This document shows positions 1-64,000 of a DNA stretch of 64,000 nt, piece after piece. The translations under genes were made by a program, and so were the position numbers. Under the pieces are notes generated by a model. That model did no database searches. It was given only the letters and a program-made list of their open reading frames with translations, and was not told the DNA's origin. Origin of the DNA: Lophium mytilinum. Lineage: Eukaryota. Where the stretch lies: NCBI GenBank assembly GCA_010093605.1, contig MU004202.1, positions 259,560 to 323,559 of the forward strand, read 5' to 3'. Every line of letters begins with the position of its first letter. Within the stretch, counting starts at the first letter, position 1.

Positions 1-1137
1 GAGTTCGGGAGAGTGAGGGTAAGGACGTCAGTGAGAGTCAGGACACCTGTGACGGTATCGGCGGGCTCAGTGAGGGTACGGACGTCCGTGACGGTTTTTG
101 GGGGGTCAGTGAGGGTACGGACGTCTGTGACGGTATTTCCAGGCGCAGTGAGGGTACGGACGTCTGTGACGGTATTTCCGGGCGCAGTGAGGGTACGGAC
201 GTCTGTGACGGTCTTGGCGGGCTCAGTGAGGGTACGGACGTCTATGACGGTATTGGCGGGCGGAATGGAAGCGGTGTTGCTGGCCAAAGGCGGACGAGTG
301 AGGGTGAGGACGTCAGTGACGGTAGTAGCGAAAGTTCCTTCGGACACGGTGATTTTTACGGTCTCAGTGTCAGTATAGCGCGAGGGACCCCGATCAGAGG
401 TGACGGTAACCGTGTAAGGGGAAGCCGTATGTCCTTTATGACCAGGATTTCCATGATGAGGACTTCCAGCGCCGTGGCTCCCAGGACGATGAGCACCGGG
501 ATGATGGCCTTGAGGACCATCGCCTTTATGACCATGGCTAGAGCGGAATGATCCCACATGCGGGAGCTCGTGGCCCTTTTCCTGGCCTTGTTGATTGGGC
601 GTCTTGTTTTCCCAAAAGAGCCCATAGCCGTTCTCAAGGTCTTTTTGATCGGGCATCTCGTTCTCGTGAAATGTAAAGATGACATTCTGCTCGTAGCTTG
701 GATCGAGCCCAGCACGTTTCTCGACAGAAGGTCTAGCCGCGGTCCCGCAGTATCTTTGGGTGCAGACCGTCGGAGCCGGAGTGGCAGCGACGCTGGAGAG
801 TTGCTCTGAGGCGACCTTGCCATAACCGAGGGCGCTGACACTAGCTGGCACGAGCTGAAAACCAATTAGCACCGTGCGGAAGAGAAGGAGAAGGGTGTTG
901 AGACAGAGGAGATCGGCGTGGTGAAAAGGGCTTTAAGCATAAAGGTTTGCGAGCTCACGAGCTAAGGATCATTGTCAGCAGGCAGAACCTCAACGGCGTA
1001 GTCGCTTCTATGTGAATGCAGAGAGACCGTCGATTCAATTGGCAGCAAAGGGTCGCCCATACGCACGCGAAAGTGAGACTTACCGACGCAGAGAGCGCTA
1101 TGAAGCCGCTGAGAGCCCATCTACTTCCTCGGACCAT
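1..1137 (-). CDS. Secreted/cell-wall protein with a His/Gly-rich segment and Thr-rich 13-aa tandem repeats (3' end runs off the window)
   Basis: Exon 1 is 1137-1084 (MVRGSRWALSGFIALSAS), with a GTAAGT donor at 1083 and a GCTAAT...TTTCAG acceptor at 855. Exon 2 reads LVPASVSALGYG...SHGHKGDGPQGHHPGAHRPGSHG...(TVTDVRTLTAPGN)n and stays open to base 1. Splicing creates a signal-peptide-like N-terminus. This frame is absent from the ORF track. Confidence 0.7.
13..322. repeat. Coding tandem repeat, 39-bp unit, about 5 good copies plus degenerate copies
   Basis: Unit GTGAGGGTACGGACGTCTGTGACGGTATTTCCAGGCGCA and variants; encodes TVTDVRTLT(A/E)Pxx on the minus strand. Confidence 0.9.
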
Positions 1138-2291
1138 AGTGCAAGAAGGTGCTGCAGCCGATACAGCAGGCTTCTGGGAAACTTCCGGGATGTCAAAACG
1201 ACAGAATGGCTTTCCAAAGGACGTAGATCGAGGGGTACCATTTGCTAAGAGACATGAGAGGACGTGTGGCTGGGCTCTCGTGGAAGCAATTCTCTACCAA
1301 GGAAACAAGGAACAAATAAAGCACTAAATAAGAAAGATCGTAAGGCGCATCGTCCATAGACCTAACGATTGACATTAATAGCATAAAACGGTCAGAGCAG
1401 GATGGGCCGCTGCGGGGAGGGAGGCCTCGTACTTGCATGAAGCTGTTCGCCGAGTCTATAAGCGTACAACGGATGGTATTTTCGGGCATGGCCCGCAATT
1501 TCCGAGAGCGATTCGAAGATTGCAAACAAGCATTCCGCAAGTATGCCTGAGATTGAGTTCGCCGGCCGCGAGACATCCATCAATGCCTCGAGGATACTGT
1601 TCTGACGCAATACACGGGTCAGCTGTTAGCTCCATCTTAAACAACGCTGCTGCTGATGAATGCATCGTCTGCCATGCAGCAGGTGTTTGCTCAAAGATTG
1701 GTCTCGGACCACTCGCCTGGGCCGACAATAGATTTGTTGCCAGCTGATTTTAGCGTGCACCAATCGGTGATCTTGGCAGCCCCACCGGGCATTGCTGAAC
1801 CACGGGTAGTCAAGTCGGGAACCTTTACTTACCTTCATGGTAGAAAGTGGGCACCTGTCAGGAACGCAGGGGTGTGGGCGAGTTGAAGGTATACATTTTG
1901 GAACTTTTTTACTTTTTTCTTCTGGTAAGTGTCAGCGGAACGGAGTTCGTGAGGAAGGGACGCAGAAAACCATGGGACTCGATCTTACTACCTCGTCACA
2001 CAAAAGATCCTCTCACCATGCCTTCATTAACGGGAAAAGTCAAAAAACCCTCAAGCTGTACCTCGAAAGTGGAAATGTTAATGAAATGGTACGCTCTGTG
2101 CATACTGTGTGAAATTTCTCTTATTTGGCACCCAATAGTGATCCTACAAATTTAGGGGACAACCTTTGATATCGCCTATTCCACCTAATGGAACAAGATG
2201 CCCCTCCAAAGCAACCCTACCGGTTGCGCCAATGGCTAATGCTCAGAGACAATGTAAAGAAATGGATAAACCTGAAGTGCAAAAGAACCCA

Positions 2292-5200
2292 TTACTCTGA
2301 CTCTGATTCTCCACCGGCATGACCACTGTTCTGCACCGGGGCCTCCGCCATCTCCTCGTCTTCATCCGACGCTGTACGGCCAGTGGATTTGGGTGCCCCC
2401 GCATCCTCGTCCTCTTCGTCATCGTCATCGATGATACGGGCTGCCTTTCGGGGTCGAGCAGCAGGCTGTTCATGATCGGACCCGGTGCCAGCCTTTCCAG
2501 AACCGACAGCGGCCTCGGCGTCATCCTCGCTGCCACTGTCCTCAATGATCTCTTTAGATTTGTATTTGCTGGAGATCTTGGACTTCCGCTCAAGTTTCCG
2601 CTTCTTTTGTCGAGGTCGGTCGTCCGGGGTGTCTGGTGTAGCCGACGTCACGGCGCTCCGCTGTCTCGACCTACGAGCACCAGCGTCGCTGTCACCACCC
2701 TCAGTGTCGGAGTCTGAGGCGTCGCCCTTCTTCTTCCTCTTTCCACCTCGCCTGCCTTTGCCTCTCTCACCCTTGCGGACCTCATCCTGCGCAACGAATT
2801 CCTGTCGCCTCCTCTCTTCTTCTTTTCGCCTCTCAATGTACTCTCGGTCGCGCTCCTCCATCTTTTGTCTCTCTTCGGCCACCTTGCGCCTCTGCTCAGC
2901 CAATGCCTCATCAGCCTTGCGCTTCTCTTCTTCTCTCTTCTTCATTTCCGCTTCCCGTACTCCTCGAGCTTGCTTGAGTCGGTCTGCGTTCTTCTGCTCG
3001 TACTCTCTCTGTTGCTGGAGGGTACGTTCAATCTGGCGGCGCATCGTGTTGCGGCCCATGTTGGCACGCTGCTCGATATCGTGTTTAGGGAAAGGAGGGC
3101 TAGGGGCTGAAGCAATAGCGCTGAAAGACTCAATTGCCTGATCTAGACCAGCGGATGCTGCCTCGACGTCTTCTAGCGTTCGTTGCGATTCTGGTAGGTT
3201 GATGACTAGCTGTGCTATTTGGAAGTGGACGAACGCGACGTTGAACTTGAAGTGAACTTGTTCGGGAGCGACTTCGAGGGCCTAAAGAAATATTTAGCAA
3301 GATATATCATTCAAGAAGAAAAATCTTGCTACTTACACGTTGGGAGTATTCTAGTGAAGTCTTCATTGCCTTGATGCTCTTGTCATGTTTTCCACGGAGC
3401 AGCCACACGCGGCCGAGACAAGCTAGAATCTGCGGATCTCGTGCACGGTCTTTTGACAAAGCAGCTTCATACTGTATCTTGTTAATACATATAGATGGCG
3501 TGGAGGGATAAACTTACGTTTTCAATGGCGCGGGGGTATTGCTTGACTTCGCAATATGTATGTCCAAGGTTGATGAAGACGCTGGCTTCTTTCATGGTCT
3601 CGCGAACCTTGATGAAGATTTGCAGCGCCGTGTTATAGTCCTTCTTGTCTTCGACAAGAGCGATGGCAATACCTTGGGCTGCGTAGGCGTTGCGAGGATC
3701 TAGTTGTAAAGCTTTGTCGAAGATCTCAACGGCCTTGGAGTACATGTTTCGCCGCTTGTCCTTGTCTGTCTCAGTATCTCTCCTCATCTCACGAGCGATC
3801 GTCAGATAGACATTGCCCATGCCCGTCAGTGAGTACCGGTCATGCTTATCGAAGCTTTGCAGAGTATGCTTGTAGTGGCGTTGTTCCTGATCCTCACCGA
3901 AATTCTGTGCCCGCTTCTTGGCTTTGCTTAAGTACCAGCCATAAAGAGCGCGAACCTCGAGATTGGAAGGCTCTTCGCGGTAGAGCTTCTGGATTGCTTT
4001 CGGACCTTCGTCACCTGGGCTTTGTCGCAACGCGATGTATGCTAGTCGAGTAACAGCGTCTGTGTAGTCGCCATGCCGATCCAGTAAGCCTTCGTAGACT
4101 TGCTTTGCTTCGTTAGGCATCCCCTCTGCCTCATATGTTCGCGCCAGGTTGTAGCTGATGGTCGTAACAAGCGCGTCGGTATCAATCGACTGGTCCTTGT
4201 CGCCTGCTTTGACACAAGCATTCAAAGCTGTTTGGAACAGCTCGCGAGCGCGGCCATACCTTTCAGACTGGTAATGGAAGCATCCCATATTGTTGAGCAG
4301 CTGAGGCGGGAGAGACTCGCGTAGGGCAGCGTTGTATTCAACTTCATCGTCAATACCTTGAGGCTTATCTTCGTCGGGGATGTCGTCAATCTCCATTTGC
4401 TCAACCTGTTCTAGGCATTTCAAACTCTTGTCAGGATGGTCGATTTCATACAATCTGGCAAGGTTCAAGAGGACGGACGAGTCAGCGGACAAATTCTTCT
4501 TAGGATCCGCCCAAGCCAAGCGGACAGCTTCCAGATATGCCAGGGCTTTCTTCATTTCATTAGTTTTCTCTTCCTTGGATTTTACTGATTGCGCGGAAAA
4601 GACGTCTTCGGCGTAGAGCGTTCCCAGGAGAGTTTGCGCCTCGGGAATCTTGGCTTGCTGTACTATCTTCTCCAAGCGGAACTTTGCGCCATCGTAGTCC
4701 TGCATGAGGACCCGAATTTGGGCGGATCCAAACTTTGCAGGAATATAACCGCGCTCATCGCCGCCCCGAGCCTGATCAGACTTCGAGTAGTAGTCGTAAG
4801 CCTTCGCGATATCGTCGCCAGAGTGTTCTTTGCGGGCAAGCAAGTACCATCCATCACTTGCAATGGCATTGACGTCGGTGAGTTCGATGGCCCTTCGCGC
4901 AAGCGACTCAACCTTGTCCATCATTCTCTTCATCATGTAATAACTGCCAAGGGTAGCACATGTCAACGGAAGCTTGTTATCCATCTTAAAAGCCGGAACA
5001 GTATACTGAGTTATTGCTTTCCTGTAGGGTTCGGCGAAGTTGGGGTCCGAGGTCGAGTATTGCGAACTGCGATGGAAGTTATACAACCCTAACAAGATGA
5101 GCGCTATCTTCGATTTCGGGTTCAGCTCTAGCGCTCGTTCCCAAGCGCGCTGTGAATCGTCCTTGTGTCCCAGTTGCCAGAAGCAGCACCCAATTCCGAT

Positions 5201-6049
5201 ACGAGGATCCGGATCGATCACGTCAGGCGCCTTCTCCAGCACGCTTTGGTACAGCTTCAAGGCTTCGCCATATTTGCCCAAAGAGTATTGCACCCTGGCT
5301 TTGCCCATAAAGGCCATGATGTTTTTGTGGCCGGAGGCTCGAAGGGCATCTCCGAAGCATTTATCAGCCTGCTTTAAGGTCTCGATCCGCTCAGAGCTGA
5401 TCTGGGAAGCTGATCCAGACTTTGACGACTGAAGAGATGACCGCAGGAGGTATAGGACGCCGCGTGCTAGAAAGAGGGGAGGATATGACGGGCTGATTCG
5501 GGAGGCGTCGTTTAAGGTACTTGTGGCAGCTTGAATGTAGAAATCCTTCGTTCGCGCTTCAGAGGCAAGTTGGTTGTCTAGATCCAGTCAGTAGGTGCTG
5601 ATGTGAAGCTCTAACAATGGAATAGACGCAATGTGACGCCGAGGGCCCCGCATACCTGGCTTGATTCTGGGTGCCTCGCGACATTTCAAAAGGTACATCC
5701 AACAGAGCGCGTTCAACACGCTGAGACGGTCGTCCGGTCGCCCTCTCACCAGCGCTGCCAGGGCCTTTGTCAAGACCTCGACAGCGACATCGACTTTGCG
5801 CTGTTTCGCATATCCAAGCGCGACGACCATCCACATATTCTTCGCAGCGGTCTCATTCTCCAAGAGCGTGCACAGCTCGGTCGGGTCGTCCTGGATATCA
5901 TCGTCTAAGGAAATCTCGACTTCGATTGGGCCTTCGTCTTCGGCAACAGCTACAGATATAGCTTTGGGGACATCCGAGAAGCGCGTCGGGTGAGAGGGCG
6001 CGCTATGGCCGTTGACACCGTTCGTGATGCCGTTCTGGTAGGTTGCCAT
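2292..6049 (-). CDS. CTR9: Paf1 complex subunit Ctr9 (TPR-repeat RNA polymerase II-associated protein), 4 exons
   Basis: N-terminal DDPTELCTLLENE...WMVVALGY, many TPRs (PDPRIGIGCCFWQL, TTISYNLARTYE, KALQLDPRNAYAAQGIAIAL), then a coiled coil and an acidic/basic tail with SKEIIEDS. Introns at about 5655-5578, 3517-3472 and 3336-3282. Confidence 0.95.
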
Positions 6050-6507
6050 GGTGGAGCTGTCGCAGTCGGCGCAGACAAGGCGGAAGATGGATTGGTGGTG
6101 ATCGAGAGGCAACGATAGCCCCTAGAGGATGGTGAGGAGGCCTCTCATGCCAGAGCGTCCCGAGTGAAAGTGGTAGCAGTCAGGTAGAAAGGAAGGAAAG
6201 TGGGTGGAGGTTGTGTTCAGAGCAGAAAGTGAGGTCGAATCCATCGCGACTTCCATACACGCACGTGACATAGTGCCAAGCCGGCGGATCATCGGCCCAT
6301 GGCTCGGTGTTTGCCTGGTTTGCAGCAGACTCCCGCGACGCGACGCCATGACCGCAGCCTGAGTACAGCTGTTCCAAAACGAAAGAAGATTACCTCGCAC
6401 CATCGACTCGACAGGAGAAAGTAATTGGAAACAGGCTAGGACGCTGCGAAATATGAGCGGGCCCGTGTTATCCCTCGGATCTTGCGACGACCGCTGACAA
6501 CAACAAC
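6050..6507. promoter_or_regulatory. Short divergent (bidirectional) promoter region of CTR9/SEC8
   Basis: Only 458 bp separate the two divergent start codons; a CACGTG E-box lies at about 6262. Confidence 0.55.
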
Positions 6508-9500
6508 ATGTCACGACGTCCTCCACAGCGGCCTGGCGCCAATGGCTCGGCAGGATACACGAACGGGTATTACGACGAGGGAGCTGCTAGACAGTACGAG
6601 CAGCCGGACAGCGAAGCGCCTCCCCGGAACAGGCCTGATCAGAATCGAGACCGACGGGCTGGGGGGTATGGGGGCTTCAATCGCAACCCTTCCCCAGAAG
6701 ACCCTGCTGTAGCCAGACCAACCAGCCTGGAGCGGACCCGGGCAAATCGAAGGAGCGGGGATAGGCAATGGGGCAATCGTAGTCGGAGCAGGAGTCGTCC
6801 AGGAGGGGGCCGTTCGGCGGACCAGCAGATTCAGGGTCAGTGATGCTGCCACCGTCCTGAGGTCAAGCCCGGACTTCACGGGCAGACTGTTTTCTTGCCT
6901 TGATCTAGCGATACTAATAGGTATCAGACGTCCTAGAGTATATAAAACGAGACTGGGAGTTCATGACCGACGACAAATGCGTGCCTGTGCAGATTTCCCT
7001 CAAGCTGCTTGACTCCAGCTCTCTGGGTCTTGCTAGCCGATATGACATGTTCCGAGAGACACATCAACGGCTGCAAAGCTCATTGAAGGCAATAGTAAAT
7101 GGTACTTGAGTTCCTCCCGACCTTGAATCGGTCGCTGACAAGTCAACTCAGAGCATCATCAGGGCTTCAATAGTTCCATCGGCACATTCCATAAAATTCA
7201 GTCAAGCTTGCAAACATCACAGACTCGCGTCAGAACTCTGAAAGACTCCCTCATCCAGGCCAAGTCACACCTGTCCACGACCAAACCAGAGCTGAAGGAA
7301 TATGCGACTTCGTCCCAAAACTACGACGGCATGATACAGGTGCTGAACACAATGTACGCCTCTCCTCTAGTCTGAGGACCATCTGGATAGTCACTGACAA
7401 CTCATAGTGAGCAATTGCAGGTCGTTCCCGAGAAACTAGAGGCACGAATATCAGAAAAGCGTTTCCTCACAGCTGTAGACATCTTACAGGATGCCTTGAA
7501 AATGATTCGCAAGTCAGAGATGGAGGGCATCGGAGCACTCAGTGACCTGCGCATATATCTCAGCAATCAAGAACATGTACGTCTGCCTCTGAAAATGAAG
7601 ACATCGCCTCGCTAACTTCCAGCAGTCTTTGACCGATATCTTGATCGAAGAGTTGCACAGCCACCTCTACCTCAAATCGCCATATTGCGAAGACCGCTGG
7701 AAGGTCTACTCACACAATCAAGCCAAAGCGGAATCGGCCAATGGAGCTCCTAATATTGGTATGGACGGTATCTAGACTCCTATTTTAAAAGCTAACATCT
7801 TTTGGATGTGCAAGGCCGATCCCTTTATAATTTCCTCGACGCTTTGGACACTTCTGCAGCAGTTTGTACAACCTCGCCTTCTACCGTAAGCGCCAGCTGA
7901 CATTGGATAGATGACAGACGATTCATCGCGCAACCCAGAAGCTGATACTTTCCATTATATTCAGCTCATAGTAGAGGCCTTGAACAAGATGAATCGTCTT
8001 GAAATTGCGATCGACACCATTGAACAACGTTTGCCTGTTGAATTATTCAAGGTAGTAGAGAAGTCGAATAACGAAGTCGCACAACGTCACCCAAGCACAC
8101 TTCGTGCCTATGCGAACAAGGCGCGTGGAAAGGCGGATGTGATCATCGAGAGCGACACGGCCCGAGCAACGCTGCTGAACGATCTTCTTTGGACATTGTA
8201 TGCAAGATTCGAGGCTATTGCAGAGGGTCATCGCGTCGTGCATGATGTTGTAGCTGGAATATCACGCCGCGAAGGATTCCACGACACCGGTACCTTGACT
8301 AGAGGCTTCAAGGAACTATGGAAGCTTTACCAAAGCGAGGTATGTGTGTTATTCTGACGAGAGAGGCTATTGCTTACCCTATCAAACAGATGCGCTCTCT
8401 TCTGCATGATTATCTCGCAACCGATGGAGATCTTGCCTATCGATCTGGCCAAGGCCAGACTTCCAGTGGCAGCGTATTTCAGAAGAATCCACGTGATCGG
8501 TCGAAGAGGATGTTCAAGTTGTCCGATATGGACGTCAAATCGACGGAGCTGGCTACGGAAAGAGATGATCTTGAGTTCATTCTGAAATCCTCTGTCCCTG
8601 GGCTAGTGTCTGATTCGAAACGGCCAGACGGGATTTCTGACGATGATAACAGTACGATGCATGATGGTAGCGCTACAGGGCACAAATTGCTTGTCGAGCC
8701 AAGCGTTTTCAATATGGGCATTCTTCTGCCTCCGTCTCTAGACTTCCTCAATCGCCTGAAGGAGGTTGTTCCCCCGGGCTCCGACATAGTCATGAGTACC
8801 TTGACATCATTCTTAGATGACTTCCTAGTGAACGTCTTCCACCCGCAACTAGATGAGACGCTTGTTGATCTATGTGCGCAAACCTTTATTGAACTAGATG
8901 CGTTCCAGCAGGAGGGACATTGGGCACAGCATTCCAAGAAACCGATATTCAAGGTACGTATCAAAGGACCACCTGGACTTGATCGAGCAACATTAACTTG
9001 GACAGGGCACTATCAAATTCTTCGCTCTGATTACCGCCTTCTGCAAAATGCTAGACAATCTGCCTCATGATCAAGCCTTCAGCCAACTGATAATCACTCA
9101 AATGGTCACATACTATGACAAGTGCTGCGGCTGGTACAAAGCTTTGGTCACTCGAAGTCAGGCCAAAGCGCAAACAGGGAGGCGACTTAAAGCATCCGCG
9201 TCATTTGCGGAGAATGGAGAACTTCATGAGACAGTCTCCTCCTTGTTCTCCGAACCTACCCAGGAACTTCTGGAGAAAGAAATCTCTCTCCTCATCTCCG
9301 AGACGGACGCTGAACCCCTCGAGGACTATGATCTGATTCTTGATCGAAAGAACATTGCTAGCCTTTGTTTACTATACACCAGCATGAAGTGGCTGGCAAG
9401 CAAGGTCGCCCACTTACGACTAATCAGCGACCGAGCCACCGACTCCTCACGCCGAGAATCTGGCAAGCCCAAGCACAATCGTCGCTGGACGATGGTACAG

Positions 9501-10291
9501 TCAACCGAGCCTCGATCTGAGGGAGCTGCCGTCTACCTCCCCCTCAATCAAGAGACCGCGGCGTACACAAAGCCCCATTTCCCCTTGAAAGCCTAACACT
9601 AACTCCTTGTAGTGAATTCGACGGCGTCGTGAACTCCTACCAACAGCTCGCCGCAACAGTCCTGCGCTGTCTACACCTCGAAATCCGCTGCCGCGTCCTC
9701 CACCAGCTGCGCCTATCAATCAAAGAAGACTATCTCCTCGAACAAGTCGTCAACGACCCAGACCCCGACATAATCAGCCTGAACGGCGACCTTGTCGTGT
9801 TCGACGAGGAGGTCTCTAACCACTTGCCCGATACGCAACACCTGTAAGCCACCCCCCTCCCCTAAAAAGCAAAACTCCCCTAACCACAGACTACTAGCCT
9901 CATAACCACTCACCTTGCCACCTTAATGGATACAGCTCTCCTGCACTTCTCTTCCCACAACATCAAGCGCATGAATGCCGCCGGCTGCGGCCGCATGCAG
10001 CTTAACATCCTGGTCCTCCAGCAAAACCTCAAGAACGTCGAGGCCCTCGCGCTACTACCCCGCAGCGCCGCCTACTTCGACTTCTTTACCGCGGGCCCGG
10101 ACGCGATCATCAAGCGTGCGAAGGAGACGGGCGAGGAGGGGCTGGGGTACTCGTATGAGGAGCTGAAGGGGCTGGTCGAGCTGTGTTATTCGGAGCCGCT
10201 GGGGAGCGAGCGGCGGGAGGTAGCCATGCAAGCGAAGCGGGCGGAGGGGGATTGTTTGTTACAGCTGAGCGAGGTTATGTGGGCGAATTAG
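6508..10291 (+). CDS. SEC8: Exocyst complex component Sec8 (EXOC4), multi-exon
   Basis: Spliced ORFs give DKCVPVQISLKLLDSSSLGL, VNEHHQGFNSSIGTFHKIQ, VPEKLEARISEKRFL, EELHSHLYLKSPYC, LEQRLPVELF-like, TGHKLLVEPSVFNM and GCGRMQLNILVLQQNLKN, all typical of fungal Sec8. Introns are canonical. Confidence 0.95.
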
Positions 10292-12528
10292 GGAATGGGG
10301 GATGTCAGGGGAGAATGCGCAAAGGCGGGAGCGCGAAATGCCAATTGTACGCTTGAGATTGCATGGTGGTTGTTGGTGCGAGTAGAAAGCTGGCCGTGCC
10401 GACGCCGATACTGGTGATTACTTATCAAAACAAAGTGTGCTACCGACTTCGGGAATCTCGCCACGATTGCAGCCTGTGCTTGCGTCCTGATTGCCCCACG
10501 GGCCACGAGTGCTGCGAGTGGCTCTCCAATACGCCCTCATCGTCTGAAGGAATGGTCGGGATTAGGCCACCCTCCGTCCATCGCAACCAGTGAGCGCAGT
10601 GCCGGTGCGTTGGGTCTGCGTTTACCCCCCTCCGCGGAGCGCAGTGTTTAGCTGACGGCTTAATTCACGGCAGTTTTAGCCTTCGTGTGGATTGGGAGTG
10701 ACGCTCAGCGGGGTTTTTCAGGAGCCCATTTTGGCCACGGAGCGGAGAGAACTCACCTTAGGATGTGAGCACTCTGCAGTATGTACTGTAGCAGTTGCAC
10801 GAGTATGAGAGGACGAGGGGCGTCCAGGTGGGGGAGCCGAGACGAAAGAGAATTGGCGATGTGATGATAGCAGGTTACAGTGCCTTGAGTCGTTGGCTAG
10901 TAATGCTGCACGCTGAGGCGCGTGTGCTTGCGATATTGCATGTGCGAGCGCCACACGAGGTCATATGCCGCTCCCGGATTTCCTAGCAGTGAGACAAATC
11001 CAATTGGTCTACGTAGGAGAGAGGGAGGGGATAGCAGTAGATGCATCGCGGCGCGTAGTAGAAAAGGCCCAGCAAACTACCGCTTGATGCCGCAGCAAGA
11101 ACAGCGTCAGAGGGCCTGTCTTGTGCGTCTTGTGATGGCGTCCGCTGGTCACGTGGAAGTCCCCACCGAGGCCATTCGACATGACTATACATAGATTTTA
11201 GTTTGTTCTCGAAGTCCCCCGATACTTACCAGCAGAGACAGACGTAACAATCTCCACTATCTTATAGATGACTGTAGTCCTACTGCATCGTAGCGTAGAG
11301 ATAATGGGGTAGCCGAACTGCTTTGCGAGTTACAGTTACTAGTTGACGGGTGAGAACTTGGCTCGCGTTGGGATTGATTAGTTTATCTTTCGCTGCAACG
11401 GGGAAGTCGTCCCGTATAGAAGCGCCCGTAAGGAGCTGCATGAGATGCCAGCGCATCGTCGATTCCTTAGTCGGTCTGTGTCTCTGTTTAACAGATTGTA
11501 GGCGCACGAGTAACTTGAAGGAGAGCACATGTCTATACCGGAACACCTTCGCCGGTACCAACTCGGCTGGACGTGGCCTAGACGCCGTGGTATCTTCCAG
11601 CGTCACTCAAACCGCATTGAGTTGATTATTACCAGAGTCCCTGGTCTGTGTGCCTGTTCGTGTGTTGACCCACATACGGTAACCTTCCTGAATCTTGGAA
11701 CCGGAAATTCCCACTTGCGGATGACTTGCTTTTGATGTTAGCTTGTGAACAGAGGGAGTTGACACTGAGAAGTTCAAGGCCCTTCAACCTAAAGCCGCGT
11801 ATCGCGCGATCTAGAACAAAAATTTCAATAGTAGCAGGGCTCGGGCTTGAGTTTGAGGATGTCAGGAAAAGAATCAGTGCGAGACGAGAGATGGTCCCCA
11901 AGTTGCAAGCTAGGCATATCATGAAGCTTGAATATTTTCTGGTCGCAATAATGGGTATCAAGGAGCTTCCTGACTGATTTCATAATCTCCCAAGGGTCTT
12001 CGCGAGCCCGCAGTAGTTCGCTGAAAGAGAAAACGCTGAAGAGAACGAAGAAATGAGTTCGCACACTCTTTCAAAATCTTGCGGACTTTCTGTGGTCTCT
12101 GACAACAGCGAGCCAACGTTGGACGTCGCTCGGATTTTGCGTCGGTCCGTTAGTCATTCCTTGGCACAGTTAGGGCGCCACTCCCTGCAACTTCGGATTA
12201 ATAAGGCTGCCCTCTTTACCGTCAAATCGATCCGCGTCTCACCACCTTCTATATGTCAGGCATGATTCCGCGAGGCGAATACCAGAGTGCAATTCGCGCC
12301 CCCGAGTTGTGGATCGCATTAGGAATGCGCCGCGGACACTAACGAGTAATCAGGAAAGGCGTCGTTGCCATCCCTCAATTGTTTTGTAATCATGGAGCGG
12401 GGACCTTTGTCCATGATATCGCCGCACACATGTCGTATTGCGCGCGGAAGACCTATAAAGACTGACCCTGCGATCTTCGGGGACTACTAACACAGCAACA
12501 AAGAAGGTTAGGCCGACGAATCAGAACC

Positions 12529-13664
12529 ATGACGGTACATTCAGTGCGCCAAAATCCTCTATACATCCACCTATGACACATGCTTATTGATATTCCAGAA
12601 TGGCAGTCCAAGACGATCCGCAGGAAACGGCGAGACCGCACACAAGCATGCTACAATCACCTTCCGACACACTATCCCCTCCGAGCAATTCCCAGCAGAA
12701 AGGGACCGATATGTCCTTTATTTCCATTATGGCTGTCCATGGGCACAAAGAGCTTTGATCGTTCGCGCCTTGAAGGGGCTGGATAACATCATAGGCCTGG
12801 TTGAGCTCGACGGAAAGGATCCAGTAAAGGGCTGGGAGTTCACGGGAGTGCGAGGCCCGGAGCGAGATCCTTACTACGGAGTCAAGTATCTGCGGGACCT
12901 ATATCTCAGAGCCAACCCGCACTACAATGGGAGAATCACAGTTCCAGTACTTTGGGATCTCAAGAATGGTCAGCCATCCTGTGCTATCACCGCACGTCCG
13001 ATCAGCTGACAGTGATGCAAGAAACGATTGTGAACAACGAAAGCAGTGATATTATCAGCTTCTTGTACAACGCCTTCGACGAATTCCTGCCCCTCGAAGA
13101 TCGCGAGAGCAACAAACCAGACGGAGGATTTCGGCCGCCGCATCTGATCAAGGAGATTGATGCCTTCAACAACTGGGTGTTTGACACAGTCAACAACGGA
13201 GTCTATCGAATAGGCTTTGCTACTACGCAACAGGTATATGACGAAAACATTTGGAAGCTCTTCAACGCCCTTGACAGGCTGGAAGCGTACCTCGGAGAAC
13301 CTGGGCATTCGCCATATTTGTTTGGTGAGCGTATAACGGAACCTGACGTACGACTCTTCACGTCACTTGTTCGCTTTGATTGTGCGTACTACACAATTTT
13401 CAAGTGTAACGTCAAAATGATCCGCCACGATTACCCAAACCTGCACGCTTGGCTAAGACGCCTGTATTGGGACGAAAGTGATAGGACCAAGGGAGGTGCC
13501 TTCATGAAAACCACAAACTTTGCTGTCGTAAGTTTCCAAGTCTTGATTTGTTACAAACTGTTTGGGCTAATGTCACTCAGATCAAAGCTGGATACTCCAG
13601 GGCTTTTGGGGGCCAGCATGCGATTGTTCCGGCCGGCCCTTTGCCTTATATCTTGCCTCTATAA
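12529..13664 (+). CDS. Glutathionyl-hydroquinone reductase / Xi-(omega-like) class glutathione transferase, Ecm4-like, 4 exons
   Basis: FPAERDRYVLY, active-site CPWA, TVPVLWD, TIVNNESSDII, NNGVYRIGFA, RLFTSLVRFD and a C-terminal IVPAGP. Introns at 12535-12598, about 12969-13021 and about 13528-13580. Confidence 0.92.
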
Positions 13665-14257
13665 ACTCTTCGTGTTCTCCCGGCCCAAGTATCATTTCCT
13701 ACCAAGATCTATTGTAACTTCATCGCTGCCAGCCTTCTGATCTATTGTTTCCTGACTTTGATTCTCAGACAATGATTTATTAGCCTAATCTCGATTGCTT
13801 CTGGTATTCCTCCGTTCGCGTCTCACTTTCTCTTTCTTTTGTATATCCAAATGCATGGGTCCCTAGGGCAGCGGCTCTCTAGCCTCGGTGGGATATGGAT
13901 CGGAGCGGCTGGTCCTCGGGACCCTTTTCAAGGTCTCCAATGCCGTCAGTAAAACTCATTTAGTCACTGAAATATCCCTTCGATTTTCAAGACCATTTTT
14001 TCCTCTACGGGGGTTGCATGCACCGTGGCTTCATCCTTAGGTTGGTGTTCCTTGCCCCTCGGTTAGTCCGCAAATTACAGTGAATCGTGGCACGCAAGCG
14101 TATGAGAACCATGGAAGCCCCTTAAATACGGTTCCCCGGCCTGTTCAAGACCTCGACTTGACAGAACAATATCTTTAACACCACTCCACCACCAACCGCC
14201 TCCAACATCATATATTTTTTATCTGATTCCTAACATAAACGCCATAGACTATACCAT

Positions 14258-16582
14258 ATGTCACTCCCATCGTTCAGCAATTATTGGAAATCAAAGATCG
14301 GCCACCGGCGATGTGTCAACTGGTTGCTTGGCACTGCCGACCGCGTCAACCCACATGCCCTCGATGGGTATCCTGGGGCCAGGGAGGCCTTGCGGCAGCC
14401 TGTTGACTACAACAGCATTGACTACGTGACTGCGCGTCCTTTAAAATCGCACGGCTATCTAGCGGTAGCCGCTGTGATTGTCAGATCGAAATGCGAGATA
14501 CCCCCATGGGTTTTGTCTTGTCTTCACAACACTCTAGAAATTCGGCGGAAACTCACTACACGATGGCAGAAACTAGGCATGTACGCCGAGTCAGTTCGAC
14601 AAGCAACAGAACAGCACGCCTATTTCAACGGTGTCCTGGCGGCAACGATTGAACTTCTTGAACCTCGAGCTTCTATGCCAAGAGGGCTATCGCCAGATCC
14701 GGTCTCGTCGTTCGATGGTGCTCAAGACAGTCGCGATGAAACTAACGGGGACCTTGCATCACTAGAAGACCTACAAAGCGATCGCGTTCTCGAGATTGCT
14801 TTTGTTGCGGACCCGGCGGCACATTCCGACGATACACCCAGAAGCGGAGAAAACAATACGGATGACACTCTGCTCGCACTATCTGCCCTTTTCGGTCACA
14901 TGGAGGAAGTCGGGCTTCATCTGCAAAAGGTTTGGACGGACTATCGGGATGGTAGGACCAGCCTAATGAATGCTTCCTTGACAACGGACACCGCCTTTGC
15001 GCTCATGCAACTCGAGGAGTCCGTGCTCGCAGCAACATTTCCTCGTCTGTCAAATTACACTGAGATTGCTGAACATCTTAATGTAGACCTGCCGGACTTG
15101 GAAGCCTCGGTCGGAACAGAAAGTGAACAAGAGGAGGAGCTGCTCCCATTTGCAGATGTGTTTCGAATACTACGTCAATCTACCTACACGACCAGAATCA
15201 GGGGTAACGCTGATGATCCGAACGGCTGGCGTGGGAGTCAATTATGGCGAAGTTTTCGCGAAACTGAAATTAATGGTCAACGCGAAGGTAGTTCCCCATG
15301 TCCTGGGTTTTCTTACCTGCTGGAGCTTCTTCGGGAATTGTGGCTTTTCCAAATCTCGCCAGATATCCAGAACCAGAAGATCTGGCGCCCGGATACTCTC
15401 ACCCGCGGCATCCTCGACATGTTCCAAACCAAATCCATTCCCACTTGGTTGGTGTTTGCTTGTCGCGTATACGTGGACATCCGCACGACAATTGGATTAC
15501 AGGCTACTTGGTTTCAACGAGATCTAGCGCCACTTGAACGAGAATTCCAATGCTCCTTAGAGGAATTTTTGAGGGAGCTCAAAGAAAGGTGGCCCACCTT
15601 GCGTCAAGCCGTAGACCGGGTCCCAGAAATGCCACCTGAGGCATTGAAACTCTTTTTGAAAGAACCATTAAACCTCGCCCACCTCATGAACAGGATCCTA
15701 CGCAAAGAATGCTACAGCACTTCCGCCGTCAAGGACCGCCTCGGACTCCGCCCAACTCCCGGACCGTACCTGCTCCGAATCCATCCTCTCCTATGCGGTC
15801 AAATGGTCTTCGAGTTCTTCCACAGAATCCACGATCTTGGAATCAAACTCATGAACGGGACTTGGGACATCGTCCCACTCGCTCATCTTTACAATGCCGG
15901 GCGCCTCTCAGGCCTCATCACCACCCTATGGGCGGACATGGAAACGCTCATCTCCATCCACGGCCGAATATTCCTCCTACTACCCGACTCGAACGACGCC
16001 GAGAAATTCCACCGCCTAGTTAGGATCGCGCATGGAGAAAAGCTGCGCGCGTACGCCAGGGACTCGCGAACCGGCCGCGTCCAAAGAGACCCGGCCCGTA
16101 AACGGCTGATAAAGCCTGCTCAGTTGATGGAATTGATCATGCAAGCTTCACACGACCGCGAGGATAAGGCACGCGTCCCCTTTGCCTCACTACACCAAAT
16201 CGTAAACTTCATATGCCCACCTCAACCCGGCAATACATCGAACGCGACGACATCCTCGTCCCTCGCCGAACTCCTAGCCTCGTTGCAAACGCGCATTGCA
16301 GCCGAAGAGCCTCACCTCAACTTCCCCTACCTAAATCTCTTCACGCGTCTCGCCGCTGTCCCGATCGAAGCACTCGGGCCTAACGGACTGGGTCCAGATG
16401 TCATAGGCAGTTTCTGGGGTCTCGAAGTGTGCAAGAGTCAGCGGTGGGCACCGCTTGTGATTTCGGTCCTCAAGGCAAACTACTCCGCGGCGTCTGGAGG
16501 GGTGGCGGCGCCCTTTGGGGATTATCGCGTTGCACTGGGGAAGTTGGTGGGGATGTTGATGGGGGCGGTTGAGGCAGTGTAG
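14258..16582 (+). CDS. DUF6604-like fungal protein (774 aa, single exon)
   Basis: Long ORF. The N-terminal Y..K....WL..TA, IP.WV...L...L..RR and H.YF..VL pattern, plus the later HPLLCG and HLYNA...W.DME motifs, resemble DUF6604 proteins. Confidence 0.65.
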   Translation: MSLPSFSNYWKSKIGHRRCVNWLLGTADRVNPHALDGYPGAREALRQPVDYNSIDYVTARPLKSHGYLAVAAVIVRSKCEIPPWVLSCLHNTLEIRRKLTTRWQKLGMYAESVRQATEQHAYFNGVLAATIELLEPRASMPRGLSPDPVSSFDGAQDSRDETNGDLASLEDLQSDRVLEIAFVADPAAHSDDTPRSGENNTDDTLLALSALFGHMEEVGLHLQKVWTDYRDGRTSLMNASLTTDTAFALMQLEESVLAATFPRLSNYTEIAEHLNVDLPDLEASVGTESEQEEELLPFADVFRILRQSTYTTRIRGNADDPNGWRGSQLWRSFRETEINGQREGSSPCPGFSYLLELLRELWLFQISPDIQNQKIWRPDTLTRGILDMFQTKSIPTWLVFACRVYVDIRTTIGLQATWFQRDLAPLEREFQCSLEEFLRELKERWPTLRQAVDRVPEMPPEALKLFLKEPLNLAHLMNRILRKECYSTSAVKDRLGLRPTPGPYLLRIHPLLCGQMVFEFFHRIHDLGIKLMNGTWDIVPLAHLYNAGRLSGLITTLWADMETLISIHGRIFLLLPDSNDAEKFHRLVRIAHGEKLRAYARDSRTGRVQRDPARKRLIKPAQLMELIMQASHDREDKARVPFASLHQIVNFICPPQPGNTSNATTSSSLAELLASLQTRIAAEEPHLNFPYLNLFTRLAAVPIEALGPNGLGPDVIGSFWGLEVCKSQRWAPLVISVLKANYSAASGGVAAPFGDYRVALGKLVGMLMGAVEAV

Positions 16583-17834
16583 CTTGGGCTACCTTTTGGC
16601 ACACTGAGGACCTGCTGGCGGGGGTACCCCTTACGGTGACGTTGAGTGAGCAAAGGTTGAGCTCGGGTAGTGAGATTTGGTGTGTTCGACGCTATGATTC
16701 GGGTTTGGAGGGGTATGAAGGTCTTGATATATTGAGGGTTTACCTAGGTCTATGGAATGGATCGTTGGTTCGTGCATGGTTTGGTCTTTGTTTCTAGCAT
16801 ATGTTCTGCATCCAAAAAAACACGGCGATGACGCTAACGAAGGTCCGTCGAATGACGACGAGATCGAGGAGATCGAGAGGAACCTCCGATATAACGCTAA
16901 TTGCTACAACACTGGAAAGCCGAGGTCACTAGTCAAAAACCTGGTCAAGTATGCATTGGACGAGAATGTAGCCGGAGGGTGGTAGCTATACCTACGTTTC
17001 GAGTATATTTACGGCATCTCTGATCTGCCTTTCCTCTCACCTTGACCCCGTGACACCCGTGACCGGCTGACTAACGGCACTCTCCCGCCTCTTCGCCTAT
17101 AAATACCCGTCTGAACTCAGACTTGAGAAGACTTCAGTGATGAGGTGGGGGGTCAGATCAACAACGCATCTTCTATCAGCCCATGGTTTGCTTTCGAGCA
17201 AAATACGTCCCACTGTTCCCATGGAGTCTTTGGCTGCTGGGTCAAACATCGGCAAAGTGACTGTGATGGAGGAAGCTTGGTGCCTTTTAAAAACGTGGAA
17301 GGACAAGAATAATGGGCGGAGTGGGGTTGGGAGTTCAACTTCTGACAAGGTCGCGAGCAATGGACTGGGGATTATGCTGCATCTTCGGTGCTCGTCGCCA
17401 TCGCCGCGTCTACTGCTTACCACTAACATTCTCTAATATAGGTTACAGTTCACGAAAGTTAGAGACGAGACAAATGAATACTTAAGGACAGTGGTTACCA
17501 TCAACAGACTGTCTCACCAACGATTGGAATCAAACTTTTGGAAAAATTCAGGAAAGAGGTGTAGTCTTTAGATCAGAAAGTGCAGTGCACCGCCGGCAGA
17601 GCAAAGCATGGCTCGGTTCGCGTAATCGAGTCGTTGGCTGGGTCAAACACCGGGAAAGTGACTGTGATGAAGGAGGCTTGGTGCGTGCGTGCATGAGGAC
17701 ATTTTGTACTAAAGCCGCTGCGAACGCAGGCGGAAAGGGCCTGAACGTCAGACCAAGTCACCCAAATCCTCTCCATCGGGTCCCTTGCATTCCAGCATGC
17801 TTGAGTCCTTGTTGAGTTGACCAAGCTATTCATG

Positions 17835-18911
17835 CTATGGTGAGCCTGTCCTTTCCTGGGAGATGACCTTAGTCGCTGAATAACAGTGCTTTGCATGCTG
17901 GAGAAAGTCTGCTTTTGACCAAGCCCGGTACTTCATTCGAAATAGAAATCGGTCAATATGATCAACATGATAACCAACTGGGATTAATTCTGATAATGTG
18001 CTGTTATCCATCTTTTCGATTGCGGAATCATGATAGGTGACCTCACATCCTCGACACCAGAGCCCATGCTCTGCTTCAGTGCTTCCACTGACTAGGGACG
18101 GAAAGGGCATGGCACCCATCCCGGAGAATTTATCAAAAGGTCTGATGGCCTCGTCGGTTGTTGTAAGAGGGTCCTGCGAAAGCAGGTCTAAAGGCGCCTG
18201 TCGATACCATTCGAATAAGTTGGCTGGAAGGGTTGAAAGATATGTCGTGGCCGATATATTAGGCAACCGATGCACCATCAGGGCTAGCTCCTTTGCAGCC
18301 TTTACGGTACTAAACGCCATCGACCTTTGATGGAATACGTCACCGTACCGTCCAGGAATGCTCCACATAACGGGTAACGCTTTTACTTGCTCCTTTGTCA
18401 GATCAAAACTGTGCCTGGCCAATGGTAATGAGATCATCCATAGAGACTGGTTGTCTATAAGGCATGCAAAGCAGCACCGCTCAGCGGAGAGTAGAATTAG
18501 GAATGCTCCATATTCGCCGCATGACAAGCATCGATTAGAACAGAGGGCTACACAAAGGGTGGAAATAGAGTGAAGGTCAAGGATCTTAGCCTGGGTTAGG
18601 ATCTTGAAGGTATAGGCTGCAACTCTGGCGATCTTTCCGTACTCCTTCAGAGATTCAACAACGGCTTTGCCGCGTAAGGAGACGCGGGATAGGTACCTTA
18701 GGGATTGGAGATCCAGGTATGCGAGAGACTCATGCAGAACTTCGAGAGGTAGGGTGTCAAGCCGTCCTAATGATGAGTCGCGATGAACAGTCGTAGATGA
18801 AAGCTTCGCCGACTCATCAACTGAGATTACAGCATCGAGAATGTGCCGTGGCTGATAAGAGAGGTGGAGGAGGATGTCGGCGTCTTGGAGGAACATAGTG
18901 TTAGTCTCCAT
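17835..18911 (-). CDS. Fungal F-box domain protein with Cys-rich motifs
   Basis: LGRLDTLPLEVLHESLAYLDLQSLRYLSRVS F-box; CxxC...ERCCFACL, GLWCRGC and C-terminal HAKHC. Confidence 0.85.
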   Translation of the reverse strand: METNTMFLQDADILLHLSYQPRHILDAVISVDESAKLSSTTVHRDSSLGRLDTLPLEVLHESLAYLDLQSLRYLSRVSLRGKAVVESLKEYGKIARVAAYTFKILTQAKILDLHSISTLCVALCSNRCLSCGEYGAFLILLSAERCCFACLIDNQSLWMISLPLARHSFDLTKEQVKALPVMWSIPGRYGDVFHQRSMAFSTVKAAKELALMVHRLPNISATTYLSTLPANLFEWYRQAPLDLLSQDPLTTTDEAIRPFDKFSGMGAMPFPSLVSGSTEAEHGLWCRGCEVTYHDSAIEKMDNSTLSELIPVGYHVDHIDRFLFRMKYRAWSKADFLQHAKHCYSATKVISQERTGSP

Positions 18912-19562
18912 TGCAAGCTGTGATGCTGGAGAGATGCACCGTATTCAGGACGAATTAGTTCAGGAGTACGGCCTTATTGGTGTGGTTCGGCCGTGGAGAA
19001 GATGAGAAACACCAGTCGGGGTCCGGCACCGATGGTGGAGATGATGTATAGCAACGACAGATAGATGTAGAGTAGAGTGTAGAGTAGAGGTTTGCGTATT
19101 TGATGAAGCTACGGAAGGCACCCAGAGGTGCCTGAATAGCTTGTAGCTGCCTAGGTGCTAAGCCATATCCGGTGTAGCGCACCTTCGTTCCCCCTGGCTT
19201 ACTAGCCAAAAACCCTATATCTAATCCTTCCGTTGTAACTAGCTTTCTCCCTCACCCATCACCCAATACATTCAATACTTGACTATCACCAAGCTTATGG
19301 CATAAGCCACTCTCAACAGTGCACGAGAGTGCTATCTTTAATACATCCGCTCTTTCGTAATATTGTTCTGGGCATTTAACGCGAATTGCGAAAGCTCTTC
19401 ATTTGCTCAGCGCAATCCTCATGCTCCATCTGCCAAGAAAAAAGATCTCACTTCAGCACCATTCATCGGAAGAACAAAAGCCGCTACATAAGCCTCTTCT
19501 GAATCTCCATTTTTGATTCTGGCCTGCTTCTCCAGCTCGCAACGCCCCCGCGAAAGCCCGGC

Positions 19563-20639
19563 ATGGCTCTGCGCGACACCACAGATGTCCCTTCTGAGCT
19601 GCCGAAGTACAGCATCGCCGGCTGGGAAACTACACTTAACGGATTTATCCTCTACATGTGCGTTCGCAGCGCACGGCTAAACATCCACGTCTTAACGCAG
19701 AACTTCCATAGCTCGCCAATCGCTATCGAGGCTGTGCAGAGGGCTACGGCGAAGATCAGCAGCGAACTCGATGAACCTGATTTAGAAGAGTATCATGAAG
19801 AAATTGCTCTGCAGTTCTTGTCAGAACTCCAGAAGCTCGCACCGCCCATCCATCATGTCGGAAAGTTGACGCTTGAAGAGATAGAAGCTTGCCAATACTA
19901 CGACTGCCAGCTCGAATTCTACGACGAGGTGCCTCGCCCAAGTGCTATTACTCGCAAGGGAGCTGAAGAAGAAAATCCCAATGATATATGGTACGACCCG
20001 CAGCCCACCCCCTTCGAGTCGATATTCCCTCAGTTCCAACGCTCCGAGGTCGAAGTCCTTTATGACGATCCCAGTACTGCTCTTCAGATGATTCCCGATA
20101 AGGTCCTTGTTCAAGGCCAACTCCTCTTCTGGAAACCCTCATGGTCGTCGCGCGAGTTCAAAGACGTTGTTGGAAAGTACAGCAAGATATACCGGTCAGG
20201 CCTACGCCCGGATCAACTACCTACGTCACGACTATATGGAGTAGTCGTGGACAAGAAAGGCATCCCTCGTGGGCAGCTCTACTACTGGATTGACATCGAC
20301 AAGACTCCTACGTGGGAGCAGGTTGAACAAGCTCCAAAGGAGCTTCGGGAGAAATGGGTTTCACAAATCCAAAACACGGTGTCAACTTTGCACGACTTGG
20401 ATGTTATCTGGGGAGACGTCCAAGCCCGCAATGTCGTCATCGACAGGAGTGGGAATGCAATTGTTATTAGTTTCGAAGGCGGCGCTGTCAAAGGATGGAT
20501 TGATAAAGACAAGATGGAGACGAAGGAAGGGGACCTGCAAGGCTTGGAGCGACTCGTGGATTACATTATGAACGATGACTCTTCCTTGCGACTTAGAGAC
20601 AAGGAGGCGGACCTTAAGTGGTGTGGCACAGAACGCTGA
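19563..20639 (+). CDS. Fungal protein-kinase-like domain protein, probable pseudokinase
   Basis: 358-aa ORF: FWK (beta3 Lys), RLYGVVVD, KWVSQI..TV..LHDLDVIWGDVQARNVVID; SFEGG at the DFG position; GWID...ETKEGDLQGL. Confidence 0.75.
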   Translation: MALRDTTDVPSELPKYSIAGWETTLNGFILYMCVRSARLNIHVLTQNFHSSPIAIEAVQRATAKISSELDEPDLEEYHEEIALQFLSELQKLAPPIHHVGKLTLEEIEACQYYDCQLEFYDEVPRPSAITRKGAEEENPNDIWYDPQPTPFESIFPQFQRSEVEVLYDDPSTALQMIPDKVLVQGQLLFWKPSWSSREFKDVVGKYSKIYRSGLRPDQLPTSRLYGVVVDKKGIPRGQLYYWIDIDKTPTWEQVEQAPKELREKWVSQIQNTVSTLHDLDVIWGDVQARNVVIDRSGNAIVISFEGGAVKGWIDKDKMETKEGDLQGLERLVDYIMNDDSSLRLRDKEADLKWCGTER

Positions 20640-21559
20640 ACTTCACTAGGGTCCGGCTCACAACGCCTAGGTAGATCTGCTCTAGAGCTGGGGGGCCATT
20701 GGAGGGTTTGCCATCGGTGCCGGAAAGCACGAGACTGGTATCAATGAAGGCGTCAGTTGTATCCCTGACGAACTTACTTCTGTGAGAGAGAAGGCGATCA
20801 TTTTGGCACGCCTCTTCCCTGAAGTCTTTATCGTTCGCTGAAAAAGATTGACTAAGGTGCACCGCGTCAATATCGGCGTTAGTGGAAAATTTCACGCCAT
20901 TCGTCGCCTGTTCTGGATCCCACTGGCCTCCTCGTACCACGAATTTTCCATATTACAGCGCCGAACTTTTTGAATCTACAGTTCCAAGTCTCGAGCTCCT
21001 TCGCAAGGATTTTCTTTGCCGTTGCGCGACGTTGCCCAGCATTCGATGTGGTGTTGCAGCTTCTGAAGTCTGCCTAGGTCCATAAACTCCTCAGCCGAGG
21101 GCAGAACTCCTTCCATCTATTTTCTTCCACGGTCCCATCGCGCTTGGCGTTTTCGAGAGTTGTCACATTCTGTTCTCAGATCAGCTTTTGTGTACCAATA
21201 TGGCTCCTACATGTTGCCTACGGGTGTGTAAAGTATGCCACCGCTTGGGAAACTCTTCTAGGCAGGAAATAAGGGGCACACTGCAGCATGTCAACACTGT
21301 CTGAGGTGGCCTGAAGAGCTATCAGGCTTGTCAAAGCTAATGTTCTATGAATAGTAATAGCATACTAAAGGACCTCTAACAGTGCTAAACAAGTATAAAA
21401 GTAGTAGGTATGCCTTAACGCTTATCTCCTACGCTCCCTTATTGCTTTACTTTCTTGTGGGTAAAGTAGGTACTCTAGTTTACTACTACTAATAGTATCT
21501 TAGAAAGTTTTCATACAGCCTAAACGTAAGATTTTCTATATTATTTGTATCTTTAAAAA

Positions 21560-21652
21560 TCTATTGAAGCACTATAAGCAGCGGCAGACAGGTGTATGAG
21601 AGGCAGAATGTAGGTTAAGTGTGCCACCTTTTTGATACCCTGCGTGCCAGAT
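21560..21652. mobile_element. MITE family A, partial copy (one terminal inverted repeat) next to an AT-rich decayed tract
   Basis: TTGAAGCACTATAAGCAGCGGCAGACAGGTGTATGAGAGGCA...AGTGTGCCACCTTTTTGATACCCTGCGTGCCAG matches the right arm of the 32643-32890 element. Confidence 0.75.
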
Positions 21653-22283
21653 CACCTTTTTCAGTGGTACCCTACACACAACTTAAAGTCATTATTGCTA
21701 TCATTATGTTTTTTTTGCGCGTTTCGTGGTCCAGCCTAATTCGTATGTGAGGCTGCTCTGCTATGAAAATTACTTTGGCGCAGTACACTTGACTCGAAGG
21801 CTTTGAGTTGTGTGCTCTCCCCTAAGTGGGCATCGCACATTTGTGCGATTCAATTTTGCTGGTGGGTGGGCTCGAACTGCTATTGGTCGTACCTCCTAGT
21901 GCCAGGACTCAGCCTCACCTTGCAACCCAATCGCACACGAGTGCTGAAAGATTACAGATAAGCCCCAGTCCTCTCCGTGTTCTTGCTCCTTCTCTCTGGG
22001 TACTACGACAGATTTTTCAAAGCTCAATGCAAGCCGATTCTGTCCAGTCACCCCAGTTGCGCTTGCAAGCGCGAAAATCATCCAAACTACTGCCATGCTG
22101 ACAGGGCATGAGCCTGATCTCCCAACCTCCTCCTACATACGGCGAAGCCGGGTTCTTCCACCAACACCTTTCCTACATTGATGTGGGTATCATGGCGCTA
22201 GTAGGACTGTCATATATATATAGTCACTTTCGTTAGCTTAAATTTCTGAGCGCGTTTGTTCCTGTTATACTATTCAAACTTCG

Positions 22284-24845
22284 ATGGTTCTCGCTGTTTT
22301 GGATTCTGCCGAAACAATGACCGTTCCCGAGCCGCATGGCATTGGTACGGTGCAGCTATCTAAAATCGATTCGGGGGTTTTTCCCCCTAAATCATCGACG
22401 ACATGGGCCACTAGGGATGACGAAACCCTAATGAGCGCCAGAGCCTCGGGGCTGAACTGGCAGCCCATTGCTGCGAAACACTTCCCTTCGAGAACCGCGA
22501 ATGCGTGCCGCAAACGCCACGAACGATTAATGGAGCGCAAGAACGCCGAGGACTGGGACGGCGTGAAGCTGGAGACCCTTGCCATGGAATATATGAACGT
22601 GCGGCGCGAGATGTGGATAGTCCTATCCAATCGGGTGGGCGAGAAGTGGACAATAGTTGAAGCTAAGGTGGGTTCTCTCTAAAGACACTTACGAAAACTA
22701 ACACTAACCTTGGCAGTGTATGGAAAAAGGCCTTAAGAGCCTCCAGCAAGCCCATCGTTCCGCACAGAGGAAGGAGCGAGGTAATTCAGTCGGCGACAGC
22801 GGTATCGGTATCGGTTTTCCGGACGCTGGGTACGAATCAGATAACAGCCATATATCGGAGCGGTCAGACGGCCACGCGCTTCCGGGTCAGCATGGCGGCC
22901 CCAGCATCCAGTCCATGCTTTCTCTTTCTCCGGCATACCCTCAAGGTCCAAAAAGTAATAAACCATATTTGTTGGAATCTACCCAGGTTTCGAGAAAGGG
23001 TAGAAAGCTGTCATCAGCGATCAAACTCGGAGAAGCAGTGGCTGTCGAGGCTGTTGTTGAGGACGACGCCCCTCAAGCGATAATGCCGATAAAGCTAGAT
23101 GAACATTGCACGGAAAAGCCAGCAGTGCAAACAGAAACGCCAGTGACGTACGGTCAGTGTCGTGAACTTGACCCAGACGCTCGTTCAATTCCCTCCGCTG
23201 GGGTATGCCTGATTTCGTCAGGAAATGAAAGCTCCCAGGTGTCTGGCAGCTCTTCAACTCAGGTCAACAGCATTAATAAAGTGTCTCCCGCAAGAGATGC
23301 AGAGATTAACGAAGCGAAAGAACTCCTTGATGTAGCCACTGCTAAGCTAAGGGCTGGTATTGTTCAAGAGCTCCTGGACTATGCCTCAACGTGTTGCGTG
23401 GACTCCCCTGAAAGCTCGGGCTCAAATGACACCATTTCGTCCGAGCAAACAACCAAATCAAGCGATGAGACCTCGGTTACCTTCTGGGATAATTCCGCGC
23501 AGACATCTATGCAAAAGCGGAGCCGTGATAGTCACCGCGAAGAGCCAGGAGACGACAGTGACAAATCCGACGATGGCGACGACGATGATCGAAGAAGAAA
23601 GAAACAGAAAGCAGATATTCCTGGTGGGGAAATAACGGGTAGGCGATTGAAATGTCCGTACCACCAGAGAGAGCCTGGGAGATATATTCGAGCCGCCTGT
23701 AGAGGACAGGGTTTCGCAGATATGGCAAAGCTAAAGTGGGTACCCTTCTACCTTAAAATCTTCCCTTGCTACAGATATTCAAGATTTGAACAGAGATCAC
23801 CTTAAACGAGTACATACCCAACCTTTGCGCTGTGCGCGATGCTGGGAAGAGATGGAGTCCGATGACGCATTTACGAAGCATTTACAAACGGACGAAAGAT
23901 GCACGAAGCGGGTTGAGCCAAAAGATGACCGCATCAAGCCTCAGCAGCTGAAATTGCTCGACTTCAAGAAAGCTCCCTACGCGCAGTTGAAGGACACAGA
24001 GAAGAAGTGGCGAATGCTATACCAAGTACTCTTCCCACAAGACAAGGACATTCCCCCTGCATGTATGACTGAGACTATTCACTTCACAGAGCGCATTACA
24101 CTAACTACTCTGTGAGATAGTCGAGCATCATGGTATGACTGCTGGACTTGAGAAACTTCTTGCTGAAGCGCTTGAAGAAGAGCTGACGAAAGAGCTTGGG
24201 CCCGCCCTCCACCACATTATGTCCAAGATTAAAGACAAGATTCCAATGATTATTCAAAAGTGCAAGTCACGAGTCTTCGGCGGTCCAAGTAGTCAAAGCG
24301 TGGCCTATACTCCTTCGAGTACGAGTATGACAAGTCCAATGCCGGATATGGATGCCAATTCTGACGCAGAACGAATGAGCACGAGTGCTTTACCCTGGGA
24401 GAGTCTCCAACGTTCTTCCTCTTATCAGAACTCCATAGTAGCTGGTGGCGAGCTTACACAAATCACGTATAACGGTCAGATGGAGCCCCCTCCTCGTCCT
24501 AGCGACGAAAGCTTCCGAGGTGACGGAAACACAGTGTTTCAAATCTCAAGCAATCAATTACACTGCGCAACCAGTCAGAGCATTCCCAGTTTCTCCGAAC
24601 GTCAAAATGCACCCTACACCGCCAATCATGGTCTTGGCGCTCTTGAATATCAGACTGTTCCTAGCGCGGAATGCACTTGCAAGGCCAGCGAGCGACATAC
24701 CGGCGGATCCGTCCTGCCAATTGAGACCAGCAACGTCCAAGATCGCAGCAGTCTAGCCTCACTGCCAGTCATAGACGAGTGGGAATTTCCCTCTGATAAC
24801 ACAATGTCAGACTTCTCTCAATATCTTCGAGACTTGGGTAGTTAA
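22284..24845 (+). CDS. Myb/SANT-like domain protein fused to a fungal C2H2-like zinc-finger module, 4 exons
   Basis: WATRDDETLMSARASGLNWQPIAAKHFPSRTANACRKRHERL (Myb-like), then LKCPY...CRGQGF..MAKLKDHLKRVH..PLRCARC...HLQ...C. Introns at about 22668-22715, 23737-23793 and 24063-24120. Confidence 0.75.
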
Positions 24846-25164
24846 GATCGGAGAACAAAAGAAATTCGTCTAGCGTGTTTAAAGAGGCATGAAACGTCAC
24901 TAGGAAGCTAGTTGAGTCAGTCCCATAAAATTATGTCAAAACTTGTAATGCAAAGGTGTCTTTGGTAACGCCTAAAGATGCAGAAGAAAGCAAATTTGAA
25001 GAAGTCCAATTTAATCTTTCGAACCACGCCCCTCGCTGTTTTAATACCCTATTATTATCAACCACAGCATAACTCTCATTGAAGCATCCGGCTATCAGCT
25101 CGTCCATTCACAACATTTGGTAGCCTCTCTCGTGATTTTGTGGACCTCCAGGCTCTAACGCCGC

Positions 25165-25295
25165 TACCTATTTGTGGTGCTTCAAGGCATTTCCATAAGG
25201 ATAAACTTAAAACGAGATAGAAACTCTTAGCTTTGGACTATGTGGAAATTTGTTGAAGCACCCCAGCCAGTGGCGGACAGGTGTACACACGACCT
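25165..25295. mobile_element. MITE family A, internal/partial copy in inverted orientation
   Basis: GAGATAGAAACTCTTAGCTTTGGACTATGTGGAAATTTGTTGAAGCACCCCAGCCAGTGGCGGACAGGTGTACACACGAC is close to the reverse complement of about 32700-32783. Confidence 0.8.
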
Positions 25296-25675
25296 CACAA
25301 GACTTTCCTAATTCCCTGGCTTTGGGACGCTTTCTTGTCCCGTGATTTCCACTGACTACACACGTCCTCCATCTACCATGAAAAGCACCTCTTCTCCAAG
25401 CCTAGAGATGCGAGAGCCTTCTTCTATATACGCTTTACTCCCTCAACGATCCGCAGGTACTTACATAGACTAGGCTACAGTCTCCAGATGTACCATATGC
25501 TAACATCATCAATTTGGAAACTGTCATAGTCCAACAATACCACTCAATCTCTAGCTGAACCGCCTCGGAGTAGTGCAGAGGATTGAAGATTTTAAAGTTT
25601 GGCAGCCAACTTCAGCCTTCTTTCGCTAAGCTGGGTTTCGTGTTTCGGTCGCCTTTCTAAGTTAGAAGCAAATAC

Positions 25676-26365
25676 CTACGCGGTCGTAGTTTTGTTTATC
25701 TTAATGCATGATCCATCTTCCGGCAGTGCCCCAAGCTCATCGATATCGCGCATGGCGTCGAGCAATTCGCCGAGTCGTAGCCCATTAGAGTTCCGGATAG
25801 TGGCATAAGCCCAGACACAATCCCATGCGGAGGTTTCGTCCGCGTAGATACCAATAGAAAGCTGTGTCAAAAGAGGGATTGAGATAAACATGTCCCGGCA
25901 AGACGCCTCCTTGTGCTGGAAACCTTTACAAAGAATCGGAGATTTCCCATCATGGTCGAAGTTCAGTCGCATTATTTCCGGTTGTTCCGGGTCGCGTTGA
26001 TATAACAAAGGAGTTTTCTTGCTTTTGGTGAAGAAATTCGCCAGTACTGGATTCATTGGTCTGCTAATCGTGAACAAATCACCGCGGAAACAGATTGGCC
26101 AGATCGTCCATAGGCTACCAGGAAGCTGTACCTCCACAGGGGGTTTCAGGCGCGTCAGCTGGCATTTCCACATCCAGTGCCGAAGGGTCGGAGAGCTGTC
26201 CACTACCGCTTTCCACTGATTGCAAACTTGGGCAAAGCGGATCAGGTCTGGGACGTCAAGATTAGAGGCGATGCGTTCAATCAACTCCGCAATTTCGAGG
26301 GCGTGTGGATCTCGAGGGCTTTTGGGTAGCAATTCTGGCGACATGGGTTGCGAGAGTTGGGCCAT
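25676..26365 (-). CDS. F-box domain protein (may have a further short 3' exon)
   Basis: ALEIAELIERIASNLDVPDLIRFAQVCNQWKAVVDSSPTLR F-box; NPVL, ASCRDMFISIP and NGLRLGEL motifs of a common fungal F-box family. Confidence 0.8.
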   Translation of the reverse strand: MAQLSQPMSPELLPKSPRDPHALEIAELIERIASNLDVPDLIRFAQVCNQWKAVVDSSPTLRHWMWKCQLTRLKPPVEVQLPGSLWTIWPICFRGDLFTISRPMNPVLANFFTKSKKTPLLYQRDPEQPEIMRLNFDHDGKSPILCKGFQHKEASCRDMFISIPLLTQLSIGIYADETSAWDCVWAYATIRNSNGLRLGELLDAMRDIDELGALPEDGSCIKINKTTTA

Positions 26366-26870
26366 GGCCTAGGAATATGTGTGGGATGTGAAATTGTTCG
26401 AGAAGGGTCTGTGTTCGCTGAAGAGGTCTTGATGAACAGGATCGGGTGGTAAGAAAGGTATTGGAATGGAGTTGGTGGTTTGCGAAAATGAAATGGAGAC
26501 AGATTGCAGTTCATTTCAACCACGGTTGATGCGCCCCTTAGCGCAAGATAATGATGGTTCAGCTCCAGTCACCTTCATGGCACCTGGTCTACCAATCGCT
26601 TGAAAAAATTGACCGGAGATGACTTACAACAGCGGAGCAAGGTATTACAAGCAGCACCCGAGGACTTAAAGGACTCAACTTCGTCACGTGATCTTTATGT
26701 GTGCATCGGATTTCTTGTGCTACCCATACCCTCACTTCTCCTGGCGAAGAACACTTCCATCTCAATGCTAAAATTGAGCCGAACAATCCGCTCATTCGTT
26801 CTTCCATAACTTCCCCGTCCTCGAATCTCCCCAATCCCGCTCCCCTCTCGCCTGTCAGTCACAAACCCAC

Positions 26871-27254
26871 CTACGTATCAAACTGCCACTTCTGCAACCC
26901 TCCTCTAAACCCCTCCCTCGGCGGCGCCCTACTCGTAACCGGTCTCACATTGGCCGTCTGCGAATAGGCCTGCGCTGCCGCCGCACATACCTTCTTGTGC
27001 TTCTTCATATCGGCTTTCTGGCAGTCGCGCCCGCAGTAGGAGACCGAGTGGCATTTGATGCAGTCTTTGAACGGCTTCTCGGATTCAGCGGGCGGTTCTG
27101 GGGTGGAACAGTGCGCGCATTTCTTGATGGGGTTTGGTGTGGAAGAAGATGGTTCTGATGGATTCTCTTGGCTTTGTGCTTGAGGTGTTTGAGATGATTC
27201 GGACGGAGCGGTTTGGTTCTCTGGGAGTGACGAAGAAGGATTTGAGGACGCCAT
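26871..27254 (-). CDS. Small MYND-type zinc-finger protein
   Basis: CAHC...CIKCHSVSYCGRDCQKADMKKHKKVC. Confidence 0.88.
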   Translation of the reverse strand: MASSNPSSSLPENQTAPSESSQTPQAQSQENPSEPSSSTPNPIKKCAHCSTPEPPAESEKPFKDCIKCHSVSYCGRDCQKADMKKHKKVCAAAAQAYSQTANVRPVTSRAPPREGFRGGLQKWQFDT

Positions 27255-28628
27255 TTTGATACTCTTCTTTGGGGCCGTCAGATATTTGAGTCCTCATGTG
27301 AGGAGTTGTAGGGCGAAAAGGATAATGAAGGATTCCCTTACCGGGCTTCGAGCCTACTAGGAGAGGACGTGTTATAGCGGCAGTGAGATGCCTCACGGTT
27401 GTTGCTAGTTGAGTCAGGAACTGTGTTTTGGAGATGTAGAATTTTGGTTAGGGCCTGTGTGGCTTTGAAGTCGAAGTCGCGAAAAGTCGTTTCGTCCTTA
27501 TGGTGCGCCGTATTCTAAATCTCGCAGTATGTACACCCGTAGCGACAAGACCCTTCAACCTTCATCACATGTTTCCATCCCCAACCTTAATCCTAACACG
27601 AGGACCGACTTATATATCATTCCGTATATTCTGGTAGTGAAGACTATGCCGGTGGTGCTCTCACCAGTAAATTTTCCGTGGGTGTTGTAGCGAAAGATCA
27701 ATTAGGGCGAGATTGATAGGGACGCCCTGTGAAGGACGCGTCCAAATTGCGAAGTTCTCGAAGTCGTCGTATGCTTGTATTATAGTAGACCCTTTCGTCC
27801 CTACACTGCTCTTAGGTAGGTTCGCGAGTCTTTTGCAAAGCCTTTGTTGTCACACTCCTTGCGCGCCAGATGTCTACAGAATAACGTGGCCCGTTAGCGA
27901 ATACGACGTGACTTTATCGCTCATGGGTTGCGAACTCTCCACTCCCACTGCTACACGGTAATTTTACCTCCTTTTTCATAAACCTATGAACGTGAGGACG
28001 CGTTGGCATTTGAGCACTTTTGAAAGGACTGAAGATCATTTGCCCTCTTGAGCACAGGCTTCTAGACCGCAAGCTCAGGGATGCGGGATGCGGCTCCAAC
28101 GGGATCCATGCGCCCGTCAGCCCGGGGAGCGCCGCTCGCCCCACATTCCCCTTTTCCAAATCCGTTCTAACAGTCCTTGGATGACTTAAATTTCTGCGGC
28201 ACAGATGGGATTCTCTACAAACGGTCCAAGCAGAGGGAAGCAAAGACAGAAGAGCGGCATTACAGCTCGGCTACGGAGAACAGCAGAGATACCGCTCATT
28301 AGTGGCACCATCACGGATACGAGCGTGATGGGCACCGACGGATGACAACGAATCTTCCAAGAAGCACTGACACACCCCGGCTCGGTAGCCTTTCTAGGTT
28401 ACGACCTTCTCAAAATAGAGCCCCTAGCATTGGATGCCGCGTGTTTCCCCTGACATGGCTGCGTTGTTCCACGACAGTGATCGACGTCACTTGTTCAAAA
28501 GTCTTTCCATCTGCTCTTTTTCTCCCTCACCTCACTCTCTTTCTCCCACCACACCCTCCACAACATTCTTTCTGTAATTAATTATCTTATAGTCACTCGC
28601 TTTTAATTGTCTGCCCCCCTTCATCCTC

Positions 28629-29600
28629 ATGCGTCTTTCATCCACACTCCTCGGCGTTGCGGCCGTTCTCGGCGCCGCAGAGGCCCAACTTCGCGGCTTC
28701 AACTATGGCGCCAACTTCCTGAACAACCAGGCAAAAGTGCAAGCCGACTTTGAATACGAGTTCAACAAGGCCAAGAGCCTGCCAGGAACCTCCGGATGGA
28801 CCAGCGCTCGGCTCTACACCACGATCCAACACGGCACCACCAAAGACCCAATCTCTGCCATCCCAGCCGCCATCAACACCAAGACGAAGCTGCTCCTCGG
28901 TCTATGGGCGTCCGGCACCACTGCTGCTGCTGGCCAAGCCAACATCAACAATGAGATTGCTGCTCTCAAGTCAGCCATTGCCAAATACGGCACCAAGTTC
29001 ACCGACCTTGTCGTCGGTATCTCCGTCGGCAGCGAAGACCTTTACCGCATCACACCCACCGGTATCAAAAACAAAGCCGGCGCTGGTGCTCAGCCCGCTG
29101 ACTTGATCAAATACGTCAAGCAGCTCCGCGCCGCGATCAAGGGCACCAAGCTCGCCAGCACCCCCGTCGGTCACGTCGACACCTGGACCGTGTACCCCAA
29201 CGCCACCAATGCTGCTTTCATCTCGAACCTCGACTTCCTCGGCGTCGACGCATACCCATACTTCCAGACCACCATGGCCAACTCCATCGGCCATGCCAAC
29301 GCTACGTTCTACGATGCGTACAACCAAGTCAAGAACGTTAAGGCTGCCAAGGGAAAGGCTATCTGGATCACCGAGACTGGATGGCCGGTTAGCGGACCGA
29401 AGCAGAACCAGGCTGTGGCTAGCGCGGCTAACGCCCGCATCTACTGGCAGGATGTTGCTTGCAGTCTGCTGGCTAAGAAGGTTAACCTTTTCTGGTATGA
29501 TCTTCAGGAGGCTCAGTACGGAAACCCGAGCCCTGACTTTGGTATCTTTGGTGCGGGTGATTTGGGCACGTTGAAGCCGCGCTACAGCCTCTCCTGTTAA
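28629..29600 (+). CDS. Secreted GH17 beta-1,3-glucanase/glucanosyltransferase (EglC/Bgt2-like, no GPI tail)
   Basis: Signal peptide; GFNYGA, SARLYT, LLLGLWAS, ISVGSEDLYR, GHVDTW, DAYPYFQ, WITETGWP (both catalytic Glu present). Confidence 0.93.
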   Translation: MRLSSTLLGVAAVLGAAEAQLRGFNYGANFLNNQAKVQADFEYEFNKAKSLPGTSGWTSARLYTTIQHGTTKDPISAIPAAINTKTKLLLGLWASGTTAAAGQANINNEIAALKSAIAKYGTKFTDLVVGISVGSEDLYRITPTGIKNKAGAGAQPADLIKYVKQLRAAIKGTKLASTPVGHVDTWTVYPNATNAAFISNLDFLGVDAYPYFQTTMANSIGHANATFYDAYNQVKNVKAAKGKAIWITETGWPVSGPKQNQAVASAANARIYWQDVACSLLAKKVNLFWYDLQEAQYGNPSPDFGIFGAGDLGTLKPRYSLSC

Positions 29601-30211
29601 ATGTTTGATCTCGATTTGAACTGGAAGAGCAAAAAGTGTATGGTTTCGGGTATGCATAGCGAAGGATAGCAGGCAACATAGGGCAACGGGCCTGTCACAA
29701 TCCTTTATTTTAATTGTCCCTTTAGGGCACAAAAGTTTGGATGGAGTTAGACAGTACATAATCAAAGAAGTGCTGCAATGAACAAGAATACTCAGTACTT
29801 CGTGTCTGTCATCTTTACCGTACTAAAGTCTGGGGAGCTGATCGCTCGCCAAACTATTCTTCCAGCCCTTTTCTGGCATCCTGTGGTTAGCGCATCTCGT
29901 GAATGATCAGGCTCTATACCCCTGCAACAGTCATTCTGGCCACCGGAATGCCTCTCATCTGCTTCCACTATTTCTGTGTATTGGTACGCCTGTATAGCAC
30001 CGTCTGGGGTCCTCCAGTATTCTATTACTATTGGAAAAACGGCAAACTTGGCGAACCTGTAAGCTCTCCGAGCCACCTCAGACGGTGTTGAACTGCTCGA
30101 GTGTGTACCGTAATTTATCCTTACAGCCACCTCTGCACGCTAACCATAGGACGAGAGAAGAGGCTGTACATAGACCATATTACGCTCGCCAGTCCTCCCT
30201 AAGTACTCTCT

Positions 30212-31350
30212 TCATCTACCAACATCAATAACAACCTTTCCAATATGCTTCTGCGCCCACAAATACTCAAACGCCTCCCTTGCCTCCCCAAACCCAAAAA
30301 CCCTCTTATCGACGACAGGCCTGAAATCCCAATCCTCCATCTTCCCCACCATCTCCTCATACTGCTCCCTCGACCCCGCCAAAATCCCCCTCACGTTCGC
30401 CGCTCGCGGCAACACGTCCATCAACCCCGGCCCGGGGCCACCAGTATCCCCAGCCGTAATGAATCCCACCACCGCCACCGTCCCATCATACCTAACCGCC
30501 TGCAAACTCTGCCCCAACGTCCCAGCCCCACCAACATCCACCACCAAATCCACCCCCTCTCCGTCCTTTGTCAACTTCCTCGCTGTCTCCCCCCACCTCT
30601 CATCCTCCCTATAATTCAGCACCTCATCCACTCCCACCTCTTTCAACCACTTCACCTTCTCTTCAGAAGAGGTCGTCCCAATCACCCTCGCCCCCGCGTG
30701 CACCGCAAACCCCGCCGCAAACATCGCCACCGCCCCCGTCCCCTGCGTCAGCACCACATCCCCCTTCCTGACCCCCCTTGGCCCGCTGCCCCCCGCGATA
30801 CCAGGCAAGCCGGACCCGAAGAGCGCGTTCCACGCCGTCAGCCCCGCGACGCCGATGGTCGCGGCTTCGAGAAAGCTGAGGTGGGAGGGGTAGCGCGCGA
30901 CCCAGCTGGCGGGGACGACGACGTGGCGGCGTAGGAGGCCGGGGAGGTTTCCGTCGCCGAGGGCGGCATGGGTGGTGGTAGTCATGGGGCCGGTGGTGTA
31001 GAGGGGGGCGGGAAGGAGGATGACGGGGGTGCCAACGGGGAGGGTAGAGATGGCGGAGCCGGTGGCGAGGATGAGGGCGGAGGCGTCGTTGGTGGGGACG
31101 AGGGGGAAGGTTGTGGGGAAGGGGTAGAGGCCCTAGGGGGTGTGAGCTATAGGGGGCTTAGGGGAGGGGGAACGGGGCGTACGCGGGCGATGGCGAGGTC
31201 ACGGTAGTTGAGGGCGACGGCTTTGATTTCGAGGAGGACGTCGTCAGGGCCGAGGGGTTGGATGGGGACGGAATTGTTTTGGTGGAGGGCGAAGGTGGTG
31301 GAGGAGGCGGATTCGAGGACCCATTCGTCGGTTTTGGTAGGTAGAGCCAT
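30212..31350 (-). CDS. Medium-chain dehydrogenase/reductase (zinc-type ADH-like, quinone-reductase branch), 2 exons
   Basis: AVALNYRD|GLYP after one intron at about 31180-31133; EAATIGVAGLTAWNAL, VLTQGTGAV, VDVGG, PVVDKRVF, HIGKVVI. No Zn-ligand Cys cluster. Confidence 0.88.
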
Positions 31351-32642
31351 GCTAGTTGGAGTTGTTGAGGATTGCCCAGAGTTAGGGAGTCTGAAGTAGG
31401 AGGCTAATAGTTTGCTATTGACCAAGACGACGTAACGATAATACTCTTATATATATCGAGCGCGGAGAAGGCATGCTTGAGTAGGTATTCCACAGTTGAC
31501 AAATCCATGGGGCGAGAAATGTGAGTATCAAATGCCTCTCGGTTTCTATTGATTGACACCGGTAACTCACTAGATCGAGCGGAACCTCGCGCACATAAGA
31601 GGAAAATAGTATGAGAGGGTTTCTTGAGTGAAGCGTGGTAATTACCAATCACGTGTTACGGATTAGGTAAATGACTCAATTTGACGAATATGGCAAGTAT
31701 AGCTGAAACAAAGAGCTTAAAGCACTTCCAATGAGTTAAGAAAGGTAAAATACAAAGCGTTCAGCTGAAGCGTGAAGTAATGAAAGTACAGTACCACCAT
31801 GAGTCGGGCCGCACGTGACATGTGCTCCATTGCTTGCTTGGGTTGCCAATACGAGAAGCTAAGCATTACTTCCAGAGCCTGAAAGCCTTTTCATTAAATG
31901 ACAGCTTATACGTAGCTGCTTTAAAACTCAAAGCGAATTTAGACTTCGGGAATCTGGCAAACGAGTCTCATGGCCTGCTACGGATGGATGGCTGCGATTG
32001 AACCTTTTCCGCTGAAAGAAATTGTAGAGTGGCATCTTCCATTTGTGATTAACGCTGGGGTAATGGGGCGATCGTTGAGTGATGCGATGGCCGTGCTAGT
32101 ACTTTCTTTTCCTCAGAGGACGCTGGTGATTGGGAAGGGTGAGGGCCTGGACGTCTGCTTCTCGTTCGTCCTTGGAACTCCATCTTTCAGAACATTGAAT
32201 GGCCTCTTTCTTGATCTATGACAACCTCAAGACTAGGCGATTTAGTCGCCCACGGTAGTGCCGCCGCATCGACAGCGAGGCTAGCAACTCATGATGTTGC
32301 CTGTTCGATTCGCTCCTAAACTCGAATTTCCCGCACGATTTGATCCCATGAATCAAGGGGATCTTTCGAGGATCGTAGATCGTGTGGGCCAAATTCCAGT
32401 ACGAGCACGGCACACATACTTTTATGGCTTTCCCGTAACAAATGACAACACTTTGCGGGTTCCGCACTCTCTCGTAATTTAGAGAGTCAAAGAGCGGTGA
32501 CAGAACATGGCGTCTTGGTTATAGCGGGAATGACAAATGAAGCGGCATCCGGAGAAAGAGAGGGAGAAAAGACACGGGGAGGAGTGGCCCAACGATCGCA
32601 AAATGATGCATTAGATGTATGTACTTTCTCTGAAGGAACGGA

Positions 32643-32890
32643 TACCTGGCACGCTGGGCATGAAAAAAGTGGCACACTCACCAAGATCTATCTTTTGCGG
32701 TCGTGTGTACGCCTGTCTGCCACTGCTTGGAGTGCTTCAACAGGTTTCCAAATAGTCCAAAGCTAAAACGTTCTATCTCTTTTACATTTCCAAAGATGTG
32801 TTGAAGGACCCCAAACAGCGGCAGACAAGTGTATAAGAGGCAATTGCGAATTGAGTGTGCCACCTTTTTCATGCCCCGCGTGCCTGGATA
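32643..32890. mobile_element. MITE family A, full-length copy of about 250 bp with about 110-bp imperfect terminal inverted repeats
   Basis: The left arm CTGGCACGCTGGGCATGAAAAAAGTGGCACACTCA...TGTCTGCCACTGCTTGGAGTGCTTCAACA pairs with the right arm TGTTGAAGGACCCCAAACAGCGGCAGACA...TGAGTGTGCCACCTTTTTCATGCCCCGCGTGCCTGG. Non-coding; related copies at 21.6 and 25.2 kb. Confidence 0.85.
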
Positions 32891-33041
32891 GGGCGTAGTG
32901 CCAAGCCTGATGACAAGTCCGCGGAAACTCCGCTCGTACCATACAAACACTTTGGAACAGAGCACCTTACCTTACCATATTCTAGCCAACAGCAGTCTCT
33001 AATTCTCTCCTTACCCTCTTTCGCACCCATACTGAACAAAA

Positions 33042-33761
33042 ATGGCCACCGATGTCGCGAGTACAAACAGCCCGAGCACAGAAGAGCACGAGCGGGCCGC
33101 TTACCTCCTGGACGCACAGACCAAAGCCCTCGGACTTTTCGAAGAAATCGAGCGCGACCTGATTCGCCCAGGCATTAGCGAAAAGACGCTGAGCAACGAG
33201 ATCCACGATCTTGGCAACAAACGCCACGGCGTGCGTACGCATTGGCACAAACGGGTCGTTAGGAGCGGACCTAACACTTTGATGCCCTATGCCGAGAACC
33301 CGCCGGACCGCATCATCCAGGAGGACGATATCCTCTTTGTCGATCTAGGACCGGTGTTCGAGGCTTGGGAAGCTGATTTTGGGCGCACTTTTGTGCTGGG
33401 CGATGACCCGATCAAGAAGAAGCTGCGTGATTCGCTGGAACCCACTTGGAATGCGGTTAAGACGAAATTTCTAGAGGATCCGGATATGACGGGTGAGCAG
33501 CTGTATGGTATTGCGTGTGATTTAGGGAAGGAAGCTGGGTGGGAGTTTGGCGGGCAGATTGCTGGACATCTGGTTGGCCAGTTTCCACATGAGCGAATTC
33601 CGAATGACAAGATTACTCTTTACATCACGAAGGGCAATAAGGAACGGATGAGCCGTGTCGATAAGAATGGGAAGAAGCGGCACTGGATTCTGGAGATTCA
33701 TCTTGTGGACCGTGAACGCCAGATAGGCGCGTTTATGGAGCAGCTCTTGACGGTAGGCTAG
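33042..33761 (+). CDS. M24 family metallopeptidase, single catalytic domain, intronless, bacterial-type
   Basis: HWHKRVVRSG.NT, DLGP, ADFGRT, AGHLVG.FPHE, WILEIH, FMEQL: the full D-D-H-E-E metal ligand set. Confidence 0.88.
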   Translation: MATDVASTNSPSTEEHERAAYLLDAQTKALGLFEEIERDLIRPGISEKTLSNEIHDLGNKRHGVRTHWHKRVVRSGPNTLMPYAENPPDRIIQEDDILFVDLGPVFEAWEADFGRTFVLGDDPIKKKLRDSLEPTWNAVKTKFLEDPDMTGEQLYGIACDLGKEAGWEFGGQIAGHLVGQFPHERIPNDKITLYITKGNKERMSRVDKNGKKRHWILEIHLVDRERQIGAFMEQLLTVG

Positions 33762-34033
33762 TTGTGAGATGCTAAGTTGGTATAAGGGTAGTCGACTATG
33801 TACGTGGGAAAAGAATCCCAAGTCAACCCTAGTTCTATCATATTCGAGTCTCAATCTGATTTGTGGCCACTACACAACTTTTGATTGGCATTGATCAGAC
33901 CTATCGTCTTCCATTCTTAGCCAATCAAGGCTAGTATAACTTTAGTTTTGACCAATCGGTTCATTGGCTGTGTCGAGTATTATAGATAATGATGTCAACG
34001 CTACTTAGACGTCTATCAGGACAGCCATGGCCA

Positions 34034-35992
34034 TTAAACAAGTTCAAAGACCTCCACTACTGAATCTCCCTCTAGAATCTCACCATCCATCACGCCATGA
34101 ACATAAGCATCCCCAAGAAGGACCCGCCTCCCATTCCTCTCCATCCTAAGAACATAAGGCACCGCAGCACCAAGAACCACGACCGCTTCATCCCCGCTTT
34201 TCAAGTCCTTCGGACCAACGCCAACATACCCGTTCTCTGTTATGAACGGTCTTCGGCCAGCATTATGTGCAAGCATCCCCATATAGTTATTGAACTGGCC
34301 CATATTACTCTTCAACGCCATCGCGAAAGAAGCCGCGCCTGTCGTAGACCCGTTCGCCACCGCATCCATTGCGTTGTAATACGCACGTATCACTGCTATG
34401 AGGCTTTCTAACAGGATCTCACTCTGCCCCGTCGCGCGCGTAACGTTCCCTGTCTCGGGCGATTCCTCTTTATCCGCAACGGGGATCCGATACTGTGCTG
34501 GCTCGAACCAGTCCGGCTCGAATTGGTCAATGTCTTTACTAGATGCGCCATAGGGACAGATATCCAAAGAGGCGGTTTGCCGGAGGTAGGTGTCAATCTG
34601 CACGATGAACTGGTGGCAGGCTGCGAGGCTAGGGACTGGGTCGGTCTCAGTCCTGCTCAGGACATCTCCCGTTTCTTTGACAGTGCCGATCCGACAGCCT
34701 TCGATAGCGAGAACGCGAGGATCAGACGGTAGAGCTCGTGGGAAGGCCGTCCAATTCGGCTTGTGCCCTGCCCGGAATGGCTTGTTGGTGCTGCTGGACT
34801 CGTTGGGCGAGACTGGAATATCCTCACGCAGGTCTGGCACCCACGAAGGAAGCGCAGAATGCGGATTATACTTGCAGAGCTGGAGGTACGAAACATGCCC
34901 CTGCTTAAGAAGCTTCGTCACCGTCTCCGTATAAACCTCCTCAACCGACTTCTTGTAATCAGGCACAATCCCCAGCGCCTCAAAGTCACTCGCCAGCCCC
35001 AAGAGCGCGTAAACCTTATCCTTCGGATCCGTCGCCCTGAGCCTGACATCCAGAATACTCAGCACGTTGAATCTCCACAGCAGATCCGCTACGCGTGGTT
35101 TATAGCCTTCCATGACGCCTTTGTACTGATGTCGAGCAATGAAGATCCCGTTCGCAGCGCTAGCGATCGGACTCTTATGAAACGCTTGGATCTGCCCATC
35201 CTTCAGGTCCAGCCAGTCGTGCGTACTGACCAAATTGTGCGCCTGCCCGTAAAACAGCGGTCCCACCAGCGTCATCGAATACTCAAACGCATCAAGCCTC
35301 ACCCGCTTCCTCCCACACTGAAACCACACCTCCCTCGCCACCGCAAACTCCTGCAGCACCCACGCGCGGTACCACCATTCCCGCGTCACCAGATCCCGGT
35401 ACCCGTCCACCATCGTCCCAAACGAGGGCTTCTTGTAGTACTCCACGATCTCCGGATTCTGCTCAATCATCCTCCGAGTCCGTTCGATCACGCCCGCGCT
35501 CCCGCGGATAGTCGTCGGTTGCTCGCCCATCTCGATGTACTTCCGGCTGGCCGGCTCGAAGGAGTCCATAATGAGGCCGCTGATTTCCCCTGCCTGGCCC
35601 AGCCAGACGAGCGTGTGGGAGGCGGCGGCGTAGATGGTTACCATGCGCAGGACTTGGGCGCTGCGTTCGGAGGTGTTTGATTGATCGATGCAGAGGGCGT
35701 CGATCCATAGCACTACTTCTGAGGTGGGGTTTTGGATGTGTGAGAGAGCTGTGGCGAGGTTGGGTGTGATTTGGATGATGCGGTTGTTTAGAATGAGGGG
35801 CTGGAGGTTGGTGGAGGAGCCCCAGACGTAGGATAGTGCTACGTAGGGTGGGGCGTTGTCTAAAGTGGTCGTTTGTAGGGTTCCGTGGAGTAAGGCGTTG
35901 GTTGGGTCTTGAGCGGCTTTGTGGAGCTTGGGGTGGAGATGGAGGAGGCGAATCTGACCTTTAGTCAGGGGCTCGTAGAGAGGTAAGGACAT
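34034..35992 (-). CDS. Heterokaryon incompatibility (HET-6-like) domain protein
   Basis: IRLLHL, YVALSYVWG, LWIDALCIDQ..ERSAQV..M..IY..A, WWYRAWVLQE, ATDPKDKVYALLGL, LPSWVPD, GDAYVHGVMDGE. Confidence 0.93.
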   Translation of the reverse strand: MSLPLYEPLTKGQIRLLHLHPKLHKAAQDPTNALLHGTLQTTTLDNAPPYVALSYVWGSSTNLQPLILNNRIIQITPNLATALSHIQNPTSEVVLWIDALCIDQSNTSERSAQVLRMVTIYAAASHTLVWLGQAGEISGLIMDSFEPASRKYIEMGEQPTTIRGSAGVIERTRRMIEQNPEIVEYYKKPSFGTMVDGYRDLVTREWWYRAWVLQEFAVAREVWFQCGRKRVRLDAFEYSMTLVGPLFYGQAHNLVSTHDWLDLKDGQIQAFHKSPIASAANGIFIARHQYKGVMEGYKPRVADLLWRFNVLSILDVRLRATDPKDKVYALLGLASDFEALGIVPDYKKSVEEVYTETVTKLLKQGHVSYLQLCKYNPHSALPSWVPDLREDIPVSPNESSSTNKPFRAGHKPNWTAFPRALPSDPRVLAIEGCRIGTVKETGDVLSRTETDPVPSLAACHQFIVQIDTYLRQTASLDICPYGASSKDIDQFEPDWFEPAQYRIPVADKEESPETGNVTRATGQSEILLESLIAVIRAYYNAMDAVANGSTTGAASFAMALKSNMGQFNNYMGMLAHNAGRRPFITENGYVGVGPKDLKSGDEAVVVLGAAVPYVLRMERNGRRVLLGDAYVHGVMDGEILEGDSVVEVFELV

Positions 35993-37307
35993 GGTTACGA
36001 TGAGTAAGGCTCGCCGTTCTCGAAGTGGAACTTCTTATTCTATTTGATGACAACGAAACTTATATGGACTGCCCGGGTTGAAAAAACAGGTTTCTTTGCC
36101 AAGTGCGGCTGAGCAGCTGAGAAAAAGAAACAGTGTTGGTATTTCCATAAAGTAGTTAGACCTCTGCTTATTCTGAAAAGAGACTCACCACTCCAGAACG
36201 GCTAAGAAGTGCTTCGAGCACTGCTTTCCTAACGTATCGTGAAGTAAGAGAAAAACTTAGCCTTTCATCTCCGCCGTTTGCAAAACATGCACCACTTATG
36301 AGCCTGCTCAGATATATGTATCCAGAAACTTGTGCTAGCTTTCCATAGCTTCAGTTAGCGGTTAATTTTGCAGCGCTTTCACGCATCCTCAAAAAGTTGT
36401 AGTATAGTCCTAGGCCACAAGTCTGGGCACACGGACTCCTTATAGCTCCGCTCAAATGTGCCCACTCAACACCACTGTCCGGGGTAGCCTGGCTGCTGAG
36501 CAGGCAAGTGGTTAAGACGCAGTCTAATCCGCACTGCTTGAAGCTTAGCATCACCTTTAAGTCTTCAAAACCTTGTTGGGGTACCCCAAACAGTGGCGTA
36601 CCAGTGTGGCCAGACTTGTGGCTTGTCACGGTATTTTGCCCGAGGCTTGAAGCGATATATCCGACCTGAGTAAGGCACGTGACTCGCGAGGGACTTTCCT
36701 GGTGGTGTCCTGCAAATAATGCGTAGTGTTCAAATCCATGAATGGCGTACTTAAGAAGCATCGCATCTCCGTTAGAATAATGGTTGTATCAGCTTTGGCC
36801 GCCTAACACGAAAATTGAGTCCGGGCTACTCCGATCTTCCAAACAAGTTTACGCTAGAAATTAGTAGTGCTTTACACTACTATGACTGAATGTACGGGCA
36901 TACTTTCACACTAGATTTGGTATCACGTGCCTGCTTGGTTTTCTCTGGTACGGGTTAGCGTTGGTCGTTATCAATGGCCAATCAAAGGCAGCGGTCATTC
37001 AAATTGAAATTCCCGCTCTCTGCTATAGCAAACCAACATTTGCAATCACCAATTAATAATGAAAGAGGCGAAGCCTGAATTAACTATCTTTGAAAGCAGT
37101 TATCTTTCGAGTGGATTGTGCTGATGCGGTAGCGGAGATTCAGTTTGAATATAACCGCTGCTTATGGAGGATTTGTCTATAAGCATTTCTTATAGCGCTC
37201 AACAGCTCTTATAAAGTCATCCATCTCGGCAACGTTTTAGAGTGTATACTTCTCCTCAGCATCGCATCCTCTTACCTTTCTTTCAACTCCAACAAAAGAT
37301 ACACAAC

Positions 37308-38042
37308 ATGTCTAGACTTAATGGAAAGACGGCCGTGATCACCGGCGGCGCTACCGGCATCGGCCTCGCAGCAGCAAAGCGCTTCATCGAAGAGGGCGCC
37401 TTCGTATTCATCTTCGGCCGCCGACAGGAAGCCCTCGACGCTGCTCTAGCCCACCTCGGGCCCAATGCCCGCGCGGTGCAGGGCGCAGTCTCCAACCTGG
37501 CCGACCTCGACCGACTCTACGCAGCAGTCAAGGCTGAGCGCGGAACCCTCGACATCGTCGTCGCCAACGCCGGGACGGGAAGCCCGCTAAAGCTCGGCGA
37601 GATCACCGTCGAGCACTGCGACGAGATCCTCAACACCAACGTGAAGGGTACCATCTTCACGGTCCAGAAGGCGCTGCCGCTGATGGGCCGCGGCGGCTCC
37701 ATCATCCTGACTGGATCGAGCGCCGGCACCACGGGCGCGCCGGCATTCAGCCTTTATGGCGCGAGCAAGGCGGCCGTGCGCAACCTCGTGAAGACCTGGG
37801 CGGAGGACCTAAAGGGCACCGGGATCCGGGCAAACGTGCTGTCGCCCGGGTCGACGGCGACCGAACTCGCAAAGGAAGCGCTGGGAGAGGAGGGCATGAA
37901 GGGCTTCGCTGCGCTCAGTCCGCTCCAGCGCATGGCCGATCCGAGGGAAATTGGGGCCGTGGCTGCGTTTCTCGCGTCTGATGACAGCAGCTATATGACC
38001 GCCACCGAGGTTGCTGTCGACGGCGGCCTCGCGCAAATATAA
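37308..38042 (+). CDS. Classical short-chain dehydrogenase/reductase, intronless, bacterial-like
   Basis: TGGATGIG, ANAG, Ser...YGASK catalytic triad, NVLSPG, C-terminal VDGGLAQI. ATG in CAACATG context at 37308. GC-rich relative to its flanks. Confidence 0.93.
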   Translation: MSRLNGKTAVITGGATGIGLAAAKRFIEEGAFVFIFGRRQEALDAALAHLGPNARAVQGAVSNLADLDRLYAAVKAERGTLDIVVANAGTGSPLKLGEITVEHCDEILNTNVKGTIFTVQKALPLMGRGGSIILTGSSAGTTGAPAFSLYGASKAAVRNLVKTWAEDLKGTGIRANVLSPGSTATELAKEALGEEGMKGFAALSPLQRMADPREIGAVAAFLASDDSSYMTATEVAVDGGLAQI

Positions 38043-39167
38043 CGCGCTAAGTGGCCGACTACAAGGAATAGCAGGCTTGAGCTGGTGCCAGATGCTAGAG
38101 ACCCTCGACTTTCCATTTTTGCGGAGCGGCTGCTCGTGCATTTGACGATAGAGGGCGAAACGGGACGCAGCTTGAGATCACAGGCGATATGCTCTGCACA
38201 TATACGAGAGTAAGGTGATGTAGATCGTTTTTGAAAGGTTTTAAGATTAGCACAATATATAGGGCTTTTCCGTCAGTGCCAAGGCCATACCTCGCGAAGT
38301 TACCTCTGTTGGCATTAGGATAATACAGCAATTGCCCATACCCTTGCATTATTGAAATAGTTGAAGTGATACTGAATCTTTATTATCAACACTATGAAAT
38401 TGGATGACGTTGTCTGGCGTCTTTGCGTTGGGGCTGGGTTTGAAGTCGGGTGACTTGAAGCTGCTTGAGGATAATGAGGAGGAGTAAAATGAAAGGGGAC
38501 AGGGAGTTCTAGATGAGATGCTAGTATGGCGTTTTGGGTGAAGCTGCTAGAGACTGAATTTATCAAATTGTCAAGATTCTGGCATTCCGCCTGATATCAT
38601 CACCAAGCAAGGCTTGCATCATATCAAGCTTTCTACTAGGCCAGCCATTCTCTGGGAAAGCCTTCGCATAGATCCTAGGTAAGATATAGGAGCATGGCAC
38701 GGATGTTTTAGATGGAGTTGATGATATTCGTGGGTTGAGAGATGAATCTTGGAAAAATCGTGATAGTTTGACGTGAGACTAGGGGTCGTAAACTAACTAT
38801 ATCTAGCCTCCACAAGTCACGTGACTGTTAGATCGGGTTTCAACACCAAGGAAATCTTCCGTGCACACCACAGCTCTACGCACGACCACCCAGCGATGCA
38901 ATTATCATCAACTCAAACATCAATCTCCTGTCGCGGCGCATGACCTCTAACGAAACGGGGCGAAGCTAGGCGTAGGGAAGGTTGGCTGTGGAGGTATGCT
39001 GCTATTGTGTAGGATAAGTTACAAGAGGAGCGCGTTTTCTGGCGCGTCCGAGCCATACGCATCTCCAAATGATGAGCATCCTTCATCTCGAATTAATAGA
39101 CTTCGACTATCACTAATAAATTGGTATGTATGACTAGACACTATCCCGTATGTACATAGCTCAGCAA

Positions 39168-40776
39168 TTATGCCGTCGCAGAATCAACTTTTTCCAGATC
39201 CATGCCAAATTTTCTCCGCTTCAACTTCATCATCATTGGGCCTGGGTGCGCATTGACAGTGTCTTTAGTTTCGAGCTCGAATCCTGGCCCAGCCTCAAAT
39301 TCAAAATCATATCGACGCATAAGCGTAGATACGACAACGAGTAGTTCCAGGTAGGAGACGTTGCGACCGACTAGACGCAGGGTCAGTACAATTGCATTGG
39401 AGTTTTGAAGACATGGTTCTAGACTTACTGCAACCCCGACCACCAGCCGAAAAGGGAATAAACACAGATTGCAGCTCCGCCGCATTCTCTTCCAGCCACC
39501 TTTCAGGCCTATACGTCCAGGGATCTTTGAACAAGTCCGCATCGTGATGTAGCGAGTACGTCGGCACGGACACAGTCGTATTACCGGCAATCCACTCCCC
39601 ATCAATTTGCATGCCTTCCTTTGGAGTGACGCGAGGCAGACCGCCCCGGAGCGGCGGGCGCATGCGCATCGCCTCGTCGACGCAGGCGCGGAGGTACGGG
39701 AGGTTTTTCACGCTGTCAAACGCAGGAACGCCATCGAAGTCGTCGCCAAGCGCCATGTCAAGCTCTTCACGCAATTTCTTGGCCGCGTCCGGCCACTTGG
39801 TCAGCAGGAACATGGTGCCGACCAGGACGATGGTCGTGGTGTCAGAGCCGGCGTTGAGCAGCAGCGCGCACTCTGCGACCATTTCGCCTATTTCGAGACC
39901 AAGCGGCCCACCGTCTTTCGTCCAGACGAGTGACTTGAAGAAGTCATTCAGCTCCGCGCCTTGCTGTTCTTTCTCAAGGCGCGTGCGCACCATGTGCAGG
40001 ACGATGGAGTTGAAGTCGGCGCCACCCTTCCAGCCGGGGTGCCACCACGTAAGGCGCTTATTGAGCTGGAAGAGCGAGGGGGCCCAGCCCATCGTCGAGC
40101 CGATTCTCAGGGAGTTGCGGAGTGCGTTCGCAGGTTTTGTCTCGTACTTCGTCCCGTCGAGTTTTTGCGCAACCATCATATCGTCGCCTCGTTCCACGCA
40201 ACCAAGGCTCTGGCTGAAGACAAGATGGCCGGTGAGATCGAAGAGGAGCATGTTGATGTACCAGCGGACATTGATAACTTTGTCGTTCAATATGGCTTCA
40301 TCGAAGCGATTGACTAGCTTTTGAACATCGTCGGATACGAGATACTCCATGTCTGAGACGCGTTTCTGCGCAAACGCGGCAGCCAATCGCTTTCGTTTCT
40401 CCCCGTGGGCCTGACGGTCGGTGGAGTCGAGACTGCTCTCATGCGTGCCGGTGAAAGAGATGTAGAACTTGTCTTTCTGTGCCGCGGTCCCGTGGCCGTA
40501 GATGTCTTTCACGGCCTGGCGAGAGATGAAGGAAAGGTGGTTTGGACCCACACGTACGGCCTTTCCAAGCTTTTGGTGGGCGTCATGCGTTGCAAGCACG
40601 CGGTTGTGGTTGTATTGCTGGTACATCATCCATATGTTTGTGAAGCCAGCGACGCTGGGGGCGGGAAAGCGTCGTAACCTTTTGCGGTCACGGAAGTAAT
40701 TGAACACGGGCCATACAATGACGGCTCCTAGTAGAAGCAGAACCGTTGTCTCCCATAGTGGAATGTGAAATGTCAT
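39168..40776 (-). CDS. Cytochrome P450 monooxygenase (benzoate-4-hydroxylase-like clan, possibly CYP630-like), 2 exons
   Basis: N-terminal TM helix, FPAP, VRVGPNHLS, I-helix AGSDTT, EAMR, PERW; heme motif FSAGGRGC|IG completed across intron 39428-39371. Confidence 0.93.
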
Positions 40777-41556
40777 GTTAAAAGAAGAGATAAAGGGAAA
40801 GTTGAGAAATGGGTATATGAGATATGAATTTGATCGAAGCTGTGGTATGAGAGTGTGTAAACAAAAAACGTTTCTGCTCTGTGCGATCGGTTGGATAATA
40901 GGAGATAAAGCGAAGTCCGAAAGTCTAGAGATATGCTTTAATATCAAAGGCCTGGTATATCGTTCGGGTTAAGGATAGTCAGATGAGCAAAGGCTGGAGG
41001 AGTCTGGCGAGTCCATCATCAGCCGAGGACTTTCACTAAGCTTGCTACAGGGACCTATGAAGACGGCATCTAGTCACTCGGGAAAGATCCAGAAGGCTTC
41101 TCCGCGGTCGGGAAATGTGGGACGACTCTTTTCGATCTGAATTAACATAAAGACCACTTGACACACCAACTGGCTCGACGCGATTTTCCCAATTGGTCTG
41201 TTGGGAAGTGTGCAGCATACGCACCTGTGACGCGATTAGCACAGTGGTCCTCTACGGCGAGTTAAGTTACGTGCGTAGCGTGGGAATAAGCTTCTGTGGG
41301 GATGGGAGTAAGCGATTGCGGGGAAGCACTAGCATTCACTTGAGGACATGGGCGACAACCGGATTTGGAAATTCTCGGCGACGCTTTAGCGTGCCGTCTG
41401 CCTGTGACATCAAATGCATCTTCAACTACTCCATTGCTCCAAATTAAGTCTATCGTGACGAAACATTGCTCAACTGCCGTGAGGGGCTATCATGAGGTAC
41501 TAGACAGTGATTCCAAGCTATCTTCGTTGGGACTTTTCCGCGGCCCTCCCTGCCCT

Positions 41557-41670
41557 CCCTGTCCCCTCTTGCCTTCCCTGTCCCCTCTTGCCTTCCCTGT
41601 CCCCTCTTGCCTTCCCTGTCCCCTCTTGCCTTCCCTGTCCCCTCTTGCCTTCCCTGTCCCTTCTTGTCTC
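41557..41670. repeat. 19-bp minisatellite (CCCTGTCCCCTCTTGCCTT), 5 perfect copies plus 1 degenerate
   Basis: Read directly from the sequence; lies in the P450/ADH divergent intergenic region. Confidence 0.95.
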
Positions 41671-41729
41671 GTTCCTCTATTCCATAATTCCTCCCTTAGA
41701 TTTCTGTTTTCACCATCTCATTATTCATC

Positions 41730-42962
41730 ATGAGAGCATTAACTCGAAGTCCTGCTGCACTAATGCAGTCAATATCTTCGCTACGACCGCGACAATGCTT
41801 CAGTCTCTCGAGGCCCTACCTACCATTCGTCTCCAAGCACCGTGCAACTTCTTCTCATCCAAGGAATCACGCGACGTCTCATAGTTTTCCACAAACCATG
41901 CGTGCCTGCCAGATAATCGAGTACAACAAAACGCACCAAATCCGCCAAATACCCATCCCCTCCACCTCATCCCTCCGCCCCCACGAGCTCCTCCTCAAAA
42001 TCGCCGTCTCCTCTCTCTGCCACTCCGATCTCGAATACCAATCCGGGACCCTATCCAACACGCTGCCCGTCACCGCCTCGCACGAAGGCACCGGCACGGT
42101 CATCGCCGCCGGAAGCGCCGCCACCGCTTTTTCCATCGGCGACCGCATCATGGCGGGCCAGACCTTCGACCGCTGCGGCGAGTGCGACGACTGTCGCGGG
42201 CCGGAGGCTTATCAACACTACTGCAGCCACCAGGGCCCGATGATGAGCACGCAGCGGAATGGCGCGTTCCAGGAGTACCTCGTTGTGGACGCGCGCCAGG
42301 CGACGAGGATTCCGGAGGGGATGAGTTTCTTGACTGCGGCGCCACTGGCGTGTGCGGGAGTGACGGTGTGGAGAGGTATTCTGAATGCGGAGGTGCCGAA
42401 GGGTGGGTGGATTGGGATTGTGGGGAGTGGAGGCGGGTTGGGGCATTTAGGGGTGCAGTTTGCGCGGGCGAGGGGACTGAGGGTTGTGGGTGTTGATGCG
42501 CGGGATGAGGGGTTGGACTTGACAGATCAGGTGGGCGCGGATTTGGTTGTGGACGCCCGATTGGGGAAGGAAGAGGTAGTGAGGCGGGTCATGGAGGCGA
42601 CAGAAGGTAGAGGTGTGGACGGGACGGTGACGCTCAGTGATGCGAAGAGTGCGGCTGCGATGGGCTGCGCGATTACGAGGAAGCATGGGACTATGGTGTA
42701 TATACCTGTGGGACATGCGCTGGAGATTCCTTTTGAGGAGGTCATTTTCAGGGATGTGCGGATCAAGGGGAGCTTTCTTTGTAGTCCAAGAGAGGCGACT
42801 GATATGCTAGAGTGTGTTGTGCAGCACGGCATTAAGGTTCAGAGTACCATTTTTCATGGCCTTGAGGAGGTGCCGAAAGCCGTGGAGCAGTTGAGGGCAG
42901 GGACGTATCAGGGAAAGGGAGTTATCGTTGTTGATGAGGAGGCTGCGAAAGCTGTGCGGTGA
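41730..42962 (+). CDS. Zinc-dependent alcohol dehydrogenase (MDR), intronless; alternative start at 41898
   Basis: LCHSD, SHEGTG, structural Zn CGECDDC...C, APLACAGVT, GSGGGLGHLG. Confidence 0.93.
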   Translation: MRALTRSPAALMQSISSLRPRQCFSLSRPYLPFVSKHRATSSHPRNHATSHSFPQTMRACQIIEYNKTHQIRQIPIPSTSSLRPHELLLKIAVSSLCHSDLEYQSGTLSNTLPVTASHEGTGTVIAAGSAATAFSIGDRIMAGQTFDRCGECDDCRGPEAYQHYCSHQGPMMSTQRNGAFQEYLVVDARQATRIPEGMSFLTAAPLACAGVTVWRGILNAEVPKGGWIGIVGSGGGLGHLGVQFARARGLRVVGVDARDEGLDLTDQVGADLVVDARLGKEEVVRRVMEATEGRGVDGTVTLSDAKSAAAMGCAITRKHGTMVYIPVGHALEIPFEEVIFRDVRIKGSFLCSPREATDMLECVVQHGIKVQSTIFHGLEEVPKAVEQLRAGTYQGKGVIVVDEEAAKAVR

Positions 42963-43077
42963 TGGTAGCATCTCGAGTCAGATAATTCGCGTGTGTTACT
43001 ATAAAGACATTGATAATGATAAAACGTGGTTCAAGGAATTTCGTTGAAAAGATCTCAATGTTACTCCTGTCAACCCC

Positions 43078-45330
43078 TCACCCCCAAACGTCCTCCTGAT
43101 ACCTTGATTCCTTCTTCATTTTGCCTCCAACCGTCTTATCCGCTTCTTCCCTACTGACTCCTCTCTTCTCCGCCAATATGTCTACCAATCTGCTTCTAAC
43201 CTCCCTGGCCATACTCGCCGCCCCACAGATGTAAAATGCAGCCCGTTCATCTTCCACAAGTGTTCCGACTTCGAACCTCCACCTATCCTCAGCAAGCATA
43301 TCCTGCACATAGACCTTGTCTTGTTCTTTTTGCCTCGAGAATGCAGTCACAAGCTGGAAGCTATCTCCCAGCGTTTCTTTCCATGCCTTCCACTCGTCTC
43401 GGTACAGGAAGTCAGTCTTGTCATCTCGACACCCGAAGAATAGTACCATTTTTCCCACAGGCTTGCCTAGCTCGACTAGCCGTGCGCGCTCTTGCACGAA
43501 ACCGCGGAAAGGCGCGATGCCTGTTCCCGCTGCTACCATGACTATGGGTACCGTTTCCCTAATCGGGAGTTTGAAGGTCGAGCGCTTGATGTGCATGTAA
43601 ACTCTACCGCCCAGCAGCTTGCCTCGCGGACCAGCGAGGTCATATTTAGGCCCGCTAGAGATATCCGTGATCTCACTCTCATGGGAACTGATTGGGTTCT
43701 CCGAGGTCGAGCGGAACTCGCGGTCGTGTGCTAGCAGGAAATTGGTCGCTAGGCCGTGGAATCTTTCTTCGTTCTTCGCGCCGTCTAGATTCTCGAGCTG
43801 CTTGCTGTTAACGGCCAAGGTTATAGTTGGCTGTCGAGGGCTCGCTATCGGAGAACTGGAGATGGAATAATAGCGAGGCTGGATCCGACTGAAGGACTCG
43901 ACGAGGAGAGAAAAGGGTATTTTTGACCAGGACCCGGCAGACGAGTTGATCGATTCCAGCACTTTTCCGACTGTGAGGTATTGGCTGGCAACCTGATTGC
44001 GGAAGGCATGCTTGTTTTTTCCGAGTCCAAGTAGTGCAGCAGATGCTTCCTCTGATGGGGCAAATTGGGCAATGAGGATGAGTAGATCTCGAGAGGCAAG
44101 AGCACCAATCTCGAGGTAGTACTTGAGAAGCGTCTCGCGGGTGGTTGGCGAGGGCAAATCGCACTTCCCTTGCTTGCTCTCCACCATGATAGGTTTCTTT
44201 CTCACGTCCTCGTCGAGTCCAAGGGCTCGACACAAGCGCGCTACTTCGTTCTCTGGATTCAGCGGCCAAATGGCAAGATGGTCGCCCGTTTGATATCGGA
44301 TGGAGGGTGCAGCCGAGAGGTCAAATTCCATGTGAGCACAGATACGATTACTGGCCGAGGACAGTATCTTGCTTGTGGCGATGGGTGCAGCGAATGGATT
44401 TCGATCGTTGTAGGCTACCCTTTCCGTGGTTTGCTGAAGCGCTCTCTCGCTGGGCTCGCCCATGTAGATAGTGGGTTCGTCGACGCAGACATCAAGCACA
44501 TGGATTGTAGGTTGGTAGGCAATTGGGCGCTCATCCAGGCTGATGGTTTGGCCGAGAGGCTTGAGCACTTGCTCTTTCCAGTCCATGAAATCCTCCTCTG
44601 TAGTACCTTGGCTTTCATCTGCACGACCCAGAGACCCTATGCGCTTTGCTCCAAGATTACTTAAGATATCGTCAATGACAGTAATGGTTCGGTTATAATA
44701 TTGGTAGTTCCGGTTTCCCATTCCTATCGCAAGATAGCGGAGATCTTCCAAGCTGGTCTCGTTCTTCTTCATCTTCTCTAGCCCCAAGCAGAATTGGGTG
44801 GCATTGTCTGGTGGGTCACCTTCTCCATATGTCGATACGAGGAAGACGGCGAGTTTGTCCTTTGGAAACATAGCAAGATGTTCCGGGTCATAATCTTGAA
44901 GGTCCGCAACTAGAGTTTTGAGGGCAAATCGGGACTGCCATTCCCGAGAAAGCCTTTCTGCGAACGCTTCGGAAACGCCTGATTGGGAGCCCCAGAAAAC
45001 TGCAATATCATTGCCCTTTGAGCCAAGGAGTTAATATGATTCAACGCTTTGAGATTTTTAGTAGGCACTCACAGTTTCCGCCAGCCTTTTTCCGATGTCT
45101 CTTGTGGGTTTAGGCCGTGCTTTCAAGTCCCCCGTTTTCTGAGGGGCTTGGTACCACAGGTATTTGTTTGGGTCCGGCTTTCCCCATAATTTGCCGTCTC
45201 CAGCGTAAAAGACACCGATACTTGCAAGGACGAATACGACAAGCCAGTCTCCAAGTCGCAGTCGGAAAGGGTTGTTGGAGACAGTTTGGAGTACGTGCTG
45301 TAGAGTATGCTGATCAGGAAGGAGCTCCAT
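43078..45330 (-). CDS. NADPH-cytochrome P450 reductase (second/CPR2-type paralog), 2 exons
   Basis: TM anchor, FWGSQSG, STYGEGDPPDN, GNRNY, YQTGDHLAIWP, PRYYSISSS, AGTGIAPFRGF, FFGCR, KVYVQD, YICG, RYQEDVWG. Intron at about 45072-45016. Confidence 0.95.
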
Positions 45331-46305
45331 TATTGTGGAATCAGTGAAGATGTATGATCGGGGAGAGGGTGGAGAGCGCGCATGCACTCGGTAATCTTCT
45401 GCGTTTATCTACACGACCAGTAGTGGGAGTAGAACAGCGATCAGCTCCGCTGATACAATACTCTAGGCGATTCTGCGTCACCAGGTCAACCATTTTTGGA
45501 GAAGCAACGCTACCACACGCTCGCGCAACATGACCCGACATGCAGCACACGAAAGTATCATTACCTCTCCTGCCAGTTTTCGCCTATTCTCGAGCGAAGG
45601 CCCGCAGATGCAACATGCGATTTGCCGTCCCCCGTTCGCCTAATCTTGGGATAGGCTCTGCGCACGTAACATGCGATCTGCCTTTCCGCACGTCGAGTTC
45701 CTAGCTCTTTCTCACCTCTAGATCCGGGAATAACGCTAAGATGCCAAATGTGGCGCTCTTATGGTCGGACCGTGCGAACCCTGGGGCTCGGATCTAGACT
45801 GACGGTCCCTTCCTCTGCGGAGGGTGGCTTGAGGAAGTCGACGAGAAGTACTATTTCGGACACTGTGTTCGGCGAAAGAGTGTGGCAAATCATTCTCCGA
45901 GGACTCTCTAGGGACCTCTCGCCGAATATTCGACGAGTTTGTCCACTTTGGCCACAAGAATCACATACGCGACGCTAGATTAGTTAGTCTCCGCGGAGCT
46001 AGCGGCGAGGGCTTTGGGGAGATGCCCGGTTACGCTTCATGCGACCAGCAGATCGAGAATTTCTCTCCTGCAGCGGACCCTAATGTCTGGGCAAGATACC
46101 CCACGGGGTATTATCCTTGACTGTCATCTAGACCCACGATGTTTCCCACCACTAACACATCAAAGTGTCTATATATTGGGCCTGCAACCTCCCCAAAGAT
46201 CGAATCATCACAGCTACCAAACAGTCGGGATTTTATTCTTGGCCATCTCACAGACAAAACTCTATCGTGCTTGGATCGAGCCGGTCTTACTCTATCTACT
46301 TCATC

Positions 46306-47994
46306 ATGTTCAATATTCAAGGAAGACTCTTGACTATCCTCATCACCGTCGCATGCTCGACCAGTTTCTTGCTGTTCGGATATGACCAAGGCGTTCTCTC
46401 TGGCCTGATCGGCGCCAACAATCAGTTTGGCAAAGATTTCAATCATCCAGATGCCAACACCCAGGGTCTCATTGTTTCAGTTTACCAACTTGGCAATGTT
46501 GGAGGCTCCATCGGCATCTTTCTCGCCGGCGACTATTTTGGAAGAAAGAAATCCATCATCTATGCTACCCTCATCATGCTCGTTGGTGCTATTCTGCAGA
46601 CTGCTTCCGTCAGCACCGGGATGATGTACGCTGCTAGAGTCATAACCGGAATTGTAAGTCCGAACCCTGAACCTCACAAGATTTCGTCATTCTAACATTC
46701 ATAGGGCAACGGAGCAAACACTTCAACAATCCCAGTATGGCAAGCGGAAACCAGCACGGCGAAAGAGCGCGGGAAGCTTGTTGCCATTGACAGCTGCATC
46801 ATCATCTTCGGTATCCTGATCGCATATGTAAGTCACTACTAATTAAAGCTTTGAAGCATGTCACTCACATTCCCCAGTGGATGGATTATGGCTTCGCACA
46901 AGTCTCCGGCCCAGCACAGTGGCGATTCCCTATTGCGTTCCAGATGGTATTCATCTTGATCCTCCTAGCTCTGATGATGTTCCTCCCGGAGACGCCCCGT
47001 TGGCTACACTCAAAGGGTCGCCACGCAGAAGCCGATGCTGTCACCGCCAGGCTTATTGGGACGAACGTACCCGTCACCGACCCACGAGTCCAAGAACTCT
47101 CGAAAGACATCACTAGCGCAATTGAGATCGAATCCGCTGGCGGCCCCTTCAAGATGAAAGAGATCTTCGCCGGCGGCAAGCTCCAAAACTTCCGTCGCAT
47201 GTGTCTTTGCTTCGCTGTCGATGCTTTCCAGCAGCTTGGCGGAATCTGCGTCATCACATACTACCTGCCCAAAGTCTTGTCCGAGTCGGTCGGAATGGAT
47301 CGCCACATGTCGCTCTTGATGGCGGGAATTATCACAACCGAGTACTTCCTGGCATCCATCGTACAGATCTGGCTTGTCAACTACTTCAAGCGCCGGACCT
47401 TACTGTTCCTTTCCAGCGCTGGAGAGATCATCACAATGGTGGTCCTGGCTATTTGCACGCATGATGGCAGCCACAAGGCCGGCATCGTCTCCATCGTGAT
47501 GATCTTCCTTTACAACACTTTCTATGCCTGGGGCTGGCTTACAATTCCTTTCGTCTATCCGGCTGAAATCACTACTTTGCGTATCAGAGCGAAGGGTGCA
47601 GCGGTTGCTTCCTTTGGCGCCTGGATCATCGAGTTTATGGTCGTGCAGATCACCCCTATTGCTGTACAAAATATAGGATATCAAACGTAAGGCTACACCT
47701 TCAGTCTGTTAGTCAATGGATACTGACTCATTTAGCTATATCATCTTTGCCGTCTTGAACGCCGGAATCATCGTTCCAGTTGTGTACTTCTTCTTCCCCG
47801 AGACCGCCGGCATGCGGCTTGAGGACATTGATCACATCTTCGAGCACGGAGGAATCACTGGCGGTGTCATCGGCAAGAACGGCCTGCTCAGGGATAGACG
47901 ACTTGATATTGCAAGGGAGCATCACGAGGAAGTTTTTACCGATCAGAAGGACGGCTCAGACTCCGCGGAGAGGATTGAGTACAGCAAGGTATAA
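46306..47994 (+). CDS. MFS sugar-porter family transporter (STL1-like), 4 exons
   Basis: FLLFGYDQG, GDYFGRK, PVWQAETS...RG, QWRFPIAFQ, PETPRW, QQLGGI..ITYY, YPAEI..LRIRAKG, FFFPETAG. Introns at about 46654-46704, 46828-46878 and 47687-47735. Confidence 0.95.
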
Positions 47995-48310
47995 TATGGG
48001 ATCCACATAGGCGATTTCAATGTGGCGCACAGCCTCATTTCTTGTAAATATTGGAAGCCCATGAAGCAATGGTCATAATTACGTATATAATATTTCCTAC
48101 TACACCACTATTCTCACGATAATTGCCACAGTCGCGAGATCTACAAAAGAGCACTAGACCTACCCCACCCTTATTAGCGTACCCCGCAAACGACGAAACG
48201 GATCATCTCCTCGCCTGCGCCGCCTAAAAGGCAGAAAGGGAAACTCGCCTCTTGCTCTTCCCTTTCAGAACCCGCGCCTATGGACAGGATTTGACTGCGT
48301 CGCGGCGACA

Positions 48311-50743
48311 ATGCCTCGCAACCGATCAGGATGGTAACGACGACACCGCATCCACTCTACCTAGCCGCAGGGCAACTAGCAGCTAATGCATACCGTGTCA
48401 AAACAGCCTCACGTGCCGAGAGAAACACCTGAAGTGCGATGAGGCGAAGCCACTCTGTGCCCGTTGCCGGAAATCGTCTCGCAGATGCACGTGGGATGAT
48501 GTGATAAAGTTCCGCAGCTCGCAAAGGGTTGCGGCTCGAGCAAAGCTTCATGCCTCTGAGGAGAGGAGCAGTGTCGCTACGGTTTTCTCGCCAGATAGCG
48601 AGAATGTCTTTTCTAGGGACCATTGTTGGCTTGAAACACCTTCGAGATGTAAGTTGGAACTTCTCAGGAGATCAGGCTGGTCTTATGACAACGTGCGATA
48701 TTTTAACGCCACAATAGTGAGCTTCGTTGATGAGACGGCTGTTGTATCAGCTCAGTATTTGCATAACCAGGCACTTGAAGACCAGGCACTTGAAGACCAA
48801 GCACTTGAAGACCAAGCACTCGAACATCAGGCCCTCGAAAGTCACGGAAGTGACGCAGTCAATGTTTCCGAAGCTAACGGAACTTGTGATATTACTCTAG
48901 ACACCCATGAGTCCCTCTTCGAGCCTGACTCAGTCGCCTCGCCGCCTCCAGCTGCATTACCCGCTCACCCCGTCTTCCCTGGGAGATCTACTCCTCCTCC
49001 TCCCTCCATTCATACTCGCACAGAATCCTTCGCAATCCCCGACCCCCCTCGTCGGGGATCGTACGTTAGTCCCTACCAAGGAAGCGATTACCTTGCCGGC
49101 TTCAGCCTAAGTCCTGGTTCAGTAGCAAATGTCTTCAGCCCGGGAGCGACTGGCTTCACCCCCGTAGTAACAGGATTGACGCCTGTGTCGCATTCATCCG
49201 AAGACAGTAGACAAGTCGCACCTACGAATGTCAGTGAAACTATCTCTACCGGCGAGAGACATGATGGGGCTTCCCCACAGTACCATCGTTCTCCCATGGT
49301 GCTGGGGGAAAGTGGTGCGTTGCAACTGTACAAAGACCGGATGCCATTACCGTTCAAAGTACCTCAAGAGGCGCTTTTCTTCCACCACTTTCTTGAAAAC
49401 CTGGCAGGCATGGTGCGTACAAAGACTCCCGTAAAACTCATCCGTTATGACTACACTCTCGGTAATGGCTAATATCTTTTGACATACTCGCAGCTTGACA
49501 TGACAGATATCCAACGTCACTTTGCCGTCGATGTTCCGGAACGAGCTCTCAGTTGCCCAGTGTTGCTGGACGCTCTCATGGCATTCGCAGGACGCCATCT
49601 GAGCAGGACTTCAGCTTCTGAATCCGATTCCGCAATCGCTGACCACTACCACTACCACTGCGTGTCGCGCATGATACCAATGTTGAATGAAAAGGAGCTC
49701 GTTGCTGACGAGACACTCTTTGCCGTAAGAGGACTTCTTTCCGCACGAGTGTCACCAAATTCGCTAATTCTTCCAGGCCGCTGTGATTCTGCGAACATAT
49801 GAGGAGACGAACGGTACGCAATCCTAGTTCTAATACAAGAGGAGGCGGCGTGAAGTAGTCAGTGCAGTATAGCTAATACCCAAGCAACTAGAAACGCACA
49901 TGGGCGCAGGCCTAGAACGACATCTGACGGGCACGTCCGTCTTCGCAAACGCACAGCTGGAATTCCACACGTGGGGCGGCCTCGGCCACGCGGCATTTTG
50001 GGTGTTCGTGCGACAAGACATCTACATGTCCCTCCTGAGCCAGCAGCCTCTCAAGGTCGACCTTGCTGGCTGGGAGGAACGGCTGTCGTTCGACCTGGGC
50101 TTCGACCCGACGACGGACTGCACATGGGCCAACCGTATGATCTGGATCGTAGCTGAAATCGTCGGATTCTGTTTTGGAGATAGGAATACTTCGAATTGGG
50201 AATCGGCGCGCGACAAGGTCGAGACGTGGGACCTCAGTCGCCCGAAATCGTTCGATCCTATCCTCTACGTTGAGCGGGATCCGGATGCGAAGCGGTACTT
50301 TCCTGAGATCCGGCTCGGGCATCCATGGCATGGTACGTACATCTTGCCCAGGCGAATATTCAGGGCGTTTCAACAAAGCGGGAAATGCTGATGGAAAACA
50401 CGCAGTCACGGGTATCCAGTACTACTACATGGCCAAACTCCTCCTCGCCACCTGCTACCCCCATGTCCCCAAGATAGGACTCGGGTACCAGCGAGCTCAA
50501 CGCACCATGTGCGATGAGATCCTCCGTAACGCCGAGGCCGTCTGCGGCATTGCGTTCGCCACCTCGCTTCCAGCAGCCCGGTTGACAGCATGCACGGCCA
50601 TAATAGCATGTGGGCCATGGTTTGTGCACCGTCCGCGGGAGGAGCAGGAGCAGGTTTTGGAGCTGTTACGGAGAGCTGAGGCTGAGAGTGCGTATCCGAC
50701 TGGCTCGTTGGCGAGAGGGTTGAGGGAGGAGTGGGAGTGGTAA
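48311..50743 (+). CDS. Zn(II)2Cys6 transcription factor with fungal TF domain (ArcA-like), multi-exon
   Basis: Splicing (about 48334-48406) gives [35 protein letters not shown], a Zn cluster absent from the ORF track; later LDMTD..RHF...VP, AAFWVFVRQDIY and DCTWANR. Confidence 0.9.
48768..48842 (+). repeat. Coding 15-bp tandem repeat, (QALED)x3 + QALEH + QALES, in the TF linker
   Basis: CAGGCACTTGAAGAC and variants, five units. Confidence 0.9.
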
Positions 50744-50751
50744 AGCTTACC

Positions 50752-50836
50752 TACCGAGTCCGCGGAGACGGGCGTCATACATCGACCAACATGGAGGAGT
50801 GATAAAGATTACCGAGGCTGCGGAGACGGGCGTCAT
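50752..50836. promoter_or_regulatory. 27-bp direct repeat rich in CGG/CCG triplets upstream of the M24-like gene; candidate Zn2Cys6 binding sites
   Basis: TACCGAGTCCGCGGAGACGGGCGTCAT (50752) and TACCGAGGCTGCGGAGACGGGCGTCAT (50810). The repeat is seen; the function is inferred. Confidence 0.5.
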
Positions 50837-51126
50837 TAGGGTTTGCTGACCCTGGGGAAGCGGGGGAGACTGTGGGGTAAATGCAGGACTAACGTTAGGC
50901 GAATATGATAGGACTTCCCAAAAAAGAAATACTCGACGGCTCTTAGCCGACAGTAGTGACTGCACGTGTATGTTCTTTCAACTTTCATGGAACTTCTCAG
51001 CATTGATAACCACTTTATTGTCCACTTACCACGTCGAACGTTCCATATACCTTTAAGTTCAAGCCTCGGATTTTTTACTTTGGTTCCCTAGAATCCTCAG
51101 AGAAAACTATAGACAAATCAGCTATT

Positions 51127-52314
51127 ATGAACGGCACGAAAGAAACTAACGGAACCTCTAAGCATGTCATCTCCGAAGAGTCGATACAACCAGAAGAGTT
51201 CCAACAACGCATCGCCACGGTGCGTAAAGCCCTCCAGCCTTCTGGCCTGATCGGCCTCATCGCCTTCGGCGACTGCTGGCGAGGAGCCAACGTGTGCTAC
51301 TTCACCGAGTTCCGTCCTCTAGACGGCGTATCCGACATTGCCAACGCTCTATTCTTCCTTGGCGTCGACTCCCCCCCTATACTTTTCGTCTCGAAGCAAT
51401 GCGTCGACTACGCCTCCGAAGTCACCACATTCGCCGTGCATAGCTTCGACGAGCTGAACGCGCATCTCTCATCCTTCGCCTCCAAGCACAGCGACGGGGT
51501 CCTAGGCCTCGCAGGCGAAGCCTACATCCCAGAAGACCTACACCGCCGCATCAAAGCCACCATCGGCCCTCTCACTCTAACACCCCACCCCATCCTCGCC
51601 GAGATCAAAGCCGTCAAGTCACCCGCAGAAATCGCTCTGATCCGCAAAGCATCCGCGCTCACCGACATCGCCATGATGGCCATCCAAAAGACCCTGTCGG
51701 ACGGCCATCCCCACACGGAACGAGAACTGGCACTCGACGCTGACCGCGCGATGCTCGCCCACGGCGCGGACCGCACCGCCTACGACTCCATGGTGCAAGC
51801 GGGCCCGCGCTCGGCATTCAACCTCGCGCGCCCCACGGACCGCGTCGTGCAGCCCGGCGACCTCGTCATGACGGACATCGGCGCGCGGTACAGGGGCTAT
51901 GTTGCCGACGGCGGCCGCGGCTTCACGTACGGCGCCGCGTCTGAGGAGCGCCGCGCTATCGTGCGGGCTGCAGCTGCTGCCGTTGAAGCAGGGTTAGAGG
52001 CTGCGAGGCCAGGGATCACGTGCGCTGATCTGAATGCGGCCATCCAGGCGGCGCTGGTGGAGTCTGGGTACGAGAAGTACTCTAGTGAGGCGAGGGGCCA
52101 TGGGACGGGACATGGGACGGGGATGGATCCGGAGGAGGAGCAGCCGTGGATTGGGCCGGGGAATCGGACGGTGTTGAGGGAGAATATGGTGTTTACGCTT
52201 AAGGCGACGATTACGGTCCCAGGCGTGGGGGGATTGAGGACGGAGCGGATTGTTAGGTTGACGGCGGATGGGGTGGAGCCTTTGGATGTTTTTCCTATGG
52301 AGTTGTATTGGTAG
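51127..52314 (+). CDS. M24 (creatinase/prolidase pita-bread fold) protein with N-terminal domain and atypical active site, intronless
   Basis: NVCYFT (creatinase_N-like), IKAVKSPAEIALIRKA, TDIGARYRGYVADGGR, GHGTGHGTG, VLRENMVFTLK, GGLRTE. Confidence 0.88.
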   Translation: MNGTKETNGTSKHVISEESIQPEEFQQRIATVRKALQPSGLIGLIAFGDCWRGANVCYFTEFRPLDGVSDIANALFFLGVDSPPILFVSKQCVDYASEVTTFAVHSFDELNAHLSSFASKHSDGVLGLAGEAYIPEDLHRRIKATIGPLTLTPHPILAEIKAVKSPAEIALIRKASALTDIAMMAIQKTLSDGHPHTERELALDADRAMLAHGADRTAYDSMVQAGPRSAFNLARPTDRVVQPGDLVMTDIGARYRGYVADGGRGFTYGAASEERRAIVRAAAAAVEAGLEAARPGITCADLNAAIQAALVESGYEKYSSEARGHGTGHGTGMDPEEEQPWIGPGNRTVLRENMVFTLKATITVPGVGGLRTERIVRLTADGVEPLDVFPMELYW

Positions 52315-52670
52315 GTAATTAGTTGATGTCAGTTATGTTCAGTGTCGTAGTATAAAGGTCTGCAGTAGTACGAAGAAATCATGATGACGCCAATCTTATG
52401 AGCAGCTCGAAGATCTTCTATCGCGCGACTTACTTGGGAGAAAGCAGCCAGCTTAATCGTGAAGAGGGAACAGTCGTTAAAGGCGTGTACCCGAATTACT
52501 TGGTGCTGTTTGAAGCGTTTCATATTCCGTTTATTTTCTCTGTCGTCGTAAGGCAGGGTTCGCCGCTCCTGTACTGGCAAGGTGTTTAGTTCAGGACATA
52601 GCTCAATTGACCTCCTCCTTTGACCTCGGCTGACCTGGCTTGGCTAGACTACCCCTTAAGAAGCTAGAAG

Positions 52671-53076
52671 ACGCAGCTCACCCAACCTGCCCCCTTCACC
52701 TCGGCTGACCTGCTTTGGCAACATCAAGAGCTACCTACCAGGTCAGCTTACCTTTTGGGAAATTGGTTGAGTTATAAAGCCCGCGCCCACACGGCGCTGG
52801 CTTAGGACGGAGTTAACTAAGGCTACGCTTATGTAGGCGACGTATATATGCTGCACATTATCATGTGCCACAGTAATTCCAATGTTGAGGATTCAATCAC
52901 TTAACGCAATGAAACAATGAATCTCACTTCCTCAATAAATAATACTGTGAATAGGTGGGGCAGGTCGGATGAGGTGTCGATGTAGGAGGTAGGAGGTCGG
53001 GTGAGGTGTTGAGAATGTAGATAGCGCGCCGAGGCAGGTCAGCCGAGGTTCATGGGGGAGGTTAGGTAAGCTGCGT
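52671..53076. mobile_element. MITE-like element B, about 405 bp with about 48-bp imperfect TIRs
   Basis: Left end ACGCAGCTCACCCAACCTGCCCCCTTCACCTCGGCTGACCTGC; reverse complement of the right end ACGCAGCTTACCTAACCTCCCCCATGAACCTCGGCTGACCTGC. An extra partial arm lies at about 52620-52640. Confidence 0.7.
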
Positions 53077-53078
53077 TT

Positions 53079-53442
53079 CCCCAAACACCAATCCACGATT
53101 ATTAGCGATCGGGGGGCATCCTAAGATTACATGTTCTTTATTTTACATGCAATTACCTCCTAAACTATCTCCTATATACTCTACTTATCAGTTACAGGAC
53201 CACCTTCTTACTAATTAGGGGGAGCACAAGATCATCCCCAATTGTCAATCGGGGGTTTAGCAAACCCGAAGTTCGCCAATAACTGAGGCTGTACACGCCC
53301 CCGATCGGCCATCGGGGGCTATTCCGCCCAATTCCCCGTTGACCGATAGGGCCAATTAGGCCAATCTATTGACATTGGCCTATCTCAATTGATTGGGCGA
53401 TATTCGCCAATCCTCACCGATAATCGCGGATTGGTGTTGGGG
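53079..53442. mobile_element. MITE-like element C, about 365 bp with about 30-bp TIRs and internal palindromes
   Basis: Left end CCCCAAACACCAATCCACGATTATTAGCGA; reverse complement of the right end CCCCAACACCAATCCGCGATTATCGGTGA. Internal CCCCCGAT/ATCGGGGG and GGCCAAT/ATTGGCC inverted motifs. Confidence 0.65.
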
Positions 53443-54278
53443 GGTCGCAAGGGGCTTCAGAATTAAGTCCAGCCCAAGCGAGTCACGTGGTAAAAGAAGG
53501 CGAGTAGCGCATAACTATATGATAGATGCACCGAGGATACAATACCACTATAGTGTGAGTGCTCTGGAGACTATTCACTACTTTTGGTATAAAGCTTGCG
53601 CTATGGAGCTATACGATGGTGCAATGCCACAGTCGGAGCTCTTTCATTTTTGACCAGTCATCACGTGACTGCTTGGGAATGGTTCATTATTATATATGCC
53701 TTGCGTACTCGGCGTCACTACGAATACTGATCAAACAGCAATTTACTTCAGCCGCGTCGCCCTAGTAGAAGGAAGGTAGTGAGTTGAGTATTTGGCCAGC
53801 CCGCCAAACTGCGTGGGGGAGCCTAGGCGCTTTCAGCCTTGCGCTTCCAGCCTTACCAAGACCACGAATCGCGTATCCCAATTGTGCACGACTGCTCACC
53901 GGAACTCATGATGCGACTTTGGCAGAGAAGGGCGTTTGTGAGGTGTCCTAGCCCTACAGCCTCATACGCATCGGCGTATCATGATGCACTATCCGAGGCA
54001 ATCGTTTGCGCTATGACGTCCCTCAACCACACGCTTATTCTATACCATCCCTACTGCCGCAATCTCGCGCAGCCTCACTGGAATTTGTCTGCCTCCCTGG
54101 GTCTGCCTTCGGCACCGCCACCTCCCATCGCACAGTTGATAGCCTGGTAGCCATCCTCGACTGTTCTCACCTACTTCTTTTTCGCTTCAGTGGTCATTGT
54201 TCTCTCCGCTACAGAGGCGACTTTCATGTTTAATCTCGCACGGTTCTCTCTTTTCCTCCCTTCAGCCCCATCAACGAG

Positions 54279-57200
54279 ATGCGTCTCTTGAAACTTGACG
54301 ACAGCGGCGAATTCGGTCTACAGGAGTTTTACGGGGATGATGTCCCTGATTATGCGATACTCTCGCATACTTGGGGTGATGCAAACGAAGAGGTCACATT
54401 CAAGGACCTAGCAGATCACACTGCGAAGGAGAAGGAAGGATACAAGAAAATTGACTTCTGCGGCAAGCAAGCTGCCACCGACAATCTGCAATACTTCTGG
54501 ATCGATACCTGTTGCATCGATAGAGCGAGCAGCGCCGAACTCCAAGAGTCCATCAACTACATGTGGCGCTGGTACCGCGAGTCGAAAAGATGCTACGTAT
54601 GCCTATCGGACGTCTCCAAGAAAGATGAAGATGATCAAGCGGACGACTTCGTAAAAGAAGAAAGTGAAACCAATCACCTAGCCAGGTCCACATCGAAGTC
54701 GACTTTTCGCAGGAGTAAATGGTTCACTCGGGGCTGGACGCTCCAAGAGCTCATTGCTCCTTCGTCAGTAGAATTCTTCTCCTTGGAGGGCGTGCGAATA
54801 TGCGACAAGAAGTCTATGGAGCAGCAGATCCACAAGATTACTGGCATTGCTATCCGAGCACTACGGGGAGATGCGCTGTCTACATTCAGCTTTGACGAGC
54901 GAATGTCATGGGCAGTGAAGCGCAACACTACTCGCGAAGAAGACCAGGCCTACTCATTACTTGGCATCTTCGATATCCATATGACACTTCTGTATAGCGA
55001 GGGAAAAGAGAATGCATTTGCTCGTCTAGAGAAGAAGTACCGGGAAGGCTTTCAAACGCCACTAGGTTCGTTGTATCTCAAAGTTATCTCTAAATGTCAC
55101 CTTGCTGATTGAAATTCTATAGATGCGAGGCTAATGAAGATTCGTCAATGGTTGTCTCCGCCAGATCCGTCAATCAATTATCATAAAGCACTCAAACAGC
55201 GCCAGGCTGATACCGGTATCTGGTTTCTCGAAAGTGACGAATTTGCCAATTGGAAAATTGATGCTCACTCATACATCTGGCTACATGGAATTCCAGGATG
55301 TGGTAAAACCATTCTTAGCTCCACCATCCTTCAAAATGTCCTTCAGTACTGTGTCGACAACAATGAAAAGGTAGTGGCGTACTTCTTTTTCGACTTCAAC
55401 GACGCACAGAAGCAAGTCCCCGAGTTGATGATCAGATCATTGATATCTCAGCTCTCGCAGCAATGCGTAAAGATGCCTACAGCTCTCGAAACGTTTTTTG
55501 CCTCCTGCCAGAGCAAAAAGCAACCGCCATCGTTGGACGATCTTCTTGAAGTGCTACACCAGATGATCCTAGTATTTCCGCAGTCCTATCTCATCCTCGA
55601 TGCACTAGATGAGTGCGCCGATCGAGCTGTGTTAATGGACCTTCTCGAAACGATGGCTGGATGGCGGCTTTACAATCTCCATGTCCTCGTCACGAGCCGC
55701 AAGGAACATGACATTGAAAGTTCGCTAGAGTCTATCGTAGAGAAGCAAAACACAATATGCCTAGAAACCAAACTTGTGGACAAAGATATACAGAAGTATG
55801 TTCGCGGGAGATTACGCGATGACAAGAGCTTGCGAAAATGGCAGAAGGATCCGATCATGAGGCGCGAAATCGAGGCTCGGTTAATGGAGGGAGCACATGG
55901 GATGTATGTATACTATCTTTCCCCCTTGTGAACTAAGTCTTACTAATAATCATCACAGGTTTCGATGGGCTGCGTGCCAGCTAGGCACCTTAGGGCAGTG
56001 TTGCAATCGATCACAGTTGCGAAAATCACTCGCAACCCTTCCGCCAACGTTGGATGAGACGTACAATCGGATTCTTTGTGCCATCGACGACATCAACTCT
56101 GAGTATGCCGTCCGGATTCTACGATGGCTTACGTTCTCCTCCCGACCACTTTCGTTAGATGAGGTTACTGAAGTCATCGCTATCGACCCCGAGCGCGACC
56201 CTGCGTTTGACGGCGAGGAAGTTCTCGAAGATCCGGCAGACGTGTTGAGAATATGCTCCAGTCTCGTCACCATAACCACAATTGAGGAACCTGGCAAGGA
56301 ATCTGACGATGACGACGGCCTCCCTTTTCCAAGCAAATCGAGTAACCCGACCGGTCAGACTGTTGCTTTAGCTCATTACTCAGTAAAGGAGTACCTTGTC
56401 TCGGAGCGATGTCGTCAAAGTCAAGCAGCAAGATACAGCATGCAACACACTCCATGTAACGAATTCATTTCAAAATGCTGCCTTGGGTATATTCTCCAGT
56501 TCAGCGCACCAGATTCTGTATCTGCCGAGACTTTACTGAACTTTAAACTGGCCGACTATTCGGCAAGGTTCTGGATCCGTCACGCTCAATTGGCAACATC
56601 AAAGGAAATCAAAGACTCTTTGACACGTTTGATTCTGAAGCTTTTCTCGACAAGGAATGGGGCTTACCTGAATTGGATTCGGTTATGCGACGTGGAGAAC
56701 TCTTGGAGAGATCCCGATGTCGCGAGAAAATTGGAGGACGTTCGGAGCCCGCTGTACTATGCGTCATTCAGCGGCCTCATCGAGGTTGTGAGGCTATTGA
56801 GTCTTGGGAGGGCTGGCGCCGACCTCGATGCGCAAGGAGGGGAAGACGGCAACGCGCTCCAGGGAGCTTCAAGAAATGGCCACATAGCCTGTGTGGAACT
56901 GCTCCTCGACAAAGGCGCCAATGTTAATAGGAAAGGGGAAAAGTTCTTCTATAACCCGCTCCAAACAGCATCAATAGGTGGCCACTTATCCGTTGTCAAG
57001 CTGCTGCTGGGCAGAGGGGCCGACGTTAACGCGGAAGGAGGATACTACGGCAACGCCCTCCAGGGAGCATCGAAGGGCGGCCACTTGGCCGTTGTCGAGC
57101 TGCTGCTAGCCAAGGGCGCTGACGTCAACGCACAAGCAGGAGCCTACAACAACGCGCTATATGTAGCATCATTTTATGGCCACATAGCTGTGGTCGAGCT

Positions 57201-57657
57201 GCTGCTAACTAAAGGTGTCAATATAAACGCGCAAAGAGGAGACTACGGCAACGCGCTTCAAGCAGCATCAGTAAATGGCCACTCAGCCGTTGTTGAGCTG
57301 CTAATAAGTAAAGGGGCCGAGGTTAACGCGCAGGGAGGACGCTACGGGAACGCGCTTCAGGCAGCATCGTTTGAGGGTCACTTAGCCAGTGTCGAGCTGC
57401 TGCTGCGCAAAGGGGCCAATGTTAACGTGCAAGGGGGATACTGTGGGAACGCCCTTCAGGCTGCATCAACAAGAGGCCGCTTAGCAGTTGCTAAGCTGCT
57501 GCTAGATAAAGGAGCTGATGTCAACGCACAAGGAGGATGCTACATTAACGCGCTTCAGGCAGCGTTGAACGGAGGCCACTCTATTATTGTCGACCTGCTG
57601 CTAAGTAAAGGCGCTACAAGGTACCTGAGTATCTTAAACCGTTTCTGGGTTACATAA
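54279..57657 (+). CDS. Fungal NLR-like protein HET-NACHT-ankyrin (HET-E-type N-terminus), 3 exons
   Basis: HET: YAILSHTWG, YFWIDTCCID, WFTRGWTLQELIAP, EEDQAYSLLGIF. NACHT: Walker A GIPGCGKT, Walker B LILDALDEC, LVTSR, GMFRWA (spliced), LAHYSVKEYL. Nine ankyrin repeats. Introns at about 55066-55122 and 55904-55958. Confidence 0.95.
56746..57613 (+). repeat. Array of 9 ankyrin repeats (about 99-bp units) with high internal similarity
   Basis: Repeated NALQ(G/A)ASxxGHxxVVELLLxKGAxVNAQGGxYG. Confidence 0.92.
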
Positions 57658-58438
57658 GCAACATGAAGGTTCTTTTGTAGGGGACTAGTAGTATCGCACC
57701 CTTTCTCTTCTCCACGTACCTCTTTCTCCTTAGTTGCTTTGCCAAATTCTTATAAGCTTAGAGGGGCCGGAGGAAGCTCTGGACACTTACTGTTATATTC
57801 ATCTGCACGTGCATCTATTCTGAAGCCGCAAGTAAAGGCGCGTCTATAGCCGTATTTAAGGATGTACGTATTGCAGGACATATAGCTATATGTAACTCTA
57901 TACGCGAATCTTTAATATTGTTTCATTCTACTAGATGCCGTGCCTACATACTAAGAAGAATGCCGCAGCTATTTGACCTTCCCGCTCCTTTCTGTCAAGC
58001 CTTGCAAGTGCTTGCCTACTTTGCAAAAGGAAGGAGGAGATCGTCCAGCCGCTGTAGTCAACAAGAAGATTGGACGAGAAAGTAGCGTACGTGGAGGGAA
58101 AAAGAGTCTAATATTACTAGACTCCGATACCTAGTGCGCTACTGATATATTGCCCTGTTGTTTTCTTCATACACCTCCCTTTGGCTTTATATATCTTCCC
58201 TTCTTATCTGATCTTCTGATTAGTTCAAGTAACTAGCTTAACTCACTACAAGTGTATTTTAAATGCTAGGGAAGTAAGCCTAGGCGAGCATGGCATTTAG
58301 GCAGGTCTGGGGTGATATAGTGACCTTTTTTGCGTGCACCAATGCTTGGAAGAACCGGAGGCTCTGCGATTATTAGACATTAGTAACATTAGTAATTTCA
58401 TGCTATGTATACACATTCTGCCAAACTCAATCCTCCGC

Positions 58439-59440
58439 CTACAAGGCCACTGGGAAGAGCTTCAAATTATCAATCCACATCTCCTTCGTCGCCGTACTAT
58501 CCAGATCCGCAATAAAATTAACATCAATAACCACACCCGCTTGCACCGGCGCACTCCCCGCCGGCACGACCACATACCCCTCGCTCGTAAACGTAGTCCA
58601 CGCATCCGAACTGACTTCCTGGGTAAACATGGTCTGCCGGTACAGACCCGCGCCCACAATCGTCACCGCCGACACCCCGATGCTGTTCGTATTCGCCGCG
58701 GGCGAGACGCGGCGAGCGTCAAAGGAAAGCTTGTAGATCGTGCCCGGGCAGAGCAACACGCTTTGGAGCAGCCGGTGGTCGCTGTTTGAGACGACGGTTT
58801 GCACGCTGAGGACGTAGGAGCCGTCTTTTGCTGCGGTTCCGACGGACTTGAGCTCCATGTGATCGGAGTAGGTTGACGGGATCGTAATCCAGCTCGCGAA
58901 GTAGCCGAGGGTGAAGTCCTCGAAGCTGGGGTTGGAGAAGGCGTTGGTGGGGCAGGATGCCGGGGTTGAGGATGTGGCGGTAGCCAGAGAGACGGTCACG
59001 GTGGATGTGGCGGTCGTTGTGGTGGTTTCGGTGGCAGCGGATGCGGTGACGGTGACGGCGGCGCATGTGGACGCCGGGACGGACGAAGCGCTTGCCAATG
59101 GAACGACTTTGGCGTCGCAGGTTCCGGTTTCGGTGGAAATGATTCCATTCACGACACCTTGCTTGAGGTAGCAGGTCCCACCGCTGGTGAAGGATAGGTC
59201 TGTGCAGCCATTGGTGGTAGCGCACCTCGTCATGCAGTCCACAAAGGAGCCGCCAAAGGATGGGTCCCCGAGGTTGTTGAAGGACTTGACGGCATCGGCT
59301 TCAACGAGGAAAGATGCGCCTCCAACTGTGTAAACAGAACCGCTAGCGATACCATCACAGTCGGTAGCGCGTACTGCAATAGAGAGGGCGGTGGCCGGAA
59401 GTAGGAACTGCGCAAAAGCAACGGAAAGTAAGAAAAGCAT
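58439..59440 (-). CDS. Secreted protein: PAN/apple-like Cys domain, Thr/Ser linker, CBM4/9-like galactose-binding domain
   Basis: Signal peptide MLFLLSVAFAQFLLPATALS; SFVDCMTRCATTNGCTDLSF...CYLK; T-rich linker; CP...NPSFE...W...LQSVLLCPG..YKLSF...WIDN. Confidence 0.75.
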   Translation of the reverse strand: MLFLLSVAFAQFLLPATALSIAVRATDCDGIASGSVYTVGGASFLVEADAVKSFNNLGDPSFGGSFVDCMTRCATTNGCTDLSFTSGGTCYLKQGVVNGIISTETGTCDAKVVPLASASSVPASTCAAVTVTASAATETTTTTATSTVTVSLATATSSTPASCPTNAFSNPSFEDFTLGYFASWITIPSTYSDHMELKSVGTAAKDGSYVLSVQTVVSNSDHRLLQSVLLCPGTIYKLSFDARRVSPAANTNSIGVSAVTIVGAGLYRQTMFTQEVSSDAWTTFTSEGYVVVPAGSAPVQAGVVIDVNFIADLDSTATKEMWIDNLKLFPVAL

Positions 59441-60414
59441 CTCTAAGAGATTGATACGACAGAAAAATGAGTGTGGGTAGAGAGCTGGTAATGGAAATGA
59501 AAGACGTAAAGTTTTGAAAACGAAAGCGCTAGCATTGTGATTTATAGCCCGAAAGCGGTCATCGCTCTTATATACACAATTGCAGGTCGGGTACTCGGGA
59601 TTGTGGCTGGAGGAGAATTTTAGATATTTAGCTCTACTGTGGTCTCGACTTGACTATCGTGAGTCAAGCTCGCCTGTATGTGAGACTGTGCATGACCGTT
59701 GCAGTATAGAACCCCCTCGCGCAATATTGGCAGTAGGAGCGGCACGGATATTGCGACTGGACCGAGAATAGGAATGGGGAATGGCTGAGCTGAAGGGCCC
59801 ACTTAGGATTACTTAGCGATACATGTCCGCTTAAGATTTTATAGGTGGGTTTGTGTATTCTCGTTCTCTGTTGGAACGTGTTTGGTGCGCTACGCTTTTA
59901 GTAGTGATGGGGATGAAAGAGATAATATCATAGGACTCCGAAAAGTCCTTAAGAAGGTGGTCAAGAGAAGTTCCTGTTGTTGTAAGAACTTTGACTCATT
60001 GCCATATCCCCTGTGGGTGGCGTACAGCACTAATCAATCACGCTTATCCCGTTAGTGCAGATCAGGCCTAGTGAGTACCCCTGTGGCGCTCACCCGAGCT
60101 CTTCTGGACTCTCTTCAAGCCGAACGCCGCCTTCTACCACCGGCCAAATCTGGATGCCGTGAACATCGCCGACAGATTGTTCCCTTGCAGTAAACCCTCA
60201 TATAGTATATGTCGTTTCCCGAAGACTCGCATCGTAATACAGAAAGTATCACTACATCAAGAGTCACGTGTCATAGGGATAACTAATATGCCCCAAAAGG
60301 TGGTTTCATTCCCTTACGCTAGGAGGCTCCTCTTTCGTGAAATCAATGCAGTCCTCATGTCCCCTCTTCACAGAGAATAGTACTCCCCTCTCGCGAGACG
60401 TCTGCAGGATATTT

Positions 60415-63400
60415 TCAAAGCGGGACAACTTTCCCTCTCATTTCGCGTTTCATGGCCGCGAGCCTCACGGCATAGTCCAAACTAGACTCGTGAGGTTGCA
60501 TCTCACGCCGACCCACAAGCCGAAGAGCTGCTGTCCCGATGCCGCTCCGGGGCCTAACCTCCCTACTTACCCCAGAGCTGGACGCCAATTCACCACTATC
60601 GTTCAGTCTGCGCTGCTCATTGAACTGCCCCACGAGAAGCCACGCGATAACTCTCTTAGACCGACGGGCCGCTATCATCGCGCTGTTCAGTCCGTTCTTG
60701 CCAACGTAGGAGATCGCCGCGCCTCGCCGCACCAAGAGCTTCACAGCATCCAAGCGGCCACATGCACATGCGATCATCAGGGCTGAACCCAGGGAGCATC
60801 CTTCAAAGTCGATCTCGGCATCCATCTTGAGACAGTTCTCCATTATCTCCAGGATACCGCGTGAAGACGCCCGGCAGAGGGGACTTACTCCGCGCTCTGG
60901 CTGTATATTCATGATCCGCGCAAAGGTGCTATGAGGTAGCCCTCGCCGATAAAACTCGAAGCCGCTCGTCAAGAAAGCCATCTTGTGAAAATGGGGCCAG
61001 TCGTGGTGCCACGGGAACGGCGTCAGCTTTTGCAATGCGCTAATCCAGTCATGCGGTACTTTTGAATAACCTGTAGAGCATATTGCGCTGTGCAAGAAAC
61101 TTCTTCCTCCAAAATCTTCTTCTGTTTCGGTATCAGGGACAAATTTGGGTATTCGTAACAGAGAATCCCGGGAAATGTGGGTATACGAGACTGTGGTCAT
61201 TCTGTTCAACAAAAGAGGTGTCTTTCGGCAAGCAGCTGCCGGCGCCTGCTCAAGTAGTAGCTCAGACAAATCAGCTGAGCTTGATATGTGGTTTAAAAGC
61301 AGCGCCAGAGGCCATGTCAGAACTATACCCGTTGCCGCTCCCAGTTGAACTAGGCGCACAGCAGCGCCGTATACATTAGTCTTGTCGTATCCGGCGTGTC
61401 CATTTGCAAAGCTGCCCGTGAGGACGCTTTCGAGAGGAGTGAAATAGTTGGAGTCATATTCATCAATATTGGCGCCCGTATTGACCAGATGCTCAATGGC
61501 TGGAATATTACCACATTGCACGGCAACATGGAGCGACGGGGAAAACCATCCTTGACGGGAGTACATGGGTTGATTGACCATGTTCACAACCACTTCTGTT
61601 GATAACAGTTGCAAGGAAGCGCTGCTAGGTTAGTACGTAGCCACTCAAGCGGTTCCGAAGCGCAAACTTACCTGATACCTCCAGCCCATTCCTTCACAAA
61701 GTCCAAGTATATTTTCAACCCTTCATTGTTATGGTTTGCTATGGCCCTCGCCAATGGGAAAGAATCACCGCAGAGTATATCGCCGCCTTGCTCTACGTAT
61801 TCGATGAGCAACCTGGTCAGTGTCGGATTGAATCTGGGGGAGCCGATAGCAAGTTCGATCGCACTGCTGCCTCCATGAGGGCCGCAAGCTATCCTGGAAG
61901 TCTGCGCTTTGCACTGTAACAGCCAGTCGACTATACGTAGTTGGTGATTCCGCACTGCTGTAATCATTGGTGAGCATCCGTGGCAGCTCGGCATAATGGT
62001 GTCAAGTGAGCAGCCCGCACGATGCAGCCTCTGGCACTCCTGAAGATCATCTTTCACGATTGCTTCTTCAAGAGACTGTGCTAGGAGATTCGTGTGTTTC
62101 CGAGAGATTGAGTTCCTATTGATGAAAGACGAGCCTTCCATATCGAGAGGGAGGTGCTGATCTAGAAGCTTAATCATGTCTTCATCCTTCAAGCCCGAGG
62201 CATACATCCTGGGAGTCATAGCAACAGCATCTTGCGAGCTTTCTGCCCCTGATTCGAGGAGAACTTTGACTGTTGCTAGGCTTTTCGTTCGAACTGCTAG
62301 ATGCAGGGCGGTACTTCCATCAACGCTTTGCATGGCAAGGTTTGCTCCTCGAACTTGAAGCCGGTGAACAGCGGCTGCTTGATTATGAATTGCGGCGAGG
62401 TGCAATGCAGTATAACCGTCTGCATTCGGTACGTTTATGTCTCCTAAGAGGCCTCTGTCAATGTAAAACGCCATAATTTCGTCCAGACCTTGTCCTGCGA
62501 TATAATGTAACGGAGTGACGTCTTTCAGCTTTTTTACACTACCCTCAAATTTGATCGAACATGTAAAAGTGCCATTCCATTGAATGGGCGTTCCGGTCTC
62601 GTCGGAGTATCGTAATAGCCGTTTCATGAACGATAAGCCACTTTCCGTAAGTGAGGCTTGAACAGGATCGAAGGCACTATTCGCAAGAGGATTTGCTCCC
62701 AAGTCGAGCAGTATCTCTGCCGTCTCAAAGGAACCCTTGGATAGATGATGTACCAGAGGTGTGTAACCTGGCTTAAACCTTGCTTCGCCATTAATATTGA
62801 TGCCCCGCCTGATAAGCTCTTTCAGGAGCCAGTATGTCCATGCTTTCCTACTATGTTCCGTCTCGATGACCATGTGCAAAAGGCCAAGGCCCAGACCGTG
62901 CGGACTGCAATTCTTCAGTTCTTCCCTTACTGAATGTGATAGAAGAGCGAGCAACATCTCCTTAGGGTCTATCTCGTCTGCTATCTCGTCTGTTATCTCG
63001 TCCGATTCCATTAATTTATGGGCAGTGCTGAAATTCTCCACAGCGAACTCCATACTCGACACCCCGTCGACGCGCTGATGAACACTTACGCCATGTTCGA
63101 GAAGTAACTTGACGGTCTCCAGATTGCCGTCTGTAATCGCTGCTTTCAAAAACTCCACCACGGCTAGGGACGTTTTTGCATCCTCCCAATATGAAGACTT
63201 GCATATGATAGTGGATAGTGTGCCGTGGCTAACTACCGTGGTATAACGTCTGGGCTGCTTCTTTCCTATCCCTAACGCAGAGAACAGCGGTATTAAGCCT
63301 GACTGCCTCTTTGTTTCCTCGCACAGCGCCATCTCCAATGCAGAGAATAGTGGTACTAGTCCTGACTGTCGCTTTGTCTCCTCGTACAACGCCATCATTC

Positions 63401-64000
63401 CGAGGCGAAGGAGTGTTGAGATAATGCAGTCGAAGTGTGAGTAGAGACCTTTGACCGACTCCCACAGTAACGATCTGATTGGGATCTCTTTGCAACAGAA
63501 TGACCAGACCACTTCCGTATCGGTGTTCTGGGGGGAAAGTGCATCTGGTGTCGCTAGGACGACTAACAGCTCCTGGTTCACTACTTGGTTCCACGTCAAC
63601 TGTTTTTCAATATACATTTCGAGGGGTGTTTGCTCCTGGAAACGAAGTCGGTGAGCATCTGGGTATATGCGTTGCAGAATCTGCGCGCATCCAGGAGTTG
63701 TATAGGAACCGAGCCGATGCAAAGGGGTGAAATGGTCGGTCCCAATTACATCTGGCTCTGCACCAGCCTGTAAAAGGTGCTCGATTACAGTTTCAGAACC
63801 AAACTCAGCTGCCACGGCGAACACAGGGCCATGGTCCTTCCAGAACTGAGACTTTCCAGCGCAGTGGTCTATGATTATGAGCAGTCTCGCAACCGCGTTT
63901 TCATCTCTTTCCTGTTTGAGCGCTACTAGGATGGGAGTGTCTCCGGAAGGCGTTCTCAACAGTAGTGCTTCGGTAGTCTGATCCTGAGGTAACTCGAGGA
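60415..64000 (-). CDS. Large multi-ankyrin-repeat protein (C-terminal part; 5' end beyond the window)
   Basis: Many ANK motifs (TPLH, TALHLAA, PSLHVA, SPLCRAS, SALMIACACGRLDAVKLLV). Intron 61671-61625 (GTAAGT...ACTAACCTAG) joins the 763-aa and 399-aa ORFs. Confidence 0.88.
63270..63395 (-). repeat. 63-bp in-frame tandem duplication inside the ankyrin gene
   Basis: MALYEETKRQSGLVPLFSALE followed by MALCEETKRQSGLIPLFSALG. Confidence 0.9.

What the first reader, a model, noticed from the sequence alone, without database searches (positions are those of the whole stretch)
39168..52314. Self-contained six-gene cluster without a backbone synthase: P450, Zn-ADH, dedicated CPR, sugar porter, Zn2Cys6 TF and atypical M24-fold enzyme
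Seen: six contiguous genes in 13 kb, arranged as two divergent pairs (P450/ADH and CPR/transporter) followed by the TF and the M24-like gene, with no PKS, NRPS, terpene synthase or DMATS. Known: most fungal P450s use the housekeeping CPR, and second CPR paralogs have been described next to CYP630-type P450s. Importer plus pathway TF plus oxidative enzymes is the usual layout of catabolic clusters. Inference: a pathway that imports a polar compound, hydroxylates it (P450/CPR), oxidises the alcohol (ADH) and cleaves a C-N or similar bond (M24-like). I recognise no characterised cluster with this composition, and backbone-based BGC finders would probably miss it.
Basis: partly seen in the sequence, partly recalled or inferred. 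Interest (0 to 1): 0.82.

Follow-up and report, generated by a model that had tools for sequence, protein, structure and literature searches.

The report
Conserved fungal P450–reductase–hydrolase gene cluster
A six-gene cluster in the fungus Lophium mytilinum pairs a cytochrome P450 and its own reductase with an unusual hydrolase that most likely came from bacteria, and it recurs in other fungi, so it is probably a still-uncharacterised pathway for breaking down some imported compound.

Summary
Six genes lie at 39168-52314 exactly as described, and no backbone synthase was found among the 40 large frames scanned. The 100% protein hits name Lophium mytilinum.

The cluster is conserved. Orthologues of the P450, the reductase (CPR) and the M24 protein carry neighbouring locus tags or accessions in 11 other labelled Eurotiomycete species. 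All three lie within 5-6 tags in three of those species.

- **CPR:** the cluster reductases form their own clade, apart from the other fungal CPRs sampled.
- **M24 enzyme:** it is intronless and 69-74% identical to bacterial proteins. In 7 of 15 bacterial loci examined, those proteins sit in a LysR-M24-MHS transporter module. A Lys replaces one of five expected metal ligands in all 14 aligned sequences. Transfer from bacteria to fungi is the likeliest origin.
- **Possible regulatory site:** the 9-mer CCGCGGAGA occurs four times in the 64 kb window, always in cluster intergenic or gene-end regions.

Still open are the substrate, the reaction order, co-expression, the identity of the genes between the markers in other species, and whether the ADH belongs to the conserved core.

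Best reading: a catabolic or detoxification cluster analogous to, but distinct from, CYP630-CPR2. I found no paper describing it.

The parts
39168..40776 (-). Cytochrome P450, 516 aa. Exon 1 is 40776-39430, the intron about 39372-39429, exon 2 39371-39171, and the stop 39168-39170.
   Evidence: Pfam p450 E 1.5e-50. A 100% match to a protein named cytochrome P450 [Lophium mytilinum]. Motifs AGSDTT309, EAMR368 and FSAGGRGCIG442. The intron has GTAAGT, CTGAC and TAG signals.
41099..41107 (.). Copy 1 of the CCGCGGAGA motif, in the shared P450/ADH promoter, about 320 bp upstream of the P450 ATG.
   Evidence: 4 matches in 64 kb, 0.64 expected, 0 of 100 shuffles reach 4. Sequence context.
41551..41666 (.). 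Tandem repeat of 19 nt, 6.1 copies, in the P450/ADH intergenic region just upstream of the ADH.
   Evidence: 97% matches, score 218.
41898..42962 (+). Yeast-type Zn-dependent alcohol dehydrogenase. An alternative in-frame ATG at 41730 would add an Arg/Ser-rich extension.
   Evidence: Pfam ADH_N and ADH_zinc_N. The nearest solved structures are yeast ADH III and ADH1. Zn-ligand and GxGGxG motifs are visible in the translation.
43078..45330 (-). NADPH-cytochrome P450 reductase paralogue, 731 aa. Exon 1 is 45330-45073, a 57-nt intron 45016-45072, and exon 2 45015-43081.
   Evidence: Pfam Flavodoxin_1, FAD_binding_1 and NAD_binding_1. A 100% match named [Lophium mytilinum]. Exon mapping. Separate clade in the CPR tree.
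45988..45996 (.). Copy 2 of the motif (TCTCCGCGGAG, palindromic), in the shared CPR/MFS promoter.
46306..47994 (+). Sugar-porter-family MFS transporter with at least three exons (frames 46156-46695, 46791-47690, 47713-47994).
   Evidence: Pfam Sugar_tr on all three frames, 198.9 bits on the middle one. NCBIfam TIGR00879 sugar porter, 188 bits against a cutoff of 237.8, on a 299-aa exon.
47963..47971 (.). Copy 3 of the motif (CTCCGCGGAGA), inside the last MFS codons and about 340 bp upstream of the TF ATG.
48311..50743 (+). Zn2Cys6 transcription factor with a Fungal_trans_2 domain. It is multi-exon. Introns 48333-48405 and 48649-48717 are seen as joints in run X1. Further introns near 49.4-49.5, 49.8-49.9 and 50.3-50.4 kb are inferred from frame changes. 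A 15-nt x 4.5 coding repeat lies at 48766-48832.
   Evidence: Pfam Zn_clus and Fungal_trans_2. Joints with GT..AG ends. ATG located. Candidate introns. Repeat.
50760..50768 (.). Copy 4 of the motif (TCCGCGGAGA), between the TF stop and the M24 ATG.
51127..52314 (+). Intronless two-domain M24B-fold hydrolase, 395 aa, of probable bacterial origin. Lys359 stands where the fourth metal ligand (Glu) is expected.
   Evidence: Pfam Peptidase_M24 E 3e-45. 69-74% identity to bacterial proteins. K359, D250, D261, H329 and E373 are invariant in 14 of 14 sequences. Alignment to prolidase 1wy2. AF2 model with pLDDT 80, and Foldseek matches to prolidases, creatinase and DoeA. Tree.
50699..52781 (-). Spliced minus-strand RNA whose 1.4 kb exon (50894-52293) is antisense to the whole M24 coding sequence. 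The skipped stretches are 50700-50750, 50818-50893, 52294-52432 and 52574-52751.
   Evidence: Joints in contigs of run X1 with CT..AC ends on the + strand, which read as GTAAGC/GTTAGT/GTAAGT...CAG/TAG on the - strand. The kind of run is a guess by the tool.
38883..40757 (+). Spliced plus-strand RNA antisense to the P450. It skips 39123-39267 (GTATGT..TAG) and keeps the P450's own intron.
   Evidence: Run X1 record 2 and its joint. Junction letters.

Best explanation
This is one conserved fungal metabolic gene cluster without a backbone synthase. It is most likely catabolic or detoxifying.

The core is a class II P450, a membrane-anchored CPR paralogue that serves it, and an intronless M24B-fold hydrolase acquired from bacteria. 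In Lophium the core is joined by a sugar-porter-family importer, a Zn2Cys6 regulator and a yeast-type Zn-ADH.

Proposed working, all of it inferred:
1. The porter takes up a small compound. It probably bears a carboxylate and contains an amide or amidine.
2. The TF switches on the genes, possibly through the palindromic element TCTCCGCGGAGA found in each promoter region.
3. The P450, supplied with electrons by its own CPR, hydroxylates the compound or one of its parts.
4. The ADH oxidises the new alcohol.
5. The M24 enzyme cleaves a C-N bond hydrolytically. Its dinuclear metal site is altered (Glu to Lys), so the chemistry is probably not ordinary Xaa-Pro peptidase chemistry.

Shown: gene content, conservation of the P450-CPR-M24 linkage, the separate CPR lineage, the bacterial affinity of M24, and its altered ligand set. 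Inferred: substrate class, order of steps, regulation, and the ADH's membership in the conserved core.
For: **Gene content and domains.**

**Linkage in other fungi, by locus tags and accessions.**
- C. chaetospira: P450 H2200_000033, CPR _000034, M24 _000037.
- P. brasilianum: CPR PMG11_02991, P450 _02994, M24 _02996. In a second strain: OOQ89649 (M24), OOQ89651 (P450), OOQ89653 (CPR).
- P. lagena: CPR N7510_006684, P450 _006687, M24 _006689.
- E. xenobiotica: P450 and CPR have adjacent tags in 7 listed tag pairs.
- Pairs 1-4 tags apart in E. bonariae, records labelled E. elasticus/E. sideris, A. hiratsukae, A. turcosus, T. amestolkiae, Penicillium sp. IBT 16267x and P. psychrofluorescens.
- The gene order differs between orders while the linkage is kept.

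**Orthologue conservation.** P450 orthologues are 67-85% identical, while the next relatives are at most 47%.

**CPR lineage.** The 8 cluster CPRs plus one unnamed Logan sequence form a clade with SH-aLRT 100. Its branching follows the species tree.

**M24 origin and context.**
- 69-74% identity to bacterial proteins, and no intron.
- The 24 fungal or presumed fungal rows form one clade (SH-aLRT 99) against 52 bacterial rows. Those bacterial rows include long-branched Acidimicrobiales and Rokubacteria.
- Of 15 bacterial loci examined out of 55, a divergent LysR gene is present in 9, a downstream MHS transporter in 8 and both in 7. One locus has a TRAP transporter instead.

**Importer type.** The transporter is a sugar-porter type, a family made up mainly of importers (the family's role is established knowledge).

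**Motif.** CCGCGGAGA occurs 4 times in 64 kb, all within the cluster, against 0.64 expected.
Against: - I saw no DNA of the other fungal clusters. Adjacency rests on locus-tag and accession numbering, and the genes between the markers are not identified.
- ADH orthologues were not found in the other cluster-bearing species.
- The motif was found post hoc. Some 9-mer is shared by three such regions in 57 of 2000 simulations and 115 of 3000 real triples. No CCGCGG core lies in the 842 and 953 bp upstream of two orthologous P450 genes.
- In bacteria the M24 gene works with only a regulator and a transporter, so it may not need the P450.
- The bacterial MHS transporter and the fungal sugar porter are not close relatives.
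- The tree has no outgroup, so the direction of transfer is inferred rather than shown.
- No substrate or expression evidence exists.
Confidence: 0.55

Rival explanations
1. Two unrelated modules happen to lie side by side. One is a P450/CPR (plus ADH) xenobiotic hydroxylase module. The other is a separate transporter-TF-M24 nutrient-hydrolysis module that copies the bacterial LysR-M24-transporter unit.
For: In bacteria M24 needs only a regulator and a transporter. A four-gene cluster of P450, CPR, TF and sugar porter without M24 or ADH exists in three metagenome contigs. The CYP630-CPR2 system likewise has only a TF and a transporter beside it (PMC4368105, passages read).
Against: P450 and M24 stay within 2-4 tags of each other in 8 labelled species, even though the gene order differs between orders. 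In the Penicillium species and T. amestolkiae the P450 lies closer to M24 than to the CPR.
Confidence: 0.2
2. This is a variant of the CYP630-CPR2 fatty-acid omega-oxidation cluster. The P450 omega-hydroxylates a fatty acid, the ADH oxidises the alcohol, and M24 is a passenger or releases the acid from an N-acyl conjugate.
For: It has the same four-part architecture of P450, CPR paralogue, TF and transporter as described for Grosmannia clavigera (PMC4368105). The ADH fits the second step of omega-oxidation.
Against: The paper reports CYP630-CPR2 in about three quarters of Eurotiales genomes. This P450's orthologues (at least 67% identity) were named in only a few Eurotiales species, and the other named Aspergillus and Penicillium hits listed are 38-43% identical. 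The cluster CPR falls in a different clade from the CPR of the paralogous four-gene cluster. No CYP630 reference sequence was available for a direct test.
Confidence: 0.1
3. It is a small biosynthetic cluster that modifies a primary metabolite without a core synthase, in the manner of the kojic acid cluster (recalled). The transporter would then act as an exporter.
For: There is no backbone gene. The cluster has a TF and an MFS gene. Its distribution is patchy.
Against: The transporter belongs to the sugar-porter (uptake) family, not the drug/H+ antiporter type. The M24 relatives sit in bacterial uptake-and-regulator modules. A dedicated CPR is known from a substrate-induced catabolic system.
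Confidence: 0.1

Closest known systems
CYP630B18-CPR2 cluster of Grosmannia clavigera (oleic acid omega-hydroxylase; PMC4368105, passages read)
   Same: [quoted passage not shown] It is a catabolic or detoxifying cluster, not a biosynthetic one, and it is conserved in Pezizomycotina.
   Different: Here an M24 hydrolase is part of the conserved linkage, and Lophium adds an ADH. The orthologue distribution is much narrower. The CPR falls in a different clade from the CPR of the four-gene paralogous cluster. CYP family membership could not be tested.
Prolidase / Xaa-Pro dipeptidase, M24B (for example Pyrococcus horikoshii 1wy2)
   Same: It has the same two-domain fold: Foldseek TM 0.73-0.81, E 2e-27, and sequence E 5e-38. 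Four of the five metal-ligand positions are kept.
   Different: The fourth ligand Glu is Lys (TLKAT against TIEPG), and the following Pro-Gly is Ala-Thr. Both changes are invariant across fungi and bacteria. All NCBIfam scores lie far below the cutoffs, for example PepQ 142 against 630.
Non-peptidase M24 enzymes: creatinase, ectoine hydrolase DoeA, DMSP lyase DddP
   Same: The fold is the same (TM 0.69-0.78). These enzymes act on small non-peptide molecules, and their genes sit in catabolic contexts.
   Different: Sequence similarity is weak: E 3e-9 to creatinase and 1e-8 to DoeA. DoeA NCBIfam models score 55-60 against cutoffs of 575-613.
Bacterial LysR-M24-MHS transporter module (uncharacterised; Paraburkholderia, Caballeronia, Sinomonas and others)
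   Same: The enzyme is orthologous at 69-74% identity and has the same Lys. The logic of regulator plus importer plus hydrolase is the same.
   Different: The fungal regulator (Zn2Cys6) and transporter (sugar porter) are unrelated to the bacterial ones. No P450, CPR or ADH was seen beside the bacterial genes examined.

Membership tests
CYP630-CPR2-type P450/CPR cluster | A P450 gene next to a CPR paralogue | tested here: met
   They are one gene apart in the window. Their tags are adjacent in E. xenobiotica, C. chaetospira and records labelled E. elasticus.
CYP630-CPR2-type P450/CPR cluster | The P450 belongs to family CYP630 (more than 40% identity to CYP630 members) | not testable with these tools
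   No CYP630 reference sequence could be obtained. Indirectly, the narrow orthologue distribution does not fit the reported presence in three quarters of Eurotiales.
CYP630-CPR2-type P450/CPR cluster | [quoted passage not shown] | tested here: met
   The Sugar_tr MFS and the Zn2Cys6 TF lie directly beside the CPR.
CYP630-CPR2-type P450/CPR cluster | Induction by fatty acids and oleate omega-hydroxylase activity | not testable with these tools
   This needs expression data and an enzyme assay.
M24B Xaa-Pro dipeptidase (prolidase) | Pita-bread catalytic domain plus a creatinase/prolidase N-terminal domain | tested here: met
   Pfam Peptidase_M24. Creatinase_N is detected in relatives. The model matches prolidases over both domains.
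M24B Xaa-Pro dipeptidase (prolidase) | Five metal ligands Asp, Asp, His, Glu, Glu (ligand identities recalled) | tested here: not met
   D250, D261, H329 and E373 are kept. The fourth position is K359 in 14 of 14 sequences.
M24B Xaa-Pro dipeptidase (prolidase) | Score above the curated family cutoff | tested here: not met
   NCBIfam PepQ scores 142.5 against 630, and YpdF-type aminopeptidase 119.8 against 393.
NADPH-cytochrome P450 reductase | FMN, FAD and NADPH domains with an N-terminal membrane anchor | tested here: met
   Three Pfam domains. The hydrophobic stretch LGDWLVVFVLASIGVFYAG lies in exon 1.
Fungal catabolic gene cluster | An importer, a pathway-specific TF and enzymes whose linkage is conserved across species | tested here: inconclusive
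   Linkage of three of the six genes is shown through locus tags. The identity of the genes between them in other species, co-regulation and the substrate are not shown.
Secondary-metabolite biosynthetic gene cluster | A backbone enzyme (PKS, NRPS, terpene synthase or DMATS) | tested here: not met
   None among the 40 frames scanned.
Gene acquired from bacteria | Closest relatives are bacterial, the fungal copies form one clade of narrow range, there are no introns, and the gene is embedded among native genes | tested here: met
   plus the single frame. Flanking genes have introns. GC3 is like that of the neighbours, so the transfer is old. The direction rests on breadth and branch lengths, because the tree is unrooted.

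The most novel reading that the evidence does not exclude
This is an inter-kingdom chimeric pathway. An ancestor of Dothideomycetes and Eurotiomycetes captured the enzyme of a bacterial LysR-M24-transporter catabolic module. It wired that enzyme to a P450 served by a third, so far undescribed lineage of fungal CPR paralogues. The M24 enzyme, with Lys in place of a metal-binding Glu, would represent a new non-peptidase catalytic type acting on a small molecule not yet known to be degraded this way. Spliced antisense RNAs over both end genes would keep the cluster silent until it is induced.
Probability: 0.3. Interest if true: 0.75.

Novelty: new variant of a known kind. Interest (0 to 1): 0.6.

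Why it matters
Backbone-based cluster finders miss fungal clusters without a core synthase, and few catabolic ones are characterised.

- **A concrete candidate.** This one is conserved across two fungal classes, and there is a list of genomes in which it can be tested.
- **CPR paralogues.** It adds a second example, apart from CYP630-CPR2, of a P450 with its own reductase. That bears on why fungi keep several CPR paralogues.
- **An easier route to the substrate.** The M24 enzyme belongs to a tightly conserved family (about 70% identity between kingdoms) with an altered metal site and no known substrate. The simple bacterial three-gene module could reveal that substrate through growth or fitness screens. 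The result would then explain the fungal cluster.

Tried and rejected
- **Own genome.** No genome is held for this window (error), so the housekeeping CPR of Lophium could not be sought.
- **Earlier findings.** Nothing was found by place or by sequence.
- **Sequencing runs.** No RNA holder is listed on record. One run of guessed kind was laid. The ADH, the CPR and most of the MFS gene had no cover, which is no evidence on expression.
- **Metagenome scan with the P450 alignment.** Only 3 orthologous loci were returned. Two are cut at the P450. The third (L056) has none of the other five genes in the 5.7 kb on the side away from the cluster, so it is uninformative.
- **Duplication check.** The second M24 frame (33036-33761) is 26% identical to the cluster M24, and the second MDR dehydrogenase (30212-31132) is 23% identical to the ADH. 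They are unrelated genes, not a duplicated cluster.
- **ADH orthologues.** None were identified in the other cluster-bearing species. The library is clustered at 50% identity, so this is not proof of absence.
- **ESM Atlas.** The P450 and the transporter gave only generic names.
- **Motif conservation.** No CCGCGG core lies upstream of the orthologous P450 genes in L057 and L058.
- **Transporter homology.** The bacterial MHS transporter and the fungal porter show no meaningful similarity.
- **Literature.** Six searches, one of them for six locus tags, found no paper on this cluster or on the bacterial module. Supplements were not searched.
- **Complex prediction.** It was not used, because a P450 with its reductase is a textbook pair.


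Full report
**1. Observation**

- **P450 (-).** Two exons, 516 aa.
- **Zn-ADH (+).**
- **CPR (-).** It has flavodoxin, FAD and NADPH domains.
- **Sugar-porter MFS (+).** Three coding frames.
- **Zn2Cys6 / Fungal_trans_2 TF (+).**
- **Peptidase_M24 protein (+).** A single 395-aa frame.

The P450 and CPR frames are 100% identical to proteins named from Lophium mytilinum on a 607,964-bp contig. Mapping those proteins back onto the window gives exact exons. The P450 carries AGSDTT, EAMR and FSAGGRGCIG motifs, and its intron has canonical signals.

I scanned 40 frames against Pfam, including every large frame in the window. None matched a PKS, NRPS, terpene synthase or DMATS family. The flanks hold an SDR gene (ATG 37308, ending at 38042), a HET-domain gene (34034-36034) and a HET/NACHT/ankyrin gene (54234-57657).

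**2. Conservation of the linkage**

No fungal genome DNA could be read here. However, three protein searches and one cluster look-up returned NCBI locus tags and accessions.

All three markers lie within 5-6 consecutive tags in three species:
- *Cladophialophora chaetospira*: P450 H2200_000033, CPR _000034, M24 _000037.
- *Penicillium brasilianum*: CPR PMG11_02991, P450 _02994, M24 _02996. A second strain has OOQ89649, OOQ89651 and OOQ89653.
- *P. lagena*: CPR N7510_006684, P450 _006687, M24 _006689.

Pairs of markers lie 1-4 tags apart in these:
- *Exophiala xenobiotica*: 7 listed P450/CPR tag pairs, all adjacent.
- *E. bonariae*: P450 and M24.
- Records labelled *Elasticomyces elasticus* / *E. 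sideris*: CPR and P450.
- *Aspergillus hiratsukae* and *A. turcosus*: P450 and CPR.
- *Talaromyces amestolkiae*, *Penicillium* sp. IBT 16267x and *P. psychrofluorescens*: M24 and P450.

That makes 11 labelled species besides Lophium. This is indirect support.

Gene order differs between Lophium, Chaetothyriales and Eurotiales, yet the linkage persists. That argues for selection on clustering.

P450 orthologues are 67-85% identical, and the next relatives are at most 47%. CPR orthologues are 56-60% identical. A second group follows at 45-48%, and the remaining fungal CPRs listed are at 40-44%.

Caveats: tag adjacency is only a proxy for physical adjacency, and the genes in the intervening slots are unknown.

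**3. The CPR**

I built a tree of 40 CPRs (quick method). The selection was 8 cluster CPRs including the window's, 6 second-tier hits, 25 generic hits and 1 CPR from locus L059.

- The 8 cluster CPRs plus one unnamed Logan sequence form a clade with SH-aLRT 100.
- Inside that clade, Chaetothyriales and Eurotiales each form a clade, and Lophium lies outside both. This matches the species tree and is compatible with old vertical descent followed by many losses.
- The clade is sister to a second paralogue group (for example *E. xenobiotica* LTS15_004293). Together they are sister to a short-branched clade that resembles a housekeeping CPR.
- The CPR of the paralogous cluster described in section 6 falls in the other large clade.

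My labels of these clades as housekeeping or CPR2-like are inferred from tree shape. They are not based on reference sequences.

**4. The M24 enzyme**

*Similarity to bacteria.* The 120 best relatives are all at least 69% identical. They include Paraburkholderia, Burkholderiales and Acetobacteraceae proteins at 71-74%. A scan of bacterial genomes gave 55 loci.

*Active-site residues.* In a 14-sequence fungal and bacterial alignment, D250, D261, H329 and E373 are invariant. So is K359, which aligns with the Glu of the prolidase motif TIEPG. That these positions are the metal ligands is recalled knowledge.

*Family scores.* No NCBIfam model comes near its cutoff.

*Structure.* An AlphaFold2 model has mean pLDDT 80.3. 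It matches prolidases, creatinase and ectoine hydrolase DoeA at TM 0.7-0.8. So the fold is M24B, but the site is atypical.

*Tree.* I built a tree of 76 rows. They comprised 50 of the 55 bacterial loci (those with an alignment of at least 340 aa), 9 named fungal proteins, 16 unnamed proteins and the window.
- All named fungal rows, 14 unnamed rows and the window fall on one side of a branch with SH-aLRT 99.
- The 52 rows on the other side include two unnamed rows among the bacteria.
- Acidimicrobiales and Rokubacteria sit on stems of 0.57 and 0.40. The fungal stem is only 0.17.

*Direction of transfer.* The gene has no intron, a narrow fungal range and a bacterial range spanning four phyla. 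Transfer from bacteria to fungi is therefore the most economical reading. The tree is unrooted, so the direction is inferred. GC3 (74%) is like that of neighbouring genes, which suggests the event is old.

**5. Bacterial context**

I examined 15 of the 55 loci. Some frames were dropped to fit size limits.

| Feature next to the M24 gene | Loci |
|---|---|
| Divergent LysR gene | 9 of 15 |
| MFS gene directly downstream | 8 of 15 |
| Both LysR and MFS | 7 of 15 |
| TRAP transporter instead of MFS | 1 of 15 |

- The two MFS proteins scanned (L002, L040) belong to the metabolite/H+ symporter family and are nearest to the shikimate transporter model. The L002 LysR protein is nearest to PcaQ. All scores are below the cutoffs.
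- The three Rokubacteria/Methylomirabilota loci instead have a 2-hydroxyacid dehydrogenase directly upstream. A nitrile hydratase lies downstream in one. An OYE-type flavoenzyme lies upstream in two. A sarcosine-oxidase-like gene lies in one.

The transporter types suggest a substrate bearing a carboxylate. The three-gene module suggests that one hydrolytic step yields ordinary metabolites.

**6. Relation to known systems**

The CYP630B18-CPR2 pair of *Grosmannia clavigera* is an oleate omega-hydroxylase, and a TF and a transporter beside it are co-induced. It is reported in about 30% of 204 Pezizomycotina genomes and in three quarters of Eurotiales (PMC4368105, passages read).

Three metagenome contigs (L059, L061, L063) carry a four-gene cluster of sugar porter, TF, CPR and P450. 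Its proteins are 30-39% identical to those of the window. This may be the CYP630-CPR2 system, but I could not test that.

The window's cluster shares this architecture. It differs in its narrow orthologue distribution, in its CPR clade and in the linked M24 gene.

**7. Regulation**

*Candidate TF site.* Looking for k-mers shared by the three enzyme promoters gave one 9-mer, CCGCGGAGA.
- It occurs 4 times in the 64 kb window against 0.64 expected. No shuffle out of 100 reaches 4.
- All four copies lie in the cluster: in the P450/ADH promoter, in the CPR/MFS promoter, about 340 bp upstream of the TF start, and between the TF and M24.
- The sites fit a palindrome TCTCCGCGGAGA. It resembles yeast Pdr1/Pdr3 elements, which is a recalled comparison.
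- Because the search was post hoc, I ran controls. Some 9-mer is shared in 57 of 2000 Markov simulations and in 115 of 3000 real non-overlapping triples.
- No CCGCGG core lies upstream of two orthologous P450 genes.

So this is a candidate TF site with modest support.

*Transcripts.* One public run of guessed kind holds contigs that skip stretches bounded by GT..AG, so it behaves as RNA.
- It confirms two TF introns.
- It shows spliced RNAs antisense to the P450 gene (plus strand, with the P450's own intron retained).
- It also shows a spliced RNA antisense to the whole M24 gene (minus strand, four introns).

**8. Verdict**

The reading as one conserved cluster without a backbone synthase is supported for the P450-CPR-M24 core. 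It is plausible but untested for the TF and the transporter, and open for the ADH.

The most likely function is uptake and oxidative-hydrolytic breakdown of an unknown small compound. The substrate and the order of steps are not known.

Six literature searches found no description of this cluster.

It is a new variant of a known kind. The bacterial-derived, altered-site M24 enzyme and the separate CPR lineage are its most interesting features.

Noticed in passing
window 50699-52781 (-) and 38883-40757 (+): Contigs of run X1 show spliced RNAs antisense to the whole M24 gene (four minus-strand introns) and to the P450 gene (one plus-strand intron, with the P450's own intron unspliced). They may be regulatory antisense transcripts, or read-through from neighbouring genes.
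   Followed up: partly
L059 1-11569, L061 and L063 (metagenome contigs): A paralogous four-gene cluster of sugar porter, TF, intronless CPR and intronless P450. Its proteins are 30-39% identical to the window's. It has no ADH or M24 gene, and it may be the CYP630-CPR2 type.
   Followed up: partly
window 33036-33761 (+): A second, short M24-domain frame (241 aa, catalytic domain only). It is 26% identical to the cluster enzyme and is unrelated to the cluster.
   Followed up: partly
window 34034-36034 (-), 54234-57657 (+), 60415-63998 (-): HET-domain, HET/NACHT/ankyrin and further ankyrin-repeat genes lie on both sides of the cluster. That is typical of variable, accessory regions of fungal genomes.
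   Followed up: no
window 41551-41666 and 48766-48832: A 19-nt x 6.1 tandem repeat lies in the P450/ADH intergenic region. A 15-nt x 4.5 coding repeat (QALED pentapeptide repeats) lies in the TF.
   Followed up: no
window 41730-41897 (+): An in-frame upstream ATG would give the ADH an Arg/Ser-rich extension of about 56 aa that looks like a mitochondrial presequence. The nearest solved structure is a mitochondrial yeast ADH III.
   Followed up: no
protein P0429 (Fonsecaea multimorphosa Z520_07424, 836 aa): The M24 orthologue is annotated as fused to an alpha/beta-hydrolase (BD-FAE) domain. A second record of the same species has them as separate genes, so this is probably a merged gene model of two neighbours.
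   Followed up: partly
L042 11204-12588, L042/L044/L047 upstream of the M24 gene: In Rokubacteria-type genomes the M24 orthologue follows a 2-hydroxyacid dehydrogenase. In one case it precedes nitrile hydratase alpha and beta subunits, which hints at an amidase-like role.
   Followed up: partly
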